DNA from: Opitutales bacterium | GTDB taxonomy: Bacteria > Verrucomicrobiota > Verrucomicrobiia > Opitutales > T3Sed10-336 | NCBI GenBank assembly: GCA_022565335.1 | Contig: JAIUMY010000001.1 | Location: 7,817-71,816 of the forward strand | Direction: 5' to 3' | DNA: 64,000 bases | Part shown: positions 1 to 64,000 of the stretch, piece by piece | How positions within the stretch are numbered: position 1 is the first letter of the stretch | Layout: each line of letters opens with the position of its first letter | Program-made: the position numbers and the translations under genes | Notes under the pieces: generated by a model | What the model saw: only the letters and a program-made list of their open reading frames with translations | Database searches by the model: none | Told to the model about the DNA's origin: nothing

Positions 1-1740
1 ACTCTCTTTTAGCGTATCAGCTACCGCCAGTAAACCGGCCGCCTTTCCATCAATGGCCACCAGCATGACCGTCTTCCCCTCCGATTCCAATTCTTCGGCC
101 TTCTCCAGAAGTTTCCCATCCGAAGCCACCTCTTCCTCTTCCCACAAACGCCGGTTGCCTACCAGCACCGTCTGCTCCCCGACCTTTCCCCGCACCCCGC
201 GGGCGGTCAATGCTTCAAAACCCTCCGGCTCCGTCACCTTCAACTCCCGTTCCCGCGCTCCGGCGACAATGGCCTCGGCCAAAGGGTGTTCGGAGGCGTT
301 TTCCAGCGAGGCCGCAGAGCGCAAAACCTCCTCCTCGGAAAAATCTTCCCCGCTCACCACCTCGGTGAGGGCCGGAGTCCCCTTGGTCAGGGTTCCGGTT
401 TTATCCAAAACCAACCAACGAATATCCCTGAACTTTTGTATGGCTTCCCCCGACCGAATCAAAATCCCCTGCTGCGCGCCCAAACCGGAGCTCACCATCA
501 ACGCCGTTGGAGTGGCCAACCCCAAGGCGCAGGGACAGGAGATCACCAGTACTGCTACCCCCGCCAGCAAGGCCAAAGACAGCGTTCCGCGTTCCGGGTC
601 AACCCAGGGGAGGACCCCATCCGCGGCCTCCAATACCGGCATGAGAGCCTGCGGAAAAAGAAGCCAAAAAAGAAAGGTTAACAACGAAAGCCCCAGCACA
701 AAGGGGACAAAATAGGCCGTTATCCGGTCTGCCAATTCCTGCACCGGCACCTTGGACCCCTGCGCCTCTTCGATCAATTTCACCACCTGCGCCAGAAAAG
801 TATCCTTTCCCACCTTGGTGGCCCGCACCTTCAAGCGGCCCTCCTTGTTCAGCGTTGCCCCGAGGACCTCATCCCCGGTCGAACGCTCGACCGGTACCGA
901 CTCGCCGGTGGCCAGGGATTCGTCCACATGGCTGGACCCCTCCACCACTTCGCCATCAGTGGGAATTTTCTCGCCTGGCCGGATAATCATCAAGTCACCC
1001 TCCTGCAGTTCCTTCACCGGGACTTCGACTGTTTCCCCATCTCGCTCGACCCGGGCAGTCCGGGCACCCATATGCAGAAGCTTACGGATTGCTTGCGAAG
1101 CCTTCCCTTTGGCCCGGGTCTCCAGGTAGCGTCCCAGCAAGTGAAAGGCCATGATCGTTGCCGCCATTTCAATGAAAGAGGTCATTGGCGTAAAAAAGCC
1201 AACCAGCCCAATCAAATAGGGTGGCAAACTGCCCAGAGAAATCAGCACATCCATATTGGCCGTTCCGTTCAAAAGCGAGCGAAAGGCCGACCGGTGGGTT
1301 TCCCAACCAGCATAAAACACCACCGGAATAGCCAAAAGGGCAATGATCGCCAAATACCCGGGAATCGGAACCCAAAGCATATGCGGCATCATGAGAAGCA
1401 TTATCAGGGTCGTCGGAATGATGGCGATCCACAGGTTTTTCCAGGCCTTGGCCAAATACGCTTCCTCGGCATCTCCCTGGCTCTCCTCTCCCGAGCCCTC
1501 TTCTCCCTCCCGATAAATCTCATCAACGTCGTAGCCCGCTTTTTCGATGGTCTCCCGAACCATCTCCACCGATAGCTCTTTGTCCTTCGGGTAAACCACC
1601 ACCCTCTTGCGGGCGGTATTGGTTTCCACCGACTGGACCTGCGGCAAACGTTCGAGGGATTTTTTTACCAACCCCGCACAGTGGTTACTGCACATACCGG
1701 GTACCCCGACGACAAACTCCGACAAATTTTCACTTTTCAT
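1..1740 (-). CDS. copA: Heavy-metal (Cu+) translocating P-type ATPase, 3' end runs off the window
   Basis: Absent from the ORF track because its stop lies left of the window. My minus-strand translation from the ATG (CAT at 1738-1740) gives MKSENLSEFVVGVPGMCSNHCAGLVKK (GMxCxxC metal-binding domain). Further on are the CPC membrane metal site (VISCPCALGLATP) and the DKTGTLT phosphorylation motif. Plus-strand ORFs 53..715, 286..681, 752..1129 and 928..1575 are antisense shadows. Confidence 0.9.
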   Translation of the reverse strand, partial: MKSENLSEFVVGVPGMCSNHCAGLVKKSLERLPQVQSVETNTARKRVVVYPKDKELSVEMVRETIEKAGYDVDEIYREGEEGSGEESQGDAEEAYLAKAWKNLWIAIIPTTLIMLLMMPHMLWVPIPGYLAIIALLAIPVVFYAGWETHRSAFRSLLNGTANMDVLISLGSLPPYLIGLVGFFTPMTSFIEMAATIMAFHLLGRYLETRAKGKASQAIRKLLHMGARTARVERDGETVEVPVKELQEGDLMIIRPGEKIPTDGEVVEGSSHVDESLATGESVPVERSTGDEVLGATLNKEGRLKVRATKVGKDTFLAQVVKLIEEAQGSKVPVQELADRITAYFVPFVLGLSLLTFLFWLLFPQALMPVLEAADGVLPWVDPERGTLSLALLAGVAVLVISCPCALGLATPTALMVSSGLGAQQGILIRSGEAIQKFRDIRWLVLDKTGTLTKGTPALTEVVSGEDFSEEEVLRSAASLENASEHPLAEAIVAGARERELKVTEPEGFEALTARGVRGKVGEQTVLVGNRRLWEEEEVASDGKLLEKAEELESEGKTVMLVAIDGKAAGLLAVADTLKES

Positions 1741-1942
1741 ACACCCAACCTAACAAAAGCCAGGTCTTGGGGCAATGATCTGCTGAATATCCTGAAAAAG
1801 CTCGGGCCGATGGAATGGCACCCGCCTCCCCCAAAAAAGCTCCCTGCGGCGCACTTTCCCCGCGCTCATGGAACTTCTGGTGCTTGCGACTGGGAGTAAG
1901 CCAACCTTACCCAAGCCACTTTTCCCAGCAAGTATGAAGGAT

Positions 1943-1993
1943 CAGTTGAACATCCTTCCGCCCCCCAACTTGCCCTGTGGGAAAATTTTTCGG
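1943..1993. repeat. 51-bp perfect direct repeat, left copy (cagttgaacatccttccgccccccaacttgccctgtgggaaaatttttcgg)
   Basis: Identical 51-mer found again at 3832..3882 by direct reading. Confidence 0.9.
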
Positions 1994-2117
1994 CGAATCC
2001 CTTGCGCTGTGCAAAAAGGAAGGAAAATGTTACCATAATGCACCCATTGTGTACCTTTAAGAGATGTTTTTGATTGGGATTCAGAAAAAGAACTCTGATT
2101 AAAGGCTGAGCGAGGCC

Positions 2118-2250
2118 TCAGGATTGTTGCGCGCAGTGATCTCGCCAAGCGGGATCTCCGCTAGCGGCCTGAAAAGGGGCGACATTTCCGTTTTCCGAAG
2201 CATTGCGCTCAGGGGCACAAGGCCCCCGTTCGCTTTTTTGCCCCCAAGCA
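2118..2250 (-). repeat. Family-A modular repeat, partial copy in inverted orientation
   Basis: Contains ttgcgctcaggggcacaaggcccccgttcgctttt and aggggcgacatttccg, the reverse complement of blocks seen at 25.5, 32.1 and 33.6 kb. Confidence 0.6.
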
Positions 2251-2265
2251 GCCCCCCCCTTTGGC

Positions 2266-2434
2266 GCATATGCGTCACCCTAAAAGATAGATCGGGCTTT
2301 CAGTCCTTACTTTGGTAGCGAAGCGCTTTTAAGAGGAGCAAGGACAGGCGAGAGCCTTGGCGAAAGCGGGCCCAAAAGGCTGAAGGCCCGACCTATTCGG
2401 TAGCATCCAAAGCCCTTAGGTTGACGCATATGCG
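2266..2434. repeat. ~170-bp imperfect palindromic (MITE-like) element
   Basis: The 19-nt termini cgcatatgcgtcaccctaa (2266-2284) and ttaggttgacgcatatgcg (2416-2434) are reverse complements with 1 mismatch. Inner arms (gatagatcgggctttcagtcc / ggctgaaggcccgacctattc) also pair. Confidence 0.6.
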
Positions 2435-2615
2435 ATCAGCGGGAGTGTATAAAAAACATTCTTTTTCCGCTCGGCGGTGCAGAGCTGTGTGCGATCCGTG
2501 TCCAGATCCGCGCGAAATTTGCCTATTCGTGCCATATTAAGTTTGCAACTAATTCATTAATAGGATTTAGTGAATAATAATGATCCGCGCATAGATCCGC
2601 GCGAAACCCTCTGGT

Positions 2616-3815
2616 ATGAATGTTTATAGCCGAATTTCCGCAATGGAGCCCCTGCTGCCCCGGCAGGGCAGGGCAGAGCTTTCGGAGCTTTCGTCGGAAC
2701 TCTTGCGGAAGATCGGTCGGCTGTCCGGACAGGTGCATTCACCGGTGGTGAGGGGGAAGCTCGCCGTGCTGCTGCGGTGGATGAACTGCTACTATTCAAA
2801 TCTGATCGAAGGGCACAAGACGGAGCCCCGGGCAATCGAGCAGGCGCTGCAGGCAGACTACTCGGACGATCCGAAAAAGCGGGAAAATCAGAAATTAAGC
2901 CACGCACATATCGAGGTGGAATCCTTGATGGTGGAACGTTTGGAGAATGCTTCCACAGCGATCTACGAACCGGCGTTCCTTCAATGGCTGCATCGCGAGT
3001 TTTACGAGCGCCTCCCAGAGTCCATGCGGGTGGCCAAGACCCGAAGCGGGGAGACTTATCGGATCGTCCCCGGGGCGTTACGCGACTTCATGGTGGACGT
3101 GGGGCGTCACACGCCCCCGCACTACGGGAGCCTGAGCGCATTTTTGGAGCGCTTTTGTGCCTGCTATGGGGGGCGTGGGATTTACGAGACGGATCGTTTG
3201 AGCGCGATCGCGGCGGCGCATCACCGATTGGGGTGGATCCATCCCTTCGGCGACGGAAACGGACGTGTGATGCGGCTATACTCGCAGGCCATGCTGGTGA
3301 GGCATAAACTCGACGGGGCAGGGCTGTGGAGTCTCTCGCGCGGACTCGCCCGCCAACGTCAAAATTATTATTCCTATCTTGATCGGGCCGACCAACCGCG
3401 ACAGGGCGATCGTGACGGGCGGGGCAATCTCACCGACCGGGGCCTGGCAGATTTTTGCACGTTTTTTCTCGAAACGATGCTGGATCAGGTGGACTTCATG
3501 AGCGCTCGTCTGGATTTGCCCGGTCTGCGGGCTCGTATTGAGCGCTTCTTTCAGTTTGAGATGATGCACCTGGGCAAGGACGCAGAGTTTCTGATGCGAG
3601 TGGTGCGGGCACTGGCGGACGAAGGCGAGTTTCCGCGGGCGCGGGTACAGGTGGTCACCGGGCGCAAGGAAACCTTCTGCCGCCGCATCATCCGATTGGG
3701 CCTGGATGAGGGTTTGATCGAGAGTCCGCTGCCAAAAGGAGTCCTGCGCATTTCATTCCCGGCCAAAGTGCTGGATGGCTACTTCCCAAAGCTGTATCTG
3801 GACTTGGAGACATGA
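2616..3815 (+). CDS. Fic family protein (AMPylase-type), class II with N-terminal inhibitory helix
   Basis: Canonical Fic motif HPFGDGNGRVMR. SNLIEG matches the [ST]xxxE[GN] auto-inhibition motif upstream of it. Confidence 0.9.
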   Translation: MNVYSRISAMEPLLPRQGRAELSELSSELLRKIGRLSGQVHSPVVRGKLAVLLRWMNCYYSNLIEGHKTEPRAIEQALQADYSDDPKKRENQKLSHAHIEVESLMVERLENASTAIYEPAFLQWLHREFYERLPESMRVAKTRSGETYRIVPGALRDFMVDVGRHTPPHYGSLSAFLERFCACYGGRGIYETDRLSAIAAAHHRLGWIHPFGDGNGRVMRLYSQAMLVRHKLDGAGLWSLSRGLARQRQNYYSYLDRADQPRQGDRDGRGNLTDRGLADFCTFFLETMLDQVDFMSARLDLPGLRARIERFFQFEMMHLGKDAEFLMRVVRALADEGEFPRARVQVVTGRKETFCRRIIRLGLDEGLIESPLPKGVLRISFPAKVLDGYFPKLYLDLET

Positions 3816-3828
3816 AAGTAAACCGAAG

Positions 3829-3970
3829 GTGCAGTTGAACATCCTTCCGCCCCCCAACTTGCCCTGTGGGAAAATTTTTCGGACGGTGATCTTCGGCCAA
3901 TTTGTCCTCTATGGCGGGACCGCAGTGGCCCTACGCGATGGGCACCGAGAACCCATGGATTTCGATTTTT
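3829..3970 (+). pseudogene. 5' fragment of an AbiEii/nucleotidyltransferase-toxin-like gene
   Basis: The frame of ORF 3775..4056 reads FVLYGGTAVALRDGHREPMDFDFFS. This resembles the (L/F)vGGTAlAL..GHR.S.D.D.F N-terminal signature of that family as I recall it. Only about 45 codons remain before it runs into yefM sequence in another frame. Confidence 0.4.
3832..3882. repeat. 51-bp perfect direct repeat, right copy
   Basis: Identical to 1943..1993. Confidence 0.9.
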
Positions 3971-4177
3971 TCTCGAGTTTGTCTCGACCGGGATCCGGTG
4001 ATCATCACCCGCAAGCGGGAGCAATCCGTCGTTATGATTTCTCTGGAAGATTATGAAGCCCTCGAGGAAACGGCCTACCTCCTGCGCAGTCCCGCCAACG
4101 CGAAACGCTTGGCCGAGTCAATCGAAGCGGCGGAACAAGGGAAGGTTATCGAAAAAACAATTGCCTTGGACGAATGA
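3902..4177 (+). CDS. yefM: YefM/Phd-family antitoxin with non-canonical N-terminus
   Basis: DPVIITRKREQSVVMISLEDYEALEETAYLLRSPANAKRLAESIEAAE is textbook YefM. It has a 4-nt ATGA overlap with yoeB. The first ~25 residues do not look like YefM. Confidence 0.7.
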   Translation: MSSMAGPQWPYAMGTENPWISIFSRVCLDRDPVIITRKREQSVVMISLEDYEALEETAYLLRSPANAKRLAESIEAAEQGKVIEKTIALDE

Positions 4178-4431
4178 ACGTTACCTTCACCCCGCAAGCT
4201 TGGGAGGATTACCTGTATTGGCAGAAAACCGATAAGAAAACCCTAAAGAGAATTCATCTGTTGATTCAGGATATTCAGCGTTCTCCCCATGAAGGTATCG
4301 GCAAACCAGAGGCCTTGGAATATAACTTGAGCGGCTACTGGTCCCGCCGGATCACCGAGGAACAGCGGATTGTCTACAAGCCATTCGAACGTGGAATCAC
4401 CTTTGTCCAGATGCGATACCACTATCAATAA
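4174..4431 (+). CDS. yoeB: YoeB/Txe-family toxin (ribosome-dependent mRNA interferase)
   Basis: The 85-aa product (WEDYLYWQKTDKKTLKRI..GIGKPEAL.YNLSGYWSRRITEEQRIVY..RYHY) is collinear with E. coli YoeB as remembered. Confidence 0.9.
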   Translation: MNVTFTPQAWEDYLYWQKTDKKTLKRIHLLIQDIQRSPHEGIGKPEALEYNLSGYWSRRITEEQRIVYKPFERGITFVQMRYHYQ

Positions 4432-4482
4432 AGGAATCTGATTCTATTTGAAGAAATCCTCCCGAAAGACTAGAAAAGCGTT

Positions 4483-5712
4483 ATGCCCGGAGCTTTTCAT
4501 ATTATGACCAAACCGGTCGGGGCGGCTTGCAATTTGGCTTGTCGTTATTGCTTTTACCTCGAAAAATCGGCCCTCTACCCAAAAAAGGAAGCGAGCCGGA
4601 TGAAGCCGGAGGTCCTGCGTGAATACATCCGGCAATATATCGAATCACAATCCACCCCGGAGGTAGTCTTCGCCTGGCAGGGCGGCGAACCCACACTGTA
4701 TGGGCTGGACGGTTTTCGCCGGATCGTTGCCTGGCAGGAGGAATTCGCCGGAGGCAAAAGCATCCGCAACTCCCTCCAAACCAATGGCACCCTCATCAAC
4801 AAAGAATGGGCAGGCTTTCTGCGGAAACACCAATTTCTGGTCGGCATCAGCATCGACGGGCCAGCCGATTTGCACGATACCTTCCGGGTGGACCGCCGGG
4901 GGGGCGCGACCTTTGCCGAGGTATTGCGGGGCCTCAAACTCCTGCGCAAACACCAGGTGGAATTTAACACCCTGACCGTGGTCAATCGCCGCAACGCCCG
5001 GCACCCGGACCGGATTTATGACTTTTTGGACAAAATCGGCTCCCGCTTTTGGCAGTTCATTCCCGTAGTGGAGCGAATGCCGACGGACGGCGCCTCCTGC
5101 CAGAGCCCGGGCCCCACCCTCTCCCCGGCTCCCTCGCCGGGTCAACCCTCCGACGAACGCGCCAAAGTCACCCCGTGGAGCGTCAACCCCCGGGAATACG
5201 GCGACTTCATGTGCCGGATCTTCGACCGCTGGGTGGCCAAGGACGTCGGCCGGATTTTTGTCCAGGCTTTCGATACCGCCTTTGCCCAGTGGCTCGGCCA
5301 GCCCTCCCCGCTATGTGTCCACGCCAGGGAATGCGGCAACGCCATGGCGATGGAATACAACGGCGATTTGTATGCCTGCGACCACTACGTCTATCCCGAC
5401 CACCGGCTGGGCAATCTGATGAAAACCCCTTTATCGGAACTCGCCAAAGACCCGAGGCAAATCGCCTTTGGCCAAGCCAAGGCCACCACCCTTCCGGAGA
5501 AATGCCGTCAGTGCCCCTGGCTTTTTGCCTGTGCCGGAGGCTGCCCCAAACAACGTTTTGTTCCGCCCGAAAAAGGGACTCACCCGGAAAACTACCTGTG
5601 CGAAGGCTATTTTCATTTTTTTGAACACATCGACCCCGCCATGCGAACCATGGCCGAACTCTACCAGAGAGGTCTGCCTCCAGCCCAGATTATGAAAACC
5701 GGAATCTTGTAG
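4483..5712 (+). CDS. Anaerobic sulfatase-maturating enzyme (radical SAM/SPASM)
   Basis: CNLACRYCFY CxxxCxxC cluster near the N-terminus. Cys-rich SPASM region (CVHARECGN..YACDHY, CRQCPWLFACAGGCP). Confidence 0.85.
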   Translation: MPGAFHIMTKPVGAACNLACRYCFYLEKSALYPKKEASRMKPEVLREYIRQYIESQSTPEVVFAWQGGEPTLYGLDGFRRIVAWQEEFAGGKSIRNSLQTNGTLINKEWAGFLRKHQFLVGISIDGPADLHDTFRVDRRGGATFAEVLRGLKLLRKHQVEFNTLTVVNRRNARHPDRIYDFLDKIGSRFWQFIPVVERMPTDGASCQSPGPTLSPAPSPGQPSDERAKVTPWSVNPREYGDFMCRIFDRWVAKDVGRIFVQAFDTAFAQWLGQPSPLCVHARECGNAMAMEYNGDLYACDHYVYPDHRLGNLMKTPLSELAKDPRQIAFGQAKATTLPEKCRQCPWLFACAGGCPKQRFVPPEKGTHPENYLCEGYFHFFEHIDPAMRTMAELYQRGLPPAQIMKTGIL

Positions 5713-5748
5713 CGTCCGCTAATCTTTCCCCGTTCACATCTCTGCCCC

Positions 5749-8370
5749 ATGACCGACAACCACCCCCACTCCCTCCCCTCGGGACAAGCCCCCATCTCCA
5801 CCGGACACGCGGGACTCGACACCCTGATCGACCGCTTTCGCCTTGGCGATAACGTCGTTTGGCATGTGGATTCGTTGGAGGATTACCGGTATTTTGCCAA
5901 CTTGTTTGTGCAGGAGGCACGGGCCAAGAAGGCGCGGGTGATCTACATTCGTTTCGGGGAACACGATGAGATTGTTGATTCCTCCCTGGACGGGGTGGAA
6001 ACCATTCAATTGGACCCTTCCCGGGGCTTTGAACAATGCACCGAAGAGGTGACCATGCTGGCCACCAAAAACGGCGAGGAGGTTTTCTATGTCTTCGATT
6101 CCCTCACCGAATTGGTCCGCCCCTGGTCCACCGATGAACTGGTCGCCAACTTCTTTCAAACCGCCTGTCCCCTTTTATTCGAACTTCGCACCATCGCCTT
6201 TTTTGCGCTCCAGCGGGGACACCATTCCAATCAGACCATTGCCCGTATCTACAACACTACCCAGGTATTTGTGGAATCGTTTCACCACCAGGGAGAGCGT
6301 TACATGAAAATGATCAAGGTCTGGGATCGCTACTCCTCCACCATGTTTTTCACCCAGCGGGTGGTCGGCGATCGCCTCGAACCCGTTTTCGATCAGCTGA
6401 AAAACCTGGGGGCCTCGGACGATGTGGAACCCAGCGCGGAATCGCCCTGGGACACCCTGCAAGGGCGCTTGGATCATGTGGAACAAGTTGGCGTTGAGAA
6501 AATTCCGCCCGAGGATCTGGCCGCCTTGCGTCATGAATTCTCCCGTCTCCTTATCGGCCGTCACCCGGTTTTCACCCAACTGGCCGACCGGTATTTCACC
6601 ATTGAATCCCTTTTCTCGATACGCCAAAGGCTGATCGGCAGCGGCCGTATCGGGGGCAAGGCGGTAGGCATGTTACTGGCAAGGGAAATTCTCAAGGATG
6701 AGCGCGACGGGCTGCAGGACCCCGGTGTTTTGGCGGATCATGACTCGTTTTATATCGGCTCCGATGTTTTCTATACCTTTATCGTCCGCAATGACCTTTT
6801 CCGTCTGCGCCTGGAACGCACCCGAGCCACTCCCGACAAAGACCAATGCCCCGATTTTGAAACCGTGGAGCAACGTTTCCTCGCCGGCTCATTCCCCCCG
6901 ATGATTGCTTCGGAACTGCGAAGCATGCTCGAATACTTCGGTGAAAATCCCATCATCGTGCGCTCCAGTAGTCTTTTGGAGGATAGTTTCGGCGGAGCTT
7001 TTGCCGGCAAATACCGGAGCGAGTTCTGTCCCAACCAAGGTTCCCTGGAACAACGCATGGAGCAGCTTACTCAGGCCATCAAGCTGGTTTATGCCAGTTC
7101 CCTCAGCGATGATGCCATTTCCTACCGCCGCCGTCGTAGTCTCGAAGGCAAAGAGGAACTCATGGCTATCCTGGTGCAAAAAGTTGCCGGCACCCGTCAT
7201 CGACAATACTTTTTTCCTTCCTTGGCCGGAGTCGCCTTATCGCGAAATTTGTATTGCTGGAATGACCGTATCGATCCGCACAAAGGGGTGGTTCGCCTGG
7301 TTTTTGGCCTGGGCACACGGGCTGTCGACCGGGTGGGCGGGGATTATCCCCGCCTGATTGCCTGCAGCCACCCACACCTGCGCCCCGAGGTGGGGGCCGA
7401 AGCCGCCAAATACTCCCAGCACGAAATGGATGTCCTGGACCTCGAAACCAACACCTTCCGTACCTTGCCCGTGTTTGATGTGGTAGAGAGGGCCCACTAT
7501 CCGAATTTCCACTACATGGTCTCCATTCGGCATGAGGATTACCTGGAGGATCCCTTCAGCCGTTTTCTCGACCCTAACGCGGAATACAGTCTTTCCTTCA
7601 ACAACCTTCTTCGCCGCACCTCTTTCGCCCGCCTGGTCTCCGAAGCCTTGCAAGCCCTCGAAAAAGCCTATGGTCATCCGGTGGACGTGGAATTTACCGC
7701 CGCCATCGAAAAAGGAGGAGCCTTGCAGTTCAACCTGCTGCAATGTCGTCCCCTCTGGAATGAGAGCAAAGCCAAACCGGTTGAGTTTCCGAAAAACCTT
7801 CCTGATGAAAAAGTCCTCTTTACCGCCGACCGGGTCATTACCGGTGGGGTGGTGGAAAATATTCGCTACATCGTTTATATCGATCCCGAGACCTACGATA
7901 ACATTCCCTACCCGCCCGACCGCAAAATGCTGGGCCGGGTGGTCGGACGCCTCAACAGTCACCCGCTTTTTGCCAAGCACCCTTTCATCCTCATGGGACC
8001 CGGCCGTTGGGGCAGCGGCAATGTGGACCTGGGAGTAAATGTCAGTTATGCCGATATCGACAACACCAATGTGTTGATCGAATTATCCACCGAAAGCGAG
8101 GGACATTCCCCCGAAGTATCCTACGGGACTCACTTCTTCCAGGACCTGGTAGAGGAGAAAATCATTTATTTACCGGTTTTCACCGAAAAACCAGACTCAC
8201 GCTTCCAACACAAATTTTTCCTTCAATCGCCCAACCGGTTGGCCGAGCTTCTGCCCGAATACGAAACTCTAACCGAGGCCATCCGGGTAATCGATCTACA
8301 CGCCGAAAACCAAAACGGCCGCCTCGTCGCCGACGCCCGCAACCAAAAGGCCATCCTGTTTCTGGAATAA
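5749..8370 (+). CDS. PEP/pyruvate-binding (PPDK_N ATP-grasp) domain protein with degenerate KaiC/RecA-like N-terminal domain
   Basis: IGSGRIGGKAVGMLLA and VRSSSLLEDSFGGAFAGKYRSEF match the PpsA/PPDK nucleotide-binding domain. There is no TSHA-type phospho-His motif. The N-terminal STGHAGLDTLIDRFRLGDNVVW resembles KaiC-type ATPases but lacks a P-loop. Confidence 0.7.
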   Translation: MTDNHPHSLPSGQAPISTGHAGLDTLIDRFRLGDNVVWHVDSLEDYRYFANLFVQEARAKKARVIYIRFGEHDEIVDSSLDGVETIQLDPSRGFEQCTEEVTMLATKNGEEVFYVFDSLTELVRPWSTDELVANFFQTACPLLFELRTIAFFALQRGHHSNQTIARIYNTTQVFVESFHHQGERYMKMIKVWDRYSSTMFFTQRVVGDRLEPVFDQLKNLGASDDVEPSAESPWDTLQGRLDHVEQVGVEKIPPEDLAALRHEFSRLLIGRHPVFTQLADRYFTIESLFSIRQRLIGSGRIGGKAVGMLLAREILKDERDGLQDPGVLADHDSFYIGSDVFYTFIVRNDLFRLRLERTRATPDKDQCPDFETVEQRFLAGSFPPMIASELRSMLEYFGENPIIVRSSSLLEDSFGGAFAGKYRSEFCPNQGSLEQRMEQLTQAIKLVYASSLSDDAISYRRRRSLEGKEELMAILVQKVAGTRHRQYFFPSLAGVALSRNLYCWNDRIDPHKGVVRLVFGLGTRAVDRVGGDYPRLIACSHPHLRPEVGAEAAKYSQHEMDVLDLETNTFRTLPVFDVVERAHYPNFHYMVSIRHEDYLEDPFSRFLDPNAEYSLSFNNLLRRTSFARLVSEALQALEKAYGHPVDVEFTAAIEKGGALQFNLLQCRPLWNESKAKPVEFPKNLPDEKVLFTADRVITGGVVENIRYIVYIDPETYDNIPYPPDRKMLGRVVGRLNSHPLFAKHPFILMGPGRWGSGNVDLGVNVSYADIDNTNVLIELSTESEGHSPEVSYGTHFFQDLVEEKIIYLPVFTEKPDSRFQHKFFLQSPNRLAELLPEYETLTEAIRVIDLHAENQNGRLVADARNQKAILFLE

Positions 8371-8551
8371 CAGAGGGGGCAGATTCCCTTTTGTAAAACC
8401 TCCGTTTGGGCTTTCATCCTAAATTTGCCTTGGATGAGATGGGAACCACAAGCCCAACAAGAGTGACACAGGTTATTCGCAATGGTGGTCCTCTGAAAAA
8501 CATTCGACTATTTCCGCCGCGACAATATGGTCACCCTCGAATCCTGACTCC

Positions 8552-9451
8552 TCAATACAAATAGCCAGTTTTTAACAATGTATCCTCTCCTAAACTACAA
8601 AAGACGCGCTCTTCGACGGCCTTCTTGTCCTCGCCGGAAAACCCATCGGGCAAAAAGGCAAAACACGCACTGCCACTACCGGTCATTTGCAGAGTAAGGC
8701 CGAATTCCTCGAAAAACTGCCGGCCCAAAACCGGCAACGCGGGGTACTTTTCCGCCACCAATGGATACAAGTCGTTGGGCAGACCCTGAATTTGCTCAAC
8801 GTTGGCCAAACGTTTCGTTTCCGCGTGACGCCATTTCTCAGGGGAAACCTGGTTGGCTTCCGTGGTTTTCAACGCTTTGTTCCGCCATTTCTGAAAGGCC
8901 CACGCCGTGGGAACTGAAAAATAGGGTTTTAAAACCAGTACCCGCTGATGGTGAAGTTTTTGGTACAGGGACTCGGCCAAAGGCTGAAGGATCTCCCCCC
9001 TCCCCAAAAAGCCAACTGCCCGACCTTCGGTAAAGAGGGGACAATCCGACCCCAGGGTGGCGGCCATAGCGATCCGTTCGGGCTTGGACAATCGTTCTCC
9101 GGACAAAGCCTCCAAACCAAGAAGGGTCTGTACGGCATTACTGCTTCCCCCGCCCAAACCGGCTTCCACGGGCAGGTTTTTTTGCAGATGCAAACGAACC
9201 GGCGGGAGCTGCGGGAATTTTTTACGGAAAGCCATAACGGCCCGATAAACCAGATTTGCCTCGTCTGCGGGCAAGTCCGCGCCACTGATCTCCAATTCAA
9301 CCGGACTCTTGCCCGGTGACCATTCCAGCGAAAGCTCATCCCCCCAATCCAACAGCGCGACCAGGGAGGACAATTCATGAAACCCATCCTCCCGATGCGG
9401 TCCGACCCGAAGGGAAAGATTGATTTTTGCCGGACAAAAACGGGTGATCAT
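8552..9451 (-). CDS. ispE: 4-diphosphocytidyl-2-C-methyl-D-erythritol kinase
   Basis: CPAKINLSLRVGPHREDGFHEL and the GLGGGSSNA GHMP loop. 4-nt overlap with the upstream gene. Confidence 0.9.
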   Translation of the reverse strand: MITRFCPAKINLSLRVGPHREDGFHELSSLVALLDWGDELSLEWSPGKSPVELEISGADLPADEANLVYRAVMAFRKKFPQLPPVRLHLQKNLPVEAGLGGGSSNAVQTLLGLEALSGERLSKPERIAMAATLGSDCPLFTEGRAVGFLGRGEILQPLAESLYQKLHHQRVLVLKPYFSVPTAWAFQKWRNKALKTTEANQVSPEKWRHAETKRLANVEQIQGLPNDLYPLVAEKYPALPVLGRQFFEEFGLTLQMTGSGSACFAFLPDGFSGEDKKAVEERVFCSLGEDTLLKTGYLY

Positions 9452-10890
9452 TCAGCCTCCTTTGCGGTCAGACCAAACGCATCCCGCATGGCCTTGAATT
9501 TCAACTCGGTTTCCGCCCACTCGGTATCCGGTTGGGAGTCGGCAACGATCCCGGCCCCGGCAAACAAACGCAATCGGTCCCCCTTTAAAAGAGCCGAGCG
9601 AATGGCCACCAGGAAATCCATGCACCCTTTCGGGCCGATCCATCCAAGCGTTCCCGCATAGGGGCCGCGGGCAAAAGTCTCCAACCGGGGAATCGCCGCC
9701 AAGGCGGGCGGCAAGGGTTTACCCCCCACCGCCGGGGTGGGATGCAGCCCGTCCAGAACCTCCATCGGGGAAAGCCCCTCTCTTCCCTCCCCATGCACGG
9801 GCGTGCGGAGATGATGGACATTGGGCAAGGTGAGAAGTCGCGGCGAAGGCAAGGGTTGGATCATCAGCCCGAGAGTCTTAAAACGCTTGAGAATGGTATC
9901 AATCACCAGTTGGTGCTCGTGCCGGTCCTTGATACTTTCCAAAAGCGCGCCTCCGCGCCGGGCATCTTCCACTGCAGTTTTACCGCGGGCGGCCGAACCG
10001 GCGATGGCCTCGGTCCGGTACAGATTTCCGTTCACTTGAAGAAGCCGCTCGGGGGTCGCCCCCAGAAAGCTTTCCCCAAGTCCAGCGGAAAAGGAAAAAT
10101 TAAAACAGACAGGATATTGATTGCGGAGATCATTGAGCGCGGCCAAAGGCGCAATGGGACGGGAAAAGCGAAGGTCCAAGGCCCGCGCCAAAACCACTTT
10201 TTCATAATCCCCCCGATGAATCTCTTGCAGCGCCTGGGCCACCGCCTTCCGGTAGGCCTCCGGGCCTCCGGCTTCCTTTTCCTCCACAACCGGTGCCGGG
10301 AAGCCTCCATCGGCAGCCGGGGTATGATAACGGAAGCGGGAAAAGGTTTTATGCGCCCGCCAAACCCGCTGCCCTTCTTTGGACAAATCTCCTTCCGGGG
10401 TTATGCGCAGGTTGGCCGTAGCAGTACAGACCCCTTGCACCGCCGCAACCTGCCAGCGGGGAATAAAAAAATACCCGCTGGGAAAAGAACTTCCGTCTCC
10501 AGGTTCTTCCGCAAAAGTAAACCCTCCAAGGGCATGAGGCCCGCTGAAAGCGAGCCCGGAAGGGCCGGTGTAAATGGTCCGGCGAAAAATATCCTCAGTC
10601 CAGACGCCCACTTTGGTGAAGCGGTCTTTTCCGGATACCCTCACCTCTTCTACCACCTCCGCCCCGGCCAAACCGGTTTCGGCGGAGGGCTGCTCCCAGT
10701 AAAAATGCGGTTGGGTTTCCTCGTATATGGATTCCAATACCGCCAAGGGGTCCAAATGCGCCACCGGCAACGAGACGGAAACGATTTTCGCCTCCCCATC
10801 GGCCTGCGCCATGTCTTGGCAGTCCCGCAGAAACGAAAGGAAATTTTCCTCACTCAAGGAAGAAAACTGTTCCAGCGGAATCGTCTTCAC
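9448..10890 (-). CDS. menF: Isochorismate synthase (chorismate-binding enzyme)
   Basis: Motifs ATPERLL, KDRHEHQLV, LHPTPAVGG, YAGTLGWI and GAGIVADSQPDTEWAETELK. Confidence 0.8.
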   Translation of the reverse strand: MKTIPLEQFSSLSEENFLSFLRDCQDMAQADGEAKIVSVSLPVAHLDPLAVLESIYEETQPHFYWEQPSAETGLAGAEVVEEVRVSGKDRFTKVGVWTEDIFRRTIYTGPSGLAFSGPHALGGFTFAEEPGDGSSFPSGYFFIPRWQVAAVQGVCTATANLRITPEGDLSKEGQRVWRAHKTFSRFRYHTPAADGGFPAPVVEEKEAGGPEAYRKAVAQALQEIHRGDYEKVVLARALDLRFSRPIAPLAALNDLRNQYPVCFNFSFSAGLGESFLGATPERLLQVNGNLYRTEAIAGSAARGKTAVEDARRGGALLESIKDRHEHQLVIDTILKRFKTLGLMIQPLPSPRLLTLPNVHHLRTPVHGEGREGLSPMEVLDGLHPTPAVGGKPLPPALAAIPRLETFARGPYAGTLGWIGPKGCMDFLVAIRSALLKGDRLRLFAGAGIVADSQPDTEWAETELKFKAMRDAFGLTAKEAE

Positions 10891-12434
10891 GGAGCTTCAT
10901 TCGGTTTGGGACGAGGGAAAAGAATGACCGGCTTGCCGATTTCACGACCCGCCAAACGGTCCGACCAGGAGAGATCATCGCCCCATTGCGCCACCAGGTT
11001 TTCCCCGAGCAAGTTGCCGACCTTTTCCGCCGTTCCGGGAATCACCGGACTGAGCAGAAGCGCGCTGAGACGAATCCCTTCCACCATGTGAAAGAGGCAG
11101 GTGCTGACCAAAGCCTGATCCTCCGGATCCTCGCTCTTGGCGCGTTTCCAGGGAGTGCGCTGCTCGGCATACCGGTTCAATCCGCGGACAAACTGAAAAA
11201 CCCGCTCCAAGCCACTGTGAAACTGCATCCCCTCAAAAAGCTCGAGGGCTTCCCGGCAAGTGGTTTCCCAATCATCGCGCAGGGTTTGTTCCTCTTCCTT
11301 GATCACCGGATCGGTCGGCATAACACCTTTCAAATACCGCTGGCTCATGTTCAGGGCACGGCTTACCAGATTTCCGAAATCGTTGGCCAAGTCGCTGTTG
11401 TAACGACTCATAAACAAATCGAGGGAAAAATCGGAATCCTGCCCGACATTCATTTCCCGGGTAACAAAATAACGGAACGCATCAGGCCCGAATTGCTCGA
11501 TCAGATCGAGGGGGTTCACGATATTGCCGGTGCTTTTGGCCATCTTGGAACCACTCTTGAGCCACCACCCGTGCACCAAAAGATGCTTCGGCGGTTCAAT
11601 GCCACAGGCCTTCAGCATAATCGGCCAGTAAACGGCATGCGGGGGAATCATAATATCCTTCCCGATAACGTGAAAATCCACCGGCCAGTTTTCGGCAAAA
11701 CGTTCCTCTCCATATCCCACCGCACTGATATAATTGGTCAGCGCGTCGAACCAAACATAGGTCACATACTCCTCATCAAATGGAAGGGGAATGCCCCATT
11801 CGAGCCGTTCTTTGGGACGGGAAATACAGAGATCGTTGATCGGCTCCTTGAGAAATTCCAAAACGTCCTTCTGCCGGTAACGGGGAAAAATAAAATCTTC
11901 GCGTTCGCGCAGAAATTCCACCAACCAATCCTGATAGTTGCTCAGACGGAAAAAATAATTTTTCTCGGAAATCTCCACCACTTCGCCGAACTCCTCCGGC
12001 CAAGCCCCGTTCACTTTGTCCTTTTCCTGCAAAAACTGCTCCGCCCGGGTGCTGTAAAAGCCCTCGTATTCGGCCTCATAGATCTGGCCCTCATCCCAAA
12101 GCTTTTGCAGAAGCGAACGGACGACAACTTTATGGCGCTCCTCGGTCGTCCGAATGTAGTCGTTGTTGCTGATCTTCAAATCGCGACAAAGGCTTTGAAA
12201 GTCCCGCGCGGCCTCATCGCAAAGCTCCTGCGGCTCTATCCCCAATTTGCGGGCGGTCTGTTGGACCTTTTGGCCGTGCTCATCCAATCCGGTGAGAAAA
12301 TGGACCGTATCCCCTTTCAGGCGACGGAAACGAGCCACCACATCGGTCAACACTTTTTCGTAGGCGTGCCCCAAATGCGGTTTGCCGTTGGCATAATCAA
12401 TTGCAGTCGTGATGTAAAAATTCTTCGGTTTCAT
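10887..12434 (-). CDS. metG: Methionine--tRNA ligase
   Basis: HLGHAYE (HIGH) and KMAKSTGN (KMSKS), 515 aa. 4-nt overlap with menF. Confidence 0.95.
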   Translation of the reverse strand: MKPKNFYITTAIDYANGKPHLGHAYEKVLTDVVARFRRLKGDTVHFLTGLDEHGQKVQQTARKLGIEPQELCDEAARDFQSLCRDLKISNNDYIRTTEERHKVVVRSLLQKLWDEGQIYEAEYEGFYSTRAEQFLQEKDKVNGAWPEEFGEVVEISEKNYFFRLSNYQDWLVEFLREREDFIFPRYRQKDVLEFLKEPINDLCISRPKERLEWGIPLPFDEEYVTYVWFDALTNYISAVGYGEERFAENWPVDFHVIGKDIMIPPHAVYWPIMLKACGIEPPKHLLVHGWWLKSGSKMAKSTGNIVNPLDLIEQFGPDAFRYFVTREMNVGQDSDFSLDLFMSRYNSDLANDFGNLVSRALNMSQRYLKGVMPTDPVIKEEEQTLRDDWETTCREALELFEGMQFHSGLERVFQFVRGLNRYAEQRTPWKRAKSEDPEDQALVSTCLFHMVEGIRLSALLLSPVIPGTAEKVGNLLGENLVAQWGDDLSWSDRLAGREIGKPVILFPRPKPNEAP

Positions 12435-12617
12435 GGGTCAAAGTCCTCGCCTGCGGAATCAGCGAAAAAGACCATCAATCTGCCACCCTCCGGTCATCAA
12501 GGCAACGGTGTTTTTCCGAAAGGCGCATTCCGGGAAGAACTATGCAAGAAACGGCATTCGCGGCCCGAATGACTGACTTCCCTGGAATTCAGCGTCGCAA
12601 ACATTAAAGACCCTGAC

Positions 12618-13460
12618 TTGAAAGGGCTCCTCCATTCCCGCAATGCAGCCCCCTGGCGAATTCAATGGGCGGGCTTTATCGAATCCAAGCCAATCCAACG
12701 GTTCATCATCGCGGTTATTATTCTTAATGCGGCCATTATGGGAATGGAAACCGACGCGGGTCTTATGCTTTCTTTCGGACCGGGATTGATCCTCATCGAT
12801 AAGCTTTGCCTTATGATTTTTGTGGTGGAACTTTGTATAAAGCTTGCCGCCTACCGCTCGCTTTTTTGGCGAAATGGTTGGAATATTTTTGACTTTGCCG
12901 TAGTCGCCGTCGCACTGATCCCCGGGGCCGGGGTTTGGGCGGTCTTGCGCTCCCTAAGGGTCCTCCGGGTACTGCGACTTTTGACCGTGATTCCCTACCT
13001 GCGAAAGGTTGTCGCGGCCTTCCTGCATTCCATTCCGGGGCTCAGCGAAGTGGTTATGGTCATGTGCATCTTTTTCTATACCGCTGCGATTCTGGCGACC
13101 AACCTATTCGGACACACCCACCCGGAGTGGTTTGGCTCTATCGGCAAGAGCCTCTTCAGCCTCTTTCAAATCATGACCCTGGAAAGCTGGAGTATGAGCA
13201 TCGCCCGCCCGGTCATGGAAATTCATCCTTTCGCCTGGGCCTTTTTTATTCCGCTCATCACCATTGCCACTTTTACGATCCTCAATTTGTTCATCGGGAT
13301 CATCGTCTCAACCATGCAAGAGCTTTCAATCCCCGCCCCGAAGAAGCCGGAAGAGATCCCCGAGACCGAAGCGACTCTCGACGCTATGGAAGCGCAGCTT
13401 ACCAAACTACGGGAACAACTCGCACAACAAAGCCATCCCGGCCCGCGAAGCACCCATTGA
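12618..13460 (+). CDS. Voltage-gated sodium channel, single-domain BacNav/NaChBac family
   Basis: S4 voltage sensor LRSLRVLRVLRLLTVIP. Pore/selectivity filter FQIMTLESWSMSIARPVM. The only in-frame start is TTG, so the start is uncertain. Confidence 0.85.
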   Translation: MKGLLHSRNAAPWRIQWAGFIESKPIQRFIIAVIILNAAIMGMETDAGLMLSFGPGLILIDKLCLMIFVVELCIKLAAYRSLFWRNGWNIFDFAVVAVALIPGAGVWAVLRSLRVLRVLRLLTVIPYLRKVVAAFLHSIPGLSEVVMVMCIFFYTAAILATNLFGHTHPEWFGSIGKSLFSLFQIMTLESWSMSIARPVMEIHPFAWAFFIPLITIATFTILNLFIGIIVSTMQELSIPAPKKPEEIPETEATLDAMEAQLTKLREQLAQQSHPGPRSTH

Positions 13461-13539
13461 GCGCCCCGGGAGAAATCCCATCATCATCCTTTGGGAAGGA
13501 TGTCGCAAACCTGTTCCTGCACTCGCTCTGCGAGGCGTT

Positions 13540-13800
13540 GTGTTGGGGGATACCTCCTTTCCCGTGGGTTGCCACCCACGGCTACCCTCGATTCGCCCCG
13601 CTGGGGCTCAGACACAACAGATTCCCGAAGACCACACCTGCCGGGCCCCGTAGGGATCGCCCCGCTGGGGCTCAGGCTCAACAGGTCCCGTAGGGACCGC
13701 CCGAGGGTAGGCGTGGACGAAAGTCCACGTTCTCGCATGGTCTCCCTTCCATCGTCTCGCAGAGCGAGACCGGAACGGGGGCTTACAAGGGCGCCTACCC
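13540..13800. repeat. Cluster of GC-rich hairpins and short direct repeats in a convergent intergenic region
   Basis: 19-nt tcgccccgctggggctcag occurs at 13593 and 13657. Hairpins are gtgggttgccacccac, gtcccgtagggac, cgtggacgaaagtccacg and gtctcgcagagcgagac. gggtaggcg/cgcctaccc pair across ~85 nt. Confidence 0.6.
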
Positions 13801-16368
13801 TTTGACCACCAGATTCAGAATCCGACCGGGAACGAAGATCACTTTGACCAATTCCTTGCCTTCGAGATGCTGCGCGACCCGGGGTTGCTCACGGGCGATC
13901 GCCAGGACGGCATCCTTATCCGCCGTTTTATCAACCATAGCTTCGCCACGGTATTTCCCGTTGATCTGGAAAACAATCTTCACCTCGTCGGTTTTCACCT
14001 TGCTTTCGTCGAAAACGGGCCAACCGGCATAGACCACCGATCCCTCTCCGCCCAAGCGGGCCCAGAGTTCCTCGCCAACATGCGGCGCCAGCGGTGCCAC
14101 CAAACGAACCAGGTCACAGGCGGTTTCGCGGCTGACCTCGTTTTTACGACCGAGGTGATTCACCAGGATCATCAACTGAGAGAGCGCGGTATTCAGACGA
14201 AGGTTCTCAATGTCCTCGGTCACTTTGGCGATGGTCTGGTGGAGAAGGCGTGAAGTCTCGGCATCCTTTTCGGGCCCTTCGTGCAGTTTTCCGGCCAGAG
14301 CTCCGTCGGCTCCCACGACTTCGCGCCAGAGCTTTTTGAGGAAACGGGAAACCCCTTCGATTCCCTTGGTATTCCAGGGCTTCATCTGTTCCAATGGCCC
14401 AAGGAACATCAAGTAACAGCGCAGGGCGTCGGCCCCATACTGGTCGATAATCTCATCCGGATTGACCACATTGCCGAGGGATTTGGACATTTTCTGCCCA
14501 TCCTCCCCGAGAATAATCCCCTGGTGGAAAAGCTTGGAAAAAGGTTCTTTCTTCTTGGTAATCCCCAAATCATAGAGGAATTTATGCCAGAAACGCGCAT
14601 ACAAAAGGTGCAGCACGGCATGCTCCGCACCCCCGATGTAGTAATCCGGAACCCCCCAATAGGCTTCTTTCCCGGGCGCCACCAAGGCCTCCTCATTGGT
14701 GGGATCGAGGAAACGCAGGTAATACCAGCAAGAGCCCGCCCATTGCGGCATGGTGTTGGTTTCCCGGCGCGCGGGTAGCCAATCCGAATCGTCGGCTTTA
14801 TCAGGATTCCCGGCCTGAGGGAGGGTTTCCCCGGTCTGCCGGTGCACCCAGACTTCCACCCACTCGGGAATGGTGGCCAGCGGGCTTTCTCCGGTCCCGG
14901 AGGGCTGATACGCCGGCACCTCGGGAAGGGTTAAAGGCAGATCCTGCTCGGGGAGGGTGATGGCGTATAGGGCTTGTCCCTCGTGCTCGTAGGAAACCGG
15001 GGTTTCCGGCTTCCACTCGGCGGCAACGTTTTGGTAATCTTGCTCGCTGACCCATAGAATGGGAAAAGGCTCGCCCCAGAAACGCTGACGGGAAAACAGC
15101 CAATCACGCAGACGGTATTGCACACTCGCCTTCCCCTCCCCTTGGGCGGCCAGATCGGCGGTGATTTTGGCTTTCGCCTCCTCCACCTCCAGGCCGCTGT
15201 AGGAGCCCGAGTTGACGAGTTTGCCGGGACCGGAGTACGGCAGAGGCTGAGCCTCATCGTCCCCTCCGCTGATCACGCGGGGAATGGGCAAGTTGTATTG
15301 CTCGGCAAACGCAAAATCACGCTCGTCGTGGGCCGGGACCGCCATGATCGCGCCGGTGCCGTAGCTCATCAGAACATAATCAGCCACCCAAATGGGAATC
15401 TCCTCGCCATTGACCGGATTGGTGGCGTAACTGCCGGTGAAGACCCCGCTTTTTTCCTTGGCCAGATCAGTCCGGTCCAGGTCGCTTTTGTTGACCGCCT
15501 GCTGAATGTAGGCCTCAACTGCCTCTTTGTATTCGTCGGTGGTAAGCTTGCGGCAAAGCGGATGTTCGGGGGCGATGACCATATAAGTGGCCCCAAAGAG
15601 CGTGTCCGGACGGGTGGTGAAGACGATCAGCTGGTCGTCAGGAAGGGAAGGCAAAGCAAAGGTTATTTCCGCCCCCTCGGACCGACCGATCCAGGCTTCC
15701 TGTTGGCGCTTGGTGCTGTCGGGCCAGTCCAGGCCTTGCAAATCCTCGAGCAAACGGTCGGCGTAGGCGGTGATTTTCAAGACCCATTGGCGGAGATTGC
15801 GTCGCTCCACCGGATGGTTCCCGCGCTCGGAAAGACCGTCGATGACCTCTTCGTTGGCCAGCACCGTCCGCAACTCCGGACACCACCAAACCGGGCGCTC
15901 ATCGACATAGGCGAGCCCCCGCCGGAACAGTTCACGAAAGATCCACTGGGTCCACTTGTAATAGCGGGGATCGGTGGTATCGATTTCCCGGTCCCAGTCA
16001 TAGGAGAACCCCAGTTCCTTGATCTGCCGCCGGAAGTTGTCGATATTCCTGCGGTTGGTTTCCCGGGGATGCGTACCCGTCTTGATGGCATATTGCTCCG
16101 TGGGGAGACCAAAGGCATCCCACCCCATCGGGTGCAGGACGTTGAAGCCCCGGGCACGCTTATAGCGGGCAAGAATATCGGAAGCGGTGTACCCCTCGGG
16201 ATGCCCAATATGCAAACCCGCCCCGGAGGGATAGGGAAACATGTCGAGAATATAGTATTTCGGCTTGTCGGCGAAATCTTCGGCGCGGAAGGTTTTTTCC
16301 GTGTCCCAAATGTTCTGCCAATGTTTTTCAATCTCCGCAGGTGTGTAGTCGGTGCAATTCGTGGCCAT
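13795..16368 (-). CDS. leuS: Leucine--tRNA ligase
   Basis: [16 protein letters not shown] (HIGH) and KMSKSLGN, 857 aa. Confidence 0.95.
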
Positions 16369-16460
16369 GATAGTAAAAAAGCGATCATCTTGAACTGTCC
16401 CACTGGGAAGGTCAAAGCGGAAACAACCAAACGGACGATCGAGAATGCCCCCGGGTCACC

Positions 16461-18131
16461 TTATTCGAATCCCCGGGCCGTGCGATTCTCGCAAATCATT
16501 TCCAACCGTTCCCTCATCAGCTTGCCAATGCGAATGGGACAACAGTACTCAGTAATCTGCTCCTTGGCCAATTGCCCGATCCTCCGGGCTTTTGCCGGAT
16601 CCTTGGCCAAAGAGACCAAATGCTCCACCGCATGATCAACCTTGGGATCCGCCCAAGTACCCCCATATTCGCCATAAAATCCACCTGCCGGCACCGGAAT
16701 AACGTCGTAATCGACCAGACAAGAATTTTCGTCGGTCATAAAGTCGGTATTGCCGGAATAATTCGTTGCCACCACCGGTTTTCCAAGCGCCATGCATTCG
16801 GCCAAATTCAAGCCAAAGCCTTCCGCCCGATGCAAGGAAAGGAAAACATCACAGCGTTTTTGCAGCCAAACCAACTGTGCGCGGGGAACATGCCGGGAGA
16901 TCACAGTGATTTCCGGACAATCTTTCACTTTCTCCATCAGCCGTTGCCACTCGGGCGAATCCTCGCGCACACTATGGGTTTTGAGAACCAAATGAATATT
17001 CGGACAGGATTCCCTCGCTTTTAAACAGGCCTCGAGGCAAGCTTCCGGGTTTTTGCGCTCCATGTAGGAGTTACAATCGTAAATAAAAAGCACCAAAAAA
17101 CGATTGTTCGGCAACGTAAGCCCTGGAATCTCCTCCTCCGCCCACGGCCTGGGAGGAAGACAAGGGGGAAATTGATGAACGGGAACCGGCGAAACGGCAT
17201 GAAAGGCTTTGAAGTTAAAGGACGATGCCACCCATAATTCATCGAGCTTTTTTAGTTCGCTGCGAAAGGCCCCGGTGATTTCCGGCAACTCCCAATACCA
17301 AAATCCTATATTATAGTATTCTGGCAGACAAAACTCAGGGAGATGCCTTTGCACATAAGTTAATTCGGGGGCATTCACGTGCAGGAGGTTGATCGGGTAT
17401 TGAAAACCCTCCCGACAATTCGCCTCTTCCTCTGGTTGCGAGCCAGTACTGTTTACCGCCATAGGAGCCACCACTCTTTGGTTGGGGACTTCTGCTGCTT
17501 TAAGGCAAGCGACCGAGGACCGCGCGGCCTGAGCCAAACCAAAGTCATGACCAAAAAATCCCACCACATTAACTCCTGGGAAATCCGTTTTTTGGGAGCC
17601 CTTTTTATTTCGTTTATCCTCCGCCATCAGGGAGGTCCTCCGCAAAATATTTAGAATCTCCTCCGGACTTGAGGTGGCCAGGGTTTTCTTCCACGCCCGC
17701 TTTATCTTTTGCCAGGAAGAAGAGAAGGAATGAACCCATATGGTTTTTCCCCAAAGAGGAATGCCCTCGGAAGATTCATCACAGTAGCCCTCGAGAATCA
17801 ATTTGTATCGGCCTGGCGGAAGATAGAAAGTCTTTTTAAAACCACACCATTCCTCCGCCTCCAGGGCGGGCCGTAGATGATCCTTAACATCTGGCCGCAA
17901 TTCGCGCGGAAGCTTTTGCCGGCGCCCGTTGATCGTCAAAACCACGGAGTGCATGGCCTGTCCTTCCAGACCCAAAGCCCACCCCTTGATAGTCATGGAC
18001 AAAGCCCTCGAATGCCACCTGTCCCAAGGGATTTCATCGAGAGTAAACAGGCACTTGCCGGGGTCCTTCTTCGGAGAGCTTTGATTCATAGAGTGAGCCT
18101 TTAAAAACCCAACACTATCTTGAAACCTCAC
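16461..18131 (-). CDS. Glycosyltransferase, GT-B fold (group 1/GT4-like) with extra N-terminal domain
   Basis: C-terminal HRAEGFGLNLAECMALGKPVVATNYSGNTDFM. GTG start at 18131, with an alternative ATG at 18089. Confidence 0.75.
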   Translation of the reverse strand: MRFQDSVGFLKAHSMNQSSPKKDPGKCLFTLDEIPWDRWHSRALSMTIKGWALGLEGQAMHSVVLTINGRRQKLPRELRPDVKDHLRPALEAEEWCGFKKTFYLPPGRYKLILEGYCDESSEGIPLWGKTIWVHSFSSSWQKIKRAWKKTLATSSPEEILNILRRTSLMAEDKRNKKGSQKTDFPGVNVVGFFGHDFGLAQAARSSVACLKAAEVPNQRVVAPMAVNSTGSQPEEEANCREGFQYPINLLHVNAPELTYVQRHLPEFCLPEYYNIGFWYWELPEITGAFRSELKKLDELWVASSFNFKAFHAVSPVPVHQFPPCLPPRPWAEEEIPGLTLPNNRFLVLFIYDCNSYMERKNPEACLEACLKARESCPNIHLVLKTHSVREDSPEWQRLMEKVKDCPEITVISRHVPRAQLVWLQKRCDVFLSLHRAEGFGLNLAECMALGKPVVATNYSGNTDFMTDENSCLVDYDVIPVPAGGFYGEYGGTWADPKVDHAVEHLVSLAKDPAKARRIGQLAKEQITEYCCPIRIGKLMRERLEMICENRTARGFE

Positions 18132-18225
18132 TCGCAGGGAAACAAAAAACGAAGAAAAGCGTTCGAGCCCGACATTCGGCGCTTTGGGGGTTTACTCATT
18201 TCCCCATGGCGATCATTCTTGTAAC

Positions 18226-19287
18226 ATGATTTTCCGCTGCAAAGCTCCGGTGCGCATTTGCGATTTGGGAGGATGGACCGATACCTGGTTCGCTCAATCC
18301 GGGTGCATTCTAAATATTGCCGTCTACCCATGTGTTGAGGTAAGTGTTAAGGTGCGGAAAAGAGTGGAGAACGATTCCCATTTTATTATTCGGGCGGAGA
18401 ATTATGGCGAAACACTCCACTTTCCCAGGACCGCCAAAGCCGGACAAGACGAAGAAATGTTCGGCAAATACGCTCTCTTGCGGGTTGCCTGTGAGGCGTT
18501 TTCCCTTCCCGAGGCTCTTTGCTTTGAAGTTTCCATTTTTTCGGAAGCACCCGCCGGAGCCTCGATCGGAACTTCCGCCTCGGTCTCCGTAGCTATCCTT
18601 GGAGCCCTCGATTTATTCGCCCAAAGCCAGGCCTCTCCCTATCAGATTGCGCAGAAAGCGCACCACCTTGAAAGCGAAGTCCTGGGATGGCAGTCAGGTG
18701 TTCAGGACCAATTCGCCGCAGTGCATGGGGGAATTTCCTTTATCGAGGTCATTCGATACCCAGATGCCAAAATTTCGCCGGTCGAGATCTCCCCAAGCCT
18801 TTTCAATGAGTTGGAATCCCGTTTACTTCTGGTATATCTGGGAAAACCCCATTGCTCCTCCGAGGTGCACAATCGGGTCATTGCTAAAATGCAATCCAAC
18901 CCCGGCTACCGAAAACATTTGCAAGCATTGGCAGCCTGCGCGGATAAAGGTCGGGAGGCTCTCCTGAAAGGTGATTTGGAGGCTTTCGGTCGAACCATGA
19001 TTGACAATACCGAGATCCAGCAGTCGATGGATGCCGACCTGGTCGGCACGCAGGCCAGGAAATTGATTTCTCTGGCCAAAGACTTCGGCGCCTGTGGATA
19101 CAAAGTTAACGGTGCCGGAGGAGATGGAGGATCGATAACCCTCCTCCTGCCGCCTAACCTGGACCTGAAACATAAATGGATGGAAGCCATCAGATCGACG
19201 CATCCGGAATTTACCGTAATCAGTGTAAAAATTGCCCCGGTTGGCTTCCAACGCTGGAGGGCATTCTCAGACTTTCGGCCCTCTTAG
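18226..19287 (+). CDS. GHMP-family sugar kinase (heptose/fucose-kinase-like)
   Basis: MIFRCKAPVRICDLGGWTD N-terminus and the PAGASIGTSASVSVAI GHMP motif. I prefer the ATG at 18226 over the track start at 18184. Confidence 0.75.
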   Translation: MIFRCKAPVRICDLGGWTDTWFAQSGCILNIAVYPCVEVSVKVRKRVENDSHFIIRAENYGETLHFPRTAKAGQDEEMFGKYALLRVACEAFSLPEALCFEVSIFSEAPAGASIGTSASVSVAILGALDLFAQSQASPYQIAQKAHHLESEVLGWQSGVQDQFAAVHGGISFIEVIRYPDAKISPVEISPSLFNELESRLLLVYLGKPHCSSEVHNRVIAKMQSNPGYRKHLQALAACADKGREALLKGDLEAFGRTMIDNTEIQQSMDADLVGTQARKLISLAKDFGACGYKVNGAGGDGGSITLLLPPNLDLKHKWMEAIRSTHPEFTVISVKIAPVGFQRWRAFSDFRPS

Positions 19288-19297
19288 GCCAAGGAGT

Positions 19298-19601
19298 CTA
19301 AAACCAGCCTTTTTTATTGGTCACATAGGTGGCCACAAATTCCTCATCCGATTTGGTGAGATATAAAATGCCCTCGATCAAACCAATAACGCCCATGATA
19401 AAGCCTAAAATACCCAAAGTGAGTACCGTAACCAAAAGCATGATCACGCCTTCTTTGGTATAGCCCAAAATGAATTTGTGAATTCCTAAAGCACCCAAAA
19501 GGATCCCTAAAATCCCCGCCGGGATTTTTTTGTCAGCGCCAGGAATGGCTCGGGAAATCGATGTTTCTGGAGGTGGAGTGGGTGGAGTTTGATCGGACAT
19601 A
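19298..19601 (-). CDS. TM2 domain-containing small membrane protein
   Basis: GILLGALGIHKFILGYTKEGVIMLL matches the G.HKFYLG TM2 signature. ATG MSDQTPP at 19601 is preferred over the longer track ORF. Confidence 0.65.
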
Positions 19602-19830
19602 TTTTTTTTGATTGGAGGTTTAGAACAAAGGACAAAAACCTTTTCGCTTATCTTGAGTGAATAAGCAAGTAACATTTGTTGGCTTGGGAATGAATATTCA
19701 TCAGCATTGGTTCGTTGAAGGCCAAGGCTCACCGGAGTATTTAAGTTTTGAAAGATTCTTTCAATCCGCCTTTCTTTTAGCGTCAGGTTTTGTTATGTTG
19801 GGGTTTAGATTTTTCACACCCTCTCTCCTT

Positions 19831-21729
19831 ATGAAAAAGCTAAGCCTCACTCTCCTTGTCTCGCTGGCTATCCTTCCCGGCCTGCACGCCAATGACCCGA
19901 TACGGATTGATGTACTGGTTCTGCACACCCCCGCGGTAACCGACCATTACAATGGGCCCGAAGGTATCACCGCACACATTCTGGCCACCATGGATGCCAG
20001 CAATGCCGCCTTGGAAAACAGTGACATCGACATGATCTGGAATTTGGTCGGCATTGAGGAGGTCGATTATACCGAAAGTTCCACCGATCTTAAGGAAGAC
20101 CTCGATAATCTCACCGATGCGGAGAACGGTTTGGAAGACGTGCCTAACTTGCGCAATGCTTACGGAGCCGATCTGGTCTCCCTTCTTCGGCGAGGTGCTG
20201 CTGGAGGAGCCGCCGGGCTCGCTTGGCGACTCAATGGGAACAATCCCCAAAATGACTTTGGCTACAGTGTTGTCGCCGACAATACCGCCTTGAGCAATTT
20301 TACTTTTGCCCACGAGGTGGGGCACAATTTGTCTTCCGGACATCATCGTGGGGATGTCTCGGGAGGTAGTCCTGAGTTGGAGACCTCTTATGGTTATCGG
20401 TTCACCGGGACCGACGACAATGACTACCGTACCATCATGGCCACTGGTTTTGACTTCACCCGCATCCCCCACTTTTCCAATCCCCTGGTAAGCTTTGCCG
20501 GAACGCCTACCGGTCTTCCGGAAGCCGATCCCGAGGCCGCGGACAATGCCGCCTCCTTTGCTATCGTCGGCCCTCCCATTTCGGATTTCCGCGACGAAGA
20601 ACCCGCCTTTCCCGAAATTTTCTTCCAACCCCGGGGGACCACCGTGGTATCGGGCAACCAAGCCATTTTGTCTCCCCAAGTCAATGGGCTGCCGCCTCTC
20701 AGTCTGGAATGGTTTGAGGGCGAAAGCGGAAATGAGAGCCAACCGGTGGCGGGGGCTAACGACAAAAAATTAACTCTCGACCCGGCCACCGAAACCACTG
20801 CCTACTGGCTCAAAGTGACCAATGACGAAGGCACCGCCGAAACCCGGTCCGTCCGGGTCGTCGTTGTCCCTCCGCCAGACGGCCCCTATAGCACGCTGGT
20901 GGAACAAGACCAAACTGAATTCGGTTGGTCTTCAAGCACCCTGTGGCAGGAAATGATCTTTCCGTCGGGGTATGTGGATACGATTTCCGTGGACCTGTTT
21001 AAAAGTGATAATGGTAATGGCACGGATTACCCTGTGGTGAAAGCTGAATTATCCTTGGATAACTCACAAATCGTTTTTCAAGGATTCATTCATCCGGATG
21101 ACGTAACACAATTCCTTACGACGATTACCTTGCCCGTCGAATCCCTCGTCCTCCCAAATGAAACTTATCGGCTCACCCTCTCGGTTGACTCCGGAGGGAC
21201 TGACGGCTCACTTAATTGGCTGGCTGGCCAAGAAGATACGGTCGATGTTTCTTCCGGAATCGGCAATAGTAATCTAAGTGGCGACAGGGCCTTCACGTTC
21301 ACCGCCACCGGCACCGAAGCCACGACCTTCCACCAATGGGCCTTCAATGAAACTCTCTCTGCGGACCTGGGTGAGGCGGGGGATGTCCTTCAGGACGATG
21401 GGGTGACCAATCTCATCCGCTATGCGGTTGGTGGAAACGCTTCCGACAATGCTCTGGACTTACTCCCGGCACTACAGGAGGTAACGACAATCGACAACGA
21501 AAAAGTCCTCCCCTTCCGCTTCAGCGAACGGCGGGATATGGCCGATGTGGCCCTGGAGGTCGAGTTCTCCACCGACTTGCAAAATTGGAGCCCCCTCGAC
21601 CCGGCGCAAATAGTCCATTTAAGCGGCGAGGACACCCCTACCAAACGGGTTTATGAAGCGCGCCTCCCCATCGAAGAGAACGACAGAGCCTTTTTGCGCC
21701 TCAACGCCCAAAACCCTCCGGCGGATTGA
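19831..21729 (+). CDS. Secreted metzincin (reprolysin/M12B-like) zinc metalloprotease
   Basis: Signal peptide MKKLSLTLLVSLAILPGLHA. HEVGHNLSSGHH matches HExxHxxGxxH. An Ig-like and other beta-rich domains follow. Confidence 0.8.
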   Translation: MKKLSLTLLVSLAILPGLHANDPIRIDVLVLHTPAVTDHYNGPEGITAHILATMDASNAALENSDIDMIWNLVGIEEVDYTESSTDLKEDLDNLTDAENGLEDVPNLRNAYGADLVSLLRRGAAGGAAGLAWRLNGNNPQNDFGYSVVADNTALSNFTFAHEVGHNLSSGHHRGDVSGGSPELETSYGYRFTGTDDNDYRTIMATGFDFTRIPHFSNPLVSFAGTPTGLPEADPEAADNAASFAIVGPPISDFRDEEPAFPEIFFQPRGTTVVSGNQAILSPQVNGLPPLSLEWFEGESGNESQPVAGANDKKLTLDPATETTAYWLKVTNDEGTAETRSVRVVVVPPPDGPYSTLVEQDQTEFGWSSSTLWQEMIFPSGYVDTISVDLFKSDNGNGTDYPVVKAELSLDNSQIVFQGFIHPDDVTQFLTTITLPVESLVLPNETYRLTLSVDSGGTDGSLNWLAGQEDTVDVSSGIGNSNLSGDRAFTFTATGTEATTFHQWAFNETLSADLGEAGDVLQDDGVTNLIRYAVGGNASDNALDLLPALQEVTTIDNEKVLPFRFSERRDMADVALEVEFSTDLQNWSPLDPAQIVHLSGEDTPTKRVYEARLPIEENDRAFLRLNAQNPPAD

Positions 21730-21735
21730 TCCTCC

Positions 21736-22404
21736 ATGTTTTCGAGCCGCTCAACCGTCGTTTTTCTCACCACCCTGGCTATTGTAGTAGTCATCGGATG
21801 GTGGATTCAAAGGCTGTCTTCTCCGGACCAGACCGCCACTGATACCGGAGGCGTCCCCTTGGAACAGACTCCCGAGGAAGACCCGAAACGTCCCTCCTCT
21901 TCTTCACGTCCGGAAGAAGCCCTGCCACCAACTCTGGACGAAAACGGGCACGAGGCTCCCAGCGCCAAGGAATCAGACGAGGTTCATTCGCATATCATCC
22001 GCAGCCGGGAGGGTTTTGCCGAAGTTTCGGTCGCGCATCTCGGCAATCGTTTTCAGGAGGGACAAACTTCCTCCTTCGCCGTACCTCTGTTCCCCGGAGA
22101 TGACCCCAACGAAATCACCGTTGAAATCCAACGCTATCAAGAGACCCGTTTCGGCGGAGGGGTTTTGCGGGGGACCGTCCCCGGTTACCCCGGAAGCTTG
22201 GTCAGCGTCTCCCAGGTAGGCGAGGCCGAAGCCGGCGCCATCCACTTGCCTACCCTCGGAAAAGTTTACGAGATCCGCCCCGGACCCAACGGCACCACCC
22301 TCTTCAGTGCCATCGACGCCCGCGAATTGGGAGAATGTCTTCTCTGCCTGGAAGCCAACGATGTACCACCCCCGGAACCGCCCCGTCCCCAACCGTTGCC
22401 TTAA
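21736..22404 (+). CDS. Membrane-anchored hypothetical protein resembling the pre-catalytic N-terminal region of reprolysin-like proteases
   Basis: N-terminal TM helix. The pattern FAVPLFPGDD..ITVEIQRYQETRFGGGVLRGTVPGYPGSLVSVS..AGAIHLP..VYEIRPGPNG recalls regions that normally precede the catalytic domain in one chain. Starts 7 nt after the protease stop. Confidence 0.5.
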   Translation: MFSSRSTVVFLTTLAIVVVIGWWIQRLSSPDQTATDTGGVPLEQTPEEDPKRPSSSSRPEEALPPTLDENGHEAPSAKESDEVHSHIIRSREGFAEVSVAHLGNRFQEGQTSSFAVPLFPGDDPNEITVEIQRYQETRFGGGVLRGTVPGYPGSLVSVSQVGEAEAGAIHLPTLGKVYEIRPGPNGTTLFSAIDARELGECLLCLEANDVPPPEPPRPQPLP

Positions 22405-22437
22405 TCTCACCTGTTATTCCTCCTTCAGAAAGTACGA

Positions 22438-22623
22438 AAAGCTCAGCGGGACCTTCGCCCTCCCGTTGTGGTGCGTTTCCCGGGAGGGCGAGGGTCTCTC
22501 CGAGCCCGAGTGGTTGTTCGCGGTGCGGATTCTTGACGGACGTTCAGCCAACAAGCCGGCACGACTGGGAAAAACGAATCGGTCACCGGGCGAAAGCTCA
22601 GCGGGACCTTCGCCCTCCCGTTG
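22438..22623. repeat. 31-nt perfect direct repeat pair flanking a ~125-bp GC-rich segment
   Basis: aaagctcagcgggaccttcgccctcccgttg occurs at 22438-22468 and 22593-22623. Internal hairpin cgccctcccg..cgggagggcg. Confidence 0.8.
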
Positions 22624-22685
22624 AGACGGACTCTATTCCTTTAAGAGGTAAACTATATATTCCGGCTGTTGACTTCTTCATTCAT

Positions 22686-23393
22686 CTACCCCTCACCCAC
22701 TTCATACCGATAGCCTACTCCGTGGACGGTTAAAAGGAATGTGGGCTCATGGGGTTTCGGTTCTATCTTTTTACGCAATTGCACAATGTGCTGGTCGAGC
22801 GTTCGGGTGGTGCCGTAATACCCGATGCCCCAAACCGTATTCAATAAATAGTTACGATCCAAAACCTGTCCGGGATTGGCGGCGAAGGTCTCCAGAAGTT
22901 TGACCTCCCGTGCGGTGAGACTCTGCTCCTGCTTGCCGCGTCGATATACGTAACGCCCCAAATCCACCTCGCCTCCGGCAAAAGCCAAAACCCCTTGTGA
23001 GGGTTTAAGCGGTTGACCGGATTCCTGATCACAGCGCCGCAAAAGCGCTTCGATTCGGGCCAAAAGAACTTTGCCCGAAAAGGGTTTGGTCACGTAATCA
23101 TCGCCCCCCAGTCGCAACCCCACCACCTGATCGACTTCCTCCCCTTTCGCGGTCAGAAATAAAACCGGAATATGGGGGTTGGTTTTACGGATTTCCTGAC
23201 AAACCGCAAACCCGTTTTTCTCGGGCATCATTACATCGAGCAAGACCAGCGAAAACTTGCCTTCGGACCATAAATCAAGCGCTTCCCTACCATTCCGGGC
23301 GGCCACCACTTCATAGCCTTCCCCCTCCAGCAGATCAATCAGGCCCTCTCGGAGCGAAAGGTCATCCTCGGCGATTAAAAGGCGTTTTTTCAT
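22686..23393 (-). CDS. OmpR/PhoB-family response regulator
   Basis: Receiver MKKRLLIAEDDLSLREGL..LLDVMMP. Winged-helix C-terminus (LDQHIVQLRKKI, VHGVGYRY). ATG at 23393 is preferred. Confidence 0.9.
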   Translation of the reverse strand: MKKRLLIAEDDLSLREGLIDLLEGEGYEVVAARNGREALDLWSEGKFSLVLLDVMMPEKNGFAVCQEIRKTNPHIPVLFLTAKGEEVDQVVGLRLGGDDYVTKPFSGKVLLARIEALLRRCDQESGQPLKPSQGVLAFAGGEVDLGRYVYRRGKQEQSLTAREVKLLETFAANPGQVLDRNYLLNTVWGIGYYGTTRTLDQHIVQLRKKIEPKPHEPTFLLTVHGVGYRYEVGEG

Positions 23394-25191
23394 TTTGTGA
23401 ATAGTGAAGGATGAAAACCGAACCACCTCCGGGGCGATCCTCGTAAAACAATTCGGCACCAATCCGTTGCGCCATTTCCCGGGCAATGCTCAGACCGATC
23501 CCCAGTCCCCCTTGAGCCTGTTCCAGACTCTCATCGCCCCGGGTAAACCGCTCAAACATCCGGTCCTGAAATTCTCCGGGTATCCCCGGCCCGCGGTCCG
23601 CGACGGTGATTCGCCAGGACTCCCCGTGCTCCATCGCGCTCAAAACAATCGAGCCTCCGCTGGCCGCATACTTGAAAGCGTTCTCCAACAAATTCTCCAG
23701 AATTTGTCGGAGGACGACGGAATCCGTCAGGACGGGGAGCGATTCGGCAGGCGCCTCGGTATGCAAGACCAAACCTGCCCCTTCCGCTTCGGGCCGCTTT
23801 TCTTCCACGAACGCAGGCAACCATTGTTGCAAATCGATGATCGTCCCCTCCACCGACGACGTTTTCCCATTTTCGGCCCGGGTCAGCTGCAAAAGGTTAT
23901 CGACCAAGCGCTCCAGGCGTCCACTCTCCCGCTGCAAAACCCCGGTATAACGTTCCAACTGCTTCTGTGATCGCTGTTTTTCGCCAAGCATTTCCGCGTA
24001 CAGGCGAATCGAACTTAAGGGTGTGCGGAGTTCGTGGGAGACGTTCGCGACAAAATTGGTTTTCCGCCGGGCCTCCCGCTCGGCCTGCGAGGATTGACGC
24101 TGCAAGAGGTGTCCCCCCAAGCCAATGGAAGCCATTACCCCCAACAGGAGAAAACTGCCCAACCAACGAACCAGCGTCGGCGAATAACCGCTTTCGGGCG
24201 GGGAGGCCAGAAAACGAATCTGCCAGGAGGACAAATCCCCTCCGGGTGACACGCCTCCCTGCAAGGAATCCTCATTTCCCAGCCGCCTTTCCCGAGGGGC
24301 TCCGGAAGAGGAAGCTAAAGACCACTCCACCCCCTCCTCAGCTTGGGGCAAAAGAGCACTCAGTTCATCCCGTAAAACCGCCAAATCAAGAGACAAAAGC
24401 TTCACCCCGGCCTCATGTCCATCCTGCCACCAGCCAATGTATTGGCGCTGGCCATCGTTCTCCGACCACATCCAGCCCCCTTCCCCCGAAGCGACCAAAG
24501 ATTCCCGCCAGCCTCTCTGCCTGGGTTCCTCAACGGAGTCTGCCAACGACTCTGCATGTTCCTCCAAACCCAAGGCCAACTCCTCCTGATCGCTCCGCGC
24601 CGAAGGAGCGGGAGCCCGGACCTCCTCTTCCGCAGCATACGGAAGCGATTGTTGCCGGGAAAGAATATTGAGTTGGCGCCGCACCTCAACATTCGCCACT
24701 ACGTACTCGTCTCCTTCCAATTTACGAACGCTCCGTGCGCGGGCTTCGGGCGCGGCAGGTTCCTCTCCGGCCTCTTCCCGGACCTGCTCTGCAGGCGATT
24801 CATCCTCCGGCGCAACACTCTCTTCCCAAGGCGTTTGTTCCGGCCTCCATCCTTTCCGGGTGCCTTCCGGCAACTCTTCTCCGGTTGCCCAGAACCACGC
24901 ATCCGCCACCAGCGGATTCACTTCTGGAAGCGTCATCAGGCCATCCCGGTCAAGGGTCTGCAAATTTTCCTCAAACCCCTCACGGACCTCTTCAAAGTTC
25001 AACCGGATGTTCGAGGCGGAATTGGCCGCCACCTGTTCGAGGGAACTGATTTTGGCCCTCCGCAAATTGGCCCGTTCCTCCTCCATACGGTCCACCTCCC
25101 GGTGCAAAAACCCAAGCGAAACCACTCCCAGCAAAAGAGTCGGTCCCAGCAAAAAAATCAAAAAGGGAATAGAGTAACGCATCTCGGACAA
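23362..25191 (-). CDS. Sensor histidine kinase
   Basis: H-box FVANVSHELRTPLSSI, N-box LENLLENAFKY, and G-boxes DRGPGIP and GGLGIGLSIA. Two TM segments bracket an acidic sensor region. Confidence 0.9.
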   Translation of the reverse strand: MSEMRYSIPFLIFLLGPTLLLGVVSLGFLHREVDRMEEERANLRRAKISSLEQVAANSASNIRLNFEEVREGFEENLQTLDRDGLMTLPEVNPLVADAWFWATGEELPEGTRKGWRPEQTPWEESVAPEDESPAEQVREEAGEEPAAPEARARSVRKLEGDEYVVANVEVRRQLNILSRQQSLPYAAEEEVRAPAPSARSDQEELALGLEEHAESLADSVEEPRQRGWRESLVASGEGGWMWSENDGQRQYIGWWQDGHEAGVKLLSLDLAVLRDELSALLPQAEEGVEWSLASSSGAPRERRLGNEDSLQGGVSPGGDLSSWQIRFLASPPESGYSPTLVRWLGSFLLLGVMASIGLGGHLLQRQSSQAEREARRKTNFVANVSHELRTPLSSIRLYAEMLGEKQRSQKQLERYTGVLQRESGRLERLVDNLLQLTRAENGKTSSVEGTIIDLQQWLPAFVEEKRPEAEGAGLVLHTEAPAESLPVLTDSVVLRQILENLLENAFKYAASGGSIVLSAMEHGESWRITVADRGPGIPGEFQDRMFERFTRGDESLEQAQGGLGIGLSIAREMAQRIGAELFYEDRPGGGSVFILHYSQNEKTPFNRRG

Positions 25192-25239
25192 ACGGTAGTC
25201 TAGAACACAGAATCAATTTTCGCACGGTCTTTTTCTGGC

Positions 25240-25800
25240 GCGCGGAGGAAGTGGTCGGCTTGCGTGTCTGGCTTGAGGTACTCCGTGCAGGGACACGAGG
25301 TCCCCGCTTGGCGCAAAAAGCGAACGGGGGCCTCGGAAAAACCCTAGTCTCACATTAGTCGCTGCCCCCAGCGGAGCTGGAATAAACAGGTGAGAGACTG
25401 GCGGGGTCGGAGTGTTCCGCGCCGCCGCGAAAGCGGCCGCGCGGGGGTGTGGGGCGTGCTTTACCTGCCTTGAAGCTCTCCGCGCAGGGACACAAGGTCC
25501 CCGCTTGGGGTATAAATGCGAACGGGGGCCTTGTGCCCCTGAGCGTAAGATTTCTGAAAACGGAAATGTCGTCCCCTTATCGACAACGAGCGGGGACTTT
25601 ATGTCCCTGCGCGCAACACTCCCGAAGCCACGGAAACACCCTGGTCTCACATTAGCGTGGCCCCCAGCGGAGCTGGAATAGGCAAATATGCGACTCGCGG
25701 TGTGGTAAGGCGTGTTGTTATCCCTGGCTTGAAGCACTCCGCGCAGGGACACGAGGTCCCCGCTTTGCGCAAAAAGCGAACGGGGGCCTTCGCCTCTGTC
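25240..25800. repeat. Tandem array of three Family-A modular repeat units
   Basis: Units end in gtctcacattag (25358 and 25655) and restart with cccccagcggagctggaata. Each carries ctccg(c/t)gcagggacac(a/g)aggtccccgctt..gcgaacgggggcc. ORF 25213..25833 just reads through them. Confidence 0.8.
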
Positions 25801-25829
25801 GGAACAATCCTGCCCTGTCTGCTTCGGTT

Positions 25830-26234
25830 TCATCGGTCTGCGGAGATCTTCAACACTTGCTCAATCTCCGTTATTTCGGCAAGCCAAAGGCCCATATGCC
25901 CGAAGCCTTTTCCTTCTTCAAAGGAGAGTGTTCCGACGATCATCACAAACTCCTCATCGGGGAACTCAATGTTCTCGCGGCCCTCTCGAACAGACCCGAC
26001 CCAAAGGGCTTGCTTGGTATTTAAGATCGCCGCGTCCTCACGCGAAAGATACAAGCCGCTTTCTTCGAAGCCTCTCCGAAGAAAGCCTTTCAGTAAGATT
26101 CGCTTTCCATCGTATCCTTCGGGATTCGATACGACCCGGACAAGAGATGTCGAAATCACGCCATCCCGAACCATGTTATCACCCAACAAAGTGAATGGGA
26201 TAAAAAGCAATAGAAGTAGAATTTTCGTTTTCAT
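25830..26234 (-). CDS. Hypothetical secreted protein
   Basis: Signal peptide MKTKILLLLLFIPFTLLG. No motif recognised. Confidence 0.55.
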   Translation of the reverse strand: MKTKILLLLLFIPFTLLGDNMVRDGVISTSLVRVVSNPEGYDGKRILLKGFLRRGFEESGLYLSREDAAILNTKQALWVGSVREGRENIEFPDEEFVMIVGTLSFEEGKGFGHMGLWLAEITEIEQVLKISADR

Positions 26235-26258
26235 AATGATTTATTCCGTACCGATGAA

Positions 26259-27587
26259 TCATTCTTTACCTTTTCGCCCAACCGACTGTTGATTGCGAAT
26301 TTGGTAGGCATCGGTTTGGCGGCGAAGCATTTCTTCGCGAGTATAGGAGCGCATCCGCAGAACCTTCTCTTCGGCTGCGGCCTGCTCTTCCAACTCCAGG
26401 ACAACGTCAGCCGACAAACCCATACTGGGGGCTGCCGCGGCCGCAGTGCCCCAAACCTCGGCGGCTTCGGTATTTTTTCCGCTCCGTACCAGAGTCAAGG
26501 CTTGTTCCTGCAATTCCGCCTGCCAGAGGGCGGCAAAGGATTTTTGCACGTCTTCATCAGTGGCTTTTTCGACCTCTTCGGCATCGCGGGAATACCGGAT
26601 CTGCCGGTTCGCCCGGTTTTGCCCGGTGGTTCCGTCGGACACGACCCGATACGTCACTTCCGCCGAAAGGAGATCCTGCAGATCCCCCTCTTGGCCAGCC
26701 GGAACCACAACTTCCATGAGATTGTGTTTGCGCAGGCCCGCCCCGAGATCATGGAAGTGAATCTCCAGATACCCGTCCTTTTCTTCTACCGGACGCCCCA
26801 AATGCCGACGGATTTCAATTCCATCGGGAAGCTGGATCCGCAAGCGAACCCCTTGGGCCACGGTGCTGACCAAATGACCGATCTCCTCCTCGAAAATCTT
26901 GGCCAAAACCTCCGGGCGATCGACGAAGTAATTGTTTCCTTCGGCCGCGCCTGCCAAAGCGGCGAGCAATTGTTCGTTGTAATCTTGTCCCAGGCCAATG
27001 GTCGAAACAACAATGCCATTTTGGGAAAACTGCCGTCCCAGTTCGGCAAAAGCCTCGTCACTGCGGGGCCCGACATTGGCCAGTCCGTCGGAAAGCAAGA
27101 CCGCCCGGTGCAGATAGCGATCCGAATCATGCGTTTGCAACTGCGCCAGCGCCTCGGTCATCCCGCCATGGATATTGGTCGTTCCGCCCGCCCGGATTCC
27201 GGAAATGATTTCCTCCACCCGGGACAGGTCTTCAATCGGCCCGGCGGGGATCAGCGTTTTCACCTCCCGGTCGAAAACCACCAGCGAGAAAATATCCTCA
27301 CTGCCCAAACGGCGCACCGCTTCCAAGGCCCCTTTGCGGGCATAACGAATCCGGTCACCACTCATAGAGCCCGATTTGTCGATGACCAGGGATAAATTCA
27401 CCGGGGGACGATCCGCTTCCGGCAATTCCGCTCCCTCGACCTCTACTTTAATAAGAACGGTTTGCTCTTCACCCACCGGAACCACCGGTCGATCGGGCGA
27501 GAGATGAATGCGCACCGTTTCTCCGGCGGAAAGAATGCTTCCCGCCAGGAGAGCAAATAAACAAGACAATAGATACTGTGTTTTCAT
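26259..27587 (-). CDS. Secreted von Willebrand factor type A domain protein
   Basis: Signal peptide, then the MIDAS motif LVIDKSGSMSGDRI. Confidence 0.85.
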   Translation of the reverse strand: MKTQYLLSCLFALLAGSILSAGETVRIHLSPDRPVVPVGEEQTVLIKVEVEGAELPEADRPPVNLSLVIDKSGSMSGDRIRYARKGALEAVRRLGSEDIFSLVVFDREVKTLIPAGPIEDLSRVEEIISGIRAGGTTNIHGGMTEALAQLQTHDSDRYLHRAVLLSDGLANVGPRSDEAFAELGRQFSQNGIVVSTIGLGQDYNEQLLAALAGAAEGNNYFVDRPEVLAKIFEEEIGHLVSTVAQGVRLRIQLPDGIEIRRHLGRPVEEKDGYLEIHFHDLGAGLRKHNLMEVVVPAGQEGDLQDLLSAEVTYRVVSDGTTGQNRANRQIRYSRDAEEVEKATDEDVQKSFAALWQAELQEQALTLVRSGKNTEAAEVWGTAAAAAPSMGLSADVVLELEEQAAAEEKVLRMRSYTREEMLRRQTDAYQIRNQQSVGRKGKE

Positions 27588-27889
27588 AAGGACAATGTTT
27601 TGAGGGTTTACAAATCAGAGGATCATCCCTCTGTTGTCCGCATCCTAAAACAAATCCTCGATGCAGTTGTCATCCCCGCGCAAAAGCTTTGTCAGAAGAA
27701 TGTCAGGTGATCGGAAGAAACCCTTTTGCCGCCTCAGTGCAGGTACGTCAATTTAAGGACTCAAGCTACCGAATAGATCGGGCCTCCAGCCCTCTGGGGG
27801 GGATGGATCCATTGGTTCCTTGGGCTCTGCCCAAGGCTGGGGTTATATTGGGCCTTTGGCCCTGAAAGCGGTCAACCCGATAACGAAAT

Positions 27890-28630
27890 TCAGTCGTCAC
27901 ATTCGAAAAGTTCTGACTGACCATCCTCCAGTATTGATGTATTATCCACAACCGGTTCGAGCCCGGCGGCGCGGGCGCGGGCGATGGCTTTTGCGGAGGC
28001 GCGTCGCAGGGCCGCTTCGGCACCAATAAAATCGGGTATGTTGAGGGGCTGCACCCGACCTGATTGATCGGAACGGTCAGGATAGGGAGAAGCGTCTTCC
28101 ATCAAGTTTGAGTCAGAAGGGTTTTCGCCGGTTTCGATCAGCATTGGTGGCGTTTTCAAAGCATCGTAGAGAGCCCATTGATTCACCAGTTTGAGGTAGA
28201 GATTCTGGAGATTTTCCCATCCACGGGCATAGCGGCGGCGAATCGTCTCTTGGGGAATCGCATGCCCTCCCAGGGCCACCCGCTGGGCGACCCGGCGTAC
28301 GGCAAAGTCCGGGTCCGGGAGTTTCAAAAAACAGAGCCGCACTTGGTATCCGGCCGACTTCCACAGGGGAATCATCCGAACATAACTGCGGTTGGCAAGG
28401 GTTGTTTCAATGCCAAAGCTTTTCCCGGAGGCGGCCAACTCCTTGATTCTTTGCAACATGATTCGTCCGGCCATAAAAGCCACCTTTTCCGGTTGAAATG
28501 GACTGATCCCCGCCGCGATTAGGTCAGCATTGACGAACTCGAGGCAAACGGCTTCGTTCGGCAGGAATTCTTCTGCGAAAGTCGTCTTTCCCGCGCCATT
28601 GGGTCCGGCAATGATGAGGATTTTTTTCAC
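27890..28630 (-). CDS. Zeta-toxin-like P-loop kinase (COG4185-type AAA ATPase) with ~70-aa C-terminal extension
   Basis: VKKILIIAGPNGAGKTTFAEEF Walker A. GTG at 28630 is preferred because the track's extra 31 codons are AT-rich and contain a TTGCCA-17-CTACAAT promoter-like pair. Confidence 0.75.
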   Translation of the reverse strand: MKKILIIAGPNGAGKTTFAEEFLPNEAVCLEFVNADLIAAGISPFQPEKVAFMAGRIMLQRIKELAASGKSFGIETTLANRSYVRMIPLWKSAGYQVRLCFLKLPDPDFAVRRVAQRVALGGHAIPQETIRRRYARGWENLQNLYLKLVNQWALYDALKTPPMLIETGENPSDSNLMEDASPYPDRSDQSGRVQPLNIPDFIGAEAALRRASAKAIARARAAGLEPVVDNTSILEDGQSELFECDD

Positions 28631-28748
28631 ACGAAAGTAAGGCTTGGTATCGTTATTTGCTGGTGGAAATGAGAGCTTATTATAAGGCTTCAAATTGTAG
28701 AAGCTTATTTTTGTGTTTGGCAAACTGGTTTAGCTCTGCCCTTTGTAA

Positions 28749-29183
28749 CTATGGGGCAATGATCTGCACGCGCCCAGCTGCGAGTTCGGTGAAATGGTTT
28801 ATGTTATAGGTATAGATGCGTTTACACCCTCCTTTGAGGGCTGCGGAAAGATAGAGCGCATCGTAAATTTGTCCGCTTACGCAGCCCAAATCCGCGCAGA
28901 GACGAATGGCGGCTATGTAATCTTCCTGGGAAAGTTCCAGAACGTGCAATAGATTGTGGAAATTCGCCTCGATCAATCTTGCCGCCTCAGGTCCTGAAAT
29001 GCGTCGGGGCAGGGGCAAGGCAGTGAGCGTAGCATAACACTCGGCCAGAGTATGGGTGCTGCAACAAGGTCGATTCCCTCCTTTCAGCTCTCGTACAAAT
29101 CGCGCATGGGCCGCAGCGTGGTTTGACAGTTGCTCCGTGACAACAGGAACGAGAACCGAGGTATCGAAGAATACGGAATTCAC
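28749..29183 (-). CDS. vapC: PIN-domain toxin
   Basis: MNSVFFDTSVLV N-terminal acidic PIN signature, 144 aa, 1 nt after the antitoxin stop. Confidence 0.8.
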   Translation of the reverse strand: MNSVFFDTSVLVPVVTEQLSNHAAAHARFVRELKGGNRPCCSTHTLAECYATLTALPLPRRISGPEAARLIEANFHNLLHVLELSQEDYIAAIRLCADLGCVSGQIYDALYLSAALKGGCKRIYTYNINHFTELAAGRVQIIAP

Positions 29184-29184
29184 T

Positions 29185-29460
29185 TTAGGTCTTCTCCCCT
29201 GCCCCGGACAATTCCTGTAGAGAACGGTTCACCCGTTGCTGATTGATGAAGGCCGTCGCATCCAAGTCAGCAGTGTTGTCCGCTTGTTGCACCAACACCC
29301 CCTCTTTGTCGATCAGGCGGCCCGTCGGCTGCGGAACACGCAAACGTAGCCCTTCGTGATCAGAAAGAATTTCAACGGTCACCCCTCCACGTAGATGGTG
29401 CTCATCGCGCAGACGTTTGGGAATCACCAGCCGCCCCGCACTGTCTATGGTAGTTTTCAT
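29185..29460 (-). CDS. vapB: AbrB/MazE/SpoVT-fold antitoxin
   Basis: MKTTIDSAGRLVIPKRLRDEHHL from the ATG at 29460. The longer track ORF (to 29595) reads into a gene remnant. Confidence 0.8.
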   Translation of the reverse strand: MKTTIDSAGRLVIPKRLRDEHHLRGGVTVEILSDHEGLRLRVPQPTGRLIDKEGVLVQQADNTADLDATAFINQQRVNRSLQELSGAGEKT

Positions 29461-29846
29461 GGTAAAATGGTAATTTAAATGGCATTGTTCTGTCAAGGGA
29501 ATCGCACGTCGTCCTGGTTCTCGGGCTTTTCTTCCAGGGGACCATCGGGCTGGGAGCAGGGATTTGTGAAACGGATCAGCGAGCCCGCCAGACAATTCGG
29601 GACACCCAAAGATCCGGGGTGAGATAATTTTTCTAAAAATCTTTCATAAGTAAATTATCAATAGTAGCTTATGGAATAATATGCCTCGGATGATTCCATG
29701 TGTAATCGTTGGCTGTCCTTTATTACCCCAACGATAGATAGCGATCGACCTGGAGCAATTGGTCTCTCCCGGGATAAACCCGGTCATCGACGAAATACAG
29801 GCAAATTAGCTTGACTAGGTCTGACCTAGCAGGTATGTTTGAATGT

Positions 29847-30083
29847 ATGAAAACAGTTAACCTCTACGAAGCGAAGACGCATCTGTCTAAATTGGTCGCC
29901 GGGGTCGAAGCAGAGGGAGAGCCGGTTGTTCTCTGTCGGAACGGAGTGCCTGTTGCGGACCTTGTGAGGCACAAGCCCTCGGCGGCGGACGTTGAGCCGG
30001 ATCCGGAACTGGCGGGTGCGCGGTATGTGGGCGATCCATGTGCGCCCTTGGATGAATCGGACTGGCCGGAGGCGTTGCGTTGA
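29847..30083 (+). CDS. Phd/YefM-type antitoxin
   Basis: MKTVNLYEAKTHLSKLVAGVEAEGEPVVLCRNGVPVADLV. 4-nt overlap with the downstream PIN gene. Confidence 0.8.
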   Translation: MKTVNLYEAKTHLSKLVAGVEAEGEPVVLCRNGVPVADLVRHKPSAADVEPDPELAGARYVGDPCAPLDESDWPEALR

Positions 30084-30466
30084 TTTTGCTCGATACCCAT
30101 ACCTTTGTCTGGTGGGTCTCGGACCGGAGGCAGTTATCGAAGGCGGCCCGGGCCGCTCTGGAAGATGAGACCAGCCAACTTCATATTTCGGTCGTATCGG
30201 CATGGGAAATCGCTCTTCTCCAGAAGAAAAACCGCCTGAGGTTGCCGGTGCCGGTGCCCGACTTCATGCAACGAGGCTTGGCTCGTCACGGAATTCATGA
30301 ATTACCGCTACTGCGCCGAACCGTTCTGACGGCTGTCAATCTCCCGGATATTCACAATGACCCCTTTGATCGCATTCTCGTCGCCGAGGCAATTCAAGGT
30401 CGCCTGACCATCGTGACCAAGGATTCTGTCATTCCCGAATATCCGGATGCGATTACCATTTGGTGA
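30080..30466 (+). CDS. vapC: PIN-domain toxin
   Basis: MILLDTHTFVWW..SVVSAWEIA..HNDPFDRILVAEA, the typical VapC layout. Confidence 0.85.
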   Translation: MILLDTHTFVWWVSDRRQLSKAARAALEDETSQLHISVVSAWEIALLQKKNRLRLPVPVPDFMQRGLARHGIHELPLLRRTVLTAVNLPDIHNDPFDRILVAEAIQGRLTIVTKDSVIPEYPDAITIW

Positions 30467-30663
30467 AGACCAACGGTGATCTTCCGGTAAGCCGAAAAAA
30501 TGTGATTCAGTGTTGTAATATGGGTATTCGCTGGCAAACAAAGAAACGATACGAGAGCGGTTTTACCTAAAAAGCTCCCCTCCTGCCAAGGAGGGTGTTG
30601 TGCCGCTCAAAAGAAAAAGCCCTGTTCGTAATCGTTGGGTGTCCTTTATTTGCTTGCCCACGA

Positions 30664-31878
30664 TTATTGGAGAGATTGGCGGGCCTCGAGTATGTGTTGC
30701 TGAGTGGAAAGCAGTAGTCGGGTAAGGCGGGCGCGGGTAGTGGCGCGCCATTCGGGGGTGACGAGCTTTTCTTCATCCGCAGAATCAAGGCCACGCAGGG
30801 CATCCCGCAGGTAGCGACGCGCTTTTTTGAGAAAAACGAGCACACTGGGAGCCATCAATTCATGGGGCGGCCACTCTCCGTCCCGCATGCAACCATTCAG
30901 CGCCCCCGCCAATTTGCCGGAGGCGAAGAGCACGCCGTCGGCGATTTCCCAGAGCGGGTGCTCCACGGACATCCCCTCCGGCAAAAACCCTTCCTCTCGC
31001 AATTCGACGGCAAATTCCCGGCACTCGGTTACCAGGGGGTGATCCTTTGATTGTTCCTCCTTCCAACTTTCCGCAGCGCCCTCTTCCAATGCCTCCTGAC
31101 CCGCCGCATTGACTTCCTCGATCCACTCCCGCTGGGTGGCTTCTTCCTCGGGGGTGGGAGGGAGAGGTTCGGGTTCCCCCCGTTCCCTACGGAGGCGAGC
31201 CGATTCCTCCTCGTAGATGCGTTTCCAGTCGTCGGTTCCTTCTTTCTCCATGCGATGTCCGATGCGGTCATTGAGCAAATCCATCCGGGCGGCCTCGGCA
31301 TCCATGGCCGCCTCCTCCGGCGGAACTTCCTCGCGGTCATCATCGGATTGAAGGATCGCTTCCTTTTCCAGTGCCGCCGTGGCGTTGCCAAAAAAGTCGG
31401 CCAGTCCTTTTTGCCCGCGCTCGGCTTGCTCCCGCAAATCCTCCTCAGTGATTTGCCACAGCGGCCCCTCCACCCATTCCACCTCATAGCCAATGCCCTC
31501 AATAACGACTCGCCCGTTCAAATGTCGATACCATTCCAGGTAGAGGCAATTCGCCCAACGATACGCCTTGGAGCGGGCCTCCTCATCCATTTTAAGAAAT
31601 GTCTCCACCGGAACCAGCAAGTCCTTGACCCGGTGCGAGGCGGTCATATCTCCTGCCAGGCCCCTTTGCTCAGGGGGGAATTCCTCCAGCGGCCCGGGCT
31701 GGGCGCGGGGATTGGTGAAACGGATCAGCGAACCTGCCAGATCAGGATGGGCATTTCCCTCCAAATCCAAAACGATCCGTCCACTTCCATTCGCCAATTC
31801 CAGAAAACCCGTCACCCGTCCTTTGGTTCGATTGTCAATCTCCCCGGAGATCACCTGTTCAGAAATACGCCATGCCAT
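30664..31878 (-). CDS. Hypothetical acidic protein (404 aa)
   Basis: Long ORF with coding-like composition and no motif recognised. A ~65-nt paralogous fragment lies at 29536-29600. Confidence 0.6.
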   Translation of the reverse strand: MAWRISEQVISGEIDNRTKGRVTGFLELANGSGRIVLDLEGNAHPDLAGSLIRFTNPRAQPGPLEEFPPEQRGLAGDMTASHRVKDLLVPVETFLKMDEEARSKAYRWANCLYLEWYRHLNGRVVIEGIGYEVEWVEGPLWQITEEDLREQAERGQKGLADFFGNATAALEKEAILQSDDDREEVPPEEAAMDAEAARMDLLNDRIGHRMEKEGTDDWKRIYEEESARLRRERGEPEPLPPTPEEEATQREWIEEVNAAGQEALEEGAAESWKEEQSKDHPLVTECREFAVELREEGFLPEGMSVEHPLWEIADGVLFASGKLAGALNGCMRDGEWPPHELMAPSVLVFLKKARRYLRDALRGLDSADEEKLVTPEWRATTRARLTRLLLSTQQHILEARQSLQ

Positions 31879-31925
31879 AAGGAAAGGAGAAAATTTCCTG
31901 AAGTTGTCGTCAAGCCAGCTTTAAG

Positions 31926-32285
31926 TGCGGCCACTAGCGGAGCTGCAATATACGGTAAGCCACGGAGGAGGTCGGAGTGTTCCTCGCAGCCGCTTCCGCC
32001 TTCGCTAAAGCTACGGCGCGACAGGGAAAGCGGCCGCGCGGTGTGGTGGGGGGTACTTTACGTTCCTGGCTTAAAGCCCTCCGCGCAGGGACACAAGGTC
32101 CCCGCTTGGGGCTAAAAGCGAACGGGGGCCTTGTGCCCCTGAGCGCAAGATTTCTGAAAGCGGAAATGTCGCCCCTATTCGACAGCAAGCGGGGACTTTA
32201 CTTCTGTTGAGCCCCAGCGAAATCCCGCCTTAGCGGGGCGCGCAACACTCCTCGATCCCCCGAAAACACCCCAGTCTCACATTAG
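31926..32285. repeat. Family-A modular repeat, full-length unit
   Basis: Begins ccactagcggagctgcaata and ends gtctcacattag. Contains ggtcggagtgttcc, gcggccgcgcgg, the imperfect hairpin gggacacaaggtccccgcttgg/gcgaacgggggccttgtgcccc, and aagcggaaatgtcgcccc. Confidence 0.8.
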
Positions 32286-32747
32286 TGGTACGGGCGGAAA
32301 TTCGGTTTCTTCGCTGGTCGCATCACCGTAACGTGCTTGTTCTTCCTCCACCGTATCAACGATTTTCCGGGCGATACCCGGCCCGATGCCGGGGAGGGAT
32401 TGAAGGACGCAACGCTGGCGGGTGGATCGGCGTTTGGCCTTGATTTGACGGGTGGGTATCCAGCCGTCATTTTGGGCACGGATGAGTTGTTGGCCTTCAT
32501 AAACAACAAGTCGGGCGGTTTTTTCGGCATCATTGGAGCGCAACACGGGGATATCAAAGACGAGCATCAGGGAAATCAGAGCTCCTTGCAGGGCGGGGCG
32601 CTTGATTTTGAGGGATTTCCAGTCTTCGGCGGTTCCTTCGATGATATAGGCGGGCCGGAGGGGCGATTGCACTAAACGGGAGGCCTGCGAAAAAAGGCTA
32701 GTTGTGATCGAGCAAGACGATTGAGACCATGCAGATATGTCTTGCAT
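32277..32747 (-). pseudogene. Truncated ERCC4-type nuclease gene (lacks catalytic N-terminal half; HhH tail cut by repeat)
   Basis: PAYIIEGTAED..LQGALISLMLVFDIPVLRSNDAEKTARL..LQSLPGIGPGIARKIV matches the C-terminal half of ERCC4-domain proteins. No GDxnERK region is present. The 3' end overlaps the Family-A repeat. Confidence 0.5.
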
Positions 32748-32775
32748 TTTAAGTATGAATTCTTACTATTAAAGT

Positions 32776-33009
32776 ATGAATGCTATTGTTTCCGAAAAAG
32801 GTCAGGTGACTATCCCCAAGGATTTGAGGGATAAACTTGGACTGCGGGCCGGTTCCATTCTGCGGTTTTCCGATGAGAACGGGATTCTGCAGGCCCGTAA
32901 ATTTCAAAAAGAGGACCCGATGCGCAAGTGGCGGGGACGCGGGAAAATCCCGGGTGGGCTCTCTGTGGACGATTACCTAAAGCAATGTCGCGATGCGCAC
33001 CGCCGTTGA
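32776..33009 (+). CDS. vapB: AbrB/MazE/SpoVT-fold antitoxin
   Basis: MNAIVSEKGQVTIPKDLRDKLGL. Overlaps the downstream PIN gene. Confidence 0.85.
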   Translation: MNAIVSEKGQVTIPKDLRDKLGLRAGSILRFSDENGILQARKFQKEDPMRKWRGRGKIPGGLSVDDYLKQCRDAHRR

Positions 33010-33391
33010 CAGTTCCGTCCTGCTCGACGTATTAACCGACGATCCGGCCTTTGCCGAAACGTCGGAAGCCGCATTGAGGAAGGCCATGGCGGAGGGTGTT
33101 TTGATGGTTTGTGAGACCGTCGTGGCGGAAATTTTGCCGGTGCTCGGGGAGGAAGCACTGGGAGCGTTTTTCGAAGACTGGGGTATCCAGTTCGCCGCCG
33201 GAGACTTGGTCAGTGCGCGGTTAGCCGGGAGCCATTTTGCTCGTTACCTTCAACGAACTCCCCAAAAGCAGATCGTGGTTCCCGACTTCCTGATCGGTGC
33301 CCATGCCCAAGTCCACAGTGATCGACTCCTCGCCCGCGACCGTGGGTACCTCCGCGAGTATTTCAAGGAGCTTACCGTCTGGATCCCGTAA
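32993..33391 (+). CDS. vapC: PIN-domain toxin
   Basis: AVDSSVLLDVL N-terminus, 132 aa, paired with an AbrB antitoxin. Confidence 0.8.
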   Translation: MRTAVDSSVLLDVLTDDPAFAETSEAALRKAMAEGVLMVCETVVAEILPVLGEEALGAFFEDWGIQFAAGDLVSARLAGSHFARYLQRTPQKQIVVPDFLIGAHAQVHSDRLLARDRGYLREYFKELTVWIP

Positions 33392-33506
33392 AACCTGGCG
33401 CTTGAATCCAATTTCAGCGGTTGTTTGGGAGGTTTTGTTGATCTTAAACATTTTTTTGGGGACATGCTTGGCTACTCGGGGAGCGGGCTGCGTATCGGGG
33501 CATTAG

Positions 33507-33850
33507 TACCGCCACCAGTAAAGCTGGAATATACCGTAAGCGACGGAGGAGGTCGGAGTGTTCCGCGCAGGCGCCAAGGCGGCCGCGCGGGGAGGTGCGG
33601 GAGAAGTCGGCGGTCCGAAACCAGAAGTGTTTCGAGCAGGGGCACAAGGCCCCCGCTCAGGGTAAATTGATCGAACGGACGAGTGGGAGGCAAATTCAAA
33701 CCAACGAGACTAGGCACAAGGCCCCCGCTCGGGGTAAATTGATCGAACGGGGGCTTTACGCACTGTTCGAAATGTTTGGGAAAATGGAAATATCGTTATA
33801 AGTAAAAAGCGATCGGGGATCCCGCTTAGCGGGATCCCCGATCGCAAAAC
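33507..33850. repeat. Family-A modular repeat, variant unit with internal 38-nt duplication
   Basis: Begins taccgccaccagtaaagctggaata right after ggggcattag. ggcacaaggcccccgctc(a/g)gggtaaattgatcgaacgg occurs at 33641-33678 and 33713-33750. Confidence 0.75.
33809..33845 (-). terminator. Intrinsic terminator of the phd-zeta operon
   Basis: Perfect 17-bp stem gcgatcggggatcccgc/gcgggatccccgatcgc with a 3-nt loop. On the minus strand it is followed by TTTTT, 64 nt after the stop. Confidence 0.7.
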
Positions 33851-33908
33851 TCCTCGAAACCCCGGAAAAGCCTTACTCTCAGGGCAGGAATTAAAAAGAT
33901 CCTCGGTC

Positions 33909-34565
33909 CTACGCTGGCAAGGTATGTATCTTAATCGCCGCCGCAATGATCGCCTGAGCCCATTCCGGCGCACCGGAGAGGTCGGCGGGGGCGGTGATTT
34001 TGCGGTTCTTCATTTCGAGCAATAGCACCGGCCTAGGCGCCTTACCCAGGGCGGGGTCCGCTTCGGCGGAGTTGTCATAAACCCGCAGATGATGGATCAC
34101 CGGTAGCAGGCGGATCAGATTGCGGCGGCTGCCGTCCCAGCGCTCGCGGATTTTTTCTTCGGGAATGTCGTGGCCACCACCCGCGACCCGGGCCCGAACC
34201 CGGCGGAGGTGCAACTCGGGGCTTTCCAGTCCGCAAAACCAGAGATGCAGTCGATGTCCGCTACGGGCGGCATCCAGCAATAGCCGGGGAATGGTTCGAC
34301 CTCCGAGAGTGGTTTCAAAAAGATAATCCTTCCCTTCCCGGAGGGCTTGTTCGAGAAGCGACTTTCCTATCTGCCAGGCGTACCCATTCGCCAAGGCGGG
34401 CGAGATGGCGGGATGCAGGGCGAGGATCTTGCGGGCGATGGTGTCGGGGTTGTAAACCACCGAACCCTGGGCGTTGAAAATCCTTTCCCCGATACTCGAC
34501 TTCCCCGCTCCGTTTACGCCCGCGAGGACATAGAGTTGTGGATGTTTTTTAGTCTTTTTGCCCAC
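33909..34565 (-). CDS. Zeta-toxin-like P-loop kinase
   Basis: QLYVLAGVNGAGKSSIGE Walker A, 218 aa. 17-nt overlap with the upstream antitoxin gene. Confidence 0.75.
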   Translation of the reverse strand: MGKKTKKHPQLYVLAGVNGAGKSSIGERIFNAQGSVVYNPDTIARKILALHPAISPALANGYAWQIGKSLLEQALREGKDYLFETTLGGRTIPRLLLDAARSGHRLHLWFCGLESPELHLRRVRARVAGGGHDIPEEKIRERWDGSRRNLIRLLPVIHHLRVYDNSAEADPALGKAPRPVLLLEMKNRKITAPADLSGAPEWAQAIIAAAIKIHTLPA

Positions 34566-34950
34566 GAGCCCGGCCCTCCTCTTTTAAAAACCCTTCCATC
34601 GCCGCTTTCCCGAGTTCTTCTGGTTTCGCATTGAAAGCCCGCTCCGCCGCTGCTTTCTGTGCAGGCTCCTGCATCTTTTCCAACATGCCTTGGTACTCCT
34701 TGTGCATCTCGGCCAGCCAGTCCCCCCCCTCCCCGGCGATTAGCCGCTTATATTCCTCAATGGAAAGCATAACCGCCCGCGGTTTGTCATGCCGGGTAAT
34801 GGTAATCGCGCCATGGGCAACCACCTGATCCAGAACATCGGCCGCCGAATTTTTGAGCGCCGTGGCGGTGACCGGAGGAAGCTCCTCGACTTTCATCGAA
34901 GAAGGAGAAGAAAGAGGGTATTTTTTTGCCATAATCAATAATTTAGCCAT
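34549..34950 (-). CDS. Phd/YefM-fold antitoxin with extended C-terminus
   Basis: VTATALKNSAADVLDQVVAHGAITITRHDKPRAVMLSIEEYKRL. Alternative start MKVEEL at 34896. Confidence 0.7.
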   Translation of the reverse strand: MAKLLIMAKKYPLSSPSSMKVEELPPVTATALKNSAADVLDQVVAHGAITITRHDKPRAVMLSIEEYKRLIAGEGGDWLAEMHKEYQGMLEKMQEPAQKAAAERAFNAKPEELGKAAMEGFLKEEGRARGQKD

Positions 34951-35022
34951 TTTAGCTAATTTGTCAATAGGCAGTACTTATACCCCACCCGGAATCATTG
35001 CCGGTTCGGTTTTTCAAAAACC

Positions 35023-36807
35023 TCATCTCGACACACTGATTGATACGTTTTGGAGGATCCCTTCAAGTATCTCAGAAACGGTTGACCGCCCGAGTGCGTC
35101 GGCATTGGCCGCCCACTCATCCCTCAGGCTTGGCCGCCATTCTCCTCGGCGCAAGGATTGTAACGTGGACCAACCTTCATCCCGTAAAAAGCCTTCCCTG
35201 CCCAACGCATTGAACAACGCCAAGGCTTCCTCTATCAGTTCATCCTGAGAATCATCCTGAGTAAGAAAATGCCTCACCTCCGCCAAATCGAGCAAGGCGT
35301 TGGCCCGCAACAAACGGAATTCGACATCCTGCTCAAAACCAGCCAACTCCTGACGGGACGCCCGGTCAAAAATAGTCAAAACTTCTTCAGCGTGCTCCCA
35401 CCACTCGCTTTTAAGATACATGTGCCCCAAATGGCCCCAAGCGAAAAGCGCATCTTCCTGTACCGCAGCATCATCGATATATTTATGTAAAAGGGTTGCC
35501 GCTTTATTCTGCGCGGCCAGGGCCGCTGCCGGAGATTGACCATAGTGATGTATATCATGCGCGAGATGACGCATGAGATTACCCCGTATCTGGACTCTTC
35601 GGGCCTCACGCAAAGCGATCTCCGCCTGATTACTCACCAACTCTTCACCAATCTGGGTAAAGGAATTCCGGATTCCTTGCCAGTTCTGCCGTTCGCTCGC
35701 CGAACCATACTCATGCAAAAGCTTTTCCACCCGTTCAAAATGCTCTTCCAGCCCATCAGCATCATCAATCATAAAACGAGCCAACGCCTCTTCCGCAGCA
35801 TAAAAAGAGAGCATAAAAGAGGAAGGGAAATCCGCTATCGAAACGTCCATCAGATATGGTTGCCACCGACGCGCCTTTTCCATAAAACGAAGAGCCTCTT
35901 CAAATTCCAGATCAACCAAATGACTCTGGGCAACGGTTTGCCAGGAAATCGATAAAATTGTCGCAGTCCATCGATCAAAAGCACCGTCCATCGCCACCAT
36001 CAATTCATCTTCCACCAACTGATACAAACCAAGAGCCTTTTCTGCCTCTCCCACATGCCTTAGCGTATCAGCCCATTTTAACCGCGCCACCCGCAAACGT
36101 TCCTCATCCTCAGGATTATCGCCAAACTCGACCAACTTCTTCATGGTTTCAAGAAACCTCTGATAATGTTCTTCGGCTATCGCTTTCTCATAGGAAAAAT
36201 AAAGGCTGCCAAACATTTCCTCGAGAAAGGCAACCTGCCGCCAAGCCGCCTTCTTCATTTGCCTATGGCCACTTTCTTGAAAAAGGCGAGCCGCTTCATG
36301 GGTGGCATCCAAACTCTGGGAAAAGGCCTCAAGGGCTTCACCACGAGGCAATCCGAGTCCCTTGCCCATTAAACCGTAACTCATAAACCAAAACCAGTCC
36401 GCATCCCTATCCTCCTCCGGCCGCTTCGACAATTCCTCCACCGTCCGCGTGAAAAGAATACTTTTATCCTCTTCAGCCAAGTAACCCGATCCGTACAGTA
36501 AATTATTCCAAAAAGCTACATCGTCCGGCCAGGAACTCTCCCGCAGGATTGTCCAAGCACGATCCCTTTCTTCCTCATTTCCCACCTCCAACGACTCTGC
36601 CGCATGAAAGAGAATGCCTGGTTCTGACTCCACCGGCACCTCCACTTCCAGCAAAAATTGCAAACGCTCTTCCGGATCAAGGTCCACCCAATACACCTCA
36701 CCCTCCTCCGGCGCGACCTCTGCACTACCAGCGTCATCCTTACCCCAACCGACCATGATCAAACTCATCCACGTTACCACGCCCAGACATCCAACATTTC
36801 GTTTCAT
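35023..36807 (-). CDS. Hypothetical secreted all-helical (TPR-like) protein
   Basis: N-terminal hydrophobic signal-like segment. 594-aa helical, acidic sequence in a visibly AT-richer stretch. No catalytic motif seen. Confidence 0.55.
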   Translation of the reverse strand: MKRNVGCLGVVTWMSLIMVGWGKDDAGSAEVAPEEGEVYWVDLDPEERLQFLLEVEVPVESEPGILFHAAESLEVGNEEERDRAWTILRESSWPDDVAFWNNLLYGSGYLAEEDKSILFTRTVEELSKRPEEDRDADWFWFMSYGLMGKGLGLPRGEALEAFSQSLDATHEAARLFQESGHRQMKKAAWRQVAFLEEMFGSLYFSYEKAIAEEHYQRFLETMKKLVEFGDNPEDEERLRVARLKWADTLRHVGEAEKALGLYQLVEDELMVAMDGAFDRWTATILSISWQTVAQSHLVDLEFEEALRFMEKARRWQPYLMDVSIADFPSSFMLSFYAAEEALARFMIDDADGLEEHFERVEKLLHEYGSASERQNWQGIRNSFTQIGEELVSNQAEIALREARRVQIRGNLMRHLAHDIHHYGQSPAAALAAQNKAATLLHKYIDDAAVQEDALFAWGHLGHMYLKSEWWEHAEEVLTIFDRASRQELAGFEQDVEFRLLRANALLDLAEVRHFLTQDDSQDELIEEALALFNALGREGFLRDEGWSTLQSLRRGEWRPSLRDEWAANADALGRSTVSEILEGILQNVSISVSR

Positions 36808-37129
36808 CCGTCATAGTAAAATAGTTACTCCCGTCCAATGCCAACCCAAATCTTCTGAACTGTTCAAGAACAAGAAAAGATTTACCCCGATTCCTTTTAA
36901 TTTTTAGTTAAAAAATACCCCCAAGAGCTCATGTTTGGTATAGCCCGATCATACCGCCAAGAATATTTTTTTGTGCCGTAACCCTGTTTTTATTGATTGC
37001 GAGCAAGATAAACATTGATTCTACTAAATGAAGCTATTTTCGTGAAACCATCCGCTACTTTTACTTTTTTGCCTCTCGCCGTTATCGAATCTCTCCTTCA
37101 ATCCAAGCCTTGGTAACCAACTAAATCCC

Positions 37130-38686
37130 ATGAATGACTCTCCCCGCAAACAAACGGATGCCCATCGATGGGTAGAAATTCAAAAAACCGCAGAAGAGAC
37201 CATTCGTTTGGGGAGAGCCCGGACCGTTTTCCAAAAGGCGATTTGGCTACTCGCTCTACCTTGCCTTGGTATCGTGGGCTTTTCCCTCACCGGGATCCTG
37301 GCCTCGGAGATTTTATGGCTCTTCTTCTATTTTGCCCTTTCGAGCGCTGTCGGAGCACCGGTCCTGGCTTACCTTTGGCCCGTATCGGACCGGCAAATCT
37401 GGAACTTCCTGGACCGCCATAGCCCCCTGCCCGACCTGGCGGTCTCGGCCGCTGAATTTCTCCGGGAAACCCCTTCGCTCCTGGCAAAGGAGACCATTCG
37501 CCGGGCCATTCACCACTTTTCCGCCCAGCCTCTGCGAAACCACCCCAACAGCCCAGCAATTTCCCTCGCTACCAAGGCCTGCGCCCTCAGCCTCTTGCTC
37601 GCCCTGGCCCTCTTCCCCTTCATCGCCATCGATCCGGCTTTACCGGAGCTTTCCGCCGAGGAACAACAACACCGCCAAAACGTCGAGGAACTGGCCAACT
37701 ACTATTCTCTCTGGCAAGACATGTCCGCTGATTTCGACTCGGAGGATTGGGAGAACCTGGAAATTTTTCTGCAAAATCTCAGCGAGGATTTGGATCCGGA
37801 ACAAACCGATGTCCGCGAACTTTTCCGCCAAATCCAGCAAATTGAGGAGCGCCTGGCCAATCTCACCGCACAACTAACCTCATCAAACTTGCAAGAGGTT
37901 GCGGCAACCTTGGCACGGGAATTTCGGGATCGAAGCGGCTGGGAAGAAGTGGCCAACGCCTTTGCCCAAGATGATTTTTCCGCTTCCGCCGAGGCTTTAC
38001 AAGAACAGAGTCACCAGTTACGCCAAGCCGAGGCCGAAAGGGAGGCCGATTTTCCCCTTTCCGATGAGGATGCCAGCATTTTCGACCTGGCCGCAGACCT
38101 CAGCGAGCAAGCCGGCGAACAAGAATGGGCGGACCTTTTTCGCGAGGCTTCTGAATCCATTCGCAATGAGGATATCGATGGATTTTGTGACGCCATCGAG
38201 AAAATGGCCGCCCTCTGTGAGGCTGAAGAAGAAAAACGCCAACAACAGGAAGCGGCCCGCAGTATGGCCAGCCAGTTGGAGGAAAACCAGCAAGCACTGG
38301 CTGAACAACGGCAGATGGCCCAAGCCCAGGATCCCCGACAACAAGGGGAAGACCTCCTTGCCCAGCTATCCTCTGGAGATCAGGAAGGAGACGGCATTGG
38401 CCAGGGAAGTGATGATTCGCTCGGATGGGGCGACCGTTCCTTCGACACCGAATATTTCACCGAACACCTGCAGGGGATGATTTCCAGCGAAGGGGAAAGC
38501 GAGGAACGCACCATTGCCGGGCAAGAATCCTCAAGCTCGTCCCGCCAAGGTCATCGCAATATCGATCCCTCCGAATTCTCCGAACTGTCCCGTGAGGCGA
38601 TTGAAAACGAAAACATTCCCCTCGCCCACCGCGAATCCGTGCGTCGCTATTTTGAAGGCATCCGGCCCTCTTCCTCCAACGATTAA
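37130..38686 (+). CDS. Hypothetical membrane protein with long acidic/Q-rich coiled-coil tail
   Basis: 2-3 TM helices in the first 190 aa, then an E/Q/A-rich region. Ends 7 nt before the moxR start. Confidence 0.6.
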   Translation: MNDSPRKQTDAHRWVEIQKTAEETIRLGRARTVFQKAIWLLALPCLGIVGFSLTGILASEILWLFFYFALSSAVGAPVLAYLWPVSDRQIWNFLDRHSPLPDLAVSAAEFLRETPSLLAKETIRRAIHHFSAQPLRNHPNSPAISLATKACALSLLLALALFPFIAIDPALPELSAEEQQHRQNVEELANYYSLWQDMSADFDSEDWENLEIFLQNLSEDLDPEQTDVRELFRQIQQIEERLANLTAQLTSSNLQEVAATLAREFRDRSGWEEVANAFAQDDFSASAEALQEQSHQLRQAEAEREADFPLSDEDASIFDLAADLSEQAGEQEWADLFREASESIRNEDIDGFCDAIEKMAALCEAEEEKRQQQEAARSMASQLEENQQALAEQRQMAQAQDPRQQGEDLLAQLSSGDQEGDGIGQGSDDSLGWGDRSFDTEYFTEHLQGMISSEGESEERTIAGQESSSSSRQGHRNIDPSEFSELSREAIENENIPLAHRESVRRYFEGIRPSSSND

Positions 38687-38693
38687 AAAAAAC

Positions 38694-39722
38694 ATGCCCG
38701 TCGATACCACCCCTACCCCCCTCCCTCCGGAGATCGAAAATGAACTGGAAACCTTTCGCCAGCGTTTTCTCCACCTCGAAGCTGAAGTGGCCAAAATCAT
38801 GGTCGGGCAAGAGGATATTGTCCGCAACACCCTAACCGCCATCCTCGCCGGTGGACATGTTCTCCTGGAAGGGGTGCCCGGCTTGGGAAAAACGTTACTG
38901 GTCAAAACCATCTCCGAGGCCCTCGATCTCAACTTCGGACGCGTTCAGTTTACCCCCGATGTGATGCCCGCCGATCTCATCGGCACCAAAATGTTTGTCG
39001 ATGAGGGGCCGGGCAAATCCCGTTTTGAATTCTCCCGCGGCCCTCTTTTCACCAATCTCCTGCTCGGCGATGAGATTAACCGCGCCTCTCCCAAAACCCA
39101 ATCCGCCCTCCTCGAAGCCATGCAGGAACGGGCCGTCACCGTCGGCGGGGAAACCCATATTCTCGAAGCGCCCTTTTTTGTTCTGGCCACCCAGAACCCG
39201 CTGGAACAGGAAGGCACCTACCCCCTTCCTGAAGCCCAACTGGACCGTTTTCTCTTTAAACTGGAAGTCCCCTACCCCTCCTTTGATGAGTTTGACAACA
39301 TCCTCGAACGCACCACCGGAGAAGCCGCCACCACCCTGACTCCGGTTTTCGATGGCCATGAACTCACCCGTATGAGCCGATTGGCGAGAAAAATCCCAGT
39401 CCCCCCGACGGTGCGCCGACGCGTGGTGGAACTCATCATGGCCACCCATCCGGAAACCGAGTTTGCCACCGACGAAGTGAAAAAATGGGTACGCTTTGGT
39501 GCCAGCCCCAGAGCCGGACAGGCTTGTCTCCTGGCCGCTAAGATTCGCGCCATCCGCGAAGGCCGGGTCTATGTCGCCACCGAAGACATCCTCGCCTATG
39601 CGGTCCCTATCCTAAACCATCGGGTCCTCCTCAATTTCGAAGCTCAGGCGGATGGTGTATCCACCACCCATATCCTGAAGAATTTGATCAATACCAAAAA
39701 GGACCAGTGGAAAAACGCCTGA
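38694..39722 (+). CDS. MoxR-family AAA+ ATPase
   Basis: LLEGVPGLGKT Walker A, LLGDEINRASP Walker B, FVLATQNP sensor. ATG at 38694 is preferred over the longer track ORF. Confidence 0.9.
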   Translation: MPVDTTPTPLPPEIENELETFRQRFLHLEAEVAKIMVGQEDIVRNTLTAILAGGHVLLEGVPGLGKTLLVKTISEALDLNFGRVQFTPDVMPADLIGTKMFVDEGPGKSRFEFSRGPLFTNLLLGDEINRASPKTQSALLEAMQERAVTVGGETHILEAPFFVLATQNPLEQEGTYPLPEAQLDRFLFKLEVPYPSFDEFDNILERTTGEAATTLTPVFDGHELTRMSRLARKIPVPPTVRRRVVELIMATHPETEFATDEVKKWVRFGASPRAGQACLLAAKIRAIREGRVYVATEDILAYAVPILNHRVLLNFEAQADGVSTTHILKNLINTKKDQWKNA

Positions 39723-39751
39723 GTTGAAGCATCTACGCGGATTCCCTACTG

Positions 39752-40657
39752 ATGGCCCCTCCGATTGACAAAACTCTCTTCGACGACGACTTTTTGCGTC
39801 GCTTGCAAGGGTTGGCCCTTTTGGCCCGGCAGTTGGCCCGACAACAAAATCTGGCCCAACGAAGATCCTCCCAGCGCGGGGCCAATGTCGAATTCGCCGA
39901 ATACCGTCCCTTTCAACCGGGAGACGATTGGAAGCATATCGATTGGAATGCCTATGCCCGCTGGCGCACCTTGGTTCTCAAACTCTATGTCGAGGAAAAG
40001 GACCTTCCCGTTCATCTGTTACTCGACAATTCCCTCTCCATGGACTGGGGCGAACCGCGGAAATTTGACCAAGCCCGGCGTCTTGCCGCGGGACTGGCCT
40101 ATCTGGCCCTGGACCGGCACGACCGCACTTCCCTGGTCCCGCTTGCCGGAAGCGACTCTGCCGGATTGGGAACAGTTCGCGGGATGGGCCGGTTCTACGG
40201 AATCCTCGGCCAACTCTCCGCCCTGCAAACCAACGATCCCGGACGGGGCTTGGAAGAAATGACCGACCACTGGCTTCGCCGCCGCCCGGAAACCGGGATC
40301 ACCATCGTCCTTTCCGACTTGTGGGGCAAAAACTACCCCGATGCCCAGAAAATGATCGACCGCCTCCGCTATGCCCGCCACGAGATGATGGTAGTGCAAA
40401 CCATCGACCCCTCGGAAATGAGTCCGGGCGATGTCGGGGAATTCATGTTACACGACCGGGAAGGTGGCCAAACCCGCCGCATCACCATCGACCAGCGGGA
40501 AAAGGAACGCTTCCGCCAACGGGTGAATGATTATCAGAAAAAGCTCCAACGCTTTTGCCGGAGCAAGCAAATCACCTTGCTGACGGCAGAAACGCATCAA
40601 TCGGCCATTGACATTCTTTCGGTGGCCCTTCGTGAACAAGCCATGATTTCCGCATAA
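39752..40657 (+). CDS. DUF58 domain protein (MoxR partner, VWA-like)
   Basis: GANVEFAEYRPFQPGDDWKHIDWNAYAR, the DUF58 hallmark. Confidence 0.85.
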   Translation: MAPPIDKTLFDDDFLRRLQGLALLARQLARQQNLAQRRSSQRGANVEFAEYRPFQPGDDWKHIDWNAYARWRTLVLKLYVEEKDLPVHLLLDNSLSMDWGEPRKFDQARRLAAGLAYLALDRHDRTSLVPLAGSDSAGLGTVRGMGRFYGILGQLSALQTNDPGRGLEEMTDHWLRRRPETGITIVLSDLWGKNYPDAQKMIDRLRYARHEMMVVQTIDPSEMSPGDVGEFMLHDREGGQTRRITIDQREKERFRQRVNDYQKKLQRFCRSKQITLLTAETHQSAIDILSVALREQAMISA

Positions 40658-42315
40658 TGAGCCTTCTTTGGTCAACCGCATGGGCTCTGATGTTGCTCGC
40701 TTTGGTGCCGGTCCTCTTCTACTTGTTCCGGCAACTACCACGGAAACGAACCGTTTCCACCCTTCTTTTCTGGGAACTCCCGGCCCCCGAGGAAACAGAA
40801 ACCCGCCGTTGGCACCGCCTCCGCCGATGGATCTCCCTTCTCTTACAGATACTTTTCGTTTTACTCCTCTGCCTGGCCCTCGGACAACCCGTTTGGAAAG
40901 CCTGGCAAGACACCCCTCCGGCCACCGTTTTTGTTCTCGATGCCTCGCCTTCCATGGCCACCGCCAATGGAACCAACGCTTCACCCTGGGAGGAAGCTTT
41001 AGCGCAATTGCACCAACGGTTCGGCCAACTTCGCGCCAACGAGGAAGTTTCCGTCATTCTCGCCACTCCTGAACCACACGTCCTGTTGGAGTGGAACAAT
41101 CACCCCCGTCGGGCGCAGGAAGCCCTGAACCAAGCCGAGCTGGCCCCCACCGCCGCCGCTTGGCCGGAGACTTTACGCCTCGCCCGAAACCTTCGCCAAA
41201 GCCGTCCGGAAAGCGAAGTGGTGGTTCTCTCCAACCTTGTTTGGGCCGAATGGCCGGAAGAGGAATGGGAAGAAGAGTACCAACTCCTCACACTACCCAT
41301 TGACCCTTTTCACAACACCGGAATTACCCGTTTCGCCGCCCGGCGCTCCCTGTTTGCCCCCGGCGAGTATACCGTCTCCGCCGAAATCCTGCACGCGGGA
41401 GACGCCCCTTTTCGCGGCGAAGCCCTTTTATATCGGGATGAGGCGCTGCATGATTTGCGCAGTGTGGAATTGGAACCGGGGGAGGAATGGACTCATCAGT
41501 GGAACGGAAACTCCGCCGAGACCCATGCCTTTCAACTCGTCTTGGAACCCAACCAGAACGAACCCCCGCAATCCTTATCCTCCGATCTTCAAGCCGATCT
41601 CTCTCTGCCCGCTTTCCCCAGTCTGGAAGTGGCCTTTCATGGCACCCCTCACCCGTTTTTGATCGCCGCCTTCCGCGCTCAACCAAGTTTGCACTGGTCC
41701 TCCGACACGAACGGCTCCCCGGATCTGACCGTGTACTACCAATCCGTTCCCGCCGAATTCGAATCCCGCCCCGACCCCCCGGTCCTCCTTATACAGCCTC
41801 CGGAAAACGGCTTTTGGGGCGAACGCGGCTCCCCGGTGGAACGTCCGGTGGTGCTCCACCAAAAACAGGATCACCCTCTTTTGAGCCATGTTGACCTCAG
41901 CCTGCTGCGCTTACAACAAACGTCCCATTGGACGCCCCCTCCCGCCACCGAAATCTTTCTGGAAAGCCGCGAGGCCCCGCTGCTCTTTGGACGATGGGAC
42001 GCACGTCAAAAATGGCTGGTCCTGCCCTTCGCCCTCGAAGAATCGGATTTTGCCCTGCGGGCCGCCTTCCCGATTTTTGTCGGCAACTTACTGCAAACCC
42101 TCCGGCCCGCCCAGGATCCGATTATCAGCCAACTCCCCGGCCCCGTCTCCACGAGGGGTTCTTCCCTGACTCCCCCATCCGAAGTTCGCACCATCGCCGA
42201 ACCAACCACTCTTTCCTGGTTTCATCGGTTTCCCCTCTGGCAGTTTGTCCTCCTCCTCGGACTGGCCTGGCTCTTCGTCGAATGGTGGACCTATTCCCGC
42301 CGGCACACCGAATAA
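40657..42315 (+). CDS. BatA-N (aerotolerance regulator N-terminal) domain membrane protein
   Basis: N-terminal TM followed by the RKRTVSTLLFWE pattern. C-terminal TM. Its start overlaps the DUF58 stop by 1 nt. Confidence 0.7.
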   Translation: MSLLWSTAWALMLLALVPVLFYLFRQLPRKRTVSTLLFWELPAPEETETRRWHRLRRWISLLLQILFVLLLCLALGQPVWKAWQDTPPATVFVLDASPSMATANGTNASPWEEALAQLHQRFGQLRANEEVSVILATPEPHVLLEWNNHPRRAQEALNQAELAPTAAAWPETLRLARNLRQSRPESEVVVLSNLVWAEWPEEEWEEEYQLLTLPIDPFHNTGITRFAARRSLFAPGEYTVSAEILHAGDAPFRGEALLYRDEALHDLRSVELEPGEEWTHQWNGNSAETHAFQLVLEPNQNEPPQSLSSDLQADLSLPAFPSLEVAFHGTPHPFLIAAFRAQPSLHWSSDTNGSPDLTVYYQSVPAEFESRPDPPVLLIQPPENGFWGERGSPVERPVVLHQKQDHPLLSHVDLSLLRLQQTSHWTPPPATEIFLESREAPLLFGRWDARQKWLVLPFALEESDFALRAAFPIFVGNLLQTLRPAQDPIISQLPGPVSTRGSSLTPPSEVRTIAEPTTLSWFHRFPLWQFVLLLGLAWLFVEWWTYSRRHTE

Positions 42316-42318
42316 ACG

Positions 42319-44952
42319 ATGGTTCCTCTTTTCTCCCAGTTTTTCGGCTTCACCGGCCTGCTCCCGGAAATCATTCATCCGGGGTGGATCTGGCTGGTCC
42401 TCTTCCTGCCGTTCTTATGGCTTTGGGCCCGTAGATCCCTTGACCCCCTTTCTCCCCTTCGCCGAACCCTGGCCCTGATCGTTCGCTCGGCTCTGGTTCT
42501 TCTTCTCCTGGCCGCCCTGCTGGACCCGCGTATCGAAAGATCCACCGACCAAGACAATTTCCTCTGGCTGGTTGATGTCAGTGACAGCCTCGGCGACAAC
42601 GCCTGGCAAGCGTATCAGGACCTTCCGGAATCCTGGCGGGAATTGCCCGGCCAGCACCAATTGCTCCTCTTCGCCGGCGAGACGCAGTGGTTCTCCGACG
42701 CTTCCGGGCCGGAACATTTCTTCCGCGACCCCCTCGATCCCCGGCGAACCGACCTCGCCAATGCCTTGCGCATGGCCGAAGCCACCCGCAATGGCCAGGC
42801 CCGCAATCACCTTATCCTTCTTTCCGACGGCCGCCCCCTCGACGCCGACTGGACTTCCCTCGCCCAACGCTTCAGCGAACGCTCCCTCCCCATTCATACC
42901 TACACCGTGGATCCACCCGATGACCCGGAAGTGCTTGTGCGCTCTCTCCGGGCACCCTCCCATGTCCGCCAAAGTGAGCCCTTCTCGTTACGCGCCGAAG
43001 TCGTCAGCAACCGGGAACAGGAAGCCCGTGTCCGCCTGTATCGCAGCGGCGCCCTGGTCTATGAGAAAAAACAACTCCTCGAAAACGGAACCACCGTTTT
43101 CACCATGGACCAAACCATCGAGAGGGAAAACCTCGCCGAATTCTCCTTTTGGGTAGATGCGCCCGAGGACACCCATCTCGATAATAACCAACGCTCGGTT
43201 TTTGTCCACGCCCAGGGCGCCTCCCGGATTTTGCTTTTGACCGATGAGCCGCGCCATGCCCGCTATCTTTCCCTCGCTCTCCAGCAAGAGGGCATACAGC
43301 TGGACACCCGGCCCGCCGAAGGAGCACCCTCTTCGTTGGGGGATTTACAAAATTACGATTTACTCATTCTCGACAACATCCCCGCCACCGCCCTGCAAAC
43401 CGAACAACTGGAACTCATCCGCTCCTACATTATGGATTTTGGCGGAGGGCTTCTGATGTTGGGCGGCGACCAATCCTTTGGTCTCGGCGGCTATCACCGC
43501 AGCCCCCTCCGCGATGTCCTGCCCCTCTACACCGACTACCAGGACGAAGAAGAGTCCCCCTCCGTGGCCTTGGCTCTGGTTCTCGACAAAAGCGGCAGCA
43601 TGAGTGGCGAACGTATCGAAATGGCCCGCGCCGCCGCCATTGGCGCGGTTGAGCTTCTCACCCCTACAGATTTTGCCGGAGTGATTGCCTTTGACGGAGA
43701 AGCCCGGTGGGTCGCCGAAATGCAACCTCTCACCGATCCCTACCGCCTAAACCAGTTAATCGAATCCATCGAAGCCGGCGGCGGCACCAATCTGGCCCCC
43801 GGCATGCAAATGGCCCTCGATGGTCTGCGCCGAACGCCAGCCCGGATTAAACACGCAATCATTCTCTCGGACGGACATTCCGTTCCGGGCGAATTCAACG
43901 AAATCGCCAGCCGCATGGCCCGCGAAAACATATCCGTGAGCACCGTTGGGGTAGGCCAAGGCGTCGATGTCGAACTGCTGCGGGAAATCGCCCGCCTCGG
44001 GCAGGGACGTTATTACTATACCGAAAGCAATCGGGATATCCCGCAAATCATGGCCCAGGAAACCATGACCGCTACCGGCTCGGCCATCCAGGAGCTGCCC
44101 TTTGCCCCGGTCATCAACCAGTCGGCGGATTTTCTCGCCGGCATCGATATGGGCCGCGCCCCTTTTCTTTATGGATATGTCCGCACCATGGCCCGCGAGA
44201 CCGCCAATACCTGGCTGCTTACCGAGGACGGCCACCCGCTCTTTGCCAGTTGGCGCTACGGGCTGGGACAAGTCGGGGCTTTCACCTCCGATGCCCGCAA
44301 CCGCTGGGCCCTGGAATGGTTGCGCTGGCCCGCCTACTCCCGCTTTTGGGCGCAAACGATTCGCCACCTCCAACGCTCTCCCTCGGAAAACCAATTCTCC
44401 ATCGACTGGGAGCAACAGGAAAATGGATACCACCTGACCATCGAAACCATCAGTGAATCCGGTCGCTGGCTGGACCATCGGGTCGAAGGCCGTATCCTCG
44501 CCCTGCGCGAAGATGGCAACCGCCAAACCGTCCCAACCGAATCCGTGGCCCCGGGCCGCCACCACGCCTTCATCTCCGACACCACCTCCACTGCCCAGCA
44601 TTTGGATATCCGTTTTATCGATACGGTCGAGAACCGTGAGCGCAATCATCAGTTTCTCACCCTTCACCCGTCTTTTTCCGACGAGTACCTGCTTCGTCCG
44701 GCAGACCATGACTTTATGGCCCAGCTGAGTCAGCAAACCGGAGGCACCGTTCTCAACGAGGAACAAACCCTCCCCGCCTGGACCCGAACCGACGACCGCA
44801 CCGCGACCCGCTCCCAAGCCCTCTGGCCCTGGCTGGTCGCCCTGGCCCTTCTCCTCTTTTTCCTCGACCTCGCCCTCAAACGCTGGCCCGACCCCAACGC
44901 CGCCCCCGGCCTGGTCCGCTTTCCCTTCCCCACTCGCAAACCATCGAAATGA
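42319..44952 (+). CDS. Membrane VWA-domain protein with central GATase1-like domain
   Basis: N-terminal TMs. YDLLILDNIPAT..GGGLLMLGGDQSFG. MIDAS LVLDKSGSMSGERI. C-terminal TM. Confidence 0.8.
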   Translation: MVPLFSQFFGFTGLLPEIIHPGWIWLVLFLPFLWLWARRSLDPLSPLRRTLALIVRSALVLLLLAALLDPRIERSTDQDNFLWLVDVSDSLGDNAWQAYQDLPESWRELPGQHQLLLFAGETQWFSDASGPEHFFRDPLDPRRTDLANALRMAEATRNGQARNHLILLSDGRPLDADWTSLAQRFSERSLPIHTYTVDPPDDPEVLVRSLRAPSHVRQSEPFSLRAEVVSNREQEARVRLYRSGALVYEKKQLLENGTTVFTMDQTIERENLAEFSFWVDAPEDTHLDNNQRSVFVHAQGASRILLLTDEPRHARYLSLALQQEGIQLDTRPAEGAPSSLGDLQNYDLLILDNIPATALQTEQLELIRSYIMDFGGGLLMLGGDQSFGLGGYHRSPLRDVLPLYTDYQDEEESPSVALALVLDKSGSMSGERIEMARAAAIGAVELLTPTDFAGVIAFDGEARWVAEMQPLTDPYRLNQLIESIEAGGGTNLAPGMQMALDGLRRTPARIKHAIILSDGHSVPGEFNEIASRMARENISVSTVGVGQGVDVELLREIARLGQGRYYYTESNRDIPQIMAQETMTATGSAIQELPFAPVINQSADFLAGIDMGRAPFLYGYVRTMARETANTWLLTEDGHPLFASWRYGLGQVGAFTSDARNRWALEWLRWPAYSRFWAQTIRHLQRSPSENQFSIDWEQQENGYHLTIETISESGRWLDHRVEGRILALREDGNRQTVPTESVAPGRHHAFISDTTSTAQHLDIRFIDTVENRERNHQFLTLHPSFSDEYLLRPADHDFMAQLSQQTGGTVLNEEQTLPAWTRTDDRTATRSQALWPWLVALALLLFFLDLALKRWPDPNAAPGLVRFPFPTRKPSK

Positions 44953-47900
44953 TGAGAAAGCGAACCCTACTCCCCCTCCTTCTTACCCTTTTATTTCTCC
45001 CGTCTCTCTTCGCCGACGAGGCTCTCCCCGGGGATATTCAACGCTACGAGCAAATGCTCCTGCAAGCCCCCGGTCCAAGCCCGGCCTTTGATCGGGTGTA
45101 TCAACACTACCAAAACCAACGCCACCTCGACGGTCTGCAACAGCGCTGGGAAGAAGCCCTCGCCGACGAACCCGAGCAAGCCGCCGCCTACCATTTCCTC
45201 CTCGGCTTACTGGCCGAACAACGTTCCGACCTCTCCCAAGCCCGCCAACACCTTACACAGGCGACCGAGACCGACCCCCAACTCTCCACCGCTTTCCAAC
45301 GCCTTGCCGAAATCCATCTCCGCACAGGGGCTCTCAATGAAGCCGTGACCGCCTATGAGAATGCCCTTAGAGGCCCTCTTTCGGCTAACGAGGAACAACA
45401 GATTCTTCTCGAGTTGGGAAGAATTCATCTACGTCTAGCCGATCCCGATAGTGCCAAGGGAACCTGGGGGGCTTTGCTCAGGCGTTTTCCCGACGATCCT
45501 TATGTCTTCGAGGAGATTGGTGAGGCCTTTCTCTATGCCGGTCAATTTGAAGACTCGCGGGGAATCCTAAGGGCCATGGCGGCCAATCCCTCCACCGATC
45601 CCTTTCGCCGCCTGCAAGCGCTTCTGCGGATCGGTGAGACGTATGACTACCAGGGGCACTGGAAGGAGGCTCTGGAATATTTCGAGTCCGTTCTCAACCA
45701 AAGCCAACCGGACAGCTGGCTGCAACGCCAGGCTCTGGAAAAAATCGAAGAACTCTACACCCGTGGCGGGCAAACCGAACAGTTCGTTCAATTCCTTGAG
45801 AATCGCCTGGACAATCAACCCGACCTCTTTACCGCCCGCCGTTTACAACAGGTGCTGATACGCCTTGGCGAGACCGAACAAGCCCATCAATGGCTACGCC
45901 AAATGGCCTCCTGGGCACCCGACAATGATGACCTGCAAGCTGAACTGGCGGCGCTTTTGATAGAGGAAAAACAATGGAACGAGGCGGAGGAAATTCTGCT
46001 CCGCCTAACCCGTCGTCATCCGGAGAATTGGCGCTATTGGGAAACTCTCGGCTCTTTCTATCTAAAGCGCAACCAGGACGGTGACCGCCAAAAAGCAACC
46101 GAGACGTGGAGCCAACTCGTCGATCCGGACACCACTGCGGTTCACCCGTTTATCCGGCTGGGGGAACTTTATGACCGCTACGGTTGGGAAGAAGAGGCCC
46201 TGCAAAGTTTTCAGCAAGGCCTTGCCCGGGATCCCCGGGATTTTTCGTTACGGGAGAAAACAGGGTTGTATCTCATGGACCTTGGACGTGAAGAGGAAGC
46301 CTGGAAGGTCCTTCGCGGAGAAAACGACGAGCTTCCCCGCGCCCGTGATTATTACCGTCTCGCCCAACTCAAAGAGCGTTTCGAAAAACCGGACGGGGCT
46401 CTTCGCGCACTGCGTCGGGGATTGCAACTGGAACCGCACAACTACCCTCTTTTGCAACGCAAATGGCAGTTCCTCAGCAATGACGACCAATGGGCAGAGG
46501 CGCTTACCCTGATTCCCCGGATGGAGAAAGCTCTTCCCAGCGAGCGCCATGCCTCCTCTCTGGACCGGCTCCATCGCCTCACTTTGGTCCGGACTGGCCA
46601 ACTGGACGAATATTTCGAGGCTCTCACGGCAACCTACGGAAAGTCCGTCGGGACGAATACGCCAATGCCCGAAAGCGATCTGCGCTTTTTCCTTTTCCTC
46701 ATACCATGGCAAGGGGAAAGCGAAGAAAAAGCAAAGATCATCGATCAAGCTCTCGTCTGGTACCCCGAAGCTCCGTTTGTCTGGGAGGGCCAATACCAAA
46801 TCGCCCGGGCAGAGGAAGATACCGAAACGATGGAACACGCCTCGCGCGAACTGATCACCCATCGCCCCGGCCGCACCGCTGAATGGCTGAGACGATGGGC
46901 ACAGGATTTACTCACCCTCAAAGAAAAGGAGCGGGCGTTGAAAGTAGCCGCCGAATGGCAACAGTATCAACCCACGAACCCGGACGTCTATCTGCTCCGG
47001 GCCGATATTCTCTACCGCAAAGGTCGGAACGAGGAAGGGAATCACGCCCTGCGGCAAGCCATCCCTTTCAGCAATGAGCCGGAACTCCTGCACCAAAGAC
47101 TCACCGAGGCCTATGGCGAGCAAGGCCGCTGGCGTGACGCGGCGGAGCTTATGCAGGAAACGTTCGCCGCTCTCCCCTCCCGCTCCCAACGCCTGACCAT
47201 GCTGGATCGGATGGTCGAGATTCACCCCCTGACCGGAAAGACGGATTCGTTTATGGACCTGTTTTTTCAGCGTTTTCCCGAACTAACGCAAGGCCCCGAT
47301 TTCCACCTTTACCGCAGCGAGATTTATTATGCCAAAGGAAAACCGGAGGCCGCCCGGCGGGAATTGGAAAGAGCCTCCGCAATGGACCCGGAGGATTCCG
47401 CAACGATTGAAGCCTTCATTCGACAAGCCCTCGAGGAGGAGGATCTGGACGAAGCCATTCGCCAAACCCGCAATTTGCTGAGCCAAGCCAGTAGCCCCGA
47501 AACTGAATTACAGCTCGCCAAGCGGCTCTTGCAAAACCGCGAGGTGGACGAGGCCCTCACCATTCTCCAACGCCACGGTCGTCTCCTCGCCGGAGACCAG
47601 GAGCAGTGGCCCGTCTTTTTGGAGCTCATCCACGACACGCAGGACCGCTTGCAATTGGCCCATATTCTTTATGATCACCGAAACTGGCTGGAGGACTCTT
47701 GGTCCGCCAGAATCGCCCTGGCGGAACTCTTTCTGCGCGAAGTTTCCCTGGAAAAAGCCGAAGCGCTCTTTTGGCAAGTCTATGATACCGAACCAAGGGA
47801 TCGCTTTTCCGAGGAAGAAGAGGCCTTCCCCTCCGGAAATGTGACCTCACGAGGCCATCCGGCTTCACGGGAATTTTATTCAACCACCCGGGCCTTCACC

Positions 47901-50900
47901 GAGGCTCGTCGGCAAATCACGAACACCCAACGAATTTTCCGAAGCACCCGGGCCCGCCAACGGCCACCCCAAGCGCGAAGCAATCTTTTGGAAACAAACC
48001 TTCCTCCCCGCGCCGAAGCCCGTAGCCAAGCCCTGGGTTACCTTATCGGAATCGCCCTGATCCAAGGGGAGGAAGAGGCTTTCATCAACAAGCTGAACGA
48101 ACACCACCGAGAACGTGACATTCCCCTGCATCATGTCGTGTGGGACAAACTCCGCATCGGCCTTTTCGACGAGGCCTTTTTCGAGACGCTGGATAAAATT
48201 ATTGCCGACCCGGATTTGGCGAACCCTGATTGGGTGGCTCTTTTCCATCCGTATTTACGGAGAGAATACCACAGCTTGGAAGACTTGGATTTGATCAAGG
48301 CATTCACCAAACGCCAAGTGGCCCTCAACGGGACCACCAGAGATTCGCTCTACGAGCACTACTTTCGCGACACCTACGACGAATGGCTTATGGCCGCCTA
48401 CCATCGCAATTTGTCGGTTTCGGAAGAGGAGATCAATCAAGTCCTCGAAGAAGCGGAGGAAATCCTGGGGAAGGACTCGCGCCACTACCAGCTTTTCGAC
48501 CGCGCCCGTTTCATCGCGGCCGTGTATCATCAAAATTACGACACGGTTCGAGAGAAAATTCCCGCTGTTCTCGAACAGGCATCCCGCAATAGAGGGAGTC
48601 TGGCGGAGCACCTGCTTTACGACTTCATCCGCCTTTCCACCGCTGACCAACACCCTCTTACGCCGGAACAATTGGAGGTTATCCCCTATTTCCTGCCGCA
48701 CCTGCGGGCGATCCGGGCGCACGACAATCGGAACTATCGGCTCACCGAGGACTATTTTACAATTCCCGTTCTCCACAGCAATGCGGTATCCCCCCCATTG
48801 CTGCACCCGTTGTATTTACTCTTTCAACGACACCAACACGAGGGTACGGAGCAAGACCTGATTGAGGCCTTCACCTGGAAACCGGAGTCCTGGCCTTCCG
48901 ACTCAAGTCGCAGAACCCATCAGATCCTACGTTTTTTTCTCTACCTCTGGTCCGGTGACGAGCAAACCATTCCCTATGGTGAAAAGCTCCTCGCCGAATC
49001 GCGCGACCTGGGCGTCAGCCTTAACCTGGCTCTGCTCTATCATGAGAAAGGCAATACCGAGCGGGCGCTCGATCTTTTGCATGAATTTGATTCAACCAAT
49101 TTTGGCCTCTATCCAACCGTTCAATGGAAAACCATCACGCTGGCCCAGGGAGAGGAAAGATTCCAGCCCATCGCCCGGGCAGCGCTGGAGCGACTGGAGG
49201 AAAATTGGTCCAGACACCGGCGACGGCTTTCCGTAAGCCTTGAGGATCTGTATCACAAAGCCGGTTTGGGAGAGGAATGGGACCAAAGGCAGCAGGCGAA
49301 AGCCGAGGCCGAAGCCGAAGCCAAAGCCGAGGCGGAAGCCAAAGCACAAAAAAAGAAGGAAGCAGCCCGACCAGAAACGTCGGCCCCTGAAGTCACCTCA
49401 TCCTCACCATCCCCGCCGGAACCTTTACCGAGACCAACCCGAGAACCGATTGACCTGAGCACCACTCCGGTCTGGGAAAGCGCCCATTCCCGTTTGCGGG
49501 AAACCAGCGATCCCATCGAAAGAGTTCGCCTGGCCCGAGAACTTCTGCAAACCGCTCCGCTGGGTTTCAGGGATGAAACCGTTACGGCCAACAACCGTTT
49601 ACACTATGGCAGCAATACCCACATTCGAAGGTTGCTCGTGGCCAAAATTTATGCCCTGCGGGTCTTGCACCAAGAGAATGAGCGGGAAGCCTTCCTCCAG
49701 GAACTCGTGGATCAACACCAGGCACGTCCCACTTCCTTGCCCACCATTGCCCGCATTATCGAAGCAATTGAATTTTCAGACCCTCCTTTACCCAAGGATA
49801 CATTGCCTTCCGGCAAAGGTCTTGCCCACTACTATCGTGCCGCTCTCAAGGTGCAACCGAATCACTCCTATTTCGAAGAAAGTTTCGGACTCTATGCTCA
49901 TGCCAACGAAGAATGGGGACAACTGGCGGACTTTTATGCCGACCGGGTGAAGCGTAATCCGTATCTCGTTCTTCAGAACGAAGACCCCAAAATTTTCGAA
50001 GCCTATGCCAAAGCTGGCCGGGTCTCCGAGGTGGTCGATCAGTTTCTGGAGAACGAATTATTTCAACTACGTCTTGATCGGCTTGGCTTCGAGAGAATTT
50101 TTTTCTTACGCAACAACTTTAGGGAAATCCGCGAGCACTTGGAGAGCCATGGTCTTTACGATGAATTGTTTCCTCTGGAAAAATTTCAAATCCAAGAGCT
50201 GAACACCGGGCGGGCTACTTTTTCCTATGTCTGGTTACTGCGTCATGGACAAAACTTTGGTCTTACGGAAAGTGATCACCTGGAAATTCTCCGGACATTC
50301 TTCGCCCCCACGCAAATCGTTGATCCACCGATCTACCATACAACAACGAGAAGCACGACCTTTCTCCAATCGTTTTCCGAATGGATGCTTCCTCGAAAAT
50401 TATGGAAGCAGCATTCCTTTCTGGTGGATCCGTTTCTCCTACTAAGGGAGGCCGAACCAGCCGCGCTGAAGGATTTCTGGGCAGAATGGCAAAACGACTA
50501 TGGGACCCAAAAAGGACTTTCAGCCGAGGTTTTATTGCAAGGCGCTTTGCTTAGCCACCAACTCGAAGACCCGGCCTTCCCGGAGCTTTTCAAACGACTC
50601 GCCCGTCTAGTCCAATACACCTATGGCGAAGAGAACCGAAAGTATTTCCACCAAACCTATTTTCTGCCCTTGTTAAAGACGCCGGGAATCCGTAAGGCCT
50701 CTCCCGAACAACGGCATGAATTTGCCCTGGCTTTGCGCCCGAACTCCAGTCGAAGGGGAGCCTTTCAATGGATGACCGGAGAACAACCCTTCCGGGCTCT
50801 GCCGGCATGGCAACGTTTGGAAAAGAATCATCTCCTCGGTCAGGAAGAGGAAGCCTATAACCTTTCCCGACATTTGCTTGAGCAATTGATGTCAAACGGC

Positions 50901-51947
50901 CGCTTTCCACATAACCTGCAAAGGTTGGTTCCCCTCACTCTGACCTATAGTAAACGAAACCTGCGTGAGGAGGCTTTTGAGGATTTATTAAACAAGCTCG
51001 CCGAGGTTGATTGGCATAGAGACCCCAATGGCAATTGGATTGATATGGTTCGGTGGGAACGGTCCCGCCTCCTCAACCGCCGCGGGGAAATGGAAAGCCC
51101 CTATGTCGCCAAAATGGTCTTTCCCCATCAAACCGGAACAGTCCCCGATTTTACCTATGAGATATCCGGTGTTTATCCCGAAGACCGGTCTTTTGCTTCC
51201 CCATACTGGAGAACCAACTGGACCTACGGAGAGCATTTCACCGCGCTGGATGCCAAGTACAATCTTCATGTAACTTTTCACCGTTCTACTGGGGATGACC
51301 CTCATCATACGATGGTCATCCTTTCCGCTCCAGCCTCGGGATTTGTTCCTATTCCGACCCCGGAAAGAAACTCTTATATCAAACTCAGTCTGGTCGATCC
51401 GGAATCGGGAGAAACCGTTTTCACCCAAAACAAAATGGGCTCGTTGCACCCTTCCGGTCACTCCCTCTGGCGAATCGAGCCAGGTTCCTGGCGCGAGAAT
51501 GAAGAACTCCAATTGAAAATGCCTCCCTTTGGTCCGAGCGAAGGGACCATCAGCCCCTTTTCCGACCAGCCATCCATGCGGGTTGAGGGATACCATGACG
51601 ACCGCGGCCAAATCGCCCATTCGCCGATGATTTCGGTGGAACAACAAGATGAGTTATTCGTTTGGAGCCTGATCCGCCGCGACCGTATGGCGTCCAGCAG
51701 CACACTGAACATCGTATTCTATGACGAAGAGCTACAAGAGATCGGCCGCCGGGATATAACCAACATCGCGAACTTACCCACCCCGGGGCGGTGGACCGTG
51801 GTTCATCAGAGCTATCACCGTCAAGAAGCGAACCGGAGGGGCCAATATCCCGCCAACACGGCCTATGCACAAATCATCGTTTCCGGCCGGGGAGCTTTGT
51901 CCATCGCCTACCTCGACCTCATCGCCATTGAGAAAGAGGAGGAATAA
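44949..51947 (+). CDS. Giant secreted TPR-repeat protein (2332 aa)
   Basis: Signal peptide MMRKRTLLPLLLTLLFLPSLFA. Many 34-aa A/L/Y/W-patterned repeats. ATGA overlap with the upstream gene. Confidence 0.8.
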   Translation: MMRKRTLLPLLLTLLFLPSLFADEALPGDIQRYEQMLLQAPGPSPAFDRVYQHYQNQRHLDGLQQRWEEALADEPEQAAAYHFLLGLLAEQRSDLSQARQHLTQATETDPQLSTAFQRLAEIHLRTGALNEAVTAYENALRGPLSANEEQQILLELGRIHLRLADPDSAKGTWGALLRRFPDDPYVFEEIGEAFLYAGQFEDSRGILRAMAANPSTDPFRRLQALLRIGETYDYQGHWKEALEYFESVLNQSQPDSWLQRQALEKIEELYTRGGQTEQFVQFLENRLDNQPDLFTARRLQQVLIRLGETEQAHQWLRQMASWAPDNDDLQAELAALLIEEKQWNEAEEILLRLTRRHPENWRYWETLGSFYLKRNQDGDRQKATETWSQLVDPDTTAVHPFIRLGELYDRYGWEEEALQSFQQGLARDPRDFSLREKTGLYLMDLGREEEAWKVLRGENDELPRARDYYRLAQLKERFEKPDGALRALRRGLQLEPHNYPLLQRKWQFLSNDDQWAEALTLIPRMEKALPSERHASSLDRLHRLTLVRTGQLDEYFEALTATYGKSVGTNTPMPESDLRFFLFLIPWQGESEEKAKIIDQALVWYPEAPFVWEGQYQIARAEEDTETMEHASRELITHRPGRTAEWLRRWAQDLLTLKEKERALKVAAEWQQYQPTNPDVYLLRADILYRKGRNEEGNHALRQAIPFSNEPELLHQRLTEAYGEQGRWRDAAELMQETFAALPSRSQRLTMLDRMVEIHPLTGKTDSFMDLFFQRFPELTQGPDFHLYRSEIYYAKGKPEAARRELERASAMDPEDSATIEAFIRQALEEEDLDEAIRQTRNLLSQASSPETELQLAKRLLQNREVDEALTILQRHGRLLAGDQEQWPVFLELIHDTQDRLQLAHILYDHRNWLEDSWSARIALAELFLREVSLEKAEALFWQVYDTEPRDRFSEEEEAFPSGNVTSRGHPASREFYSTTRAFTEARRQITNTQRIFRSTRARQRPPQARSNLLETNLPPRAEARSQALGYLIGIALIQGEEEAFINKLNEHHRERDIPLHHVVWDKLRIGLFDEAFFETLDKIIADPDLANPDWVALFHPYLRREYHSLEDLDLIKAFTKRQVALNGTTRDSLYEHYFRDTYDEWLMAAYHRNLSVSEEEINQVLEEAEEILGKDSRHYQLFDRARFIAAVYHQNYDTVREKIPAVLEQASRNRGSLAEHLLYDFIRLSTADQHPLTPEQLEVIPYFLPHLRAIRAHDNRNYRLTEDYFTIPVLHSNAVSPPLLHPLYLLFQRHQHEGTEQDLIEAFTWKPESWPSDSSRRTHQILRFFLYLWSGDEQTIPYGEKLLAESRDLGVSLNLALLYHEKGNTERALDLLHEFDSTNFGLYPTVQWKTITLAQGEERFQPIARAALERLEENWSRHRRRLSVSLEDLYHKAGLGEEWDQRQQAKAEAEAEAKAEAEAKAQKKKEAARPETSAPEVTSSSPSPPEPLPRPTREPIDLSTTPVWESAHSRLRETSDPIERVRLARELLQTAPLGFRDETVTANNRLHYGSNTHIRRLLVAKIYALRVLHQENEREAFLQELVDQHQARPTSLPTIARIIEAIEFSDPPLPKDTLPSGKGLAHYYRAALKVQPNHSYFEESFGLYAHANEEWGQLADFYADRVKRNPYLVLQNEDPKIFEAYAKAGRVSEVVDQFLENELFQLRLDRLGFERIFFLRNNFREIREHLESHGLYDELFPLEKFQIQELNTGRATFSYVWLLRHGQNFGLTESDHLEILRTFFAPTQIVDPPIYHTTTRSTTFLQSFSEWMLPRKLWKQHSFLVDPFLLLREAEPAALKDFWAEWQNDYGTQKGLSAEVLLQGALLSHQLEDPAFPELFKRLARLVQYTYGEENRKYFHQTYFLPLLKTPGIRKASPEQRHEFALALRPNSSRRGAFQWMTGEQPFRALPAWQRLEKNHLLGQEEEAYNLSRHLLEQLMSNGRFPHNLQRLVPLTLTYSKRNLREEAFEDLLNKLAEVDWHRDPNGNWIDMVRWERSRLLNRRGEMESPYVAKMVFPHQTGTVPDFTYEISGVYPEDRSFASPYWRTNWTYGEHFTALDAKYNLHVTFHRSTGDDPHHTMVILSAPASGFVPIPTPERNSYIKLSLVDPESGETVFTQNKMGSLHPSGHSLWRIEPGSWRENEELQLKMPPFGPSEGTISPFSDQPSMRVEGYHDDRGQIAHSPMISVEQQDELFVWSLIRRDRMASSSTLNIVFYDEELQEIGRRDITNIANLPTPGRWTVVHQSYHRQEANRRGQYPANTAYAQIIVSGRGALSIAYLDLIAIEKEEE

Positions 51948-52051
51948 TCGCCGTTATTCAAAATGATGAAAAGACGAATCCTCGCCGACCACACATCTCC
52001 TTTCCGGCTCGACCTTATCGCTTTGGGTGCCATAAAGTAGGCTTTTCTGGA

Positions 52052-54595
52052 ATGCACGAAAAGGAAGCCACAGCTCGGATCAAAATCAACCGCCTCCTCG
52101 AAGAAGCGGGCTGGCGCTTTTTCGCTGAAGGCGGACAAATGGCCAATATTCAACTCGAACCTGCCATTCCCATCCAATCCACCGACCTGGAAAATCTCGG
52201 CGAGGATTTTGAGAAAACGAAAAAAGGGTTCGTTGATTTTCTCCTCCTCGACTCCAAAGGCTTCCCCCTTCTCGTCCTCGAAGCCAAGGCTGAAGGCAAA
52301 AACCCACTGGTGGGCAAGGAACAGGCCCGAAAATATGCCCGCTCCCAAAACTGCCGGTTTGTCATCCTCTCCAACGGCAATCTGCACTACTTTTGGGATC
52401 TCGAACGGGGCAACCCCTACCTGATCACCACATTTCCTTCACCGGTTTCCGTCGAGGGCTACCGGCAAACCGTTGCCCCCGACCCCAAACGCCTCGCCGC
52501 CGAACCAGTTAAGGACGACTATATTGTTTTGACCCAAAGACCCGGCTATGAGAGCGAGGCCGCCTGGAAGAACGAAACCGAGCGCCCCGACTTTATCCGC
52601 GAAAACAAGCTCTGCTTTCTTCGCCCCTACCAACTCAAAGCCCTCCACCGCCTTCAGTCCACCGTCGGCGCTAGCAAGGACCGCTTCCTCTTCGAAATGG
52701 CCACCGGCACTGGCAAGACTCTCACCGCTGCCGCCGTCATCAAACTCTTTCTCCGCACCGGCAACGCCCGCCGGGTGCTTTTTCTCGTGGACCGCCTCGA
52801 GCTGGAGGACCAGGCCAAAAAAGCCTTCTCCGGCCTTCTCTCCGCTGATTTCCAAACCGTCATCTATAAGGAAAACCGCGACGACTGGCGGAGGGCCGAG
52901 ATTGTCGTCACCACCGTCCAGTCACTTCTCTTCAATAATAAATTCCAGCGGCTCTTTTCTCCAACCGATTTCGACCTCGTGATTTCCGATGAAGCCCATC
53001 GCTCCATCGGCGGTAATGCCCGTGCGGTCTTTGAATACTTTATCGGCTACAAACTGGGGCTCACCGCTACCCCCAGGGACTACCTGCGCAAGTTTGACCC
53101 GGACCAAACCACGACCAAAGACCCGCGCGAGACCGAACGTCGCCTTCTCCTCGACACCTACCGCACCTTTGGATGCGAGAGTGGCCAACCAACTTTCCGC
53201 TACTCCCTCCTCGATGGGGTCAAAGACGGTTACCTCATCAACCCCACCGTCGTGGATGCCCGCTCTGAGATCAGCACCCAACTCCTTTCCGAAAGCGGCT
53301 TTGTCGTTACCGTCACCGACGACACCGGAGAGGACAAAGAAGAGGCCTATCGCCAACGCGAATTCGAAAAACGCTTTTTCTCCGATGCCACCAATCAGGT
53401 TTTCTGCAAAGCCTTTCTCGAAAACGCCCTCCGCGATCCGGTCAGCGGCGAAATCGGCAAGTCCATCATCTTCGCCGTCAGCCAAAACCATGCTGCCAAA
53501 CTCGCCCAAGTGCTCAACGAGATGGCCCACCGCATGTTTCCCGGCAAATACCAGTCCGACTTCGCCGTGCAGGTCACATCCTCCATTCCCGATGCCCAGC
53601 AGTTCACCATTAACTTCGCCAACAACAACCTCCTCGGCTCCGGCAACTTCATTCCCGCCTACAAAACGAGCAAGGCCCGCGTCTGCGTCACCGTCGGCAT
53701 GATGACCACCGGTTACGATTGCACCGACATCCTCAACCTCGGCCTCTTCCGTCCCATCTTCTCGCCCACCGATTTCATCCAGATCAAGGGCCGCGGAACC
53801 CGCAAACATAACTTCCTCGAACACCTCTTCGAAGATTCCCTCCGGGACGTTATCACGGAACCAACCAAGACCGCCTTCAAACTCTTCGATTTCTTCGCCA
53901 ACTGCGAATACTTCGAGGAAGAATTCAACTACGACGAAGTGCTCAAGCTCCCCCCACCCCGGAAGAAAGGGGGCAAGGGCGGTGTCGATGATGGCCCCAC
54001 CGCCCCCGACGGACTCTACGAGCACCTTGGTGACGACCTCATCGCCACCGTCAAAGAGGAAGCCATCGGCGAAGACGGGATGAAAATCGACCGCATGTTC
54101 TTCGAGAAATTCGAAGAAACCGTGCGCGAGGACCCCGAAATCGTCAGCGCCGTCGAAGCCGGCCAGTGGGACCGCGTCATCGACTACGTCAACCGCGAGG
54201 TCTTCGACAAACCCGAGGAATACTACAACCTCGAGAAACTCCGCAAAGCCGCCTCCGTGGACCGCCGGGTGACCCTGCGCGAGATTCTGGAAAAAGTCTT
54301 CGGACTCATTCCCCGCTTCAAAATGAAGGACGAGTTACTCGAAGAGGAATTCGCCAAATTCGTCACCGACCACACCCCTGACGAGCCGACCACCATCCCT
54401 GCCATCAAACACTTTTTCAAAGCCTACCTTACCAGTGGACGCCTCCGCGACATCATTGACCAGCGCCACTACACCGACCTCGCCACCAACCCCGCCTTCT
54501 CCACCCGCGACTTCAAAGCCGTCCCGCCCAAATTCCGCACCCTCGTCCCCGAATACATCAAGGACTACGTCAGCCTCAACCAATTCGCAGCGTAG
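52052..54595 (+). CDS. hsdR: Type I restriction enzyme R subunit (COG4096/EcoEI-like)
   Basis: N-terminal nuclease core VDFLLLD..LVLEAK. Helicase motif I EMATGTGKT and motif II VISDEAHRS, plus later SF2 motifs. Confidence 0.9.
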   Translation: MHEKEATARIKINRLLEEAGWRFFAEGGQMANIQLEPAIPIQSTDLENLGEDFEKTKKGFVDFLLLDSKGFPLLVLEAKAEGKNPLVGKEQARKYARSQNCRFVILSNGNLHYFWDLERGNPYLITTFPSPVSVEGYRQTVAPDPKRLAAEPVKDDYIVLTQRPGYESEAAWKNETERPDFIRENKLCFLRPYQLKALHRLQSTVGASKDRFLFEMATGTGKTLTAAAVIKLFLRTGNARRVLFLVDRLELEDQAKKAFSGLLSADFQTVIYKENRDDWRRAEIVVTTVQSLLFNNKFQRLFSPTDFDLVISDEAHRSIGGNARAVFEYFIGYKLGLTATPRDYLRKFDPDQTTTKDPRETERRLLLDTYRTFGCESGQPTFRYSLLDGVKDGYLINPTVVDARSEISTQLLSESGFVVTVTDDTGEDKEEAYRQREFEKRFFSDATNQVFCKAFLENALRDPVSGEIGKSIIFAVSQNHAAKLAQVLNEMAHRMFPGKYQSDFAVQVTSSIPDAQQFTINFANNNLLGSGNFIPAYKTSKARVCVTVGMMTTGYDCTDILNLGLFRPIFSPTDFIQIKGRGTRKHNFLEHLFEDSLRDVITEPTKTAFKLFDFFANCEYFEEEFNYDEVLKLPPPRKKGGKGGVDDGPTAPDGLYEHLGDDLIATVKEEAIGEDGMKIDRMFFEKFEETVREDPEIVSAVEAGQWDRVIDYVNREVFDKPEEYYNLEKLRKAASVDRRVTLREILEKVFGLIPRFKMKDELLEEEFAKFVTDHTPDEPTTIPAIKHFFKAYLTSGRLRDIIDQRHYTDLATNPAFSTRDFKAVPPKFRTLVPEYIKDYVSLNQFAA

Positions 54596-54600
54596 GAGAA

Positions 54601-55031
54601 ATTATGAAGGATGAATTATGAGTTATGAAGTGGTAGATGAAATACCGTGGATGGTTGAGGAGGGACAGCAGGATCTTCGAGGGCGAACGAAGGACTTTGC
54701 GCTGCGGGTGATACGGCTGTTTGGGGCACTTCCAAAGTCCACGGAAGCCCAGATTATCGGCAAGCAGGTTCTGCGGTCCGGAACTTCCGTTGGTGCCAAC
54801 TACCGCGAAGCTTGGCGTGCCCGGTCCAAAGCGGAGTTTCTTGCCAAATTAGGCGACTGCCTGAAGGAACTCGACGAAACAGCCTACTGGCTAGAACTCC
54901 TTGTTGATGCAGAAATCGTTCCTGTGGCAAAACTCAATGCCCTCCAGGATGAGACGGACCAACTCCTAGCCATCTTCACCACTATCGCCAAACACACCAA
55001 ACAAAACCCTTCATAATTCATCCCTCATAAT
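54601..55031. repeat. 21-nt inverted repeat pair enclosing the four-helix-bundle gene
   Basis: attatgaaggatgaattatga (54601-54621) is the reverse complement of tcataattcatccctcataat (55011-55031), 20/21 matching. Confidence 0.85.
54618..55016 (+). CDS. Four-helix-bundle protein (23S rRNA intervening-sequence protein family)
   Basis: KDFALRVIRL..QVLRSGTSVGANYREA..SKAEFLAKLGDCLKELDETAYWLELL, the family pattern as recalled. Confidence 0.85.
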   Translation: MSYEVVDEIPWMVEEGQQDLRGRTKDFALRVIRLFGALPKSTEAQIIGKQVLRSGTSVGANYREAWRARSKAEFLAKLGDCLKELDETAYWLELLVDAEIVPVAKLNALQDETDQLLAIFTTIAKHTKQNPS

Positions 55032-55044
55032 TCATAATTCTTCC

Positions 55045-57603
55045 ATGCTCGACTCTTCCACCAAACGCCGCATCGACACCGCCCGCGACATCCTTGTCGG
55101 CAAAGTTCCCGACCCTAAATCGCAGGTCGAGCAGATCACCATTGCCCTGATCTACAAGTTCATGGACGACATGGACGCCGAGGCCGAGGAATTCGGCGGC
55201 GAGCGCAAGTTCTTCGCGGGCGAATACGCCCGCTACGGCTGGGCCAAGCTCCTGCGCGGCGGGCTGGGCGGCCACGAGGCCCTCAACCTCTACACCGAGG
55301 CCATCGCCAAGATGCCGGAAAACCCCGGCATCCCGCCGCTCTTTCGCGACATCTTCAAGAACGCTTTCCTCCCCTACCGCGACCCCGAAACCCTCCGCGC
55401 CTTCCTCAAGATCATCGACGAGTTCGAATACGACCACTCCGAACGCCTCGGCGACGCCTTCGAATACCTCCTCTCCGTCCTCGGTTCCCAGGGCGACGCC
55501 GGACAATTCCGCACCCCCCGCCACATCATCGACTTCATCGTCGAACTCCTCGACCCGAAAAAACACGAAACCATTCTCGACCCCGCCTGCGGCACCGCCG
55601 GTTTCCTGATTTCGGCTTACAAGCACATCCTCAAAAACAACAGCACCCCCGAGGCGGTTGAAGACAAACCCGTCGATGAAAACGACAAAGCCGCCCTGGA
55701 CTCCTCCCGCATCCCGCCCGCCCGCGGTGACCTCCTCACCCCCGACGAACGCGCCAACCTCGCCAAAAACATTCGGGGCTACGACATCTCCCCCGACATG
55801 GTGCGGCTCTCTCTCGTCAACCTTTACCTCCACGGCTTCAACGACCCGCACATCCACGAATACGACTCCCTCACCAGCCAGGAACGCTGGAACGAGTACT
55901 CCGACGTCATCCTCGCCAACCCGCCCTTCATGTCGCCGAAGGGCGGCATCAAGCCCCACAACCGCTTCCCCGTCCAGAGCAAGCGCAGCGAGGTACTCTT
56001 CGTCGATTACATCGCCGAGCACCTCACCCCCGGCGGACGAGCCGGGATCATCGTCCCCGAGGGTATCATCTTCCAGGGCCAGACCGCCTACAAAAACCTC
56101 CGCAAGATGCTCGTCGAGGACTCCCTCGTCGCCGTCATCTCCCTCCCCGCCGGCGTCTTCCAGCCCTATTCGGGGGTCAAAACCAGCATCCTCATCCTCG
56201 ACAAAACCCTCGCCAAACAAGCCGACACCATAGCCTTCTTCAAAGTCGAAAACGACGGCTTCGGCCTCGGCGCCCAACGGCGGCCGATTGAGAAGAACGA
56301 CCTGCCGGATGCCTTGGAGGCAATGAAGAAGTATCAACAGAAGGTTGAAGGTGGACGGATGAAGGATGAAGTGAATCCCCTCAACCCTCAACCTTCATCC
56401 CTCATCCTTGTGCCGAAATCAAAGATTTCGGCAAACGGCGAATACAACCTCAGCGGCGAGCGGTATCGGGAGGTGGTGGCGGCAAGCCATTCGTTTCCGA
56501 TAGTCCCTCTCGGCGAGAAAAGCCTGTTTCGAGTCGAAAGCGGCGGCACCCCAAAGTCTGGAGTTGAAGAGTATTGGAACGACGGCATTCCTTGGGCTAC
56601 ACTTGTCGATCTTCCGGCTACCGACTTTATTTCGGAAATAAGGGCAACCACACGCACGATCTCGGAGAAAGGGCTCCGGGCGTCCTCGGCGAAAATGATT
56701 CCGGCAAATTCGGTGATAGTCTCGACTCGTGCAACTATCGGCCGCATCGCCATCAATCGTGTTCCAATTGCAACGAACCAAGGCTTCAAGAACGTCGTGA
56801 TCGAAAACCCAACTCGGGCTATGCCTGAGTATGTGGCCTTTGCGCTCACCAAACTTGTCCCAACAATGAAAGATTGGGGAACCGGCGGTACCTTCGCAGA
56901 GATCTCAAAGACCAAGTTCTGCGAACTCCAAATCCCCCTTCCCCCGCTGGAGGTGCAGAAGGAAATCGTGGCCGAGATCGAAGGCTACCGGAAAGTCATC
57001 GACGGCGCCCGCGCCGTCCTCGACAACTACCGCCCCCACATCCCCATCCACCCCGACTGGCCAATGGTGGAGTTGGGGGAGGTGTGTGAACTCTACCAAC
57101 CAAAGACGATTGGACAGAATGACTTTGTCCCAGATGGACCGTACTTGGTTTTTGGCGCTAATGGTGTCATTGGTCGTTACAATCAATATAACCACGAGCA
57201 AGCTGAAGTCATTATTACGTGCCGAGGGGCGACATGTGGCACCGTGAACAAGTCCGAACCGAAATCATGGATAACAGGGAACGCAATGGTTGCAAAACCT
57301 AAGAATGCGAAATTATCCAAGGATTTCTTGTTCTCCTTACTGAAAGGGTCCGACTTGAGTCCGACGATTTCTGGGTCGGCGCAACCCCAGATTACACGAC
57401 AGGGTCTCGCACCTTTCAAAATTCCTCTCCCGCCCCTCGAAACCCAACGTGCTATTGTCGCCGAAATCGAAGCCGAACAAACCCTCGTCAACGCCAACCG
57501 CGACCTCATCGCCCGCATGGAAAAGAAAATCCAAGCCACCCTTGCACGGGTATGGGGAGAAGCAGAGAAGGATGATGGTGGAGGGATGAGGGATGAGGGA
57601 TGA
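55045..57603 (+). CDS. hsdM: Type I R-M methyltransferase fused in-frame to a two-TRD specificity subunit (HsdM-HsdS)
   Basis: N-terminal half has RDILVGKVPDPKSQVEQIT, DPACGTAGFL (motif I) and ILANPPFMSP (motif IV). C-terminal half has two TRDs, each followed by a conserved helix (PLPPLEVQKEIVAEIEGY, PLPPLETQRAIVAEIEAEQ). Confidence 0.85.
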   Translation: MLDSSTKRRIDTARDILVGKVPDPKSQVEQITIALIYKFMDDMDAEAEEFGGERKFFAGEYARYGWAKLLRGGLGGHEALNLYTEAIAKMPENPGIPPLFRDIFKNAFLPYRDPETLRAFLKIIDEFEYDHSERLGDAFEYLLSVLGSQGDAGQFRTPRHIIDFIVELLDPKKHETILDPACGTAGFLISAYKHILKNNSTPEAVEDKPVDENDKAALDSSRIPPARGDLLTPDERANLAKNIRGYDISPDMVRLSLVNLYLHGFNDPHIHEYDSLTSQERWNEYSDVILANPPFMSPKGGIKPHNRFPVQSKRSEVLFVDYIAEHLTPGGRAGIIVPEGIIFQGQTAYKNLRKMLVEDSLVAVISLPAGVFQPYSGVKTSILILDKTLAKQADTIAFFKVENDGFGLGAQRRPIEKNDLPDALEAMKKYQQKVEGGRMKDEVNPLNPQPSSLILVPKSKISANGEYNLSGERYREVVAASHSFPIVPLGEKSLFRVESGGTPKSGVEEYWNDGIPWATLVDLPATDFISEIRATTRTISEKGLRASSAKMIPANSVIVSTRATIGRIAINRVPIATNQGFKNVVIENPTRAMPEYVAFALTKLVPTMKDWGTGGTFAEISKTKFCELQIPLPPLEVQKEIVAEIEGYRKVIDGARAVLDNYRPHIPIHPDWPMVELGEVCELYQPKTIGQNDFVPDGPYLVFGANGVIGRYNQYNHEQAEVIITCRGATCGTVNKSEPKSWITGNAMVAKPKNAKLSKDFLFSLLKGSDLSPTISGSAQPQITRQGLAPFKIPLPPLETQRAIVAEIEAEQTLVNANRDLIARMEKKIQATLARVWGEAEKDDGGGMRDEG
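56357..56407. repeat. Cargo-less inverted repeat (hairpin) at the M/S domain junction
   Basis: ggatgaaggatgaag (56357-56371) pairs with cttcatccctcatcc (56393-56407), 14/15, with a 21-nt loop. Confidence 0.85.
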
Positions 57604-58069
57604 AGGTGCAGTGGCGGAGCCTAGCGGGAAACCCGAACGGATGGTCGCGGAAGCGGCGGCGGGGTATAAAAAAAGTCCATATAATCGAGGAAACTGACTT
57701 TAGCTTGACCTTTGAAAACTTAAATATGAACATTAGATCACCGTGGCGAAGCTGAAAAATACCAAGGATTTTATTGTCCTGCTACTGCACGCGCTAGATA
57801 AGGCGGAGCAGCCGAACCACCTCATTTCCGGGCAAACGCGGTTGATCGCGCCTATGTTTGTTTGCCCCGAAAACAGATCATTCCAGAGATGCAATCAGAA
57901 GCCGAAGATACCGGCATCGGTCTCTTGCGTTCCAAGACAACGAGGCATGGCCGTTTTCCATCGCCGTTCCAGCAAAGGAATCCCCAGTGCTCTCCCCAAA
58001 GTTACTGAACGGCCATTGAGCAGTATCTTTGATATCTATGGCGGCAACAACAAATAGAAAGCTATACCG

Positions 58070-61000
58070 ATGGATCACACCCACATTGTTCAATCAAGCG
58101 ACTTGGACCGTTATGCACCAACGAGGGAAAGCCAAGCGGTAATCCCAGAGTTGGTTTATTGGCTCGTAAAGCAGTCCTGTGCCGATATCACAGCCTGTCG
58201 GATTCCTTATGGCGATGCAGTGAACCAACCAGGTTGGGATGGCATGGTTGAATCCGAAGCAGGATTTTTCGAGTTTGTTCCAAAGGGTAAATCGTTTTGG
58301 GAAATAGGAACAGGAGCCGATGCACAGAGCAAAGCAACCGAAGATTTTAGAAAGCGAACCCAACAAATGGATGACGAGGAACGTGCGAATTCTTCATTCG
58401 TCTTCGTAACCCCCCGCAGGTGGGATGAGCCCGAGCTGACAGCGTGGATAGCACGAAGAAAAGACAAGGGATGGAAGCAGATTCGGGTCATTGATGGCGT
58501 CAAACTCGCTGATTGGCTACGAGAACATCCGGCCGTCGGAAAATGGATGGCCAAGAAACTTAATTTAACGACGAACCTCGGTGGGATAGCGACTGCATCC
58601 GAACACTGGGACGATATAGTTTCGGAGAGCGCTGGTGACGATCCGCCCTTGCCACCTAAACTATTTACTATCGGAAGGACAGGAGCATCTGATGCATTAC
58701 AGGCTCTATTCGAGGGAAAAAAACAGGTTCTTATGTTCTTCGCCCAAAGCCCACAGGATGTCGCTGATTTTATCTCGGCCTTTTTGGCTGGATTGGAAAC
58801 TGAGACGTTTCGAGATTACAACAATAGGTGCCTTTACATAAACGATGAACAGGCGTGGCGTAGCATTGTTGAAACCCGCCTTCCCCACGTTTTGGTTGCT
58901 GACTCACGTCTCGGACTGGAGACCGAGGAAGGTGCTACGCTTCAGACAATTGCTCGGCGAAGAGGACATGCTGTGGTTGTCCCACTCTGTGGATATTGGG
59001 CAGGTGATAGCCCGGAAACCCTAAAACTACCTAGTCCTTCGCAATCGCAGATTGAGTCAGCCCTCAAAGAATCAGGATACACCGAAATACGTGCCAGAGA
59101 ACTTGGGAGGATAGGCGGTGATCGAATTTCAGCACTTCTCCGCTACCTGCGAGGCTATGGAAATCTGCCTCCATACGCATCATGGAACAATGCGACTCTA
59201 ATCGCGCAAGCAGGGCTAGTTGGTAAGTGGGATGGATCCAGCCCCGCAGATCGATCCGCCTTGGAGAAGTTGCTGGGAAAAAGTTATGGGGAGTGGATCG
59301 AGATTCTGAGGCCTGACACGCTTCGCTCGGACTCTCCCCTGATTCAACGTGACGAAAAGTGGCGATTTGTTGCGCGCGGCGAGGCGTGGAAGTTTCTTGG
59401 AAATCGGATTACGGATGATGACTTAGATAGGTTCCGGATGACAGCGGTTGCTGTTTTGAGTGAGATAGACCCTAAATTTGACCTTCCAAAGGAAGAACGA
59501 TATGCCGCGAGTATTCATGGGAAAGTGCTCAATCATTCCCACCTGATTAGAAAGGGAATTGCTGAGACGCTAGCTTTGATGGGAAGTTTTCCGACGGCAT
59601 TGACTTCGTGCAGCGACGGGAAGGCGACAGCCATCGCTGTTCTGGTTGTGCACAAGCTGTTGAACAAGGCGAATTGGGATCGCTGGGCCAGTCTGGATTC
59701 AATTATGCCGCTTTTGGCCGAAGCCGCGCCCGACGAGTTTCTCGATGCTGTGGAATCTGTCCTTATCGACCTATCCGACACGCCTTTCCACAAAGTTTAT
59801 GCAGAAGAGGGAGGCGGTGGATTGGGAAGCTGGAACTATATGAGCGGACTTCTTTGGGCGCTGGAGACCTTGGCGTGGAGTCCCAAATATCTCTCCCGCG
59901 TGTCAGTCATCCTAGCTGATATTGCGTCGTTCGATCCCGGGGGAAACTGGACAAATCGCCCTTCAAATTCTTTGGCAGACATTTTCTTGCCGTGGCATTT
60001 CCAAACCACTGCGCGATTTGAAAAGCGTAAAGCGGCTGTTGAAGCAGTGATAAAAGAGCATCCGTCGGTGGGCTGGAGGCTTCTCTTGGCATTGTTGCCG
60101 CACAACCATGGTTTCACCAGTGGGTGTCATCGCCCTGTCTGGCGGGACTTCATCCCTCGAGACTGGAAAGATGGTGTGCTAAGAAGCGAATATTGGGAGC
60201 AGATCACCGCCTACACCGACCTCGCTGTAGCACTAGCTAAGAGTGACTCAGGAAAGCTTTGCGAGCTTATCAAGAGGCTGTCCGATTTGCCAAGGGCGGC
60301 GCACGAAAGTCTCCTGGAGCACCTTGCTTCGGACGAGATCGTATCGTTGCCCGAGGAAGATCGCATGCCTCTGTGGGAGAATCTTGATGGGCTGGTTAGA
60401 AATCACCGGAAGTTCGCAGATGCTGATTGGGCAATGCCCGAAGAGGTGGTCTGCAAAATTGCCGAAACCGCTAAATTACTCGCACCAGTTTCACCCGCAT
60501 TTAAATTCCATCACCTATTCAGTGGCAGGGATTTCGACTTGTATGACGAAAAGGGAGATTACGATGAGCAACGAAAGCGGCTCGACGAAGCCCGCCAAAC
60601 CGCCATTTCTGAGATTTTAGATGCTGATGGAATTGATGCAGCTTTGCAGTTTGCCTCCAAAGTCGACGCTCCTTACGAAGTCGGTCGAGCGCTTGGATTG
60701 ATCTCTACAGATGAGATAGAGGGGTTAATATTACCAAGTATTTTAGATTCTGAAGACGACATATTAGTTCGAGTTGTCGCCGGATTCATTTGGAGGCGTT
60801 TCTGGGAACTCAAAACGGACTGGGTGGATAGAGTTCTTGAACGGGGCTGGTCGGCGGAGCATCAAGCCAAATTCCTGACGTTACTCCCTTTTGAAGAAGC
60901 GATATGGGAGCGGGTGTCAACGAAGCTGGGAGCCTCTCACGAGTCGCTGTATTGGAAAAATGCAAGGGTTAATCCTTACGGGCGAGACCGAGATCTATCG

Positions 61001-61873
61001 TTTGCAATTGAAAAGTTACTCGAATACGGACGCGAAGGGGCAGCAGTTATGTGCGTTGCCCACACAGCAGATGATGAATCACGGTTCGATGAATCGCTAG
61101 CCACACGTGCTCTTCTGGCGGTCCTTGAAAATAAGAATGGAATTAAAGAGTTGGACAACTATCAGACCGTCGAATTGATCAAGCATCTTCAGGAGTCCAA
61201 AACAGCTGATAAAGATGCCCTTTTCCAAATTGAATGGAATTTTCTCCCTTGGCTGGATAGCTTCTCATCTGGATCGCCAGTTACTTTGGAAAAGCGGCTG
61301 GCGTCGGATCCAGCTTTTTTCGCGGAAGCTATTGGTCTCGTGTTCCGCTCTAAGAACGCAAGTGAGGATAGTGAAAACGAGCAAATTGAAAACAAAAAGC
61401 ATCTTGCCATGAACGCTTACAAACTCCTGACGAATTGGAAGCATTGCCCCGGCATACAAGATGATGGATCGTTTTGCGCCGATGCATTTGATGCATGGCT
61501 AAGTGAGACTCGCAGGTTAACCGAGGAGTCGGGCCATGTAGAGGTTGCGCAAATCCAGATTGGTCATGTATTGACATGTGCCCCACCAGATCCCGACGGG
61601 CTCTGGATCCACTCTGCGGTAGCTGATGCATTGAACTTTCGCGACACAGGAGAGATGCGATCTGGATTCACAACTCAACTCTTCAATGATCGTGGAGTTC
61701 ACGGATTCACTCACGGTGAAGAGGAACGACAACTTGCAAAGCAGTATCGGGAGAAAGCCGATGCTCTTGATGCAAGAGCCTACACACGTTTCGCAGCTGC
61801 AATGCGTGAGTTCGCTGAACAATACGAACGAGATGCTGAACGCCAAGCTAACCGTGATCCTTTCGAAGATTAA
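58070..61873 (+). CDS. Large hypothetical protein (1267 aa), no NTPase motif, mostly helical
   Basis: Uninterrupted ORF in an AT-richer segment. I found no GxxxxGK[ST]. The N-terminal ~170 aa (PGWDGMVES..KGKSFWEIGT..FVFVTPRRW) is distinct from the long helical remainder. Confidence 0.7.
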   Translation: MDHTHIVQSSDLDRYAPTRESQAVIPELVYWLVKQSCADITACRIPYGDAVNQPGWDGMVESEAGFFEFVPKGKSFWEIGTGADAQSKATEDFRKRTQQMDDEERANSSFVFVTPRRWDEPELTAWIARRKDKGWKQIRVIDGVKLADWLREHPAVGKWMAKKLNLTTNLGGIATASEHWDDIVSESAGDDPPLPPKLFTIGRTGASDALQALFEGKKQVLMFFAQSPQDVADFISAFLAGLETETFRDYNNRCLYINDEQAWRSIVETRLPHVLVADSRLGLETEEGATLQTIARRRGHAVVVPLCGYWAGDSPETLKLPSPSQSQIESALKESGYTEIRARELGRIGGDRISALLRYLRGYGNLPPYASWNNATLIAQAGLVGKWDGSSPADRSALEKLLGKSYGEWIEILRPDTLRSDSPLIQRDEKWRFVARGEAWKFLGNRITDDDLDRFRMTAVAVLSEIDPKFDLPKEERYAASIHGKVLNHSHLIRKGIAETLALMGSFPTALTSCSDGKATAIAVLVVHKLLNKANWDRWASLDSIMPLLAEAAPDEFLDAVESVLIDLSDTPFHKVYAEEGGGGLGSWNYMSGLLWALETLAWSPKYLSRVSVILADIASFDPGGNWTNRPSNSLADIFLPWHFQTTARFEKRKAAVEAVIKEHPSVGWRLLLALLPHNHGFTSGCHRPVWRDFIPRDWKDGVLRSEYWEQITAYTDLAVALAKSDSGKLCELIKRLSDLPRAAHESLLEHLASDEIVSLPEEDRMPLWENLDGLVRNHRKFADADWAMPEEVVCKIAETAKLLAPVSPAFKFHHLFSGRDFDLYDEKGDYDEQRKRLDEARQTAISEILDADGIDAALQFASKVDAPYEVGRALGLISTDEIEGLILPSILDSEDDILVRVVAGFIWRRFWELKTDWVDRVLERGWSAEHQAKFLTLLPFEEAIWERVSTKLGASHESLYWKNARVNPYGRDRDLSFAIEKLLEYGREGAAVMCVAHTADDESRFDESLATRALLAVLENKNGIKELDNYQTVELIKHLQESKTADKDALFQIEWNFLPWLDSFSSGSPVTLEKRLASDPAFFAEAIGLVFRSKNASEDSENEQIENKKHLAMNAYKLLTNWKHCPGIQDDGSFCADAFDAWLSETRRLTEESGHVEVAQIQIGHVLTCAPPDPDGLWIHSAVADALNFRDTGEMRSGFTTQLFNDRGVHGFTHGEEERQLAKQYREKADALDARAYTRFAAAMREFAEQYERDAERQANRDPFED

Positions 61874-61914
61874 CGGAACAAATCTGCAAATACTCACCTG
61901 GATCTAGCAAACCC

Positions 61915-62079
61915 ATGCCCTGGCAACAACAGTTCCAAACCGAGCACAGCAATAGCCAGGTGCTTGGCTATCTGGACGCTTCGAGGGAGGCTTTTCGGCG
62001 GTATTTCCGGGAGGCGGGTGCCGACGAAGATAAAGACTCCCCACCACAAAGACGCGGAGATCGGAAGGATTTACTTTAA
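61915..62079 (+). CDS. Possible 54-aa small ORF, below the track cut-off
   Basis: My translation is MPWQQQFQTEHSNSQVLGYLDASREAFRRYFREAGADEDKDSPPQRRGDRKDLL. Its TAA stop abuts the next ATG (TAAATG at 62077-62082). Confidence 0.35.
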   Translation: MPWQQQFQTEHSNSQVLGYLDASREAFRRYFREAGADEDKDSPPQRRGDRKDLL

Positions 62080-62553
62080 ATGAGTCGCTTTCCCTACAAC
62101 GCTTTCCAGATTGAAGAAATTGTGCAGGTTGAAAAACACCCGCGCGATTGGGAACCGATTGAATTCGAGAAGGGACAACGAGGCAACCAATCCCGCCTCG
62201 CTGATGTCCAGTTGCTCCGGGAGGATGCCCGAACCGACCGACTCCGATTGATTATTCGCGCTGGACGGGTGAATCAGCCAGAAACCTTTGCGGCGGCGCT
62301 CCTTTTGGAAAACACGAAGATTCGGGGAATCGATTTCCATCCTATGGAGCGACGGAAGTGGTATGGAAAGGTCGCGATCCCAGCTGGCTGGCACCAGGAT
62401 GTGATCGACCCCAATCTCGATCAGTCCGATTTGAACTACCAGCGCAGATTGCCTGTCGAAGATTTTGAGCCTTACGATTTAGTGGACTTTTTGAAGCGAG
62501 TCTCCACCATCTGGAATATCACCTTGCCAAATCAATCCGATTATCTACTATGA
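62080..62553 (+). CDS. Hypothetical protein (157 aa)
   Basis: ORF with a 4-nt ATGA overlap to the next gene. No motif recognised. Confidence 0.65.
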   Translation: MSRFPYNAFQIEEIVQVEKHPRDWEPIEFEKGQRGNQSRLADVQLLREDARTDRLRLIIRAGRVNQPETFAAALLLENTKIRGIDFHPMERRKWYGKVAIPAGWHQDVIDPNLDQSDLNYQRRLPVEDFEPYDLVDFLKRVSTIWNITLPNQSDYLL

Positions 62554-63338
62554 GCATCGACAAAACTGAACTCACCAACACCTTGCGCGCTGCGTTCGCG
62601 TCCTTTTGGGAGGAACAGCTCCAGGTTGAGGCTGTTGCCGGTGGATTAGCTGTTTCGCCACCGCTGCTTTATGCGGACGGTTGGCAGGTGACCATCTACC
62701 TCGAACAACTAACGCCCAAGCAATGGCGGATCACCGACCGGGGAGCGACCTTGGGCAAACTGCTCGATGCCGGACTCCAACCTGACCAGGGAAAGCTGGC
62801 AACTTTGATTCAGCGACAAACGTCTTTCTACGGGTTTGACCGTGACGGCCTGCAGTTCGAAAAACTGGTGCGGTTTCCCTTCGAAGTCGCGGAAATACAG
62901 ATTTTCGCTGAAGGACTGATCGCTCTCTCCCATCAAATGCCAAAGGTCCCCAAGGAAATCATTCCCGGCACGGAACACATGATTGAGGATCGCATTGCCT
63001 CGTTTTTCTACAACCGCCGCCTCACCCCGCTCCGGCGGCACAAACTTGCCGGGCAGGTGGAACGGGAGATCACCGTTGATTTTTATCTCGAAGGTCCGCA
63101 GCCCTTGGCTCTCCAACCGGTCACCCGGGCGCGGAATCTGCGCCCTTACATGGAACAGTGGGGATGGCGCTGGACCGATCTCAAGAATCGGCATCCCGAT
63201 ATGATCCGCGCCATGATTTACGATCCCGACAACCAGCCTTGGGACGAAGCCTCGCTGAACATCGGCCGGGAGGTTTGCACCATTTTCGCACCTTACCATG
63301 AAACCGATGCGGCCTTGAGTGCCGCCTTGACGGCTTGA
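62550..63338 (+). CDS. Hypothetical protein (262 aa), possibly DUF1828/DUF1829-like
   Basis: The N-terminal pattern LYADGWQVTIYLEQL..WRITDRGATLGKL recalls DUF1828. This is a memory-based call, not searched. It overlaps both neighbours by 4 nt. Confidence 0.55.
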   Translation: MSIDKTELTNTLRAAFASFWEEQLQVEAVAGGLAVSPPLLYADGWQVTIYLEQLTPKQWRITDRGATLGKLLDAGLQPDQGKLATLIQRQTSFYGFDRDGLQFEKLVRFPFEVAEIQIFAEGLIALSHQMPKVPKEIIPGTEHMIEDRIASFFYNRRLTPLRRHKLAGQVEREITVDFYLEGPQPLALQPVTRARNLRPYMEQWGWRWTDLKNRHPDMIRAMIYDPDNQPWDEASLNIGREVCTIFAPYHETDAALSAALTA

Positions 63339-63703
63339 AATCGATGAGCTTGCTCAATCAACTCCACCAACTGGCCCATGAATGCGCCAACGACAACTGG
63401 GATGGCTATGGTGCCGAAGCCGTGAATGCAGCGACTCTGGCGTGTGCGGAGGCGTTTGTCCGGGCTTTGCCCGAGGAAATTCCTTTACCAGAGATTTCCG
63501 CAGAGCCGGATGGCGCGATCACATTCGACTGGATGCCGCTTCCAACCAAATCCTTCACCCTCAGTGTTAGCGGAAGCAACCGTCTTGCCTATGCCTGGAT
63601 CGACGGGACAGACCGAGGACACGCTGCTGTAAAATTTGCCGAGGCAAAGATTCCTTCCTGCGTGCTCACCGAAATTAAACGCCGATGTGTCCTTTCGTGC
63701 TGA
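63335..63703 (+). CDS. Hypothetical protein (122 aa)
   Basis: ORF coupled by a 4-nt overlap. Contains NDNWDGYGAEAV..PEISAEPDGAITFDW. No assignable family. Confidence 0.6.
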   Translation: MKSMSLLNQLHQLAHECANDNWDGYGAEAVNAATLACAEAFVRALPEEIPLPEISAEPDGAITFDWMPLPTKSFTLSVSGSNRLAYAWIDGTDRGHAAVKFAEAKIPSCVLTEIKRRCVLSC

Positions 63704-63868
63704 TTCCGAAGAGTTATTTTTGAATCACTGGAGGTGAGAAATTGAGAAGAAATTAATCTAGCCCTTCCTACAAAACACTTTCATCATCCAAATACCGCTT
63801 TAACCTAAGCCATATTTTTGTTTTACCTAGTGCCAAGCAATACCTCTCTTTTTGCGTCAATACCTATC

Positions 63869-64000
63869 ATGAAAAACCGTCTCCTTGCTTTTGTGACTCT
63901 CTTTCTCGCGCTTTCCCTGCCCGTCCTTGCCGACGAACTCCCGGAACGGGTAGCCCGGTTTGAGCAAATGCTGCTCCGCTCGCCCGGTCCGGGATCGGCC
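63869..64000 (+). CDS. 5' end of a paralogue of the giant TPR protein (runs off the window)
   Basis: My translation is MKNRLLAFVTLFLALSLPVLADELPERVARFEQMLLRSPGPGSA. It parallels MMRKRTLL..LFADEALPGDIQRYEQMLLQAPGPSPA at 44949. Confidence 0.6.
   Translation, partial: MKNRLLAFVTLFLALSLPVLADELPERVARFEQMLLRSPGPGSA

What the first reader, a model, noticed from the sequence alone, without database searches (positions are those of the whole stretch)
54601..57606. 12-nt motif ATGA(A/G)GGATGAA marks every gene or domain junction of the hsd operon, including a solo hairpin inside the M-S fusion
**Occurrences of the motif:**
- 54604-54615 (+), at the hsdR/4HB junction.
- 55017-55028 (-), at the 4HB/hsdM junction.
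- 56359-56370 (+) and 56394-56405 (-), at the M/S domain junction.
- 57593-57604 (+), at the stop of the fusion, preceded by a third GGATGAG unit.

**What the pairs form:**
- The first pair is part of a 21-nt inverted repeat enclosing the four-helix-bundle gene. This geometry mirrors the 23S rRNA intervening sequences where this protein family was first found, with a stem flanking the ORF.
- The M/S pair is the same inverted repeat with no cargo and is translated as ..GRMKDEVNPLNPQPSSLIL..

**Hypothesis:** this suggests a mobile or RNase III-processed cassette system whose empty site has welded hsdM to hsdS.
Basis: seen in the sequence. Interest (0 to 1): 0.65.

Follow-up and report, generated by a model that had tools for sequence, protein, structure and literature searches.

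The report
Repeat-flanked four-helix-bundle gene cassette
The 12-base motif belongs to short tandem 7-base repeats that bracket a small four-helix-bundle gene in a restriction operon, an arrangement that recurs around this gene family across many bacterial phyla; it did not fuse the methylase to the specificity subunit.

Summary
**Observation.** It holds. ATGARGGATGAA occurs five times in 64 kb, only in the hsd operon (0.03 expected by chance). The copies lie in five arrays of 7-nt tandem repeats with units GGATGAR/TTATGAA.
- Arrays A and B are inverted and enclose a TIGR02436/PF05635 four-helix-bundle (4HB) gene.
- Arrays C and D form a cargo-less hairpin.
- Array E supplies the C-terminal tail and stop codon of the M-S protein.

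**Interpretation.** Partly right.
- The M-S fusion is ancestral to a very large, widely distributed family, and most members have no hairpin.
- The C/D hairpin lies inside the HsdM linker, not at the M/S junction.
- The cassette idea generalises: 40 of 83 related 4HB genes have a purine-rich heptamer array upstream and its complement downstream. Among 1248 control ORFs only one does, and that one is itself a 4HB gene.
- Finished plasmids from Nostoc, Gloeocapsa, Planktothrix, Chlorohelix and Treponema show the same layout with lineage-specific units.
- Cargo-less hairpins recur, and array copy number varies in multiples of 7.
- Size and geometry match 23S rRNA intervening sequences, which RNase III excises.

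**Limits.** RNase III processing and mobility are inferred, not shown. I found no paper linking 4HB genes to flanking heptamer arrays.

The parts
52052..54595 (+). hsdR (type I restriction subunit, EcoAI-like)
   Evidence: Pfam ResIII, HSDR_N and SWI2_SNF2. NCBIfam restrict_EcoAI, E 1.3e-62, below that model's curated cut-off. PADLOC REase_I. The last 50 nt (54546-54595) travel with the cassette in L162.
54595..54630 (+). Array A: purine-rich heptamer array GGAGAAA TTATGAA GGATGAA TTATGAG TTATGAA. It fills the space after the hsdR stop codon and contains the 4HB start codon.
   Evidence: TRF period 7, 4.3 copies. Inverted-repeat arm of I1/I6. It carries ATG and TGA in all three frames, giving the mini-ORFs MKDEL*, MNYEL* and MKW*.
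54618..55016 (+). Four-helix-bundle protein gene (132 aa), the cargo of the cassette
   Evidence: PF05635, E 2.8e-19. TIGR02436, E 6.5e-27, 93.9 bits against a cut-off of 24. A homologue with 95% amino-acid identity sits in a different genomic context. The N-terminus MSYE and the C-terminus NPS* are translated heptamers.
55008..55044 (-). Array B: complement array CC TTCATAA TTCATCC CTCATAA TTCATAA TTCTTCC. It contains the 4HB stop codon and ends directly at the hsdM ATG.
   Evidence: TRF period 7, 4.4 copies. 22 nt at 95% complementarity to array A. The predicted RNA fold of 54590-55050 closes with the A/B stem, z = -4.4. It also matches a sigma-70-like TTCATA-17-CATAAT pattern.
55045..57603 (+). 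hsdM-hsdS fusion gene (852 aa). The fusion is ancestral to the family.
   Evidence: Pfam N6_Mtase 133-477 plus Methylase_S. The 120 best homologues listed all carry both domains, at 53-82% identity, from many phyla.
56340..56371 (+). Array C: purine-rich arm of the cargo-less hairpin (GGTTGAA GGTGGAC GGATGAA GGATGAA), translated in frame as VEGGRMKDE
   Evidence: TRF period 7, 4.6 copies. Inverted repeats I12 and I25. 84% identical to array E (family D4). A gain or loss of 7 nt here would end M at residue 440-443.
56378..56409 (-). Array D: complement arm of the cargo-less hairpin (CCCTCAA CCCTCAA CCTTCAT CCCTCAT CC), translated as PLNPQPSSLIL
   Evidence: TRF period 7, 3.9 copies. The hairpin folds at -24.1 kcal/mol with z only -1.9. 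The same position carries heptamer hairpins of another unit type in L014, L032 and L076.
56410..56480 (+). Conserved C-terminal segment of HsdM (VPKSKISANGEYNLSGERYREVV). The real M/S boundary follows it.
   Evidence: Alignment with 120 homologues; consensus LIVPKEKIAANGDYNLSGERYRE.
57567..57612 (+). Array E: lone purine-rich array (GGATGAT GGTGGAG GGATGAG GGATGAG GGATGAA) that encodes the tail DDGGGMRDEG and the TGA stop (57601-57603)
   Evidence: TRF period 7, 4.9 copies. Perfect 17-nt inverted match to D and 84% direct match to C. No complement arm lies downstream. Homologues have short unrelated tails.

Best explanation
The window carries one copy of a widespread but apparently undescribed element. 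[quoted passage not shown]

**What is shown**
- The element fills the hsdR-hsdM spacer of a type I operon whose M-S fusion is ancestral.
- Its arrays run from the hsdR stop codon to the hsdM start codon and contain the start and stop codons of the 4HB gene.
- Two more members of the same repeat family sit in the operon: a cargo-less hairpin translated in frame within the variable linker of HsdM, and a lone array that forms the C-terminal tail and stop codon of M-S.
- The element has the size and geometry of a 23S rRNA intervening sequence.
- Such arrays expand and contract in 7-nt steps, and cargo-less hairpins are a recurrent form.

**What is inferred**
- On the polycistronic transcript the two arrays pair into a stem of 22 bp or more that encloses the 4HB ORF.
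- By analogy, that stem is a substrate for RNase III, which would release the 4HB RNA and uncouple the hsdR and hsdM-S segments.
- The cassettes spread among operons mainly by recombination, through conserved flanking coding sequence or through the arrays themselves, rather than by a dedicated transposase.
For: **In the window**
- The motif is non-random and confined to the operon.
- Five period-7 arrays and their inverted pairings are present.
- The 4HB gene passes curated cut-offs.

**Generality**
- Of 83 related 4HB genes, 60 have a period-7 array upstream, 56 downstream and 47 both. Forty have purine-rich upstream plus pyrimidine-rich downstream.
- Only 1 of 1248 control ORFs shows that last pattern, and it is itself a 4HB gene.
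- The commonest units are GGATGAA (99), TTATGAA (53) and GGATGAG (22) out of 655.
- The two arms of one cassette share unit type (similarity 0.58) far more than arms of different cassettes do (0.09).

**Finished replicons**
- The same layout appears with other units: Chlorohelix GGATGAA/TTATGAA, Gloeocapsa ATTTTAG, Planktothrix AATCCCC/AATCGTA, Nostoc punctiforme GGAGGTC and GGGTGTG, Treponema GTGGAAA.
- In 200 kb of pNPUN01, 8 of 22 period-7 arrays flank the three annotated 4HB genes. At least three further inverted array pairs there carry no 4HB gene.

**Cargo versus no cargo**
- Consecutive purine-arm-to-pyrimidine-arm pairs have gaps of 301-700 nt (41 cases) or 60 nt or less (13 cases). 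Only 2 pairs fall at 61-300 nt.

**Insertion state**
- About 35 of 77 related operons have a 0-31 nt hsdR-hsdM spacer.
- At least 15 carry a 4HB, 4HB+suffix or GxxExxY gene there, mostly flanked by inverted 7- or 9-nt arrays.

**Array dynamics**
- Three near-identical contigs differ by 28 and 161 nt within the downstream array.

**RNA stem**
- The A/B stem closes both the minimum-energy and centroid folds; z = -4.4, with 0 of 100 shuffles folding as well.

**Precedents**
- The Coxiella intervening sequence is 428-444 nt, has a 28-bp terminal stem and an S23p ORF, and is cut by RNase III within the stem (PMC4990558).
- The H. influenzae (ATCTTTC)n heptamer hairpin is cut by RNase III, and RNase III is needed for its copy-number change (PMC12721329).

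**Recombination**
- The cassette plus 50 nt of the hsdR 3' end is 94.3% identical in L162, while the hsdR remnant further upstream is far more diverged.
Against: **No direct evidence**
- There is no RNA-end or expression data.

**No sign of selection for pairing**
- Mismatches between arms show no excess of G.U-compatible changes on the sense strand (24 against 18), and there are many T.C and A.A mismatches.
- Arms are only weakly more complementary than the same units in shuffled order (mean z 0.51, p 0.02). For the window itself there is no excess.
- The solo hairpin is weak (z -1.9).

**Arrays also occur without 4HB genes**
- Some genomes carry heptamer arrays at many intergenic sites with no 4HB gene.
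- Hairpins occur in M-S genes with no 4HB gene nearby (L014, L022, L036).

**No classic transposition signature**
- No target-site duplication and no recombinase were identified.
- L162 proved to be a decayed hsd locus beside tRNA genes, not a clean transposition.

**No function assigned**
- Nothing is known about what the 4HB protein does. It has no PADLOC match.
Confidence: 0.6

Rival explanations
1. DNA-level mobile element resembling MITEs or REPINs. The heptamer arrays would be multi-site terminal repeats recognised by a protein acting in trans, possibly the 4HB protein itself by analogy with RAYT genes flanked by inverted REPs. Solo hairpins would be cargo-less copies or landing pads.
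For: - Gap sizes between array pairs are bimodal, cargo-bearing versus empty.
- Cassettes sit at different junctions and in unrelated operons, for example SSF|4HB|CN_hydrolase, DrmD|4HB|PglX and csx2..4HB|cas1.
- Arrays within one operon share the same unit type: GGATGAA in the window, AATTACG in L076 and L032, and 9-mers in L015, L069 and L064.
- In pNPUN01 a solo hairpin of the CAGGAGT type lies 600 nt from a 4HB gene flanked by the same unit.
- Arms resemble each other in unit type rather than in exact complementarity, as expected for arrays of binding sites.
Against: - No target-site duplication is visible: arrays abut the stop and start codons and replace the whole spacer.
- No transposase or recombinase lies in or next to the cassettes.
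- The 4HB protein has no nuclease motif known to me.
- 4HB genes were co-oriented with a neighbouring gene in every finished locus inspected.
- The one near-identical copy in another context (L162) carries 50 nt of hsdR and is a decayed hsd locus.
- No relatives were found in IMG/VR viral contigs.
Confidence: 0.22
2. The arrays are expression signals rather than structural or mobile features. Purine-rich GGATGAA/TTATGAA arrays would act as reiterated Shine-Dalgarno-plus-ATG-plus-TGA pads. These would stop and restart translation in any frame. TTCATAA arrays would supply an outward promoter, so a gene can sit between operon genes without polar effects.
For: - Array A has ATG and TGA in all three frames, with AGGA 6 nt upstream of each following ATG.
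- 4HB start and stop codons lie inside the arrays in many loci.
- Arrays fill the spacer exactly from stop codon to start codon.
- The pattern TTCATA-17-CATAAT faces outward at both ends of the cassette.
- In L100 and L134 purine-rich arrays precede many genes.
- MacGregor proposed translational regulation for TAACTGA heptamer repeats near start codons (PMC4679880).
Against: - Many unit types (AATTACG, ATTTTAG, GGGTGTG, GTGGAAA) have no ATG, no stop codon and no SD-like or promoter-like content, yet show the same inverted layout.
- This model does not explain why the downstream array is the reverse complement of the upstream one.
- The promoter match is 9 of 12 positions, and the number of promoter-like sites (3) is close to that in shuffles (1.7).
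Confidence: 0.1
3. Phase variation. Slippage by 7 nt in arrays C or D, which lie inside the M-S reading frame, would switch the specificity part and hence the whole restriction system on and off.
For: - Related arrays change copy number in multiples of 7 between near-identical contigs.
- A gain or loss of 7 nt in C ends M at residue 440-443. A gain or loss of 7 nt in D ends it at 483-509.
- Heptamer repeats drive phase variation of H. influenzae HMW1A (PMC12721329).
Against: - C and D each have only two perfect units, so slippage should be rare.
- Most 4HB-flanking arrays are intergenic.
- Heptamer hairpins at the same linker position in L014, L032 and L076 are all in frame.
- No frameshifted variant of this gene was found; the exact protein is not on record elsewhere.
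Confidence: 0.06
4. One reading: an empty cassette site welded hsdM to hsdS.
For: The hairpin is translated in frame within the fusion protein and shares the 12-mer with the 4HB flanks.
Against: - The fusion exists in all 120 best homologues and in all 80 genomic loci, from many phyla. Most have an ordinary linker of about 49 residues with no hairpin.
- The hairpin is upstream of the conserved HsdM C-terminal segment and within the N6_Mtase envelope.
- The hairpin adds only about 5 residues relative to the common linker.
Confidence: 0.02

Closest known systems
23S rRNA intervening sequences that carry an S23p/PF05635 ORF (Coxiella burnetii, Leptospira)
   Same: - Same protein family in the loop.
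- Same size: 428-444 nt in Coxiella against a 449-nt spacer here.
- Terminal inverted repeats form a stem: 28 bp in Coxiella, 22-36 nt here.
- Regarded as a horizontally spread selfish element (PMC4990558).
   Different: - Located in an mRNA spacer between hsdR and hsdM, not in helix 9, 25 or 45 of 23S rRNA.
- The arms here are tandem heptamer arrays. Whether the arms of intervening sequences are too was not checked.
- RNase III cleavage is shown for intervening sequences but not here.
Cyanobacterial STRR (short tandemly repeated repetitive) heptamer hairpins, for example between hupS and hupL
   Same: - Tandem 7-bp units that can form a hairpin at gene junctions inside operons, with function unknown (PMC2670836).
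- The solo hairpins and flanking arrays found in Nostoc punctiforme pNPUN01 are of this kind.
   Different: - Here the host is an Opitutales-like verrucomicrobium and the units differ.
- I found no publication linking STRR arrays to 4HB genes.
- One hairpin here is translated inside a protein.
H. influenzae hmw1A 5'-UTR heptamer repeat hairpin
   Same: - A transcribed array of heptamers forms the arm of a long RNA hairpin.
- RNase III cleaves it, and RNase III is needed for copy-number change (PMC12721329).
- ATCTTTC is the reverse complement of a rotation of AGATGAA, which falls in the unit family seen here.
   Different: - That case has a single array paired with a G-rich region in a 5'-UTR, regulating one adhesin.
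- It has no enclosed gene and no inverted array pair.
REPIN-RAYT systems (REP doublets and the transposase gene they flank)
   Same: - A dispersed short hairpin repeat together with a gene that is itself bracketed by inverted copies of that repeat (PMC3116915 and my own knowledge of RAYT loci).
   Different: - RAYT is an HUH transposase, whereas the 4HB protein has no known catalytic motif.
- REPs are not tandem arrays.
4HB (23S_rRNA_IVP) genes embedded in cas operons; Avd of diversity-generating retroelements
   Same: - Same family, noted between cmr3 and cmr2 and next to cas4 and cas6 (PMC3936711).
- Here it appears in type I R-M, DISARM/BREX-like, DUF1156 and cas contexts.
- Avd is a homologous nucleic-acid-binding pentamer (PMC10053308).
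   Different: - Those reports do not mention flanking repeats.
- No reverse transcriptase is present here.
TAACTGA intergenic heptamer direct repeats (Beggiatoaceae, Cyanobacteria, Bacteroidetes)
   Same: - Tandem heptamers next to start codons, patchy distribution across phyla, function unknown (PMC4679880).
   Different: - Described as direct repeats, with one inverted case, and with no associated gene family.

Membership tests
TIGR02436 / PF05635 four-helix-bundle (23S rRNA intervening-sequence protein) family | HMM score above the curated cut-off | tested here: met
   PF05635: 69.8 bits against a cut-off of 33.8. TIGR02436: 93.9 bits against 24.
TIGR02436 / PF05635 four-helix-bundle (23S rRNA intervening-sequence protein) family | Four-helix bundle that assembles into a pentameric ring | not tested
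   No structure prediction was run. The property is known for the Xanthomonas homologue (cited in PMC4990558).
23S rRNA intervening sequence (IVS) element | Inserted in helix 9, 25 or 45 of a 23S rRNA gene | tested here: not met
   It lies between the hsdR stop codon and the hsdM start codon. Rfam finds nothing in 54000-58200. None of the 4HB loci held lies next to 23S rRNA sequence; the single 23S motif hit, in L015, is in a locus without a 4HB gene.
23S rRNA intervening sequence (IVS) element | Terminal inverted repeats form a stem of roughly 20-30 bp that encloses the ORF; element about 0.4-0.8 kb | tested here: met
   22 nt at 95% or 36 nt at 78% complementarity. The stem closes the predicted fold, z -4.4. 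The spacer is 449 nt.
23S rRNA intervening sequence (IVS) element | Excised from the transcript by RNase III | not testable with these tools
STRR-type heptamer hairpin | Tandem 7-bp units arranged as inverted arrays able to form a hairpin at gene junctions | tested here: met
   The feature is described in PMC2670836.
STRR-type heptamer hairpin | Host is a heterocyst-forming cyanobacterium and units are STRR1-3 (from my own knowledge of Mazel et al. 1990) | tested here: not met
   LeuRS places the window in Opitutales-like Verrucomicrobiota. The units are GGATGAR/TTATGAA.
Type I restriction-modification system with fused M-S subunit | HsdR helicase-nuclease plus an N6-adenine methyltransferase domain and two target-recognition domains in one polypeptide | tested here: met
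   The fusion is shared by the 120 listed homologues and the 80 loci.
MITE / REPIN-like transposable element | Target-site duplication at the ends | tested here: not met
   Occupied and empty hsdR-hsdM junctions were compared: L056 against L012, and the window against L045 and L057. The arrays abut the stop and start codons and no duplicated spacer remains.
MITE / REPIN-like transposable element | A cognate transposase gene bearing the same ends somewhere in the genome | not testable with these tools
No such gene was seen in the loci held.
Phase-variable simple-sequence-repeat locus | Repeat tract inside an ORF, with length variants among close relatives that shift the reading frame | tested here: inconclusive
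   Length variation in 7-nt multiples is seen in an intergenic array of L167-L169. The arrays inside M-S have only 2-3 perfect units, and no variant of this gene is on record.

The most novel reading that the evidence does not exclude
Small genes of the 4HB family, and in parallel the 4HB+suffix and GxxExxY PD-(D/E)xK families with 9-nt arrays, together with their inverted short-tandem-repeat arms, form one previously unrecognised class of element resembling rRNA intervening sequences.
- These elements would colonise gene junctions, above all in defence operons, as well as rRNA genes and permissive protein loops.
- The unexplained heptamer repeats of cyanobacteria (STRR) and other phyla would be their arms and their cargo-less derivatives.
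- The encoded protein would recognise, or help to propagate, its own repeat type.
Probability: 0.3. Interest if true: 0.8.

Novelty: new variant of a known kind. Interest (0 to 1): 0.62.

Why it matters
Three things have been described separately and left unexplained:
- S23p ORFs inside 23S rRNA intervening sequences.
- Small 'four helix bundle' genes wedged between genes of CRISPR and restriction operons.
- Tandem heptamer (STRR-type) repeats and hairpins.

The data here suggest they are aspects of one element: a 4HB gene bracketed by inverted heptamer arrays, plus cargo-less hairpins.

If that holds:
- It gives a testable origin for a widespread repeat class.
- It gives the 4HB/Avd-like family a concrete nucleic-acid partner to test.
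- It flags a possible layer of RNA processing or regulation inside defence operons.

For annotation, such arrays produce spurious peptide extensions and in-frame inserts in otherwise conserved proteins. They also cause assembly breaks.

Tried and rejected
- **Integron attC.** The C/D hairpin contains GTTGAGG/CCTCAAC, close to the GTTRRRY core. But 4HB genes are bracketed by arms on both sides rather than followed by a single attC, and no integrase is present. Dropped.
- **Invertible S segment.** D and E are perfect 17-nt inverted repeats around the S part. No recombinase gene lies nearby, and pairs in the pyrimidine-arm-then-purine-arm order with a gap over 700 nt are common simply as neighbours (16 cases). 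Not pursued.
- **L162 as proof of transposition.** Rejected after tblastn showed a 44-codon hsdR remnant and ARAGORN showed a tRNA cluster beside it. It is a decayed hsd island or a recombinant.
- **Rfam.** No match in 54000-58200 at E up to 1.
- **PADLOC.** No model matches the 4HB protein.
- **Viral contigs.** No relative of this 4HB subfamily.
- **G.U bias test.** No bias on the sense strand.
- **Unit-order permutation test.** Weak or inconclusive.
- **23S rRNA next to 4HB loci.** None found by conserved-motif search.
- **Literature.** Nine searches found no paper linking PF05635/TIGR02436 to flanking repeats. Elhai et al. 2008 and Vioque 1997 are not held.
- **Source genome.** Only a 2.8-kb Logan contig carries the 4HB protein exactly, and the M-S protein is not on record.
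- **Protein phylogeny against unit type.** Only 10 cassettes passed my filter, too few to interpret beyond the within-cassette similarity.

Full report
**1. The observation**

The pattern ATGARGGATGAA occurs five times in the window, at exactly the stated coordinates and nowhere else. Shuffles give 0.03 expected matches.

The copies are fragments of five tandem arrays of period 7 (TRF; the repeat finder):
- A, 54595-54630: GGAGAAA TTATGAA GGATGAA TTATGAG TTATGAA
- B, 55008-55044: the complement type
- C, 56340-56371: GGTTGAA GGTGGAC GGATGAA GGATGAA
- D, 56378-56409: complement type
- E, 57567-57612: GGATGAT GGTGGAG GGATGAG GGATGAG GGATGAA

How the arrays relate to each other:
- A and B are inverted, 22 nt at 95% or 36 nt at 78% complementarity.
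- C and D are inverted, 15 nt at 93%, with arms 21 nt apart.
- D and E share a perfect 17-nt inverted match.
- C and E are 84% identical direct repeats.

No other period-7 array of this type exists in the 64 kb. An independent assembly is identical across A and B.

**2. The genes**

| Coordinates | Gene | Evidence |
|---|---|---|
| 52052-54595 | HsdR, EcoAI-like | |
| 54618-55016 | 132-aa TIGR02436/PF05635 four-helix-bundle (4HB) protein | |
| 55045-57603 | 852-aa protein with N6_Mtase (residues 133-477) and two Methylase_S domains | |

By LeuRS the host is an Opitutales-like verrucomicrobium. The operon follows a BatA/VWA/TPR operon.

**3. The M-S fusion is not a product of the hairpin**

- The 120 best homologues listed are all 817-1033 aa and all carry both domains. 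They share 53-82% identity with the window protein and come from Nitrospira, Xanthomonadales, Brocadiia, Gemmatimonadota, Chloroflexota and others.
- Eighty genomic loci from as many species show the same fusion.
- The hairpin-encoded peptide (residues about 432-455) lies in a variable linker that precedes the conserved HsdM C-terminal segment LIVPKEKIAANGDYNLSGERYRE. The S part begins after that.
- Most members have an ordinary 49-residue linker. The window's linker is 54 residues.

**4. The cassette is general**

A metagenome scan with a 4HB alignment returned 80 loci. Together with the other loci held, 83 4HB genes had both flanks available.

| Feature | 4HB genes (n = 83) | Control ORFs (n = 1248) |
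|---|---|---|
| Period-7 array upstream | 60 | 73 |
| Period-7 array downstream | 56 | 89 |
| Arrays on both sides | 47 | 14 |
| Purine-rich upstream and pyrimidine-rich downstream | 40 | 1 (itself a 4HB gene) |

- The unit consensus is KKMWGAA. GGATGAA (99), TTATGAA (53) and GGATGAG (22) lead among 655 units, so the window's units are the canonical ones.
- The N-termini MNYE/MKYE/MKDE/MSYE and C-termini ..NPS* of these proteins are the translated arrays.
- The arms of one cassette share unit type (0.58) far more than arms of different cassettes (0.09).

This is not a metagenome artefact. Finished plasmids show 4HB genes bracketed by inverted heptamer arrays with lineage-specific units:

| Organism | Flanking genes | Unit |
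|---|---|---|
| Chlorohelix | helicase \| 4HB \| N6-methylase | GGATGAA/TTATGAA |
| Gloeocapsa PCC 7428 | DUF1156 \| 4HB \| Swt1-HEPN | ATTTTAG |
| Planktothrix | DrmD \| 4HB \| PglX | AATCCCC/AATCGTA |
| Pseudanabaena | csx2 .. 4HB \| cas1 | 35-nt super-unit |
| Nostoc punctiforme | next to XisH; second copy after a tyrosine recombinase | GGAGGTC; GGGTGTG |
| Treponema | DMT transporter \| 4HB \| DUF4832 | GTGGAAA |

In the first 200 kb of pNPUN01, 8 of 22 period-7 arrays flank the three annotated 4HB genes. At least three further inverted pairs there have no 4HB gene.

**5. Cargo-less hairpins are a recurrent form**

- Consecutive arrays in the purine-then-pyrimidine order are separated by 301-700 nt (41 cases, the 4HB cargo) or by 60 nt or less (13 cases). 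Only 2 cases fall at 61-300 nt. The opposite order at 60 nt or less occurs twice.
- Inside M-S genes of other phyla, heptamer hairpins occur at the same linker position (L032, L076, L014). They also occur in an N-terminal loop (L022, L036) and just after the stop codon (L015, L076).
- A DNA alignment shows that the window, L014, L076 and L032 carry the hairpin at the same place, while subfamily relatives L028 and L021 lack it.
- Both arms differ in unit type between the window (GGATGAA) and L032/L076 (AATTACG). Where a 4HB or 4HB+suffix cassette in the same operon has arrays of the same period, the unit types agree: 7-mers in the window, L032 and L076, and 9-mers in L015, L069 and L064.

**6. 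The hsdR-hsdM junction is a hot spot**

- About 35 of 77 operons have a 0-31 nt spacer, for example gcagcgTAAaccaggtcATG.
- At least 15 operons carry one of these genes there, mostly flanked by inverted 7- or 9-nt arrays that run from stop codon to start codon:
  - a 4HB gene (window, L056);
  - a 4HB+suffix gene (TIGR04258; L050, L022, L027, L036, L049, L032, L069, L039, L015);
  - a GxxExxY gene (TIGR04256; L041, L023, L051, L065).
- No target-site duplication is visible.
- A different type I family, with separate M and S, also has hsdR|4HB|hsdM.

**7. Array dynamics and movement**

- Three near-identical contigs (SSF|4HB|CN_hydrolase) differ by 28 and 161 nt within the downstream array, always in multiples of 7.
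- A 4HB gene with 95% amino-acid identity to the window's lies beside tRNA-Arg, Phe and Tyr among housekeeping genes.
- The DNA shared with that locus is window 54546-55039, at 94.3% identity. It comprises the last 50 nt of hsdR, array A, the 4HB gene and array B.
- Further upstream that locus keeps only a much more diverged hsdR remnant. I read this as a recombination breakpoint in a decaying hsd island, not as transposition.
- The 4HB ORF remains intact there: 24 nucleotide differences and about 7 amino-acid differences.
- No relative occurs in IMG/VR viral contigs.

**8. Mechanism**

- As RNA, 54590-55050 folds with the A/B stem closing the structure: z -4.4, and 0 of 100 shuffles fold as well.
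- This matches the Coxiella intervening sequence, which is 428-444 nt with a 28-bp terminal stem and an S23p ORF in the loop. [quoted passage not shown]
- A transcribed heptamer array in the H. influenzae hmw 5'-UTR forms an RNase III-cleaved hairpin, and RNase III is needed for changes in its copy number (PMC12721329).
- I therefore favour transcript-level pairing and RNase III processing. This is inference.
- Two tests for selection on pairing gave little support:
  - There is no G.U excess on the sense strand (24 against 18).
  - Arms are only weakly more complementary than the same units in shuffled order (mean z 0.51, p 0.02).
- The solo hairpin is weak (z -1.9).

Rival readings are scored separately: array-binding mobile element, expression pads, and phase variation. 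A gain or loss of 7 nt in array C would truncate M at residue 440-443, giving the tail GGRMKDEG*, the counterpart of the natural tail GGGMRDEG* made by array E.

**9. What is known**

- 4HB genes inside cas operons have been noted (PMC3936711).
- Their homology to Avd is known (PMC10053308).
- They occur in rRNA insertions of CPR bacteria (bioRxiv 10.1101/2024.02.27.582315).
- STRR hairpins at operon junctions are known, with function unknown (PMC2670836).
- TAACTGA heptamer repeats have been described (PMC4679880).
- None of the nine literature searches found a link between 4HB genes and flanking heptamer arrays. The library is incomplete, so I claim only that I could not find one.

**10. Verdict**

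It is partly wrong: the fusion is ancestral and the hairpin is not at the M/S junction. The window's element is a typical member of a class whose defining architecture appears to be undescribed.

Noticed in passing
window 56923-57089: The central conserved region of the HsdS part is 86-94% identical in DNA to M-S loci from many phyla, while the proteins as a whole are only about 53-76% identical. This looks like a recombination hot spot for swapping target-recognition domains.
   Followed up: partly
L036 3973-4655; L047 6856-7239: An unrelated gene (187 aa in L036) is inserted at the 3' end of M-S. A second copy of the last 22-34 codons of M-S lies downstream of the insert.
   Followed up: partly
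L041, L023, L051, L065, L050, L022, L049, L032, L069, L039, L015 (hsdR-hsdM spacers): Two other small-gene families sit at the same junction: GxxExxY (TIGR04256) and 4HB+suffix (TIGR04258), the latter sometimes with a Top1-type zinc ribbon. They are mostly flanked by inverted tandem arrays of 9 nt rather than 7.
   Followed up: partly
window 55010-55038 (+) and 54629-54601 (-): Arrays of TTCATAA units automatically produce TTCATA-17-CATAAT, a 9-of-12 match to a sigma-70 promoter. It faces outward at both ends of the cassette.
   Followed up: no
L076 4077-4315: There are 34 tandem copies of GAATTAC in an hsdR-hsdM spacer, with no 4HB gene between the arrays. Only a 63-aa ORF is present.
   Followed up: no
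L162 10442-10666: Next to the 4HB cassette lies a 74-aa ORF matching only the 4helix_suffix domain (TIGR04258). It is flanked by inverted ATGGAC-type 9-nt arrays and followed by tRNA-Arg, tRNA-Phe and tRNA-Tyr.
   Followed up: partly
window 51500-58500: GC skew is mosaic. hsdR, the HsdM core and the conserved S segments are strongly C-rich on the coding strand. The 4HB gene, 56285-56930 and 57060-57420 are not. This suggests modules of different origin.
   Followed up: no
window 58070-61873 and 44949-51947: The 1267-aa ORF just downstream of the operon has no Pfam or NCBIfam match and only a weak PADLOC PD-Lambda-4_A hit. The upstream 2332-aa ORF is a TPR protein that contains an (AAGCCG)n tract at 49300-49350.
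   Followed up: no
L100, L115, L134: Some metagenomic contigs carry purine-rich heptamer arrays of several unit types (GTAAGAA, GTTGAGA, GCGGAAA, TCAGAGG) at many intergenic sites, not only next to 4HB genes.
   Followed up: partly
M-S homologues P0001, P0014, P0026, P0027, P0097; L025: The same HsdM linker holds other translated palindromic inserts in other lineages, such as EPSPxGRGxGEG. It appears to be a general permissive site for hairpin repeats.
   Followed up: no

Follow-up and report, generated by a model that had tools for sequence, protein, structure and literature searches.

Receptors of the STAND/NLR type are thought to use the binding and exchange of a nucleotide as an on–off switch and, to our knowledge, the Avs proteins characterised experimentally all need an intact NTPase module. 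Eukaryotes possess NLRs with a degenerate P-loop, which usually depend on helper NLRs; among them are sensor NLRs whose action involves no exchange of nucleotide. On the bacterial side, PD-lambda-4A was reportedly described from E. coli ECOR07 by Vassallo et al. in 2022. [quoted passage not shown] 11 of a further paper (PMC13581612). In Avs3 and Avs4 (AVAST; Gao et al. 2022; PDB 8dgf) a single polypeptide joins a nuclease at the N-terminus, a STAND module (nucleotide-binding domain, helical domain and winged helix) and a repeat sensor at the C-terminus; the Walker motifs are intact and ATP is bound.

The subject of this analysis is a 1267-aa protein encoded within a window of 64,000 nucleotides of an Opitutales bacterium (contig JAIUMY010000001.1). 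Sequence comparisons and structure models show the predicted domain order to be a Mrr/PD-(D/E)xK-like domain, a STAND-like module devoid of Walker A and B motifs and a HEAT-like solenoid. The best explanation, to which we assign a probability of about 0.6, is that this is an antiviral receptor-effector of the Avs type (bacterial NLR-like) which acts on its own and was acquired by horizontal transfer, its STAND NTPase being now a pseudo-enzyme; its role in defence is strongly supported by the effector swapping and by the island contexts found among its relatives. A known defence-protein architecture was what the sequence-only reading had named as evidence against itself, and an architecture of essentially this kind, namely an Avs-like one, is found here.

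With Avs3 and Avs4 the protein shares the single polypeptide and the order of its parts, and the expected mechanism (binding of a phage protein, oligomerisation, activation of the nuclease) would be alike; on the other hand, the sequence identity is 11–12%, the Walker motifs are lacking and the TPR-like sensors of Avs3/Avs4 are unrelated to the HEAT-like solenoid. Among the features by which Avs/AVAST proteins are recognised, the STAND-fold module, a hhGRExE-like motif and an effector and a sensor on one polypeptide with swapping of the effector are all present, whereas a functional Walker A (GxxxxGK[ST]) and Walker B (hhhhD[DE]) are absent.

Of the known defence families, a single one was picked up by the profile searches, and weakly so: the PADLOC family PD-Lambda-4_A, matched by nine of 39 diverse members (best E 2.3e-7) and by none of the eight members bearing other effectors. 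The match of the window protein is partial (17.3 bits, E 1.8e-4) and colinear, aa 593–735 being aligned with positions 595–738 of the 1283 of the profile, and indicates remote homology rather than profile-level membership. Avs8 is similar in size (1283 profile positions as compared to 1267 aa) and in domain order, with an N-terminal Mrr-type nuclease, a STAND module and a long helical sensor, and like the present family it is highly conserved and has spread horizontally. However, EcAvs8 has a P-loop and the present family none, PD-lambda-4 consists of two genes in an operon (Avs8A and Avs8B) while the 1267-aa gene has no conserved partner in ~70 loci, and the similarity is weak and confined to ~143 aa of the sensor. 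The eukaryotic NLRs with a degenerate P-loop have likewise kept an NLR-type scaffold with decayed Walker motifs, but they belong to a different kingdom and have no sequence relationship to the 1267-aa protein. Membership in DSR1/DSR2 was considered and rejected, since the protein has no SIR2 domain and the PADLOC Dsr1/Dsr2 models matched neither it nor its SIR2-bearing relative P0323.

The gene and its upstream region

The complete gene (58070–61873, forward strand, stop codon included) consists of a single ORF starting with ATG and is supported by the ORF list, the translation, the existence of full-length homologues and the GC content; the choice of the start codon is backed by the N-terminus MDHTHIV, which is kept in the homologues. 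It is preceded, on the same strand, by hsdR, by a four-helix-bundle gene and by a fused hsdM-hsdS (55045–57603), from which it is separated by 466 bp, so that the location downstream of hsdMS given by the sequence-only reading is correct. The compositional shift perceived there is also borne out: the overall GC content is 0.50, below that of the neighbouring genes, and the GC3 of 0.48 makes the gene an outlier within the window, the value for hsdR and hsdMS being 0.73.

The low-GC spacer (57604–58069, without assigned strand) holds a 104-aa ORF with a GTG start (57743–58057), for which a search detected no relatives; the ORF is probably non-coding or a remnant. No conservation emerged when the spacer was compared with the regions upstream of close homologues, and a simple scan of it yielded no sigma-70-like promoter. 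In our reading, the place behind hsdMS reflects an insertion into a defence island or type I restriction–modification (R-M) hotspot, without functional dependence. A component of the type I R-M system itself was rejected as a candidate, there being no obligatory co-occurrence with hsdR, hsdM or hsdS and the composition differing from that of the hsd genes.

Domain architecture of the 1267-aa protein

The structure was modelled with AlphaFold2 (pLDDT 85–86) and the models were compared by Foldseek; all domains described below are encoded on the forward strand. Model, conservation and Foldseek comparison identify residues 1–170 (58070–58579) as a putative effector domain of the PD-(D/E)xK/Mrr-like nuclease fold, with D57, E78 (in the sequence WEIG) and K88 as its candidate key residues. 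The elements predicted with a pLDDT of ~90 (helices 21–36 and 85–99, strands 40–44, 58–62, 73–79 and 108–113) give an alpha-beta-beta-beta-alpha-beta topology, in which D57 starts beta2 and E78 lies on beta3, and the peptides PGWDGMVES, KGKSFWEIGT and FVFVTPRRW map to beta2, beta3 and beta4, respectively. D57 is invariant in 39 diverse members, E78 is found in 38, K88 in 37 and G80 in 35, and the first three residues are kept across members that are only 30–50% identical. By sequence, this segment matches nothing in Pfam or in the PDB and no nuclease family. Yet its topology, the invariance of D57, the conservation of E78 and K88 (at least 95%) and an alignment with Avs4 all speak for the divergent PD-(D/E)xK fold that the sequence-only reading had suspected, and the domain does look like one in the model. 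As to the canonical Lys, which was said not to be evident, the position of the ExK motif two residues after E78 is in fact occupied by G80, but a Lys conserved in 37 of 39 members, K88, is present on the following helix. That the domain is a catalytically competent nuclease is suggested by the fold, by the conserved D57/E78/K88 and by analogy.

For the N-terminal 480 residues, modelled with a pLDDT of 86.2 and a pTM of 0.79, the best PDB match in Foldseek is Avs4 in complex with the phage portal (8dgf_A; E 7.5e-7, 491 aligned columns). This alignment spans nearly all 480 query residues and should therefore include the N-terminal nuclease region of Avs4; the TM-scores are low (TMq 0.35 to Avs4), such values being expected in multi-domain comparisons. 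The subsequent matches are SAMD9, EfAvs5, Apaf-1, CED-4, RFC and ORC, and those in the viral library are RFC-type AAA+ proteins and one NLR-like protein.

On the basis of the model, of Foldseek and of column statistics, residues 197–320 (58658–59029) are taken as a degenerate STAND/AAA+-like nucleotide-binding domain, i.e., a pseudo-NTPase, with a predicted beta-alpha-beta layout (strands 220–224, 254–257, 274–277, 301–306 and 317–319). It is followed by residues 325–440 (59042–59389), recognised from the model and from the alignments of variants as a helical, lid-like domain (helix 325–361) and then a winged-helix domain (helices 375–384 and 392–417, strands 386–388, 424–427 and 430–433).

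A Walker A motif ([AG]x4GK[ST]) at beta1-alpha1 is absent from the window protein, from 28 close homologues and from 150 representatives at 50% identity, the pattern occurring only as scattered chance matches elsewhere in the sequences; the loop where it belongs reads AQSPQD in the window protein. Nor is the Walker B acid conserved, Asp being found at position 278 in only 11 of 39 members. What is retained is a hhGRExE-like motif, LFTIGRTGA in the window protein and h-F-L-x-[GN]-R-[ED]-x-A in the family consensus, in which F199 is kept by 37 of 39 members, as is R203, and an acidic residue (E or D) occupies position 204 in 27; according to Leipe et al. (2004), the hhGRExE motif is reportedly specific for STAND proteins and located upstream of the P-loop strand. 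Sequence and models thus show residues 197–440 to correspond to predicted STAND-like nucleotide-binding, helical and winged-helix domains with decayed catalytic motifs, and the 1267-aa protein probably works without ATP. The failure of the sequence-only reading to find a Walker A was hence well founded, yet an NTPase core can be recognised, in a decayed form.

The remaining residues, 441–1267 (59390–61870), constitute according to the model and to Foldseek a HEAT/ARM-like alpha-solenoid of ~830 aa, presumed to be the ligand-sensing domain; the model (pLDDT 85.3) is all helical, and an invariant block is made up of R477, A480, S490, R494 and G496. The Foldseek matches of the solenoid are exportins, karyopherins and CAND1, with low TM-scores, and comprise generic HEAT proteins only, with no Avs or DSR sensor among them. 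The ~1100 aa formerly described as helical-repeat-like are therefore so from ~441 onwards, while residues 197–440 form the alpha/beta STAND-like module with its helical domain and winged helix.

One sensor and many effectors

Far from being an orphan, as had been assumed, the protein found at least 855 matches in one search, and 6,604 cluster representatives (50% identity) match it at E<=1e-3, its homologues coming from archaea and from more than 15 phyla of bacteria. Full-length homologues display identities of 64–82%, and between unrelated groups, including Gammaproteobacteria, Verrucomicrobiota and Bacillota, the values are 65–82%. At present the annotation of the members does not go beyond "hypothetical protein" or "XRE transcriptional regulator", and neither Pfam nor NCBIfam has a model for the family, the XRE HTH aside; the family, very large and horizontally mobile, has as yet no name.

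The core common to the family consists of the winged helix and the solenoid (query ~372–1200), which are 35–45% identical in relatives with other effectors; the alignments of the variant architectures begin at query residues 366–382, the common part starting from ~aa 372. At least 14 alternative effectors are joined to this core: PNP, SIR2, GT4-conflict, Schlafen/AlbA_2 and Metallophos in a first set of fusions and FRG, DUF4145, Trypsin_2, DUF4062, TIR_2, Abi_C, NNH5 and a second SIR2 in a second set, to which a variant carrying HetE-N is added; effectors of the HEPN type are among those represented. The SIR2, PNP, TIR and HEPN variants start at the winged-helix domain, and many relatives have no nucleotide-binding-like domain at all, so that this domain may not be the oligomerisation device. 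Sequence alignment thus suggests that one conserved sensor is common to proteins with a STAND module and to proteins in which the effector is joined directly to the sensor.

The homologues reside on plasmids and integrative islands, in the vicinity of TIR-SLATT, AbiE, Abi/Sie, AAA_15/21 ATPases, PIN, R-M genes and transposases as well as of parAB and toxin–antitoxin genes, and no neighbour gene is conserved across ~70 homologous loci. A DNA-level search of 5,426 complete E. coli genomes with the family member from V. cholerae found no homologue.

Possible mechanism and alternative explanations

By analogy with Avs1–4, Avs7 and Avs8, the solenoid would wrap a conserved phage protein, which in the case of Avs8/PD-lambda-4A, the nearest relative, is the major capsid protein with its HK97 fold. 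Binding could lift an autoinhibition and allow oligomerisation through pseudo-NTPase and winged helix, without binding or hydrolysis of NTP, and the N-terminal nuclease domains thus brought together would degrade DNA indiscriminately, leading to abortive infection. Since the characterised Avs proteins need their NTPase module intact, the nucleotide-free oligomerisation is a step that we infer. A bolder proposal, to be taken as tentative, is that bacteria and archaea may possess an as yet unnamed superfamily of NLR-like receptors independent of NTP, comprising at least 6,600 clusters (50% identity), of which the protein would be the founding example. The STAND switch would have decayed to a pseudo-NTPase here and been deleted altogether in the SIR2/TIR/PNP/HEPN variants, one unusually conserved winged-helix and HEAT sensor would have been kept throughout, and activation would consist of ligand-induced assembly only. 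The degree of conservation of the sensor (65–82% identity across phyla) implies that it may recognise a near-universal feature of phage or host.

Other explanations are less convincing. The replacement of the ExK lysine by Gly80, the lack of any sequence match to a nuclease family and the existence of a large sister clade with an additional N-terminal HTH_3 (XRE HTH), annotated "XRE-family transcriptional regulator", would suit an N-terminal domain that is an inactive DNA-binding or "reader" module of a regulator or scaffold, such as a transcriptional or DNA-surveillance factor. We consider this unlikely, because the strong conservation of D57/E78/K88 at 30–50% identity is unexpected for a decayed active site, the same position is held by bona fide toxic effectors in the paralogous architectures (SIR2, TIR, PNP, HEPN-like, trypsin, HetE-N) and the HTH is added to the nuclease-like domain instead of replacing it, a situation compatible with autoregulation. 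Slightly less credible still is that the protein serves R-M systems as an auxiliary or reserve nuclease, functionally tied to hsdMS or to a Type IIG enzyme and guarding the R-M complex or borrowing its DNA recognition. PrrC sets a precedent, firing when a phage anti-restriction protein inhibits the R-M complex that it guards, and the arrangement in the window invites the same thought. Indeed, hsdS ends 12–20 bp before the start codon of the homologue in L036, L044 and L078, and a large Eco57I/MmeI-like Type IIG gene lies near the homologue in seven other loci: immediately upstream of it in L023, L029, L031 and L074, at a distance of two to three genes on that side in L021 and L042, and on the downstream side, three genes away, in L050. 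Nevertheless, hsdS adjoins the homologue in only four of ~70 other loci, and ~80% of the loci have no adjoining R-M gene, examples being those on a Shewanella plasmid, where the gene follows parAB, in an island of V. cholerae, in Campylobacter, where it lies between asd and housekeeping genes, and in Acetobacterium, where IS elements flank it. The type of R-M also varies, some loci having Type I and others Type IIG, the GC3 difference from the hsd genes points to a separate acquisition, and an exchange of effectors while the sensor stays constant is what marks autonomous sensor–effector proteins; R-M genes recur beside family members but are not required.

A non-immune function, either in the maintenance, competition or addiction of mobile elements or in an unrelated cellular process carried on islands, could be imagined in view of the frequent location on plasmids and integrative elements by parAB, toxin–antitoxin genes and transposases. 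It is improbable, however, given that the fused SIR2, TIR, PNP, Abi_C, NNH5, HetE-N, GT4-conflict and Schlafen domains are typical of conflict and immunity systems, that the structure resembles Avs4, Avs5, SAMD9 and Apaf-1 and that the sequence resembles the PD-lambda-4A profile. Hardly tenable, finally, is the role of sensor or scaffold that the sequence-only reading proposed for the protein in the small-gene cassette downstream (62080–63703). The two are on the same strand and closely spaced, a 262-aa gene of the cassette matches DUF1828 and the PADLOC candidate PDC-M24B, and one Logan contig, which stems from this organism too, shows the same arrangement; yet no homologue of the downstream genes lies beside any other family member in ~70 loci, and the cassette genes overlap each other by 4 nt whereas the gap to the 1267-aa gene amounts to 206 bp. 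GC3 differs as well, being 0.58–0.65 in the cassette as against 0.48 in the 1267-aa gene.

In this huge family, successful and highly mobile, the NLR-like scaffold persists without any of its catalytic motifs or even without the whole nucleotide-binding domain, and it thereby becomes testable whether ligand-driven oligomerisation alone can control a receptor of the NLR type. The family sensor represents a ready-made module with which a new phage-derived trigger may be found. Because only the weak PADLOC match exists and no Pfam or NCBIfam model, the family goes uncounted in defence islands, of which it is a component in V. cholerae, in Campylobacter and on plasmids of Shewanella and rhizobia.

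Domain architecture and the STAND-like module

The gene is a single ATG-initiated open reading frame at window positions 58070-61873 (+), encoding 1267 amino acids according to the window ORF list and its translation; since the N-terminal sequence MDHTHIV is common to the protein and its homologues, the start codon is correct. Two AlphaFold2 models were built from alignments of 59 homologues, both clades being included. The N-terminal model (aa 1-480; pLDDT 86.2, pTM 0.79) predicts an α-β-β-β-α-β(-α-β) domain (aa ~20-165), a five-stranded β-α-β sandwich (aa 197-320), a small helical domain (aa 325-370) and a winged helix (aa 372-440), and the peptides on which the sequence-only reading had focused map to strands β2 (GWDGMVES), β3 (SFWEIGT) and β4 (FVFVTP) of the first of these domains. 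The C-terminal model (aa 371-1267; pLDDT 85.3) is all helical past the winged helix and matches only generic HEAT/ARM solenoids (exportins, karyopherins, CAND1), with low TM-scores.

The top PDB match found by Foldseek for aa 1-480 is Avs4 bound to the phage portal (8dgf_A, E 7.5e-7); the 491 columns of this alignment span essentially the whole query, so that the N-terminal nuclease region of Avs4 should fall within it. The next matches are SAMD9, EfAvs5 (SIR2-STAND), Apaf-1, CED-4, RFC and ORC, while a viral library yielded RFC-type AAA+ proteins, an NLR-like protein and, weakly, a T7-endonuclease-I-like protein. Going by these models and matches, the protein does have a recognizable fold, a predicted Avs-like architecture with a dead STAND module. 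Single-protein and family-profile searches of Pfam, NCBIfam and PDB returned nothing for the protein or its N-terminal domain, and the latter is, by its modeled fold and with no match at the sequence level, a candidate nuclease.

Conservation was assessed in 39 members having the same architecture as the protein and only 30-50% identical to it. In the nuclease-like domain D57 is present in all 39, E78 in 38, K88 in 37 and G80 in 35 of them; D57 and E78 form an acidic pair at the PD-(D/E)xK positions, a glycine takes the place of the ExK Lys, and the helix that follows bears a conserved Lys. The claim that Walker A is missing has stood: at the relevant place, neither the protein nor any of 28 close homologues or 150 representatives (50% identity) has the pattern [AG]x4GK[ST]. 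Its site, the β1-α1 connection, is occupied by a short “xxxP-xx” loop (AQSPQD in this protein) in place of GxxxxGK[ST], and only 11 of the 39 members have Asp at the Walker B site, just past the β3 strand “HVLVA”. The segment preceding β1, h-F-L-x-[G/N]-R-[E/D]-x-A, in which F199 is found in 37/39 members and R203 likewise in 37/39, resembles the hhGRExE signature of STAND NTPases reportedly described by Leipe et al. (2004). Sequence and model thus concur in indicating that the NTPase motifs were lost while the STAND fold and an hhGRExE-like motif were kept, together with D57, E78 and K88; the module at aa 197-320 is accordingly read as a STAND derivative that has lost canonical NTP binding and hydrolysis.

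The sequence “AASIHGK[TQS]” near aa 483 was considered as a P-loop and discarded, in that it lies in a solenoid helix and fits the Walker A pattern in some members only. The block to which this superficially Walker-like stretch (“AASIHGK”) belongs, ERYAASIHGKVLNHSHLIRKG (window 59498-59557, aa 477-496), is located in the helix where the solenoid starts; its residues R477, A480, S490, R494 and G496 are invariant across all architectures and it may represent a functional site, such as a hinge or an effector-docking surface.

Interchangeable N-terminal domains and relation to Avs proteins

Many relatives align with the protein only from about residue 372, i.e., from the winged helix, to the C-terminus (35-45% identity) and bear unrelated N-terminal domains, identified by Pfam as PNP_UDP_1, SIR2_2, GT4-conflict, Schlafen AlbA_2, Metallophos, FRG, DUF4145, Trypsin_2, DUF4062, TIR_2, Abi_C and NNH5. 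The commonest alternative module, of about 290 aa, occurs in P0302 and about 40 other cluster representatives; it has no Pfam match and, judging from its motifs LSNPFSTGGGG..FE, TDD and KLLxQVKHS (“STGGGG...TDD...QVKH”), looks like another D...QxK nuclease domain. The pseudo-NTPase domain is kept in the Metallophos and trypsin variants and in one SIR2 variant, whose alignments begin at query residues 130-191, and is missing from the other effector variants. On the Buttiauxella plasmid pBTX_57 (L009:5570-8664) a 106-aa ORF corresponding to full-length Pfam HetE-N (E 1.5e-40) lies 5 bp upstream of a 922-aa ORF that constitutes the winged-helix and solenoid core of the family; either the gene is split here, or this version of the system has its effector and its sensor in two genes. 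The combination of a constant sensor with interchangeable suicide effectors is the hallmark of Avs/NLR-like and DSR-type immune proteins.

The only PADLOC model matched by the protein is PD-Lambda-4_A (E 1.8e-4, 17 bits), and this match is strikingly colinear, aa 593-735 being aligned with positions 595-738 of a 1283-position profile. The same model is matched by 9 of the 39 diverse members (best E 2.3e-7), and a second PD-Lambda-4_A model by two; none of eight effector variants matches it, nor do the cores of these eight match any PADLOC model, those for DSR included. PD-lambda-4A, renamed Avs8A, is described as combining a Mrr nuclease with a P-loop STAND protein and as responding to HK97-fold major capsid proteins, which activate it; its gene is accompanied by another, Avs8B (10.1101/2025.07.02.662641). 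The family differs from Avs8 in that its profile match is only partial and no Avs8B-like partner gene lies beside its members; furthermore, the V. cholerae homologue had no DNA-level match by blastn in the full set of complete E. coli genomes. For these reasons the relationship of the family to Avs8 is remote at best and is drawn solely from the PADLOC profile, and Avs8/PD-lambda-4A is, through this weak link, its nearest apparent relative among known systems. A tblastn search of plasmids with the sensor (E<=10) returned family members and nothing else.

The two unusual features of the family have precedents: in the Avs8 homologue KpAvs8 both Walker motifs, A and B, are noted as degenerate, “suggesting a lack of ATPase activity”, and the Avs7 sensor is also found in STAND-less proteins such as Dsr1 (PMC13581612), so that both the degenerate-Walker and the STAND-less condition were already noted in papers of 2025-2026.

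If the protein works like Avs1-4, Avs7 and Avs8, its solenoid would bind a conserved phage protein, binding would lead to oligomerization via the pseudo-NTPase and winged-helix region, and the nuclease domains so clustered would degrade DNA and cause abortive infection. Independence from nucleotides is suggested by the missing NTPase motifs, and the role of the nucleotide-binding-like domain is uncertain because many relatives have dispensed with it. The protein belongs to an already known kind, the Avs/NLR-like pattern-recognition receptors, and the interest of its family, large and unannotated, is mechanistic, insofar as it would offer an NLR-type receptor without an NTP switch.

Distribution and genomic setting of the family

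The description of the protein as an orphan proved wrong. A word-indexed search gave 855 matches, the best 120 of which are full-length (about 1271 aa), are 64-82% identical to it and come from Idiomarina, a Shewanella baltica plasmid, Vibrio cholerae, Verrucomicrobiota, Kiritimatiellae, Lentisphaeria, Desulfitobacterium and Acetobacterium; exhaustive HMMER searching of 1.84 billion cluster representatives matched 6,604 clusters at E<=1e-3 and 3,035 at E<=1e-30. A scan of one genome per species located 142 loci in >15 bacterial phyla and in archaea, including Methanotrichaceae. Neither Pfam nor NCBIfam, searched with the protein, has a model for the family, whose members are annotated at source as “hypothetical protein”; proteins of a sister clade, which share about 30% identity and have an additional N-terminal HTH_3, go under the name “XRE-family transcriptional regulator”. 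The protein is thus one of very many in an Avs-like family that has no name and whose STAND module is dead.

The high cross-phylum identity, together with the anomalous GC3 of the gene, argues for frequent horizontal transfer. Full-length homologues (40-43% identity) also occur on three contigs from Archaea, one of a Methanotrichaceae MAG and two of uncultured archaea (L066, L069, L077), which indicates transfer between domains as well. A phage origin is unlikely, the sole match being weak and partial and lying in a 6.6-kb “Bacteriophage sp.” contig.

In eight annotated contexts the surroundings of the gene are those of mobile elements or of defence loci. The homologue follows parAB near HigBA on the Shewanella BA175 plasmid; it is found with AlpA, pyocin S, RadC and DUF2787 in a V. 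cholerae island, with integrases, TIR + SLATT and FRG in an Idiomarina island, with AAA_15/21 ATPases, an IS element and E2/ThiF/JAB in Desulfitobacterium, and with IS110, HTH + M78 and IS21 in Acetobacterium. Its plasmid companions are Abi and a superinfection-exclusion protein in Shewanella OS117, AbiEi/Eii in Rhizobium, and HicAB and a group II intron in Buttiauxella.

All-against-all BLAST of the flanking genes of 70 loci, three per side, revealed no universal partner gene; Campylobacter MAG synteny aside, the recurrent neighbors are hsdS, lying 12-20 bp directly upstream of the homologue in L036, L044 and L078, and Type IIG R-M genes, large Eco57I/MmeI-like representatives of which occur in 7 loci. 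A large recurrent upstream neighbor, considered as a possible paralogue, turned out to be an R-M enzyme of this Eco57I/MmeI type. The commonest Pfams in 150 flanking proteins are Eco57I, Methylase_S, N6_Mtase, AAA_21, AAA_15, transposase, ResIII and PIN. In Campylobacter the homologue has inserted by itself among housekeeping genes, immediately downstream of asd, and in the MAG loci the three nearest genes include nothing else that is mobile or defence-related; these uncultured Campylobacter MAGs (L039-L043, L049, L053, L070, L071) have homologues of about 52% identity, with an NtrC-like regulator and prs nearby. Since no universal partner exists in the 70 loci, the position of the gene after hsdMS probably reflects a recurrent insertion site or defence-island effect and not a functional requirement. 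Sequence analysis and structure prediction, taken together, thus support genetic autonomy and horizontal mobility of the family in addition to its domain architecture and effector swapping.

In homologues from the Gammaproteobacteria Oceanimonas (L012:1900-1988), Modicisalibacter (L013:3300-3390), Shewanella (plasmid, L001:9910-10000) and Idiomarina (L007:9910-10000) the start codon is immediately preceded by a common, conserved leader of ~95 bp (...TCAATCGCGCCTAATCAAAGGATA-AAATGGACGCTA-CG-TATTCAGGCC-TATAGAT-TAAGGAA-TGTAAGC-ATG), and because of this conservation the gene seems to travel with its own promoter/leader. The region upstream of the gene in the window is unrelated to this leader.

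Surroundings of the gene in the window

The gene is a compositional outlier in the window, with GC 0.50 and GC3 0.48, the GC3 being 0.73 in the hsd genes and 0.60-0.70 in host-like genes. A low-GC spacer of 466 bp separates it from hsdMS; a 104-aa ORF in this region (57743-58057) was rejected as a partner gene, having no homologues and lying in a region not conserved upstream of other members.

Three small genes (157, 262 and 122 aa; 62080-63703) follow downstream with successive 4-nt overlaps. The 262-aa product matches DUF1828 and the PADLOC candidate PDC-M24B (E 1.7e-6), the 122-aa product weakly PDC-M32A, and the cassette may be a separate candidate defence operon. The suggestion that the large protein serves it as sensor or scaffold is not borne out, none of the three genes having a counterpart beside any other family member.

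Upstream, positions 52052-57603 hold a complete type I R-M locus: hsdR (52052-54595, +) is followed on the same strand by a 132-aa four-helix-bundle “23S rRNA IVP” gene (54618-55016, +; TIGR02436, Pfam 23S_rRNA_IVP), of a small family frequent inside R-M loci, and by a fused hsdM-hsdS gene (55045-57603, +), whose single 852-aa polypeptide comprises N6_Mtase (aa 133-477) and two Methylase_S domains within aa 490-850. Upstream of this array in turn is a MoxR-DUF58-BatA-VWA-TPR operon (38514-51947) of Bat/MoxR type (MoxR AAA_3, DUF58, BatA-VWA, VWA + GATase1-like), which ends with a gene for a giant 2332-aa TPR protein and which, with its GC3 of 0.60-0.70, looks like a chromosomal operon of host type.

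Follow-up and report, generated by a model that had tools for sequence, protein, structure and literature searches.

The distal end of the Type I restriction-modification island in this Opitutales genome is a mosaic of independent restriction-system passenger genes, not a four-gene system. The functional unit is a pair of genes encoding proteins of 157 and 262 aa, a translationally coupled two-gene cassette found mainly in Verrucomicrobiota and relatives. With a probability of about 0.5, the island is such a mosaic with the pair as its unit, and the products of the pair form a complex acting as an accessory anti-phage or anti-mobile-DNA module alongside the restriction system. The original prediction had singled out four chained small genes as a candidate for an undescribed defence-type module; such a module, of the defence-island type, is indeed present, in that the 157/262 pair proved conserved, translationally coupled and strongly associated with restriction-modification genes, but the four genes are not one conserved unit. 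The features concerned, in the window (the whole stretch of 64,000 nucleotides that was analyzed), are:

52052-54595, + strand: hsdR (Pfam and PADLOC matches)
54618-55016, + strand: inserted gene of the 23S-rRNA-IVP family (Pfam and PADLOC matches)
55045-57603, + strand: fused hsdM-hsdS (Pfam and PADLOC matches)
52052-57603, + strand: Type I restriction-modification backbone, the context of the passenger genes (Pfam and PADLOC)
58070-61873, + strand: 1267-aa gene LAT55_00235 (ORF)
61915-62079, + strand: 54-aa ORF LAT55_00240 (ORF, NCBI annotation)
62080-62553, + strand: 157-aa gene LAT55_00245 (ORF)
62550-63338, + strand: 262-aa gene, annotated in the metagenome-assembled genome as a DUF1828 domain-containing protein (ORF)
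63344-63703, + strand: 119-aa gene LAT55_00255 with an ATG start (122 aa, 63335-63703, with a TTG start)

An ORF check confirmed the four + strand ORFs of 54, 157, 262 and 122 aa at these coordinates, as well as the start of the 54-aa ORF 41 nt past the stop of the 1267-aa gene at 61873. Gene order in the window is hsdR, the IVP gene, hsdMS, the 1267-aa gene and then the 157/262 pair. The chain of TAAATG, ATGA and ATGA junctions originally read between the four ORFs held for the first two (TAA followed directly by ATG from the 54- to the 157-aa ORF, and an ATGA overlap from the 157- to the 262-aa gene), but not for the third. There, NCBI and Logan both start the gene at ATG 63344 (119 aa), leaving a gap of 5 nt to the 262-aa gene; a TTG start at 63335 would give 122 aa and a TTGA overlap. 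With a mean GC of 0.55 for the window, the impression that the stretch is lower in GC than its flanks applied to the 157-aa gene (0.51) and the 1267-aa gene (GC 0.50, GC3 0.48), but not to the 262-aa (0.567) and 122-aa (0.547) genes. That the island interrupts TPR paralogues was borne out, since the gene beyond it, which begins at 63869, is similar to the 2332-aa TPR protein at the latter's N-terminus (14 of 22 residues identical, E 2e-7). The island also shows cassette-type turnover, with the IVP gene inserted between inverted repeats and cargo swapped relative to locus L069. A promoter and terminator scan was uninformative (one promoter-like site versus 4.2 expected). In the 206-nt gap between the 1267- and 157-aa genes, Rfam gave no match (61874-62085 searched) and RNA folding revealed nothing unusual (z-score -0.42).

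Conservation in other genomes delimits the core to the 157- and 262-aa genes (62080-63338). For the 262-aa family, 58 loci were fetched, of which 47 were distinct and 45 had context; gene calls in these loci were crude, relying on a seeded heuristic that used ORFs and GC by codon position. In 39 of the 47 distinct loci, nearly all from Verrucomicrobiota, the gene immediately before the 262-family gene is a 157-aa homologue. The two genes share a 4-nt overlap (NTGA) in 31 of those 39 loci, and an ATGGTAA-type overlap in at least four more. Pairwise identities of the two families correlate with r = 0.87, a value reached by none of 2000 permutations in a Mantel test. The recurring overlap makes the 157/262 junction more than a chance feature; no such recurrence was seen for the 54/157 and 262/122 junctions. 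The expected co-occurrence of a 157/262/122 trio was upheld for its first two members only, the sole 122-aa homologue among the loci of the 262-aa family being in the nearest relative, L008, which lacks the 157-aa gene.

Locus L008, in which a block of 1129 bp (62545-63673) is common with the window at 82.5% identity, carries the 262-aa gene without the 157-aa gene, so that pairing is not obligatory. The Macro-domain gene that takes the place of the 157-aa gene in L008 was considered as a divergent homologue and rejected, as BLASTP detected no similarity; it is a paralogue of the adjoining DarG macro domain. The family was found in 48 species genomes of those scanned, all of them metagenome-assembled. 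Searches of phage and plasmid collections by tblastn with the 157-, 262- and 122-aa proteins gave no match, and the 262-family profile found no relative in IMG/VR; thus, no scanned viral contig or known plasmid yielded the pair. Transposases stand beside some pair loci (rve in L143, IS66 in L002).

The claim that the four small genes and the 1267-aa gene are almost certainly one operon was not sustained, as homologues of the 54- and 1267-aa products are absent from all 58 loci of the 262-aa family. The 1267-aa gene is an independent single-gene module acquired horizontally. Its product is 76% identical over its full length to that of a stand-alone gene on the Shewanella baltica plasmid pSBAL17501, and about 30% identical to those of stand-alone genes on Rhizobium plasmids. 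Membership of one operon or system with the pair was therefore rejected, homologues being absent from pair loci and standing alone on plasmids. The protein matches phrog_18693 (E 6e-166) and, weakly, PD-Lambda-4_A (E 1.8e-4); a STAND NTPase like PD-lambda-4/Avs8 is a possible but doubtful assignment, given the weak and partial match, the lack of a Pfam NTPase domain and the lack of a Walker A motif by eye. The 54-aa ORF, annotated by NCBI and missed by the Logan gene caller, is an orphan of doubtful coding status. It forms a singleton cluster, without homologues in the 58 and 80 loci examined for the 262- and 122-aa families or in the nearest relatives L143-L145, and its only signal is to PDC-M23A (E 1.1e-4, residues 1-32, on a model of 265 positions). 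It is possibly a remnant of another embedded gene and is probably not functional.

At the other end, the 119/122-aa gene, solitary in the window, was added separately and comes from a different restriction-embedded family. That family is large and uncharacterized (3143 representative clusters at E<=1e-3), with a typical length of about 180 aa. The window protein has no Pfam match but matches the C-terminal part of PADLOC PDC-M32A (E 1e-4). The usual context of the family comprises a TIGR04255-family gene upstream (45 of 80 loci) and a PDC-M32B-like gene of about 137 aa downstream (34 of 80), with a Type III-like methylase and a UvrD-like helicase in the flanks. Neither the TIGR04255 partner nor the PDC-M32B-like gene accompanies the window gene, which is followed by the TPR paralogue at 63869, and linkage to a 262-aa gene was observed only in two Opitutales genomes. 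Two candidates for distant DUF1828 relatives were rejected: TIGR04255, the usual partner of about 255 aa (hhalign probability 0.2%, hmmsearch empty), and the 303-aa protein of L069 (by hhalign and hmmsearch).

The 262-aa protein had been said to recall DUF1828/DUF1829 weakly. The first half of this resemblance stands, since the protein passes the Pfam gathering cut-off for DUF1828 (PF08861; 24.7 bits versus 22, E 3e-5) and 33 of 36 family members match this domain at E<=0.1; DUF1829 (PF08862), on the other hand, was found neither in the window protein nor in any of the 36 relatives at the same threshold. A literature search for DUF1828 gave just two mentions, both incidental. The protein also matches PADLOC PDC-M24B (E 1.7e-6, 25.8 bits), residues 35-213 aligning to positions 27-205 of the 256-position model, a weak match to a model with no curated cut-off. 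Its AlphaFold model (pLDDT 90.9) has DUF1828 in the N-terminal part and a predicted PD-(D/E)xK-like domain in the C-terminal part. Foldseek matched this model to Can2, Cdn1, Card1, AF1548, NucS/EndoMS, an R2 endonuclease domain and XisH in the PDB, with probabilities up to 1.00 for the C-terminal half (best E 2.7e-4, 114-142 aligned columns, rmsd ~4 A). The modelled C-terminal domain thus has the alpha-beta-beta-beta-alpha-beta core of restriction endonucleases. No sequence similarity accompanies these fold matches, a search of PDB sequences with the 262-family profile being empty.

The canonical D...(D/E)xK motif is not conserved in this domain. In the window protein the corresponding residues are D177, Q189 and V191, as mapped from predicted secondary structure and not from superposition. 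On the same mapping, position 177 is D in 27 and N in 8 of 36 family members, position 189 is Q in 16, K in 11 and E in 8, and position 191 is always hydrophobic (V, I or L); D177 and E189 occur together in just 7 of 36 relatives. The invariant residues of the family (W204, R207, W208, D210, Q229, D232 and C243) sit outside the nuclease motif. With such a degenerate catalytic motif, the domain may be one that binds without cutting.

The 157-aa protein is beta-rich and was modelled confidently (pLDDT 89.4, pTM 0.83). Foldseek gave no fold match in the PDB (best E 0.58) and one match in BFVD, to A0A8S5NGZ0 (TM 0.6, E 1.3e-3). Searches of Pfam, NCBIfam and PADLOC (the last at E<=0.1) gave no match to the protein, none of 44 family members matched a PADLOC model, and neither single proteins nor family profiles found anything among PDB sequences. 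Residues K19, R82, G83, G103, W104, H105, P111, F137 and W145 are invariant in the family.

The surroundings of the pair in other genomes bear on its role. Restriction or defence genes adjoin it in 20 of the 45 loci with context (a raw count), whereas none was detected within four genes in the other 25, a divided picture with regard to the expected enrichment near defence genes. The non-defence loci that were inspected (L001, L003 and L048, for example) have housekeeping neighbors, the large genes by the pair in L048 encoding RND efflux pumps and not defence proteins. Domains encoded upstream of the pair include N6_Mtase (7), Methylase_S (7), HsdM_N (5), Mrr_cat (4) and MmeI domains (3-4), and those downstream HSDR_N (8), SWI2_SNF2 (8) and T1R_D3-like (5). 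Counted by locus, Type I M/S genes lie upstream of the pair in 10, a Type I R gene accompanies it in 10, and both are present in 8; the R gene is downstream in 9 loci and upstream on the opposite strand in L027. In L002, L014, L015, L035, L037, L040, L042 and L050, the pair has M/S upstream and R downstream in the same orientation; in L040, L042 and L045, between a few and about 20 nt separate it from the flanking hsd genes. MmeI-like genes occur near the pair in 7 loci, and the pair is also found after MmeI-like Type IIG plus Mrr-like genes. In the window itself the pair does not lie between hsdS and hsdR but after hsdMS, from which the 1267-aa gene separates it.

Its frequent location inside restriction-modification operons makes the pair an anti-phage defence candidate, plausible from genomic context. 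In the reading that we favor, the pair would move as a unit, repeatedly inserting in or beside restriction systems, and the two proteins would form a complex co-expressed with the restriction system and serving as an accessory module against phage or mobile DNA. The 262-aa protein would provide nucleic-acid recognition through DUF1828 and the restriction-endonuclease-like domain. Its obligate partner would be the 157-aa protein, with a fold not seen before and an invariant cluster of Lys, Arg, His, Asp and Asn residues, acting as a catalytic or effector subunit or as a regulator. A bolder proposal, to be taken as tentative, is that the pair is a new anti-phage system of the Verrucomicrobia group that works with restriction enzymes, with the 157-aa protein as a new effector or sensor, the 262-aa protein as a non-catalytic DNA-recognition subunit, and the 119/122-aa family as a plug-in regulatory subunit on unrelated upstream proteins (DUF1828, TIGR04255 and PDC-M63B-like).

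Other readings were weighed against the same data. The pair consists of small, overlapping genes whose coupling is conserved and whose families co-diverge; many copies stand alone, and they are spread sporadically over variable contexts that include transposases. All this would also suit a toxin-antitoxin-type addiction module, one protein being toxic and neutralized by the other, which would stabilize the islands or mobile DNA that carry it and affect phages only secondarily, by abortive infection. We consider this unlikely, because no known toxin or antitoxin family was found in Pfam, NCBIfam or PADLOC, no DNA-binding domain of the antitoxin type was detected, both proteins are bigger than most type II pairs, and the 262-aa gene persists alone in L008, which is hard to reconcile with an unopposed toxin. 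The pair could instead have no defence role, as a lineage-specific factor of DNA metabolism or regulation or as selfish cargo that piles up at recombination hot spots. The loci without a detected restriction or defence neighbor (over half), the degenerate nuclease motif and the cassette turnover in the island fit such a role. Nevertheless, in 8 loci from different lineages the pair is preceded by methylase and specificity genes and followed by hsdR, all on one strand, an ordered layout that indicates more than loose co-location, and occurrence in only 48 of the scanned species genomes fits a core function poorly; this reading is held to be distinctly unlikely.

That same ordered arrangement, co-oriented and with short gaps in at least 8 loci, is the position of prrC, and PrrC is almost exclusively embedded in Type I systems (Payne et al., bioRxiv 10.1101/2024.01.29.577857). 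The pair might then be a restriction guard that the Type I enzyme holds inactive and that is freed when a phage anti-restriction protein disables the enzyme. Fewer than half of the copies are embedded, however, and the pair also accompanies enzymes that do not form Type I complexes (Type IIG and Mrr-like); its proteins lack an ATPase domain and any homology to PrrC or RloC, and the 1267-aa gene separates the pair from the hsd genes in the window. A guard of this kind is thus very unlikely.

If the accessory-module reading is right and the pair is a working defence module, it would add a system from a phylum that experimental work on defence has hardly touched, and one missed by RefSeq-based catalogues because all 48 genome matches are metagenome-assembled. 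It would also provide the first functional handle for DUF1828 proteins, introduce a protein fold without a solved relative and support genes nested in restriction operons as a reliable source of new immune functions. The finding would be ordinary if the pair were an addiction module or inert cargo. The locus in any case illustrates restriction islands built of swappable cassettes.

Among known systems, PrrC of the EcoprrI Type I system combines ATPase and anticodon nuclease domains in one protein. Like the pair in at least 8 related loci, it is a co-oriented passenger between hsdS and hsdR; unlike it, the pair is often not embedded, and the two are similar neither in sequence nor in fold. Passenger genes of Type I systems often prove to be defence systems, examples being PrrC, TgvAB and the 145 PADLOC candidates obtained by guilt-by-embedding (PMC11411939; bioRxiv 10.1101/2024.01.29.577857). 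TgvAB, on VPI-2 of Vibrio cholerae, is a type IV restriction system of two proteins that is embedded in a Type I system; it requires both genes and acts alongside the host restriction system (PMC11411939). The pair resembles it as two genes within a Type I operon, but TgvAB consists of large GmrSD-family proteins to which no homology was found, whereas the pair proteins are small and one is without a known fold. The PD-(D/E)xK domains of Can2/Card1/Cdn1, AF1548, NucS/EndoMS and XisH superpose on the C-terminal half of the 262-aa model, although the N-terminal domain of this protein is DUF1828 in place of CARF and the D...(D/E)xK residues are not conserved in it. For the 119/122-aa gene the comparison is with PDC-M32: in its relatives a TIGR04255-family protein stands before, or is fused with, the family member and the PDC-M32B-like gene comes after it, whereas in the window there is no adjacent B gene (~123-131 aa) and the preceding DUF1828 protein is unrelated to TIGR04255. 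A parallel to the pair's layout is PDC-M24, a PADLOC candidate cassette of FAM_00129 followed by FAM_00065, identified through its embedding in BREX, DISARM or Type I systems (Payne, Hughes, Fineran & Jackson 2024, bioRxiv 10.1101/2024.01.29.577857). As a predicted candidate it yields no mechanism, and it differs in its first gene, PDC-M24A being matched neither by the 157-aa protein nor by its 44 family members, and in that the pair is confined to Verrucomicrobiota and relatives and known from metagenome-assembled genomes only. Both are nonetheless two-gene units with a DUF1828-type protein (~256 aa in PDC-M24) in second place, and another, distinct family can take the upstream place next to FAM_00065 (bioRxiv 10.1101/2024.01.29.577857), a precedent for a variable first gene.

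The original prediction placed a 1267-aa gene and four coupled small genes downstream of it in a single operon, the small genes being proposed as a candidate defence or toxin-antitoxin-like module. The genes concerned, as characterised here, are the following.

58070–61873 (+): 1267-aa gene
61915–62079 (+): 54-aa ORF
62080–62553 (+): 157-aa gene, first gene of the pair
62550–63338 (+): 262-aa gene, second gene of the pair
63344–63703 (+): 119-aa gene from ATG, or 122 aa from the TTG at 63335

The four small ORFs were found on the forward strand at the positions predicted, with a gap of 41 nt between the stop of the 1267-aa gene and the start of the 54-aa ORF, the TAA of the latter abutting the ATG of the 157-aa gene, and an ATGA overlap joining the 157-aa and 262-aa genes. 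An ATGA had also been claimed at the 262-aa/122-aa junction; the ORF actually opens there with TTG (a TTGA overlap), and both the NCBI and Logan calls start the gene at the ATG at 63344, leaving a 5-nt spacer after the 262-aa gene. In NCBI, the 157-aa and 262-aa products are matched exactly by proteins of an Opitutales (Verrucomicrobiota) MAG, the source of the window, on a contig of 154,969 bp. The island, of about 12 kb, is indeed flanked by two paralogous TPR-type genes. Its supposed low GC was borne out for the 1267-aa gene (0.50, with a GC3 of 0.48 versus 0.6–0.73 in adjoining genes) and the 157-aa gene (0.51), not for the 262-aa (0.567) and 122-aa (0.547) genes, the window mean being 0.55. 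Gene order is hsdR, a 23S-rRNA-IVP-family gene, fused hsdM-hsdS, the 1267-aa gene and then the pair, which thus adjoins the Type I system and is not embedded in it. A 104-aa ORF between hsdMS and the 1267-aa gene (57743–58057), probably not a genuine gene, gave no family match in NCBIfam, the sole library searched, and had no identical entry in the protein collection.

To define the conserved unit, homologues of the 262-aa protein were collected (86 clusters) and their contigs read, and one genome per species was scanned for the family, yielding 48 loci, nearly all from Verrucomicrobiota, plus one Kiritimatiellota-type and two Hydrogenedentes genomes. Of 47 distinct loci, 39 have a 157-aa homologue immediately before the 262-family gene in the same orientation; a 4-nt stop/start overlap (ATGA, GTGA or TTGA) joins the two genes in 31 of these and an ATGGTAA-type overlap in at least four more. 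Pairwise identities within the two families were correlated (Pearson r 0.87, 33 loci), a value reached by none of 2000 permutations. No homologue of the 54-aa or 1267-aa product was present in any of the 262-family loci, which argues against the five-gene operon. A 122-aa homologue was found only in the nearest relative (L008/L011, 72% identity), a genome without the 157-aa gene, in which the 262-aa gene is instead preceded by a 166-aa gene for an unrelated Macro-domain protein. DNA similarity between the window and this relative consists of a single 1129-bp block (window 62545–63673, 82.5% identity) spanning the 262-aa and 119-aa genes only, and the relatives next in similarity (73–74% identity) have the pair and no 122-like gene. 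Of the trio proposed for a co-occurrence check, only the 157-aa and 262-aa genes recur together, so these two form the conserved unit, and the 119/122-aa gene is an addition specific to its lineage. The L008 locus (1–7000), from a sister Opitutales MAG (JAFIGH010000027.1), contains in order DUF4145, DarT, a DarG-like Macro protein, a 1095-aa ResIII helicase, the 166-aa Macro protein, the 262-aa gene and the 122-like gene; the shorter of the two Macro proteins and the DarG macro domain are paralogous.

The remaining genes were analyzed separately. The 54-aa ORF, a singleton present in the NCBI annotation only and with no homologue found in relatives, weakly matches the N-terminus of PDC-M23A, which suggests that it may be a gene remnant. 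The 1267-aa protein is 76% identical, over its full length, to the product of a stand-alone gene on the Shewanella baltica BA175 conjugative plasmid pSBAL17501 and about 30% identical to those of stand-alone Rhizobium plasmid genes, and is thus a module transferred separately; the Shewanella identity indicates transfer between phyla. It matches phrog_18693 (E 6e-166) and, weakly, PD-Lambda-4_A (Avs8); an NTPase domain was sought in it and none was found.

The family of the 119/122-aa protein is very large, with 3143 representative clusters obtained at E ≤ 1e-3, and Pfam has no model for it. Relatives at 80 metagenome loci typically measure about 180 aa, with a TIGR04255-family gene (~255 aa) upstream in 45, a PDC-M32B-like gene (~137 aa) downstream in 34 and, in the flanks, genes for a Type III-like methylase and for a UvrD-like helicase; TIGR04255 also occurs fused to the 122-family domain (e.g. 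protein P0200). None of these usual partners is in the window. The 262-aa DUF1828 protein was considered as a TIGR04255 relative and rejected as unrelated. At 50% identity the ~180-aa family falls into more than 3000 clusters. A five-gene cassette recurs in the metagenome loci (L061–L140; e.g. L116 290–6822, L119 206–6881), in the order Type III-like methylase (~926 aa), TIGR04255-family (~255 aa), 122-aa-family (~180 aa), PDC-M32B-like (~137 aa) and UvrD/GajB-like helicase (~690 aa), with mutual overlaps among its three central genes.

The products of the pair were then compared with known families and structures. The 157-aa protein had no match in Pfam, NCBIfam or PADLOC. Its model was confident (pLDDT 89.4, pTM 0.83) and gave no significant PDB match (best E-value 0.58); a single borderline match (TM 0.6) was to a Siphoviridae protein, itself uncharacterised. 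Residues K19, R82, G83, G103, W104, H105 and P111 are invariant, and D110 and N112 nearly so; they look like a putative binding or active site. For the 262-aa protein a weak resemblance to DUF1828/DUF1829 had been proposed: it passes the Pfam threshold for DUF1828, as do most relatives, and DUF1829 was detected neither in it nor in any relative tested. Its similarity is weak both to PDC-M24B, a PADLOC candidate (E 1.7e-6), and to two PHROGs without assigned function. The C-terminal half of its confident AlphaFold model (pLDDT 90.9) matches PD-(D/E)xK nuclease domains, namely those of Can2, Cdn1, Card1, AF1548, NucS/EndoMS, the R2 endonuclease domain and XisH. The canonical catalytic positions, occupied in the window protein by D177, Q189 and V191, are not conserved: among 36 members eight have N for D177, position 189 varies between Q, K and E, and 191 is hydrophobic throughout. 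The residues that are invariant sit instead in the helix and loop that come next (W204, R207, W208, D210, Q229, D232, C243). The domain is thus treated as nuclease-like in its predicted fold, with catalysis uncertain or lost.

The restriction island shows signs of cassette turnover. The IVP-family gene (54618–55016), between hsdR and hsdM (window 54598–55040), is bracketed by inverted repeats (54600–54621 and 55011–55032, 95% complementary), and in metagenome locus L069 the same hsdR is directly joined to hsdM without it; the gene therefore looks like an inserted cassette. The 11-mer TCATCCCTCAT, allowing one mismatch, occurs in eight copies in the window versus 1.3 expected, six of them at restriction-gene boundaries (54604, 55018, 56359, 56395, 57586, 57593). 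An inverted pair (56377–56407 and 57584–57614) flanks the specificity portion of the hsdM-hsdS fusion, and a 34-nt copy follows hsdS in metagenome locus L061 (3022–3055). The repeat may mark cassette junctions or serve in recombination. The fusion (55045–57603) encodes an 852-aa polypeptide with N6_Mtase at residues 133–477 and two Methylase_S domains, up to residue 806; L014 (871 aa) and L025 (808 aa) have comparable fusions. In L069 (1–4760; Ga0100393_10000503), hsdR and hsdM products are 72 and 67% identical to those of the window and the cargo is different (an 82-aa gene, a PDC-M63A-like gene of 187 aa, a 303-aa gene, a short 122-family member of 123 aa and a PDC-M32B-like gene of 136 aa), indicating one restriction backbone with swapped passenger genes.

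To place the pair in its genomic context, ORFs were called by a simple heuristic in the 47 distinct loci and up to three neighbours per side were compared with Pfam. The main upstream neighbours were N6_Mtase (7), Methylase_S (7), HsdM_N (5), Mrr_cat (4) and MmeI domains (3–4), and the main downstream ones HSDR_N (8), SWI2_SNF2 (8) and T1R_D3-like (5). Counting as Type I those neighbours that clustered with the window's own Hsd proteins, methylase or specificity genes lay upstream of the pair in 10 loci and HsdR near it in 10, downstream in nine and, in L027, upstream in the opposite orientation; eight loci had both kinds (L002, L014, L015, L035, L037, L040, L042, L050). An MmeI-like Type IIG enzyme adjoined the pair in seven loci, with an Mrr-like gene in between in three of these. 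Gaps between the pair and hsd genes were often only 4–22 nt, compatible with co-transcription. In L002, two further genes, encoding HATPase_c (311 aa) and DUF4325 (103 aa) proteins, lie at 7856–9099, between hsdS and hsdR and just upstream of the pair, giving two passenger cassettes in one Type I operon. Restriction or defence genes were found within four genes of the pair at 20 of the 45 loci with usable context. Since Type I genes make up little of a genome, this adjacency would amount to a large enrichment. The other 25 loci had no such gene within four genes, and in those inspected the pair lay among housekeeping genes (e.g. L001, L003, L048).

Combined, these analyses favour a defence-type accessory role as the most likely reading of the pair, with a probability of about 0.5. 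A role outside defence appears quite unlikely. A toxin-antitoxin-type module is a somewhat better though still improbable proposal. Type I-embedded genes such as PrrC and TgvAB can be working defence systems (PMC11411939); that the pair would be a PrrC-like guard, a special case, is the least probable of these readings. The original observation is borne out in part; its interpretation finds partial support as far as the pair is concerned and none for an operon of four genes plus the 1267-aa gene.

Payne et al. (bioRxiv 10.1101/2024.01.29.577857) defined the PDC candidates of PADLOC from genes nested within BREX, DISARM and Type I systems; one of them, PDC-M24, is a cassette of two genes, the second from a DUF1828-type family that also pairs with another first gene. 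The pair follows this pattern as a restriction-associated two-gene cassette with a DUF1828-type second gene, and differs from PDC-M24 in its phylum-restricted distribution and in a first gene absent from PADLOC. It is thus a candidate defence module that resembles known candidates but carries a first gene new to PADLOC.
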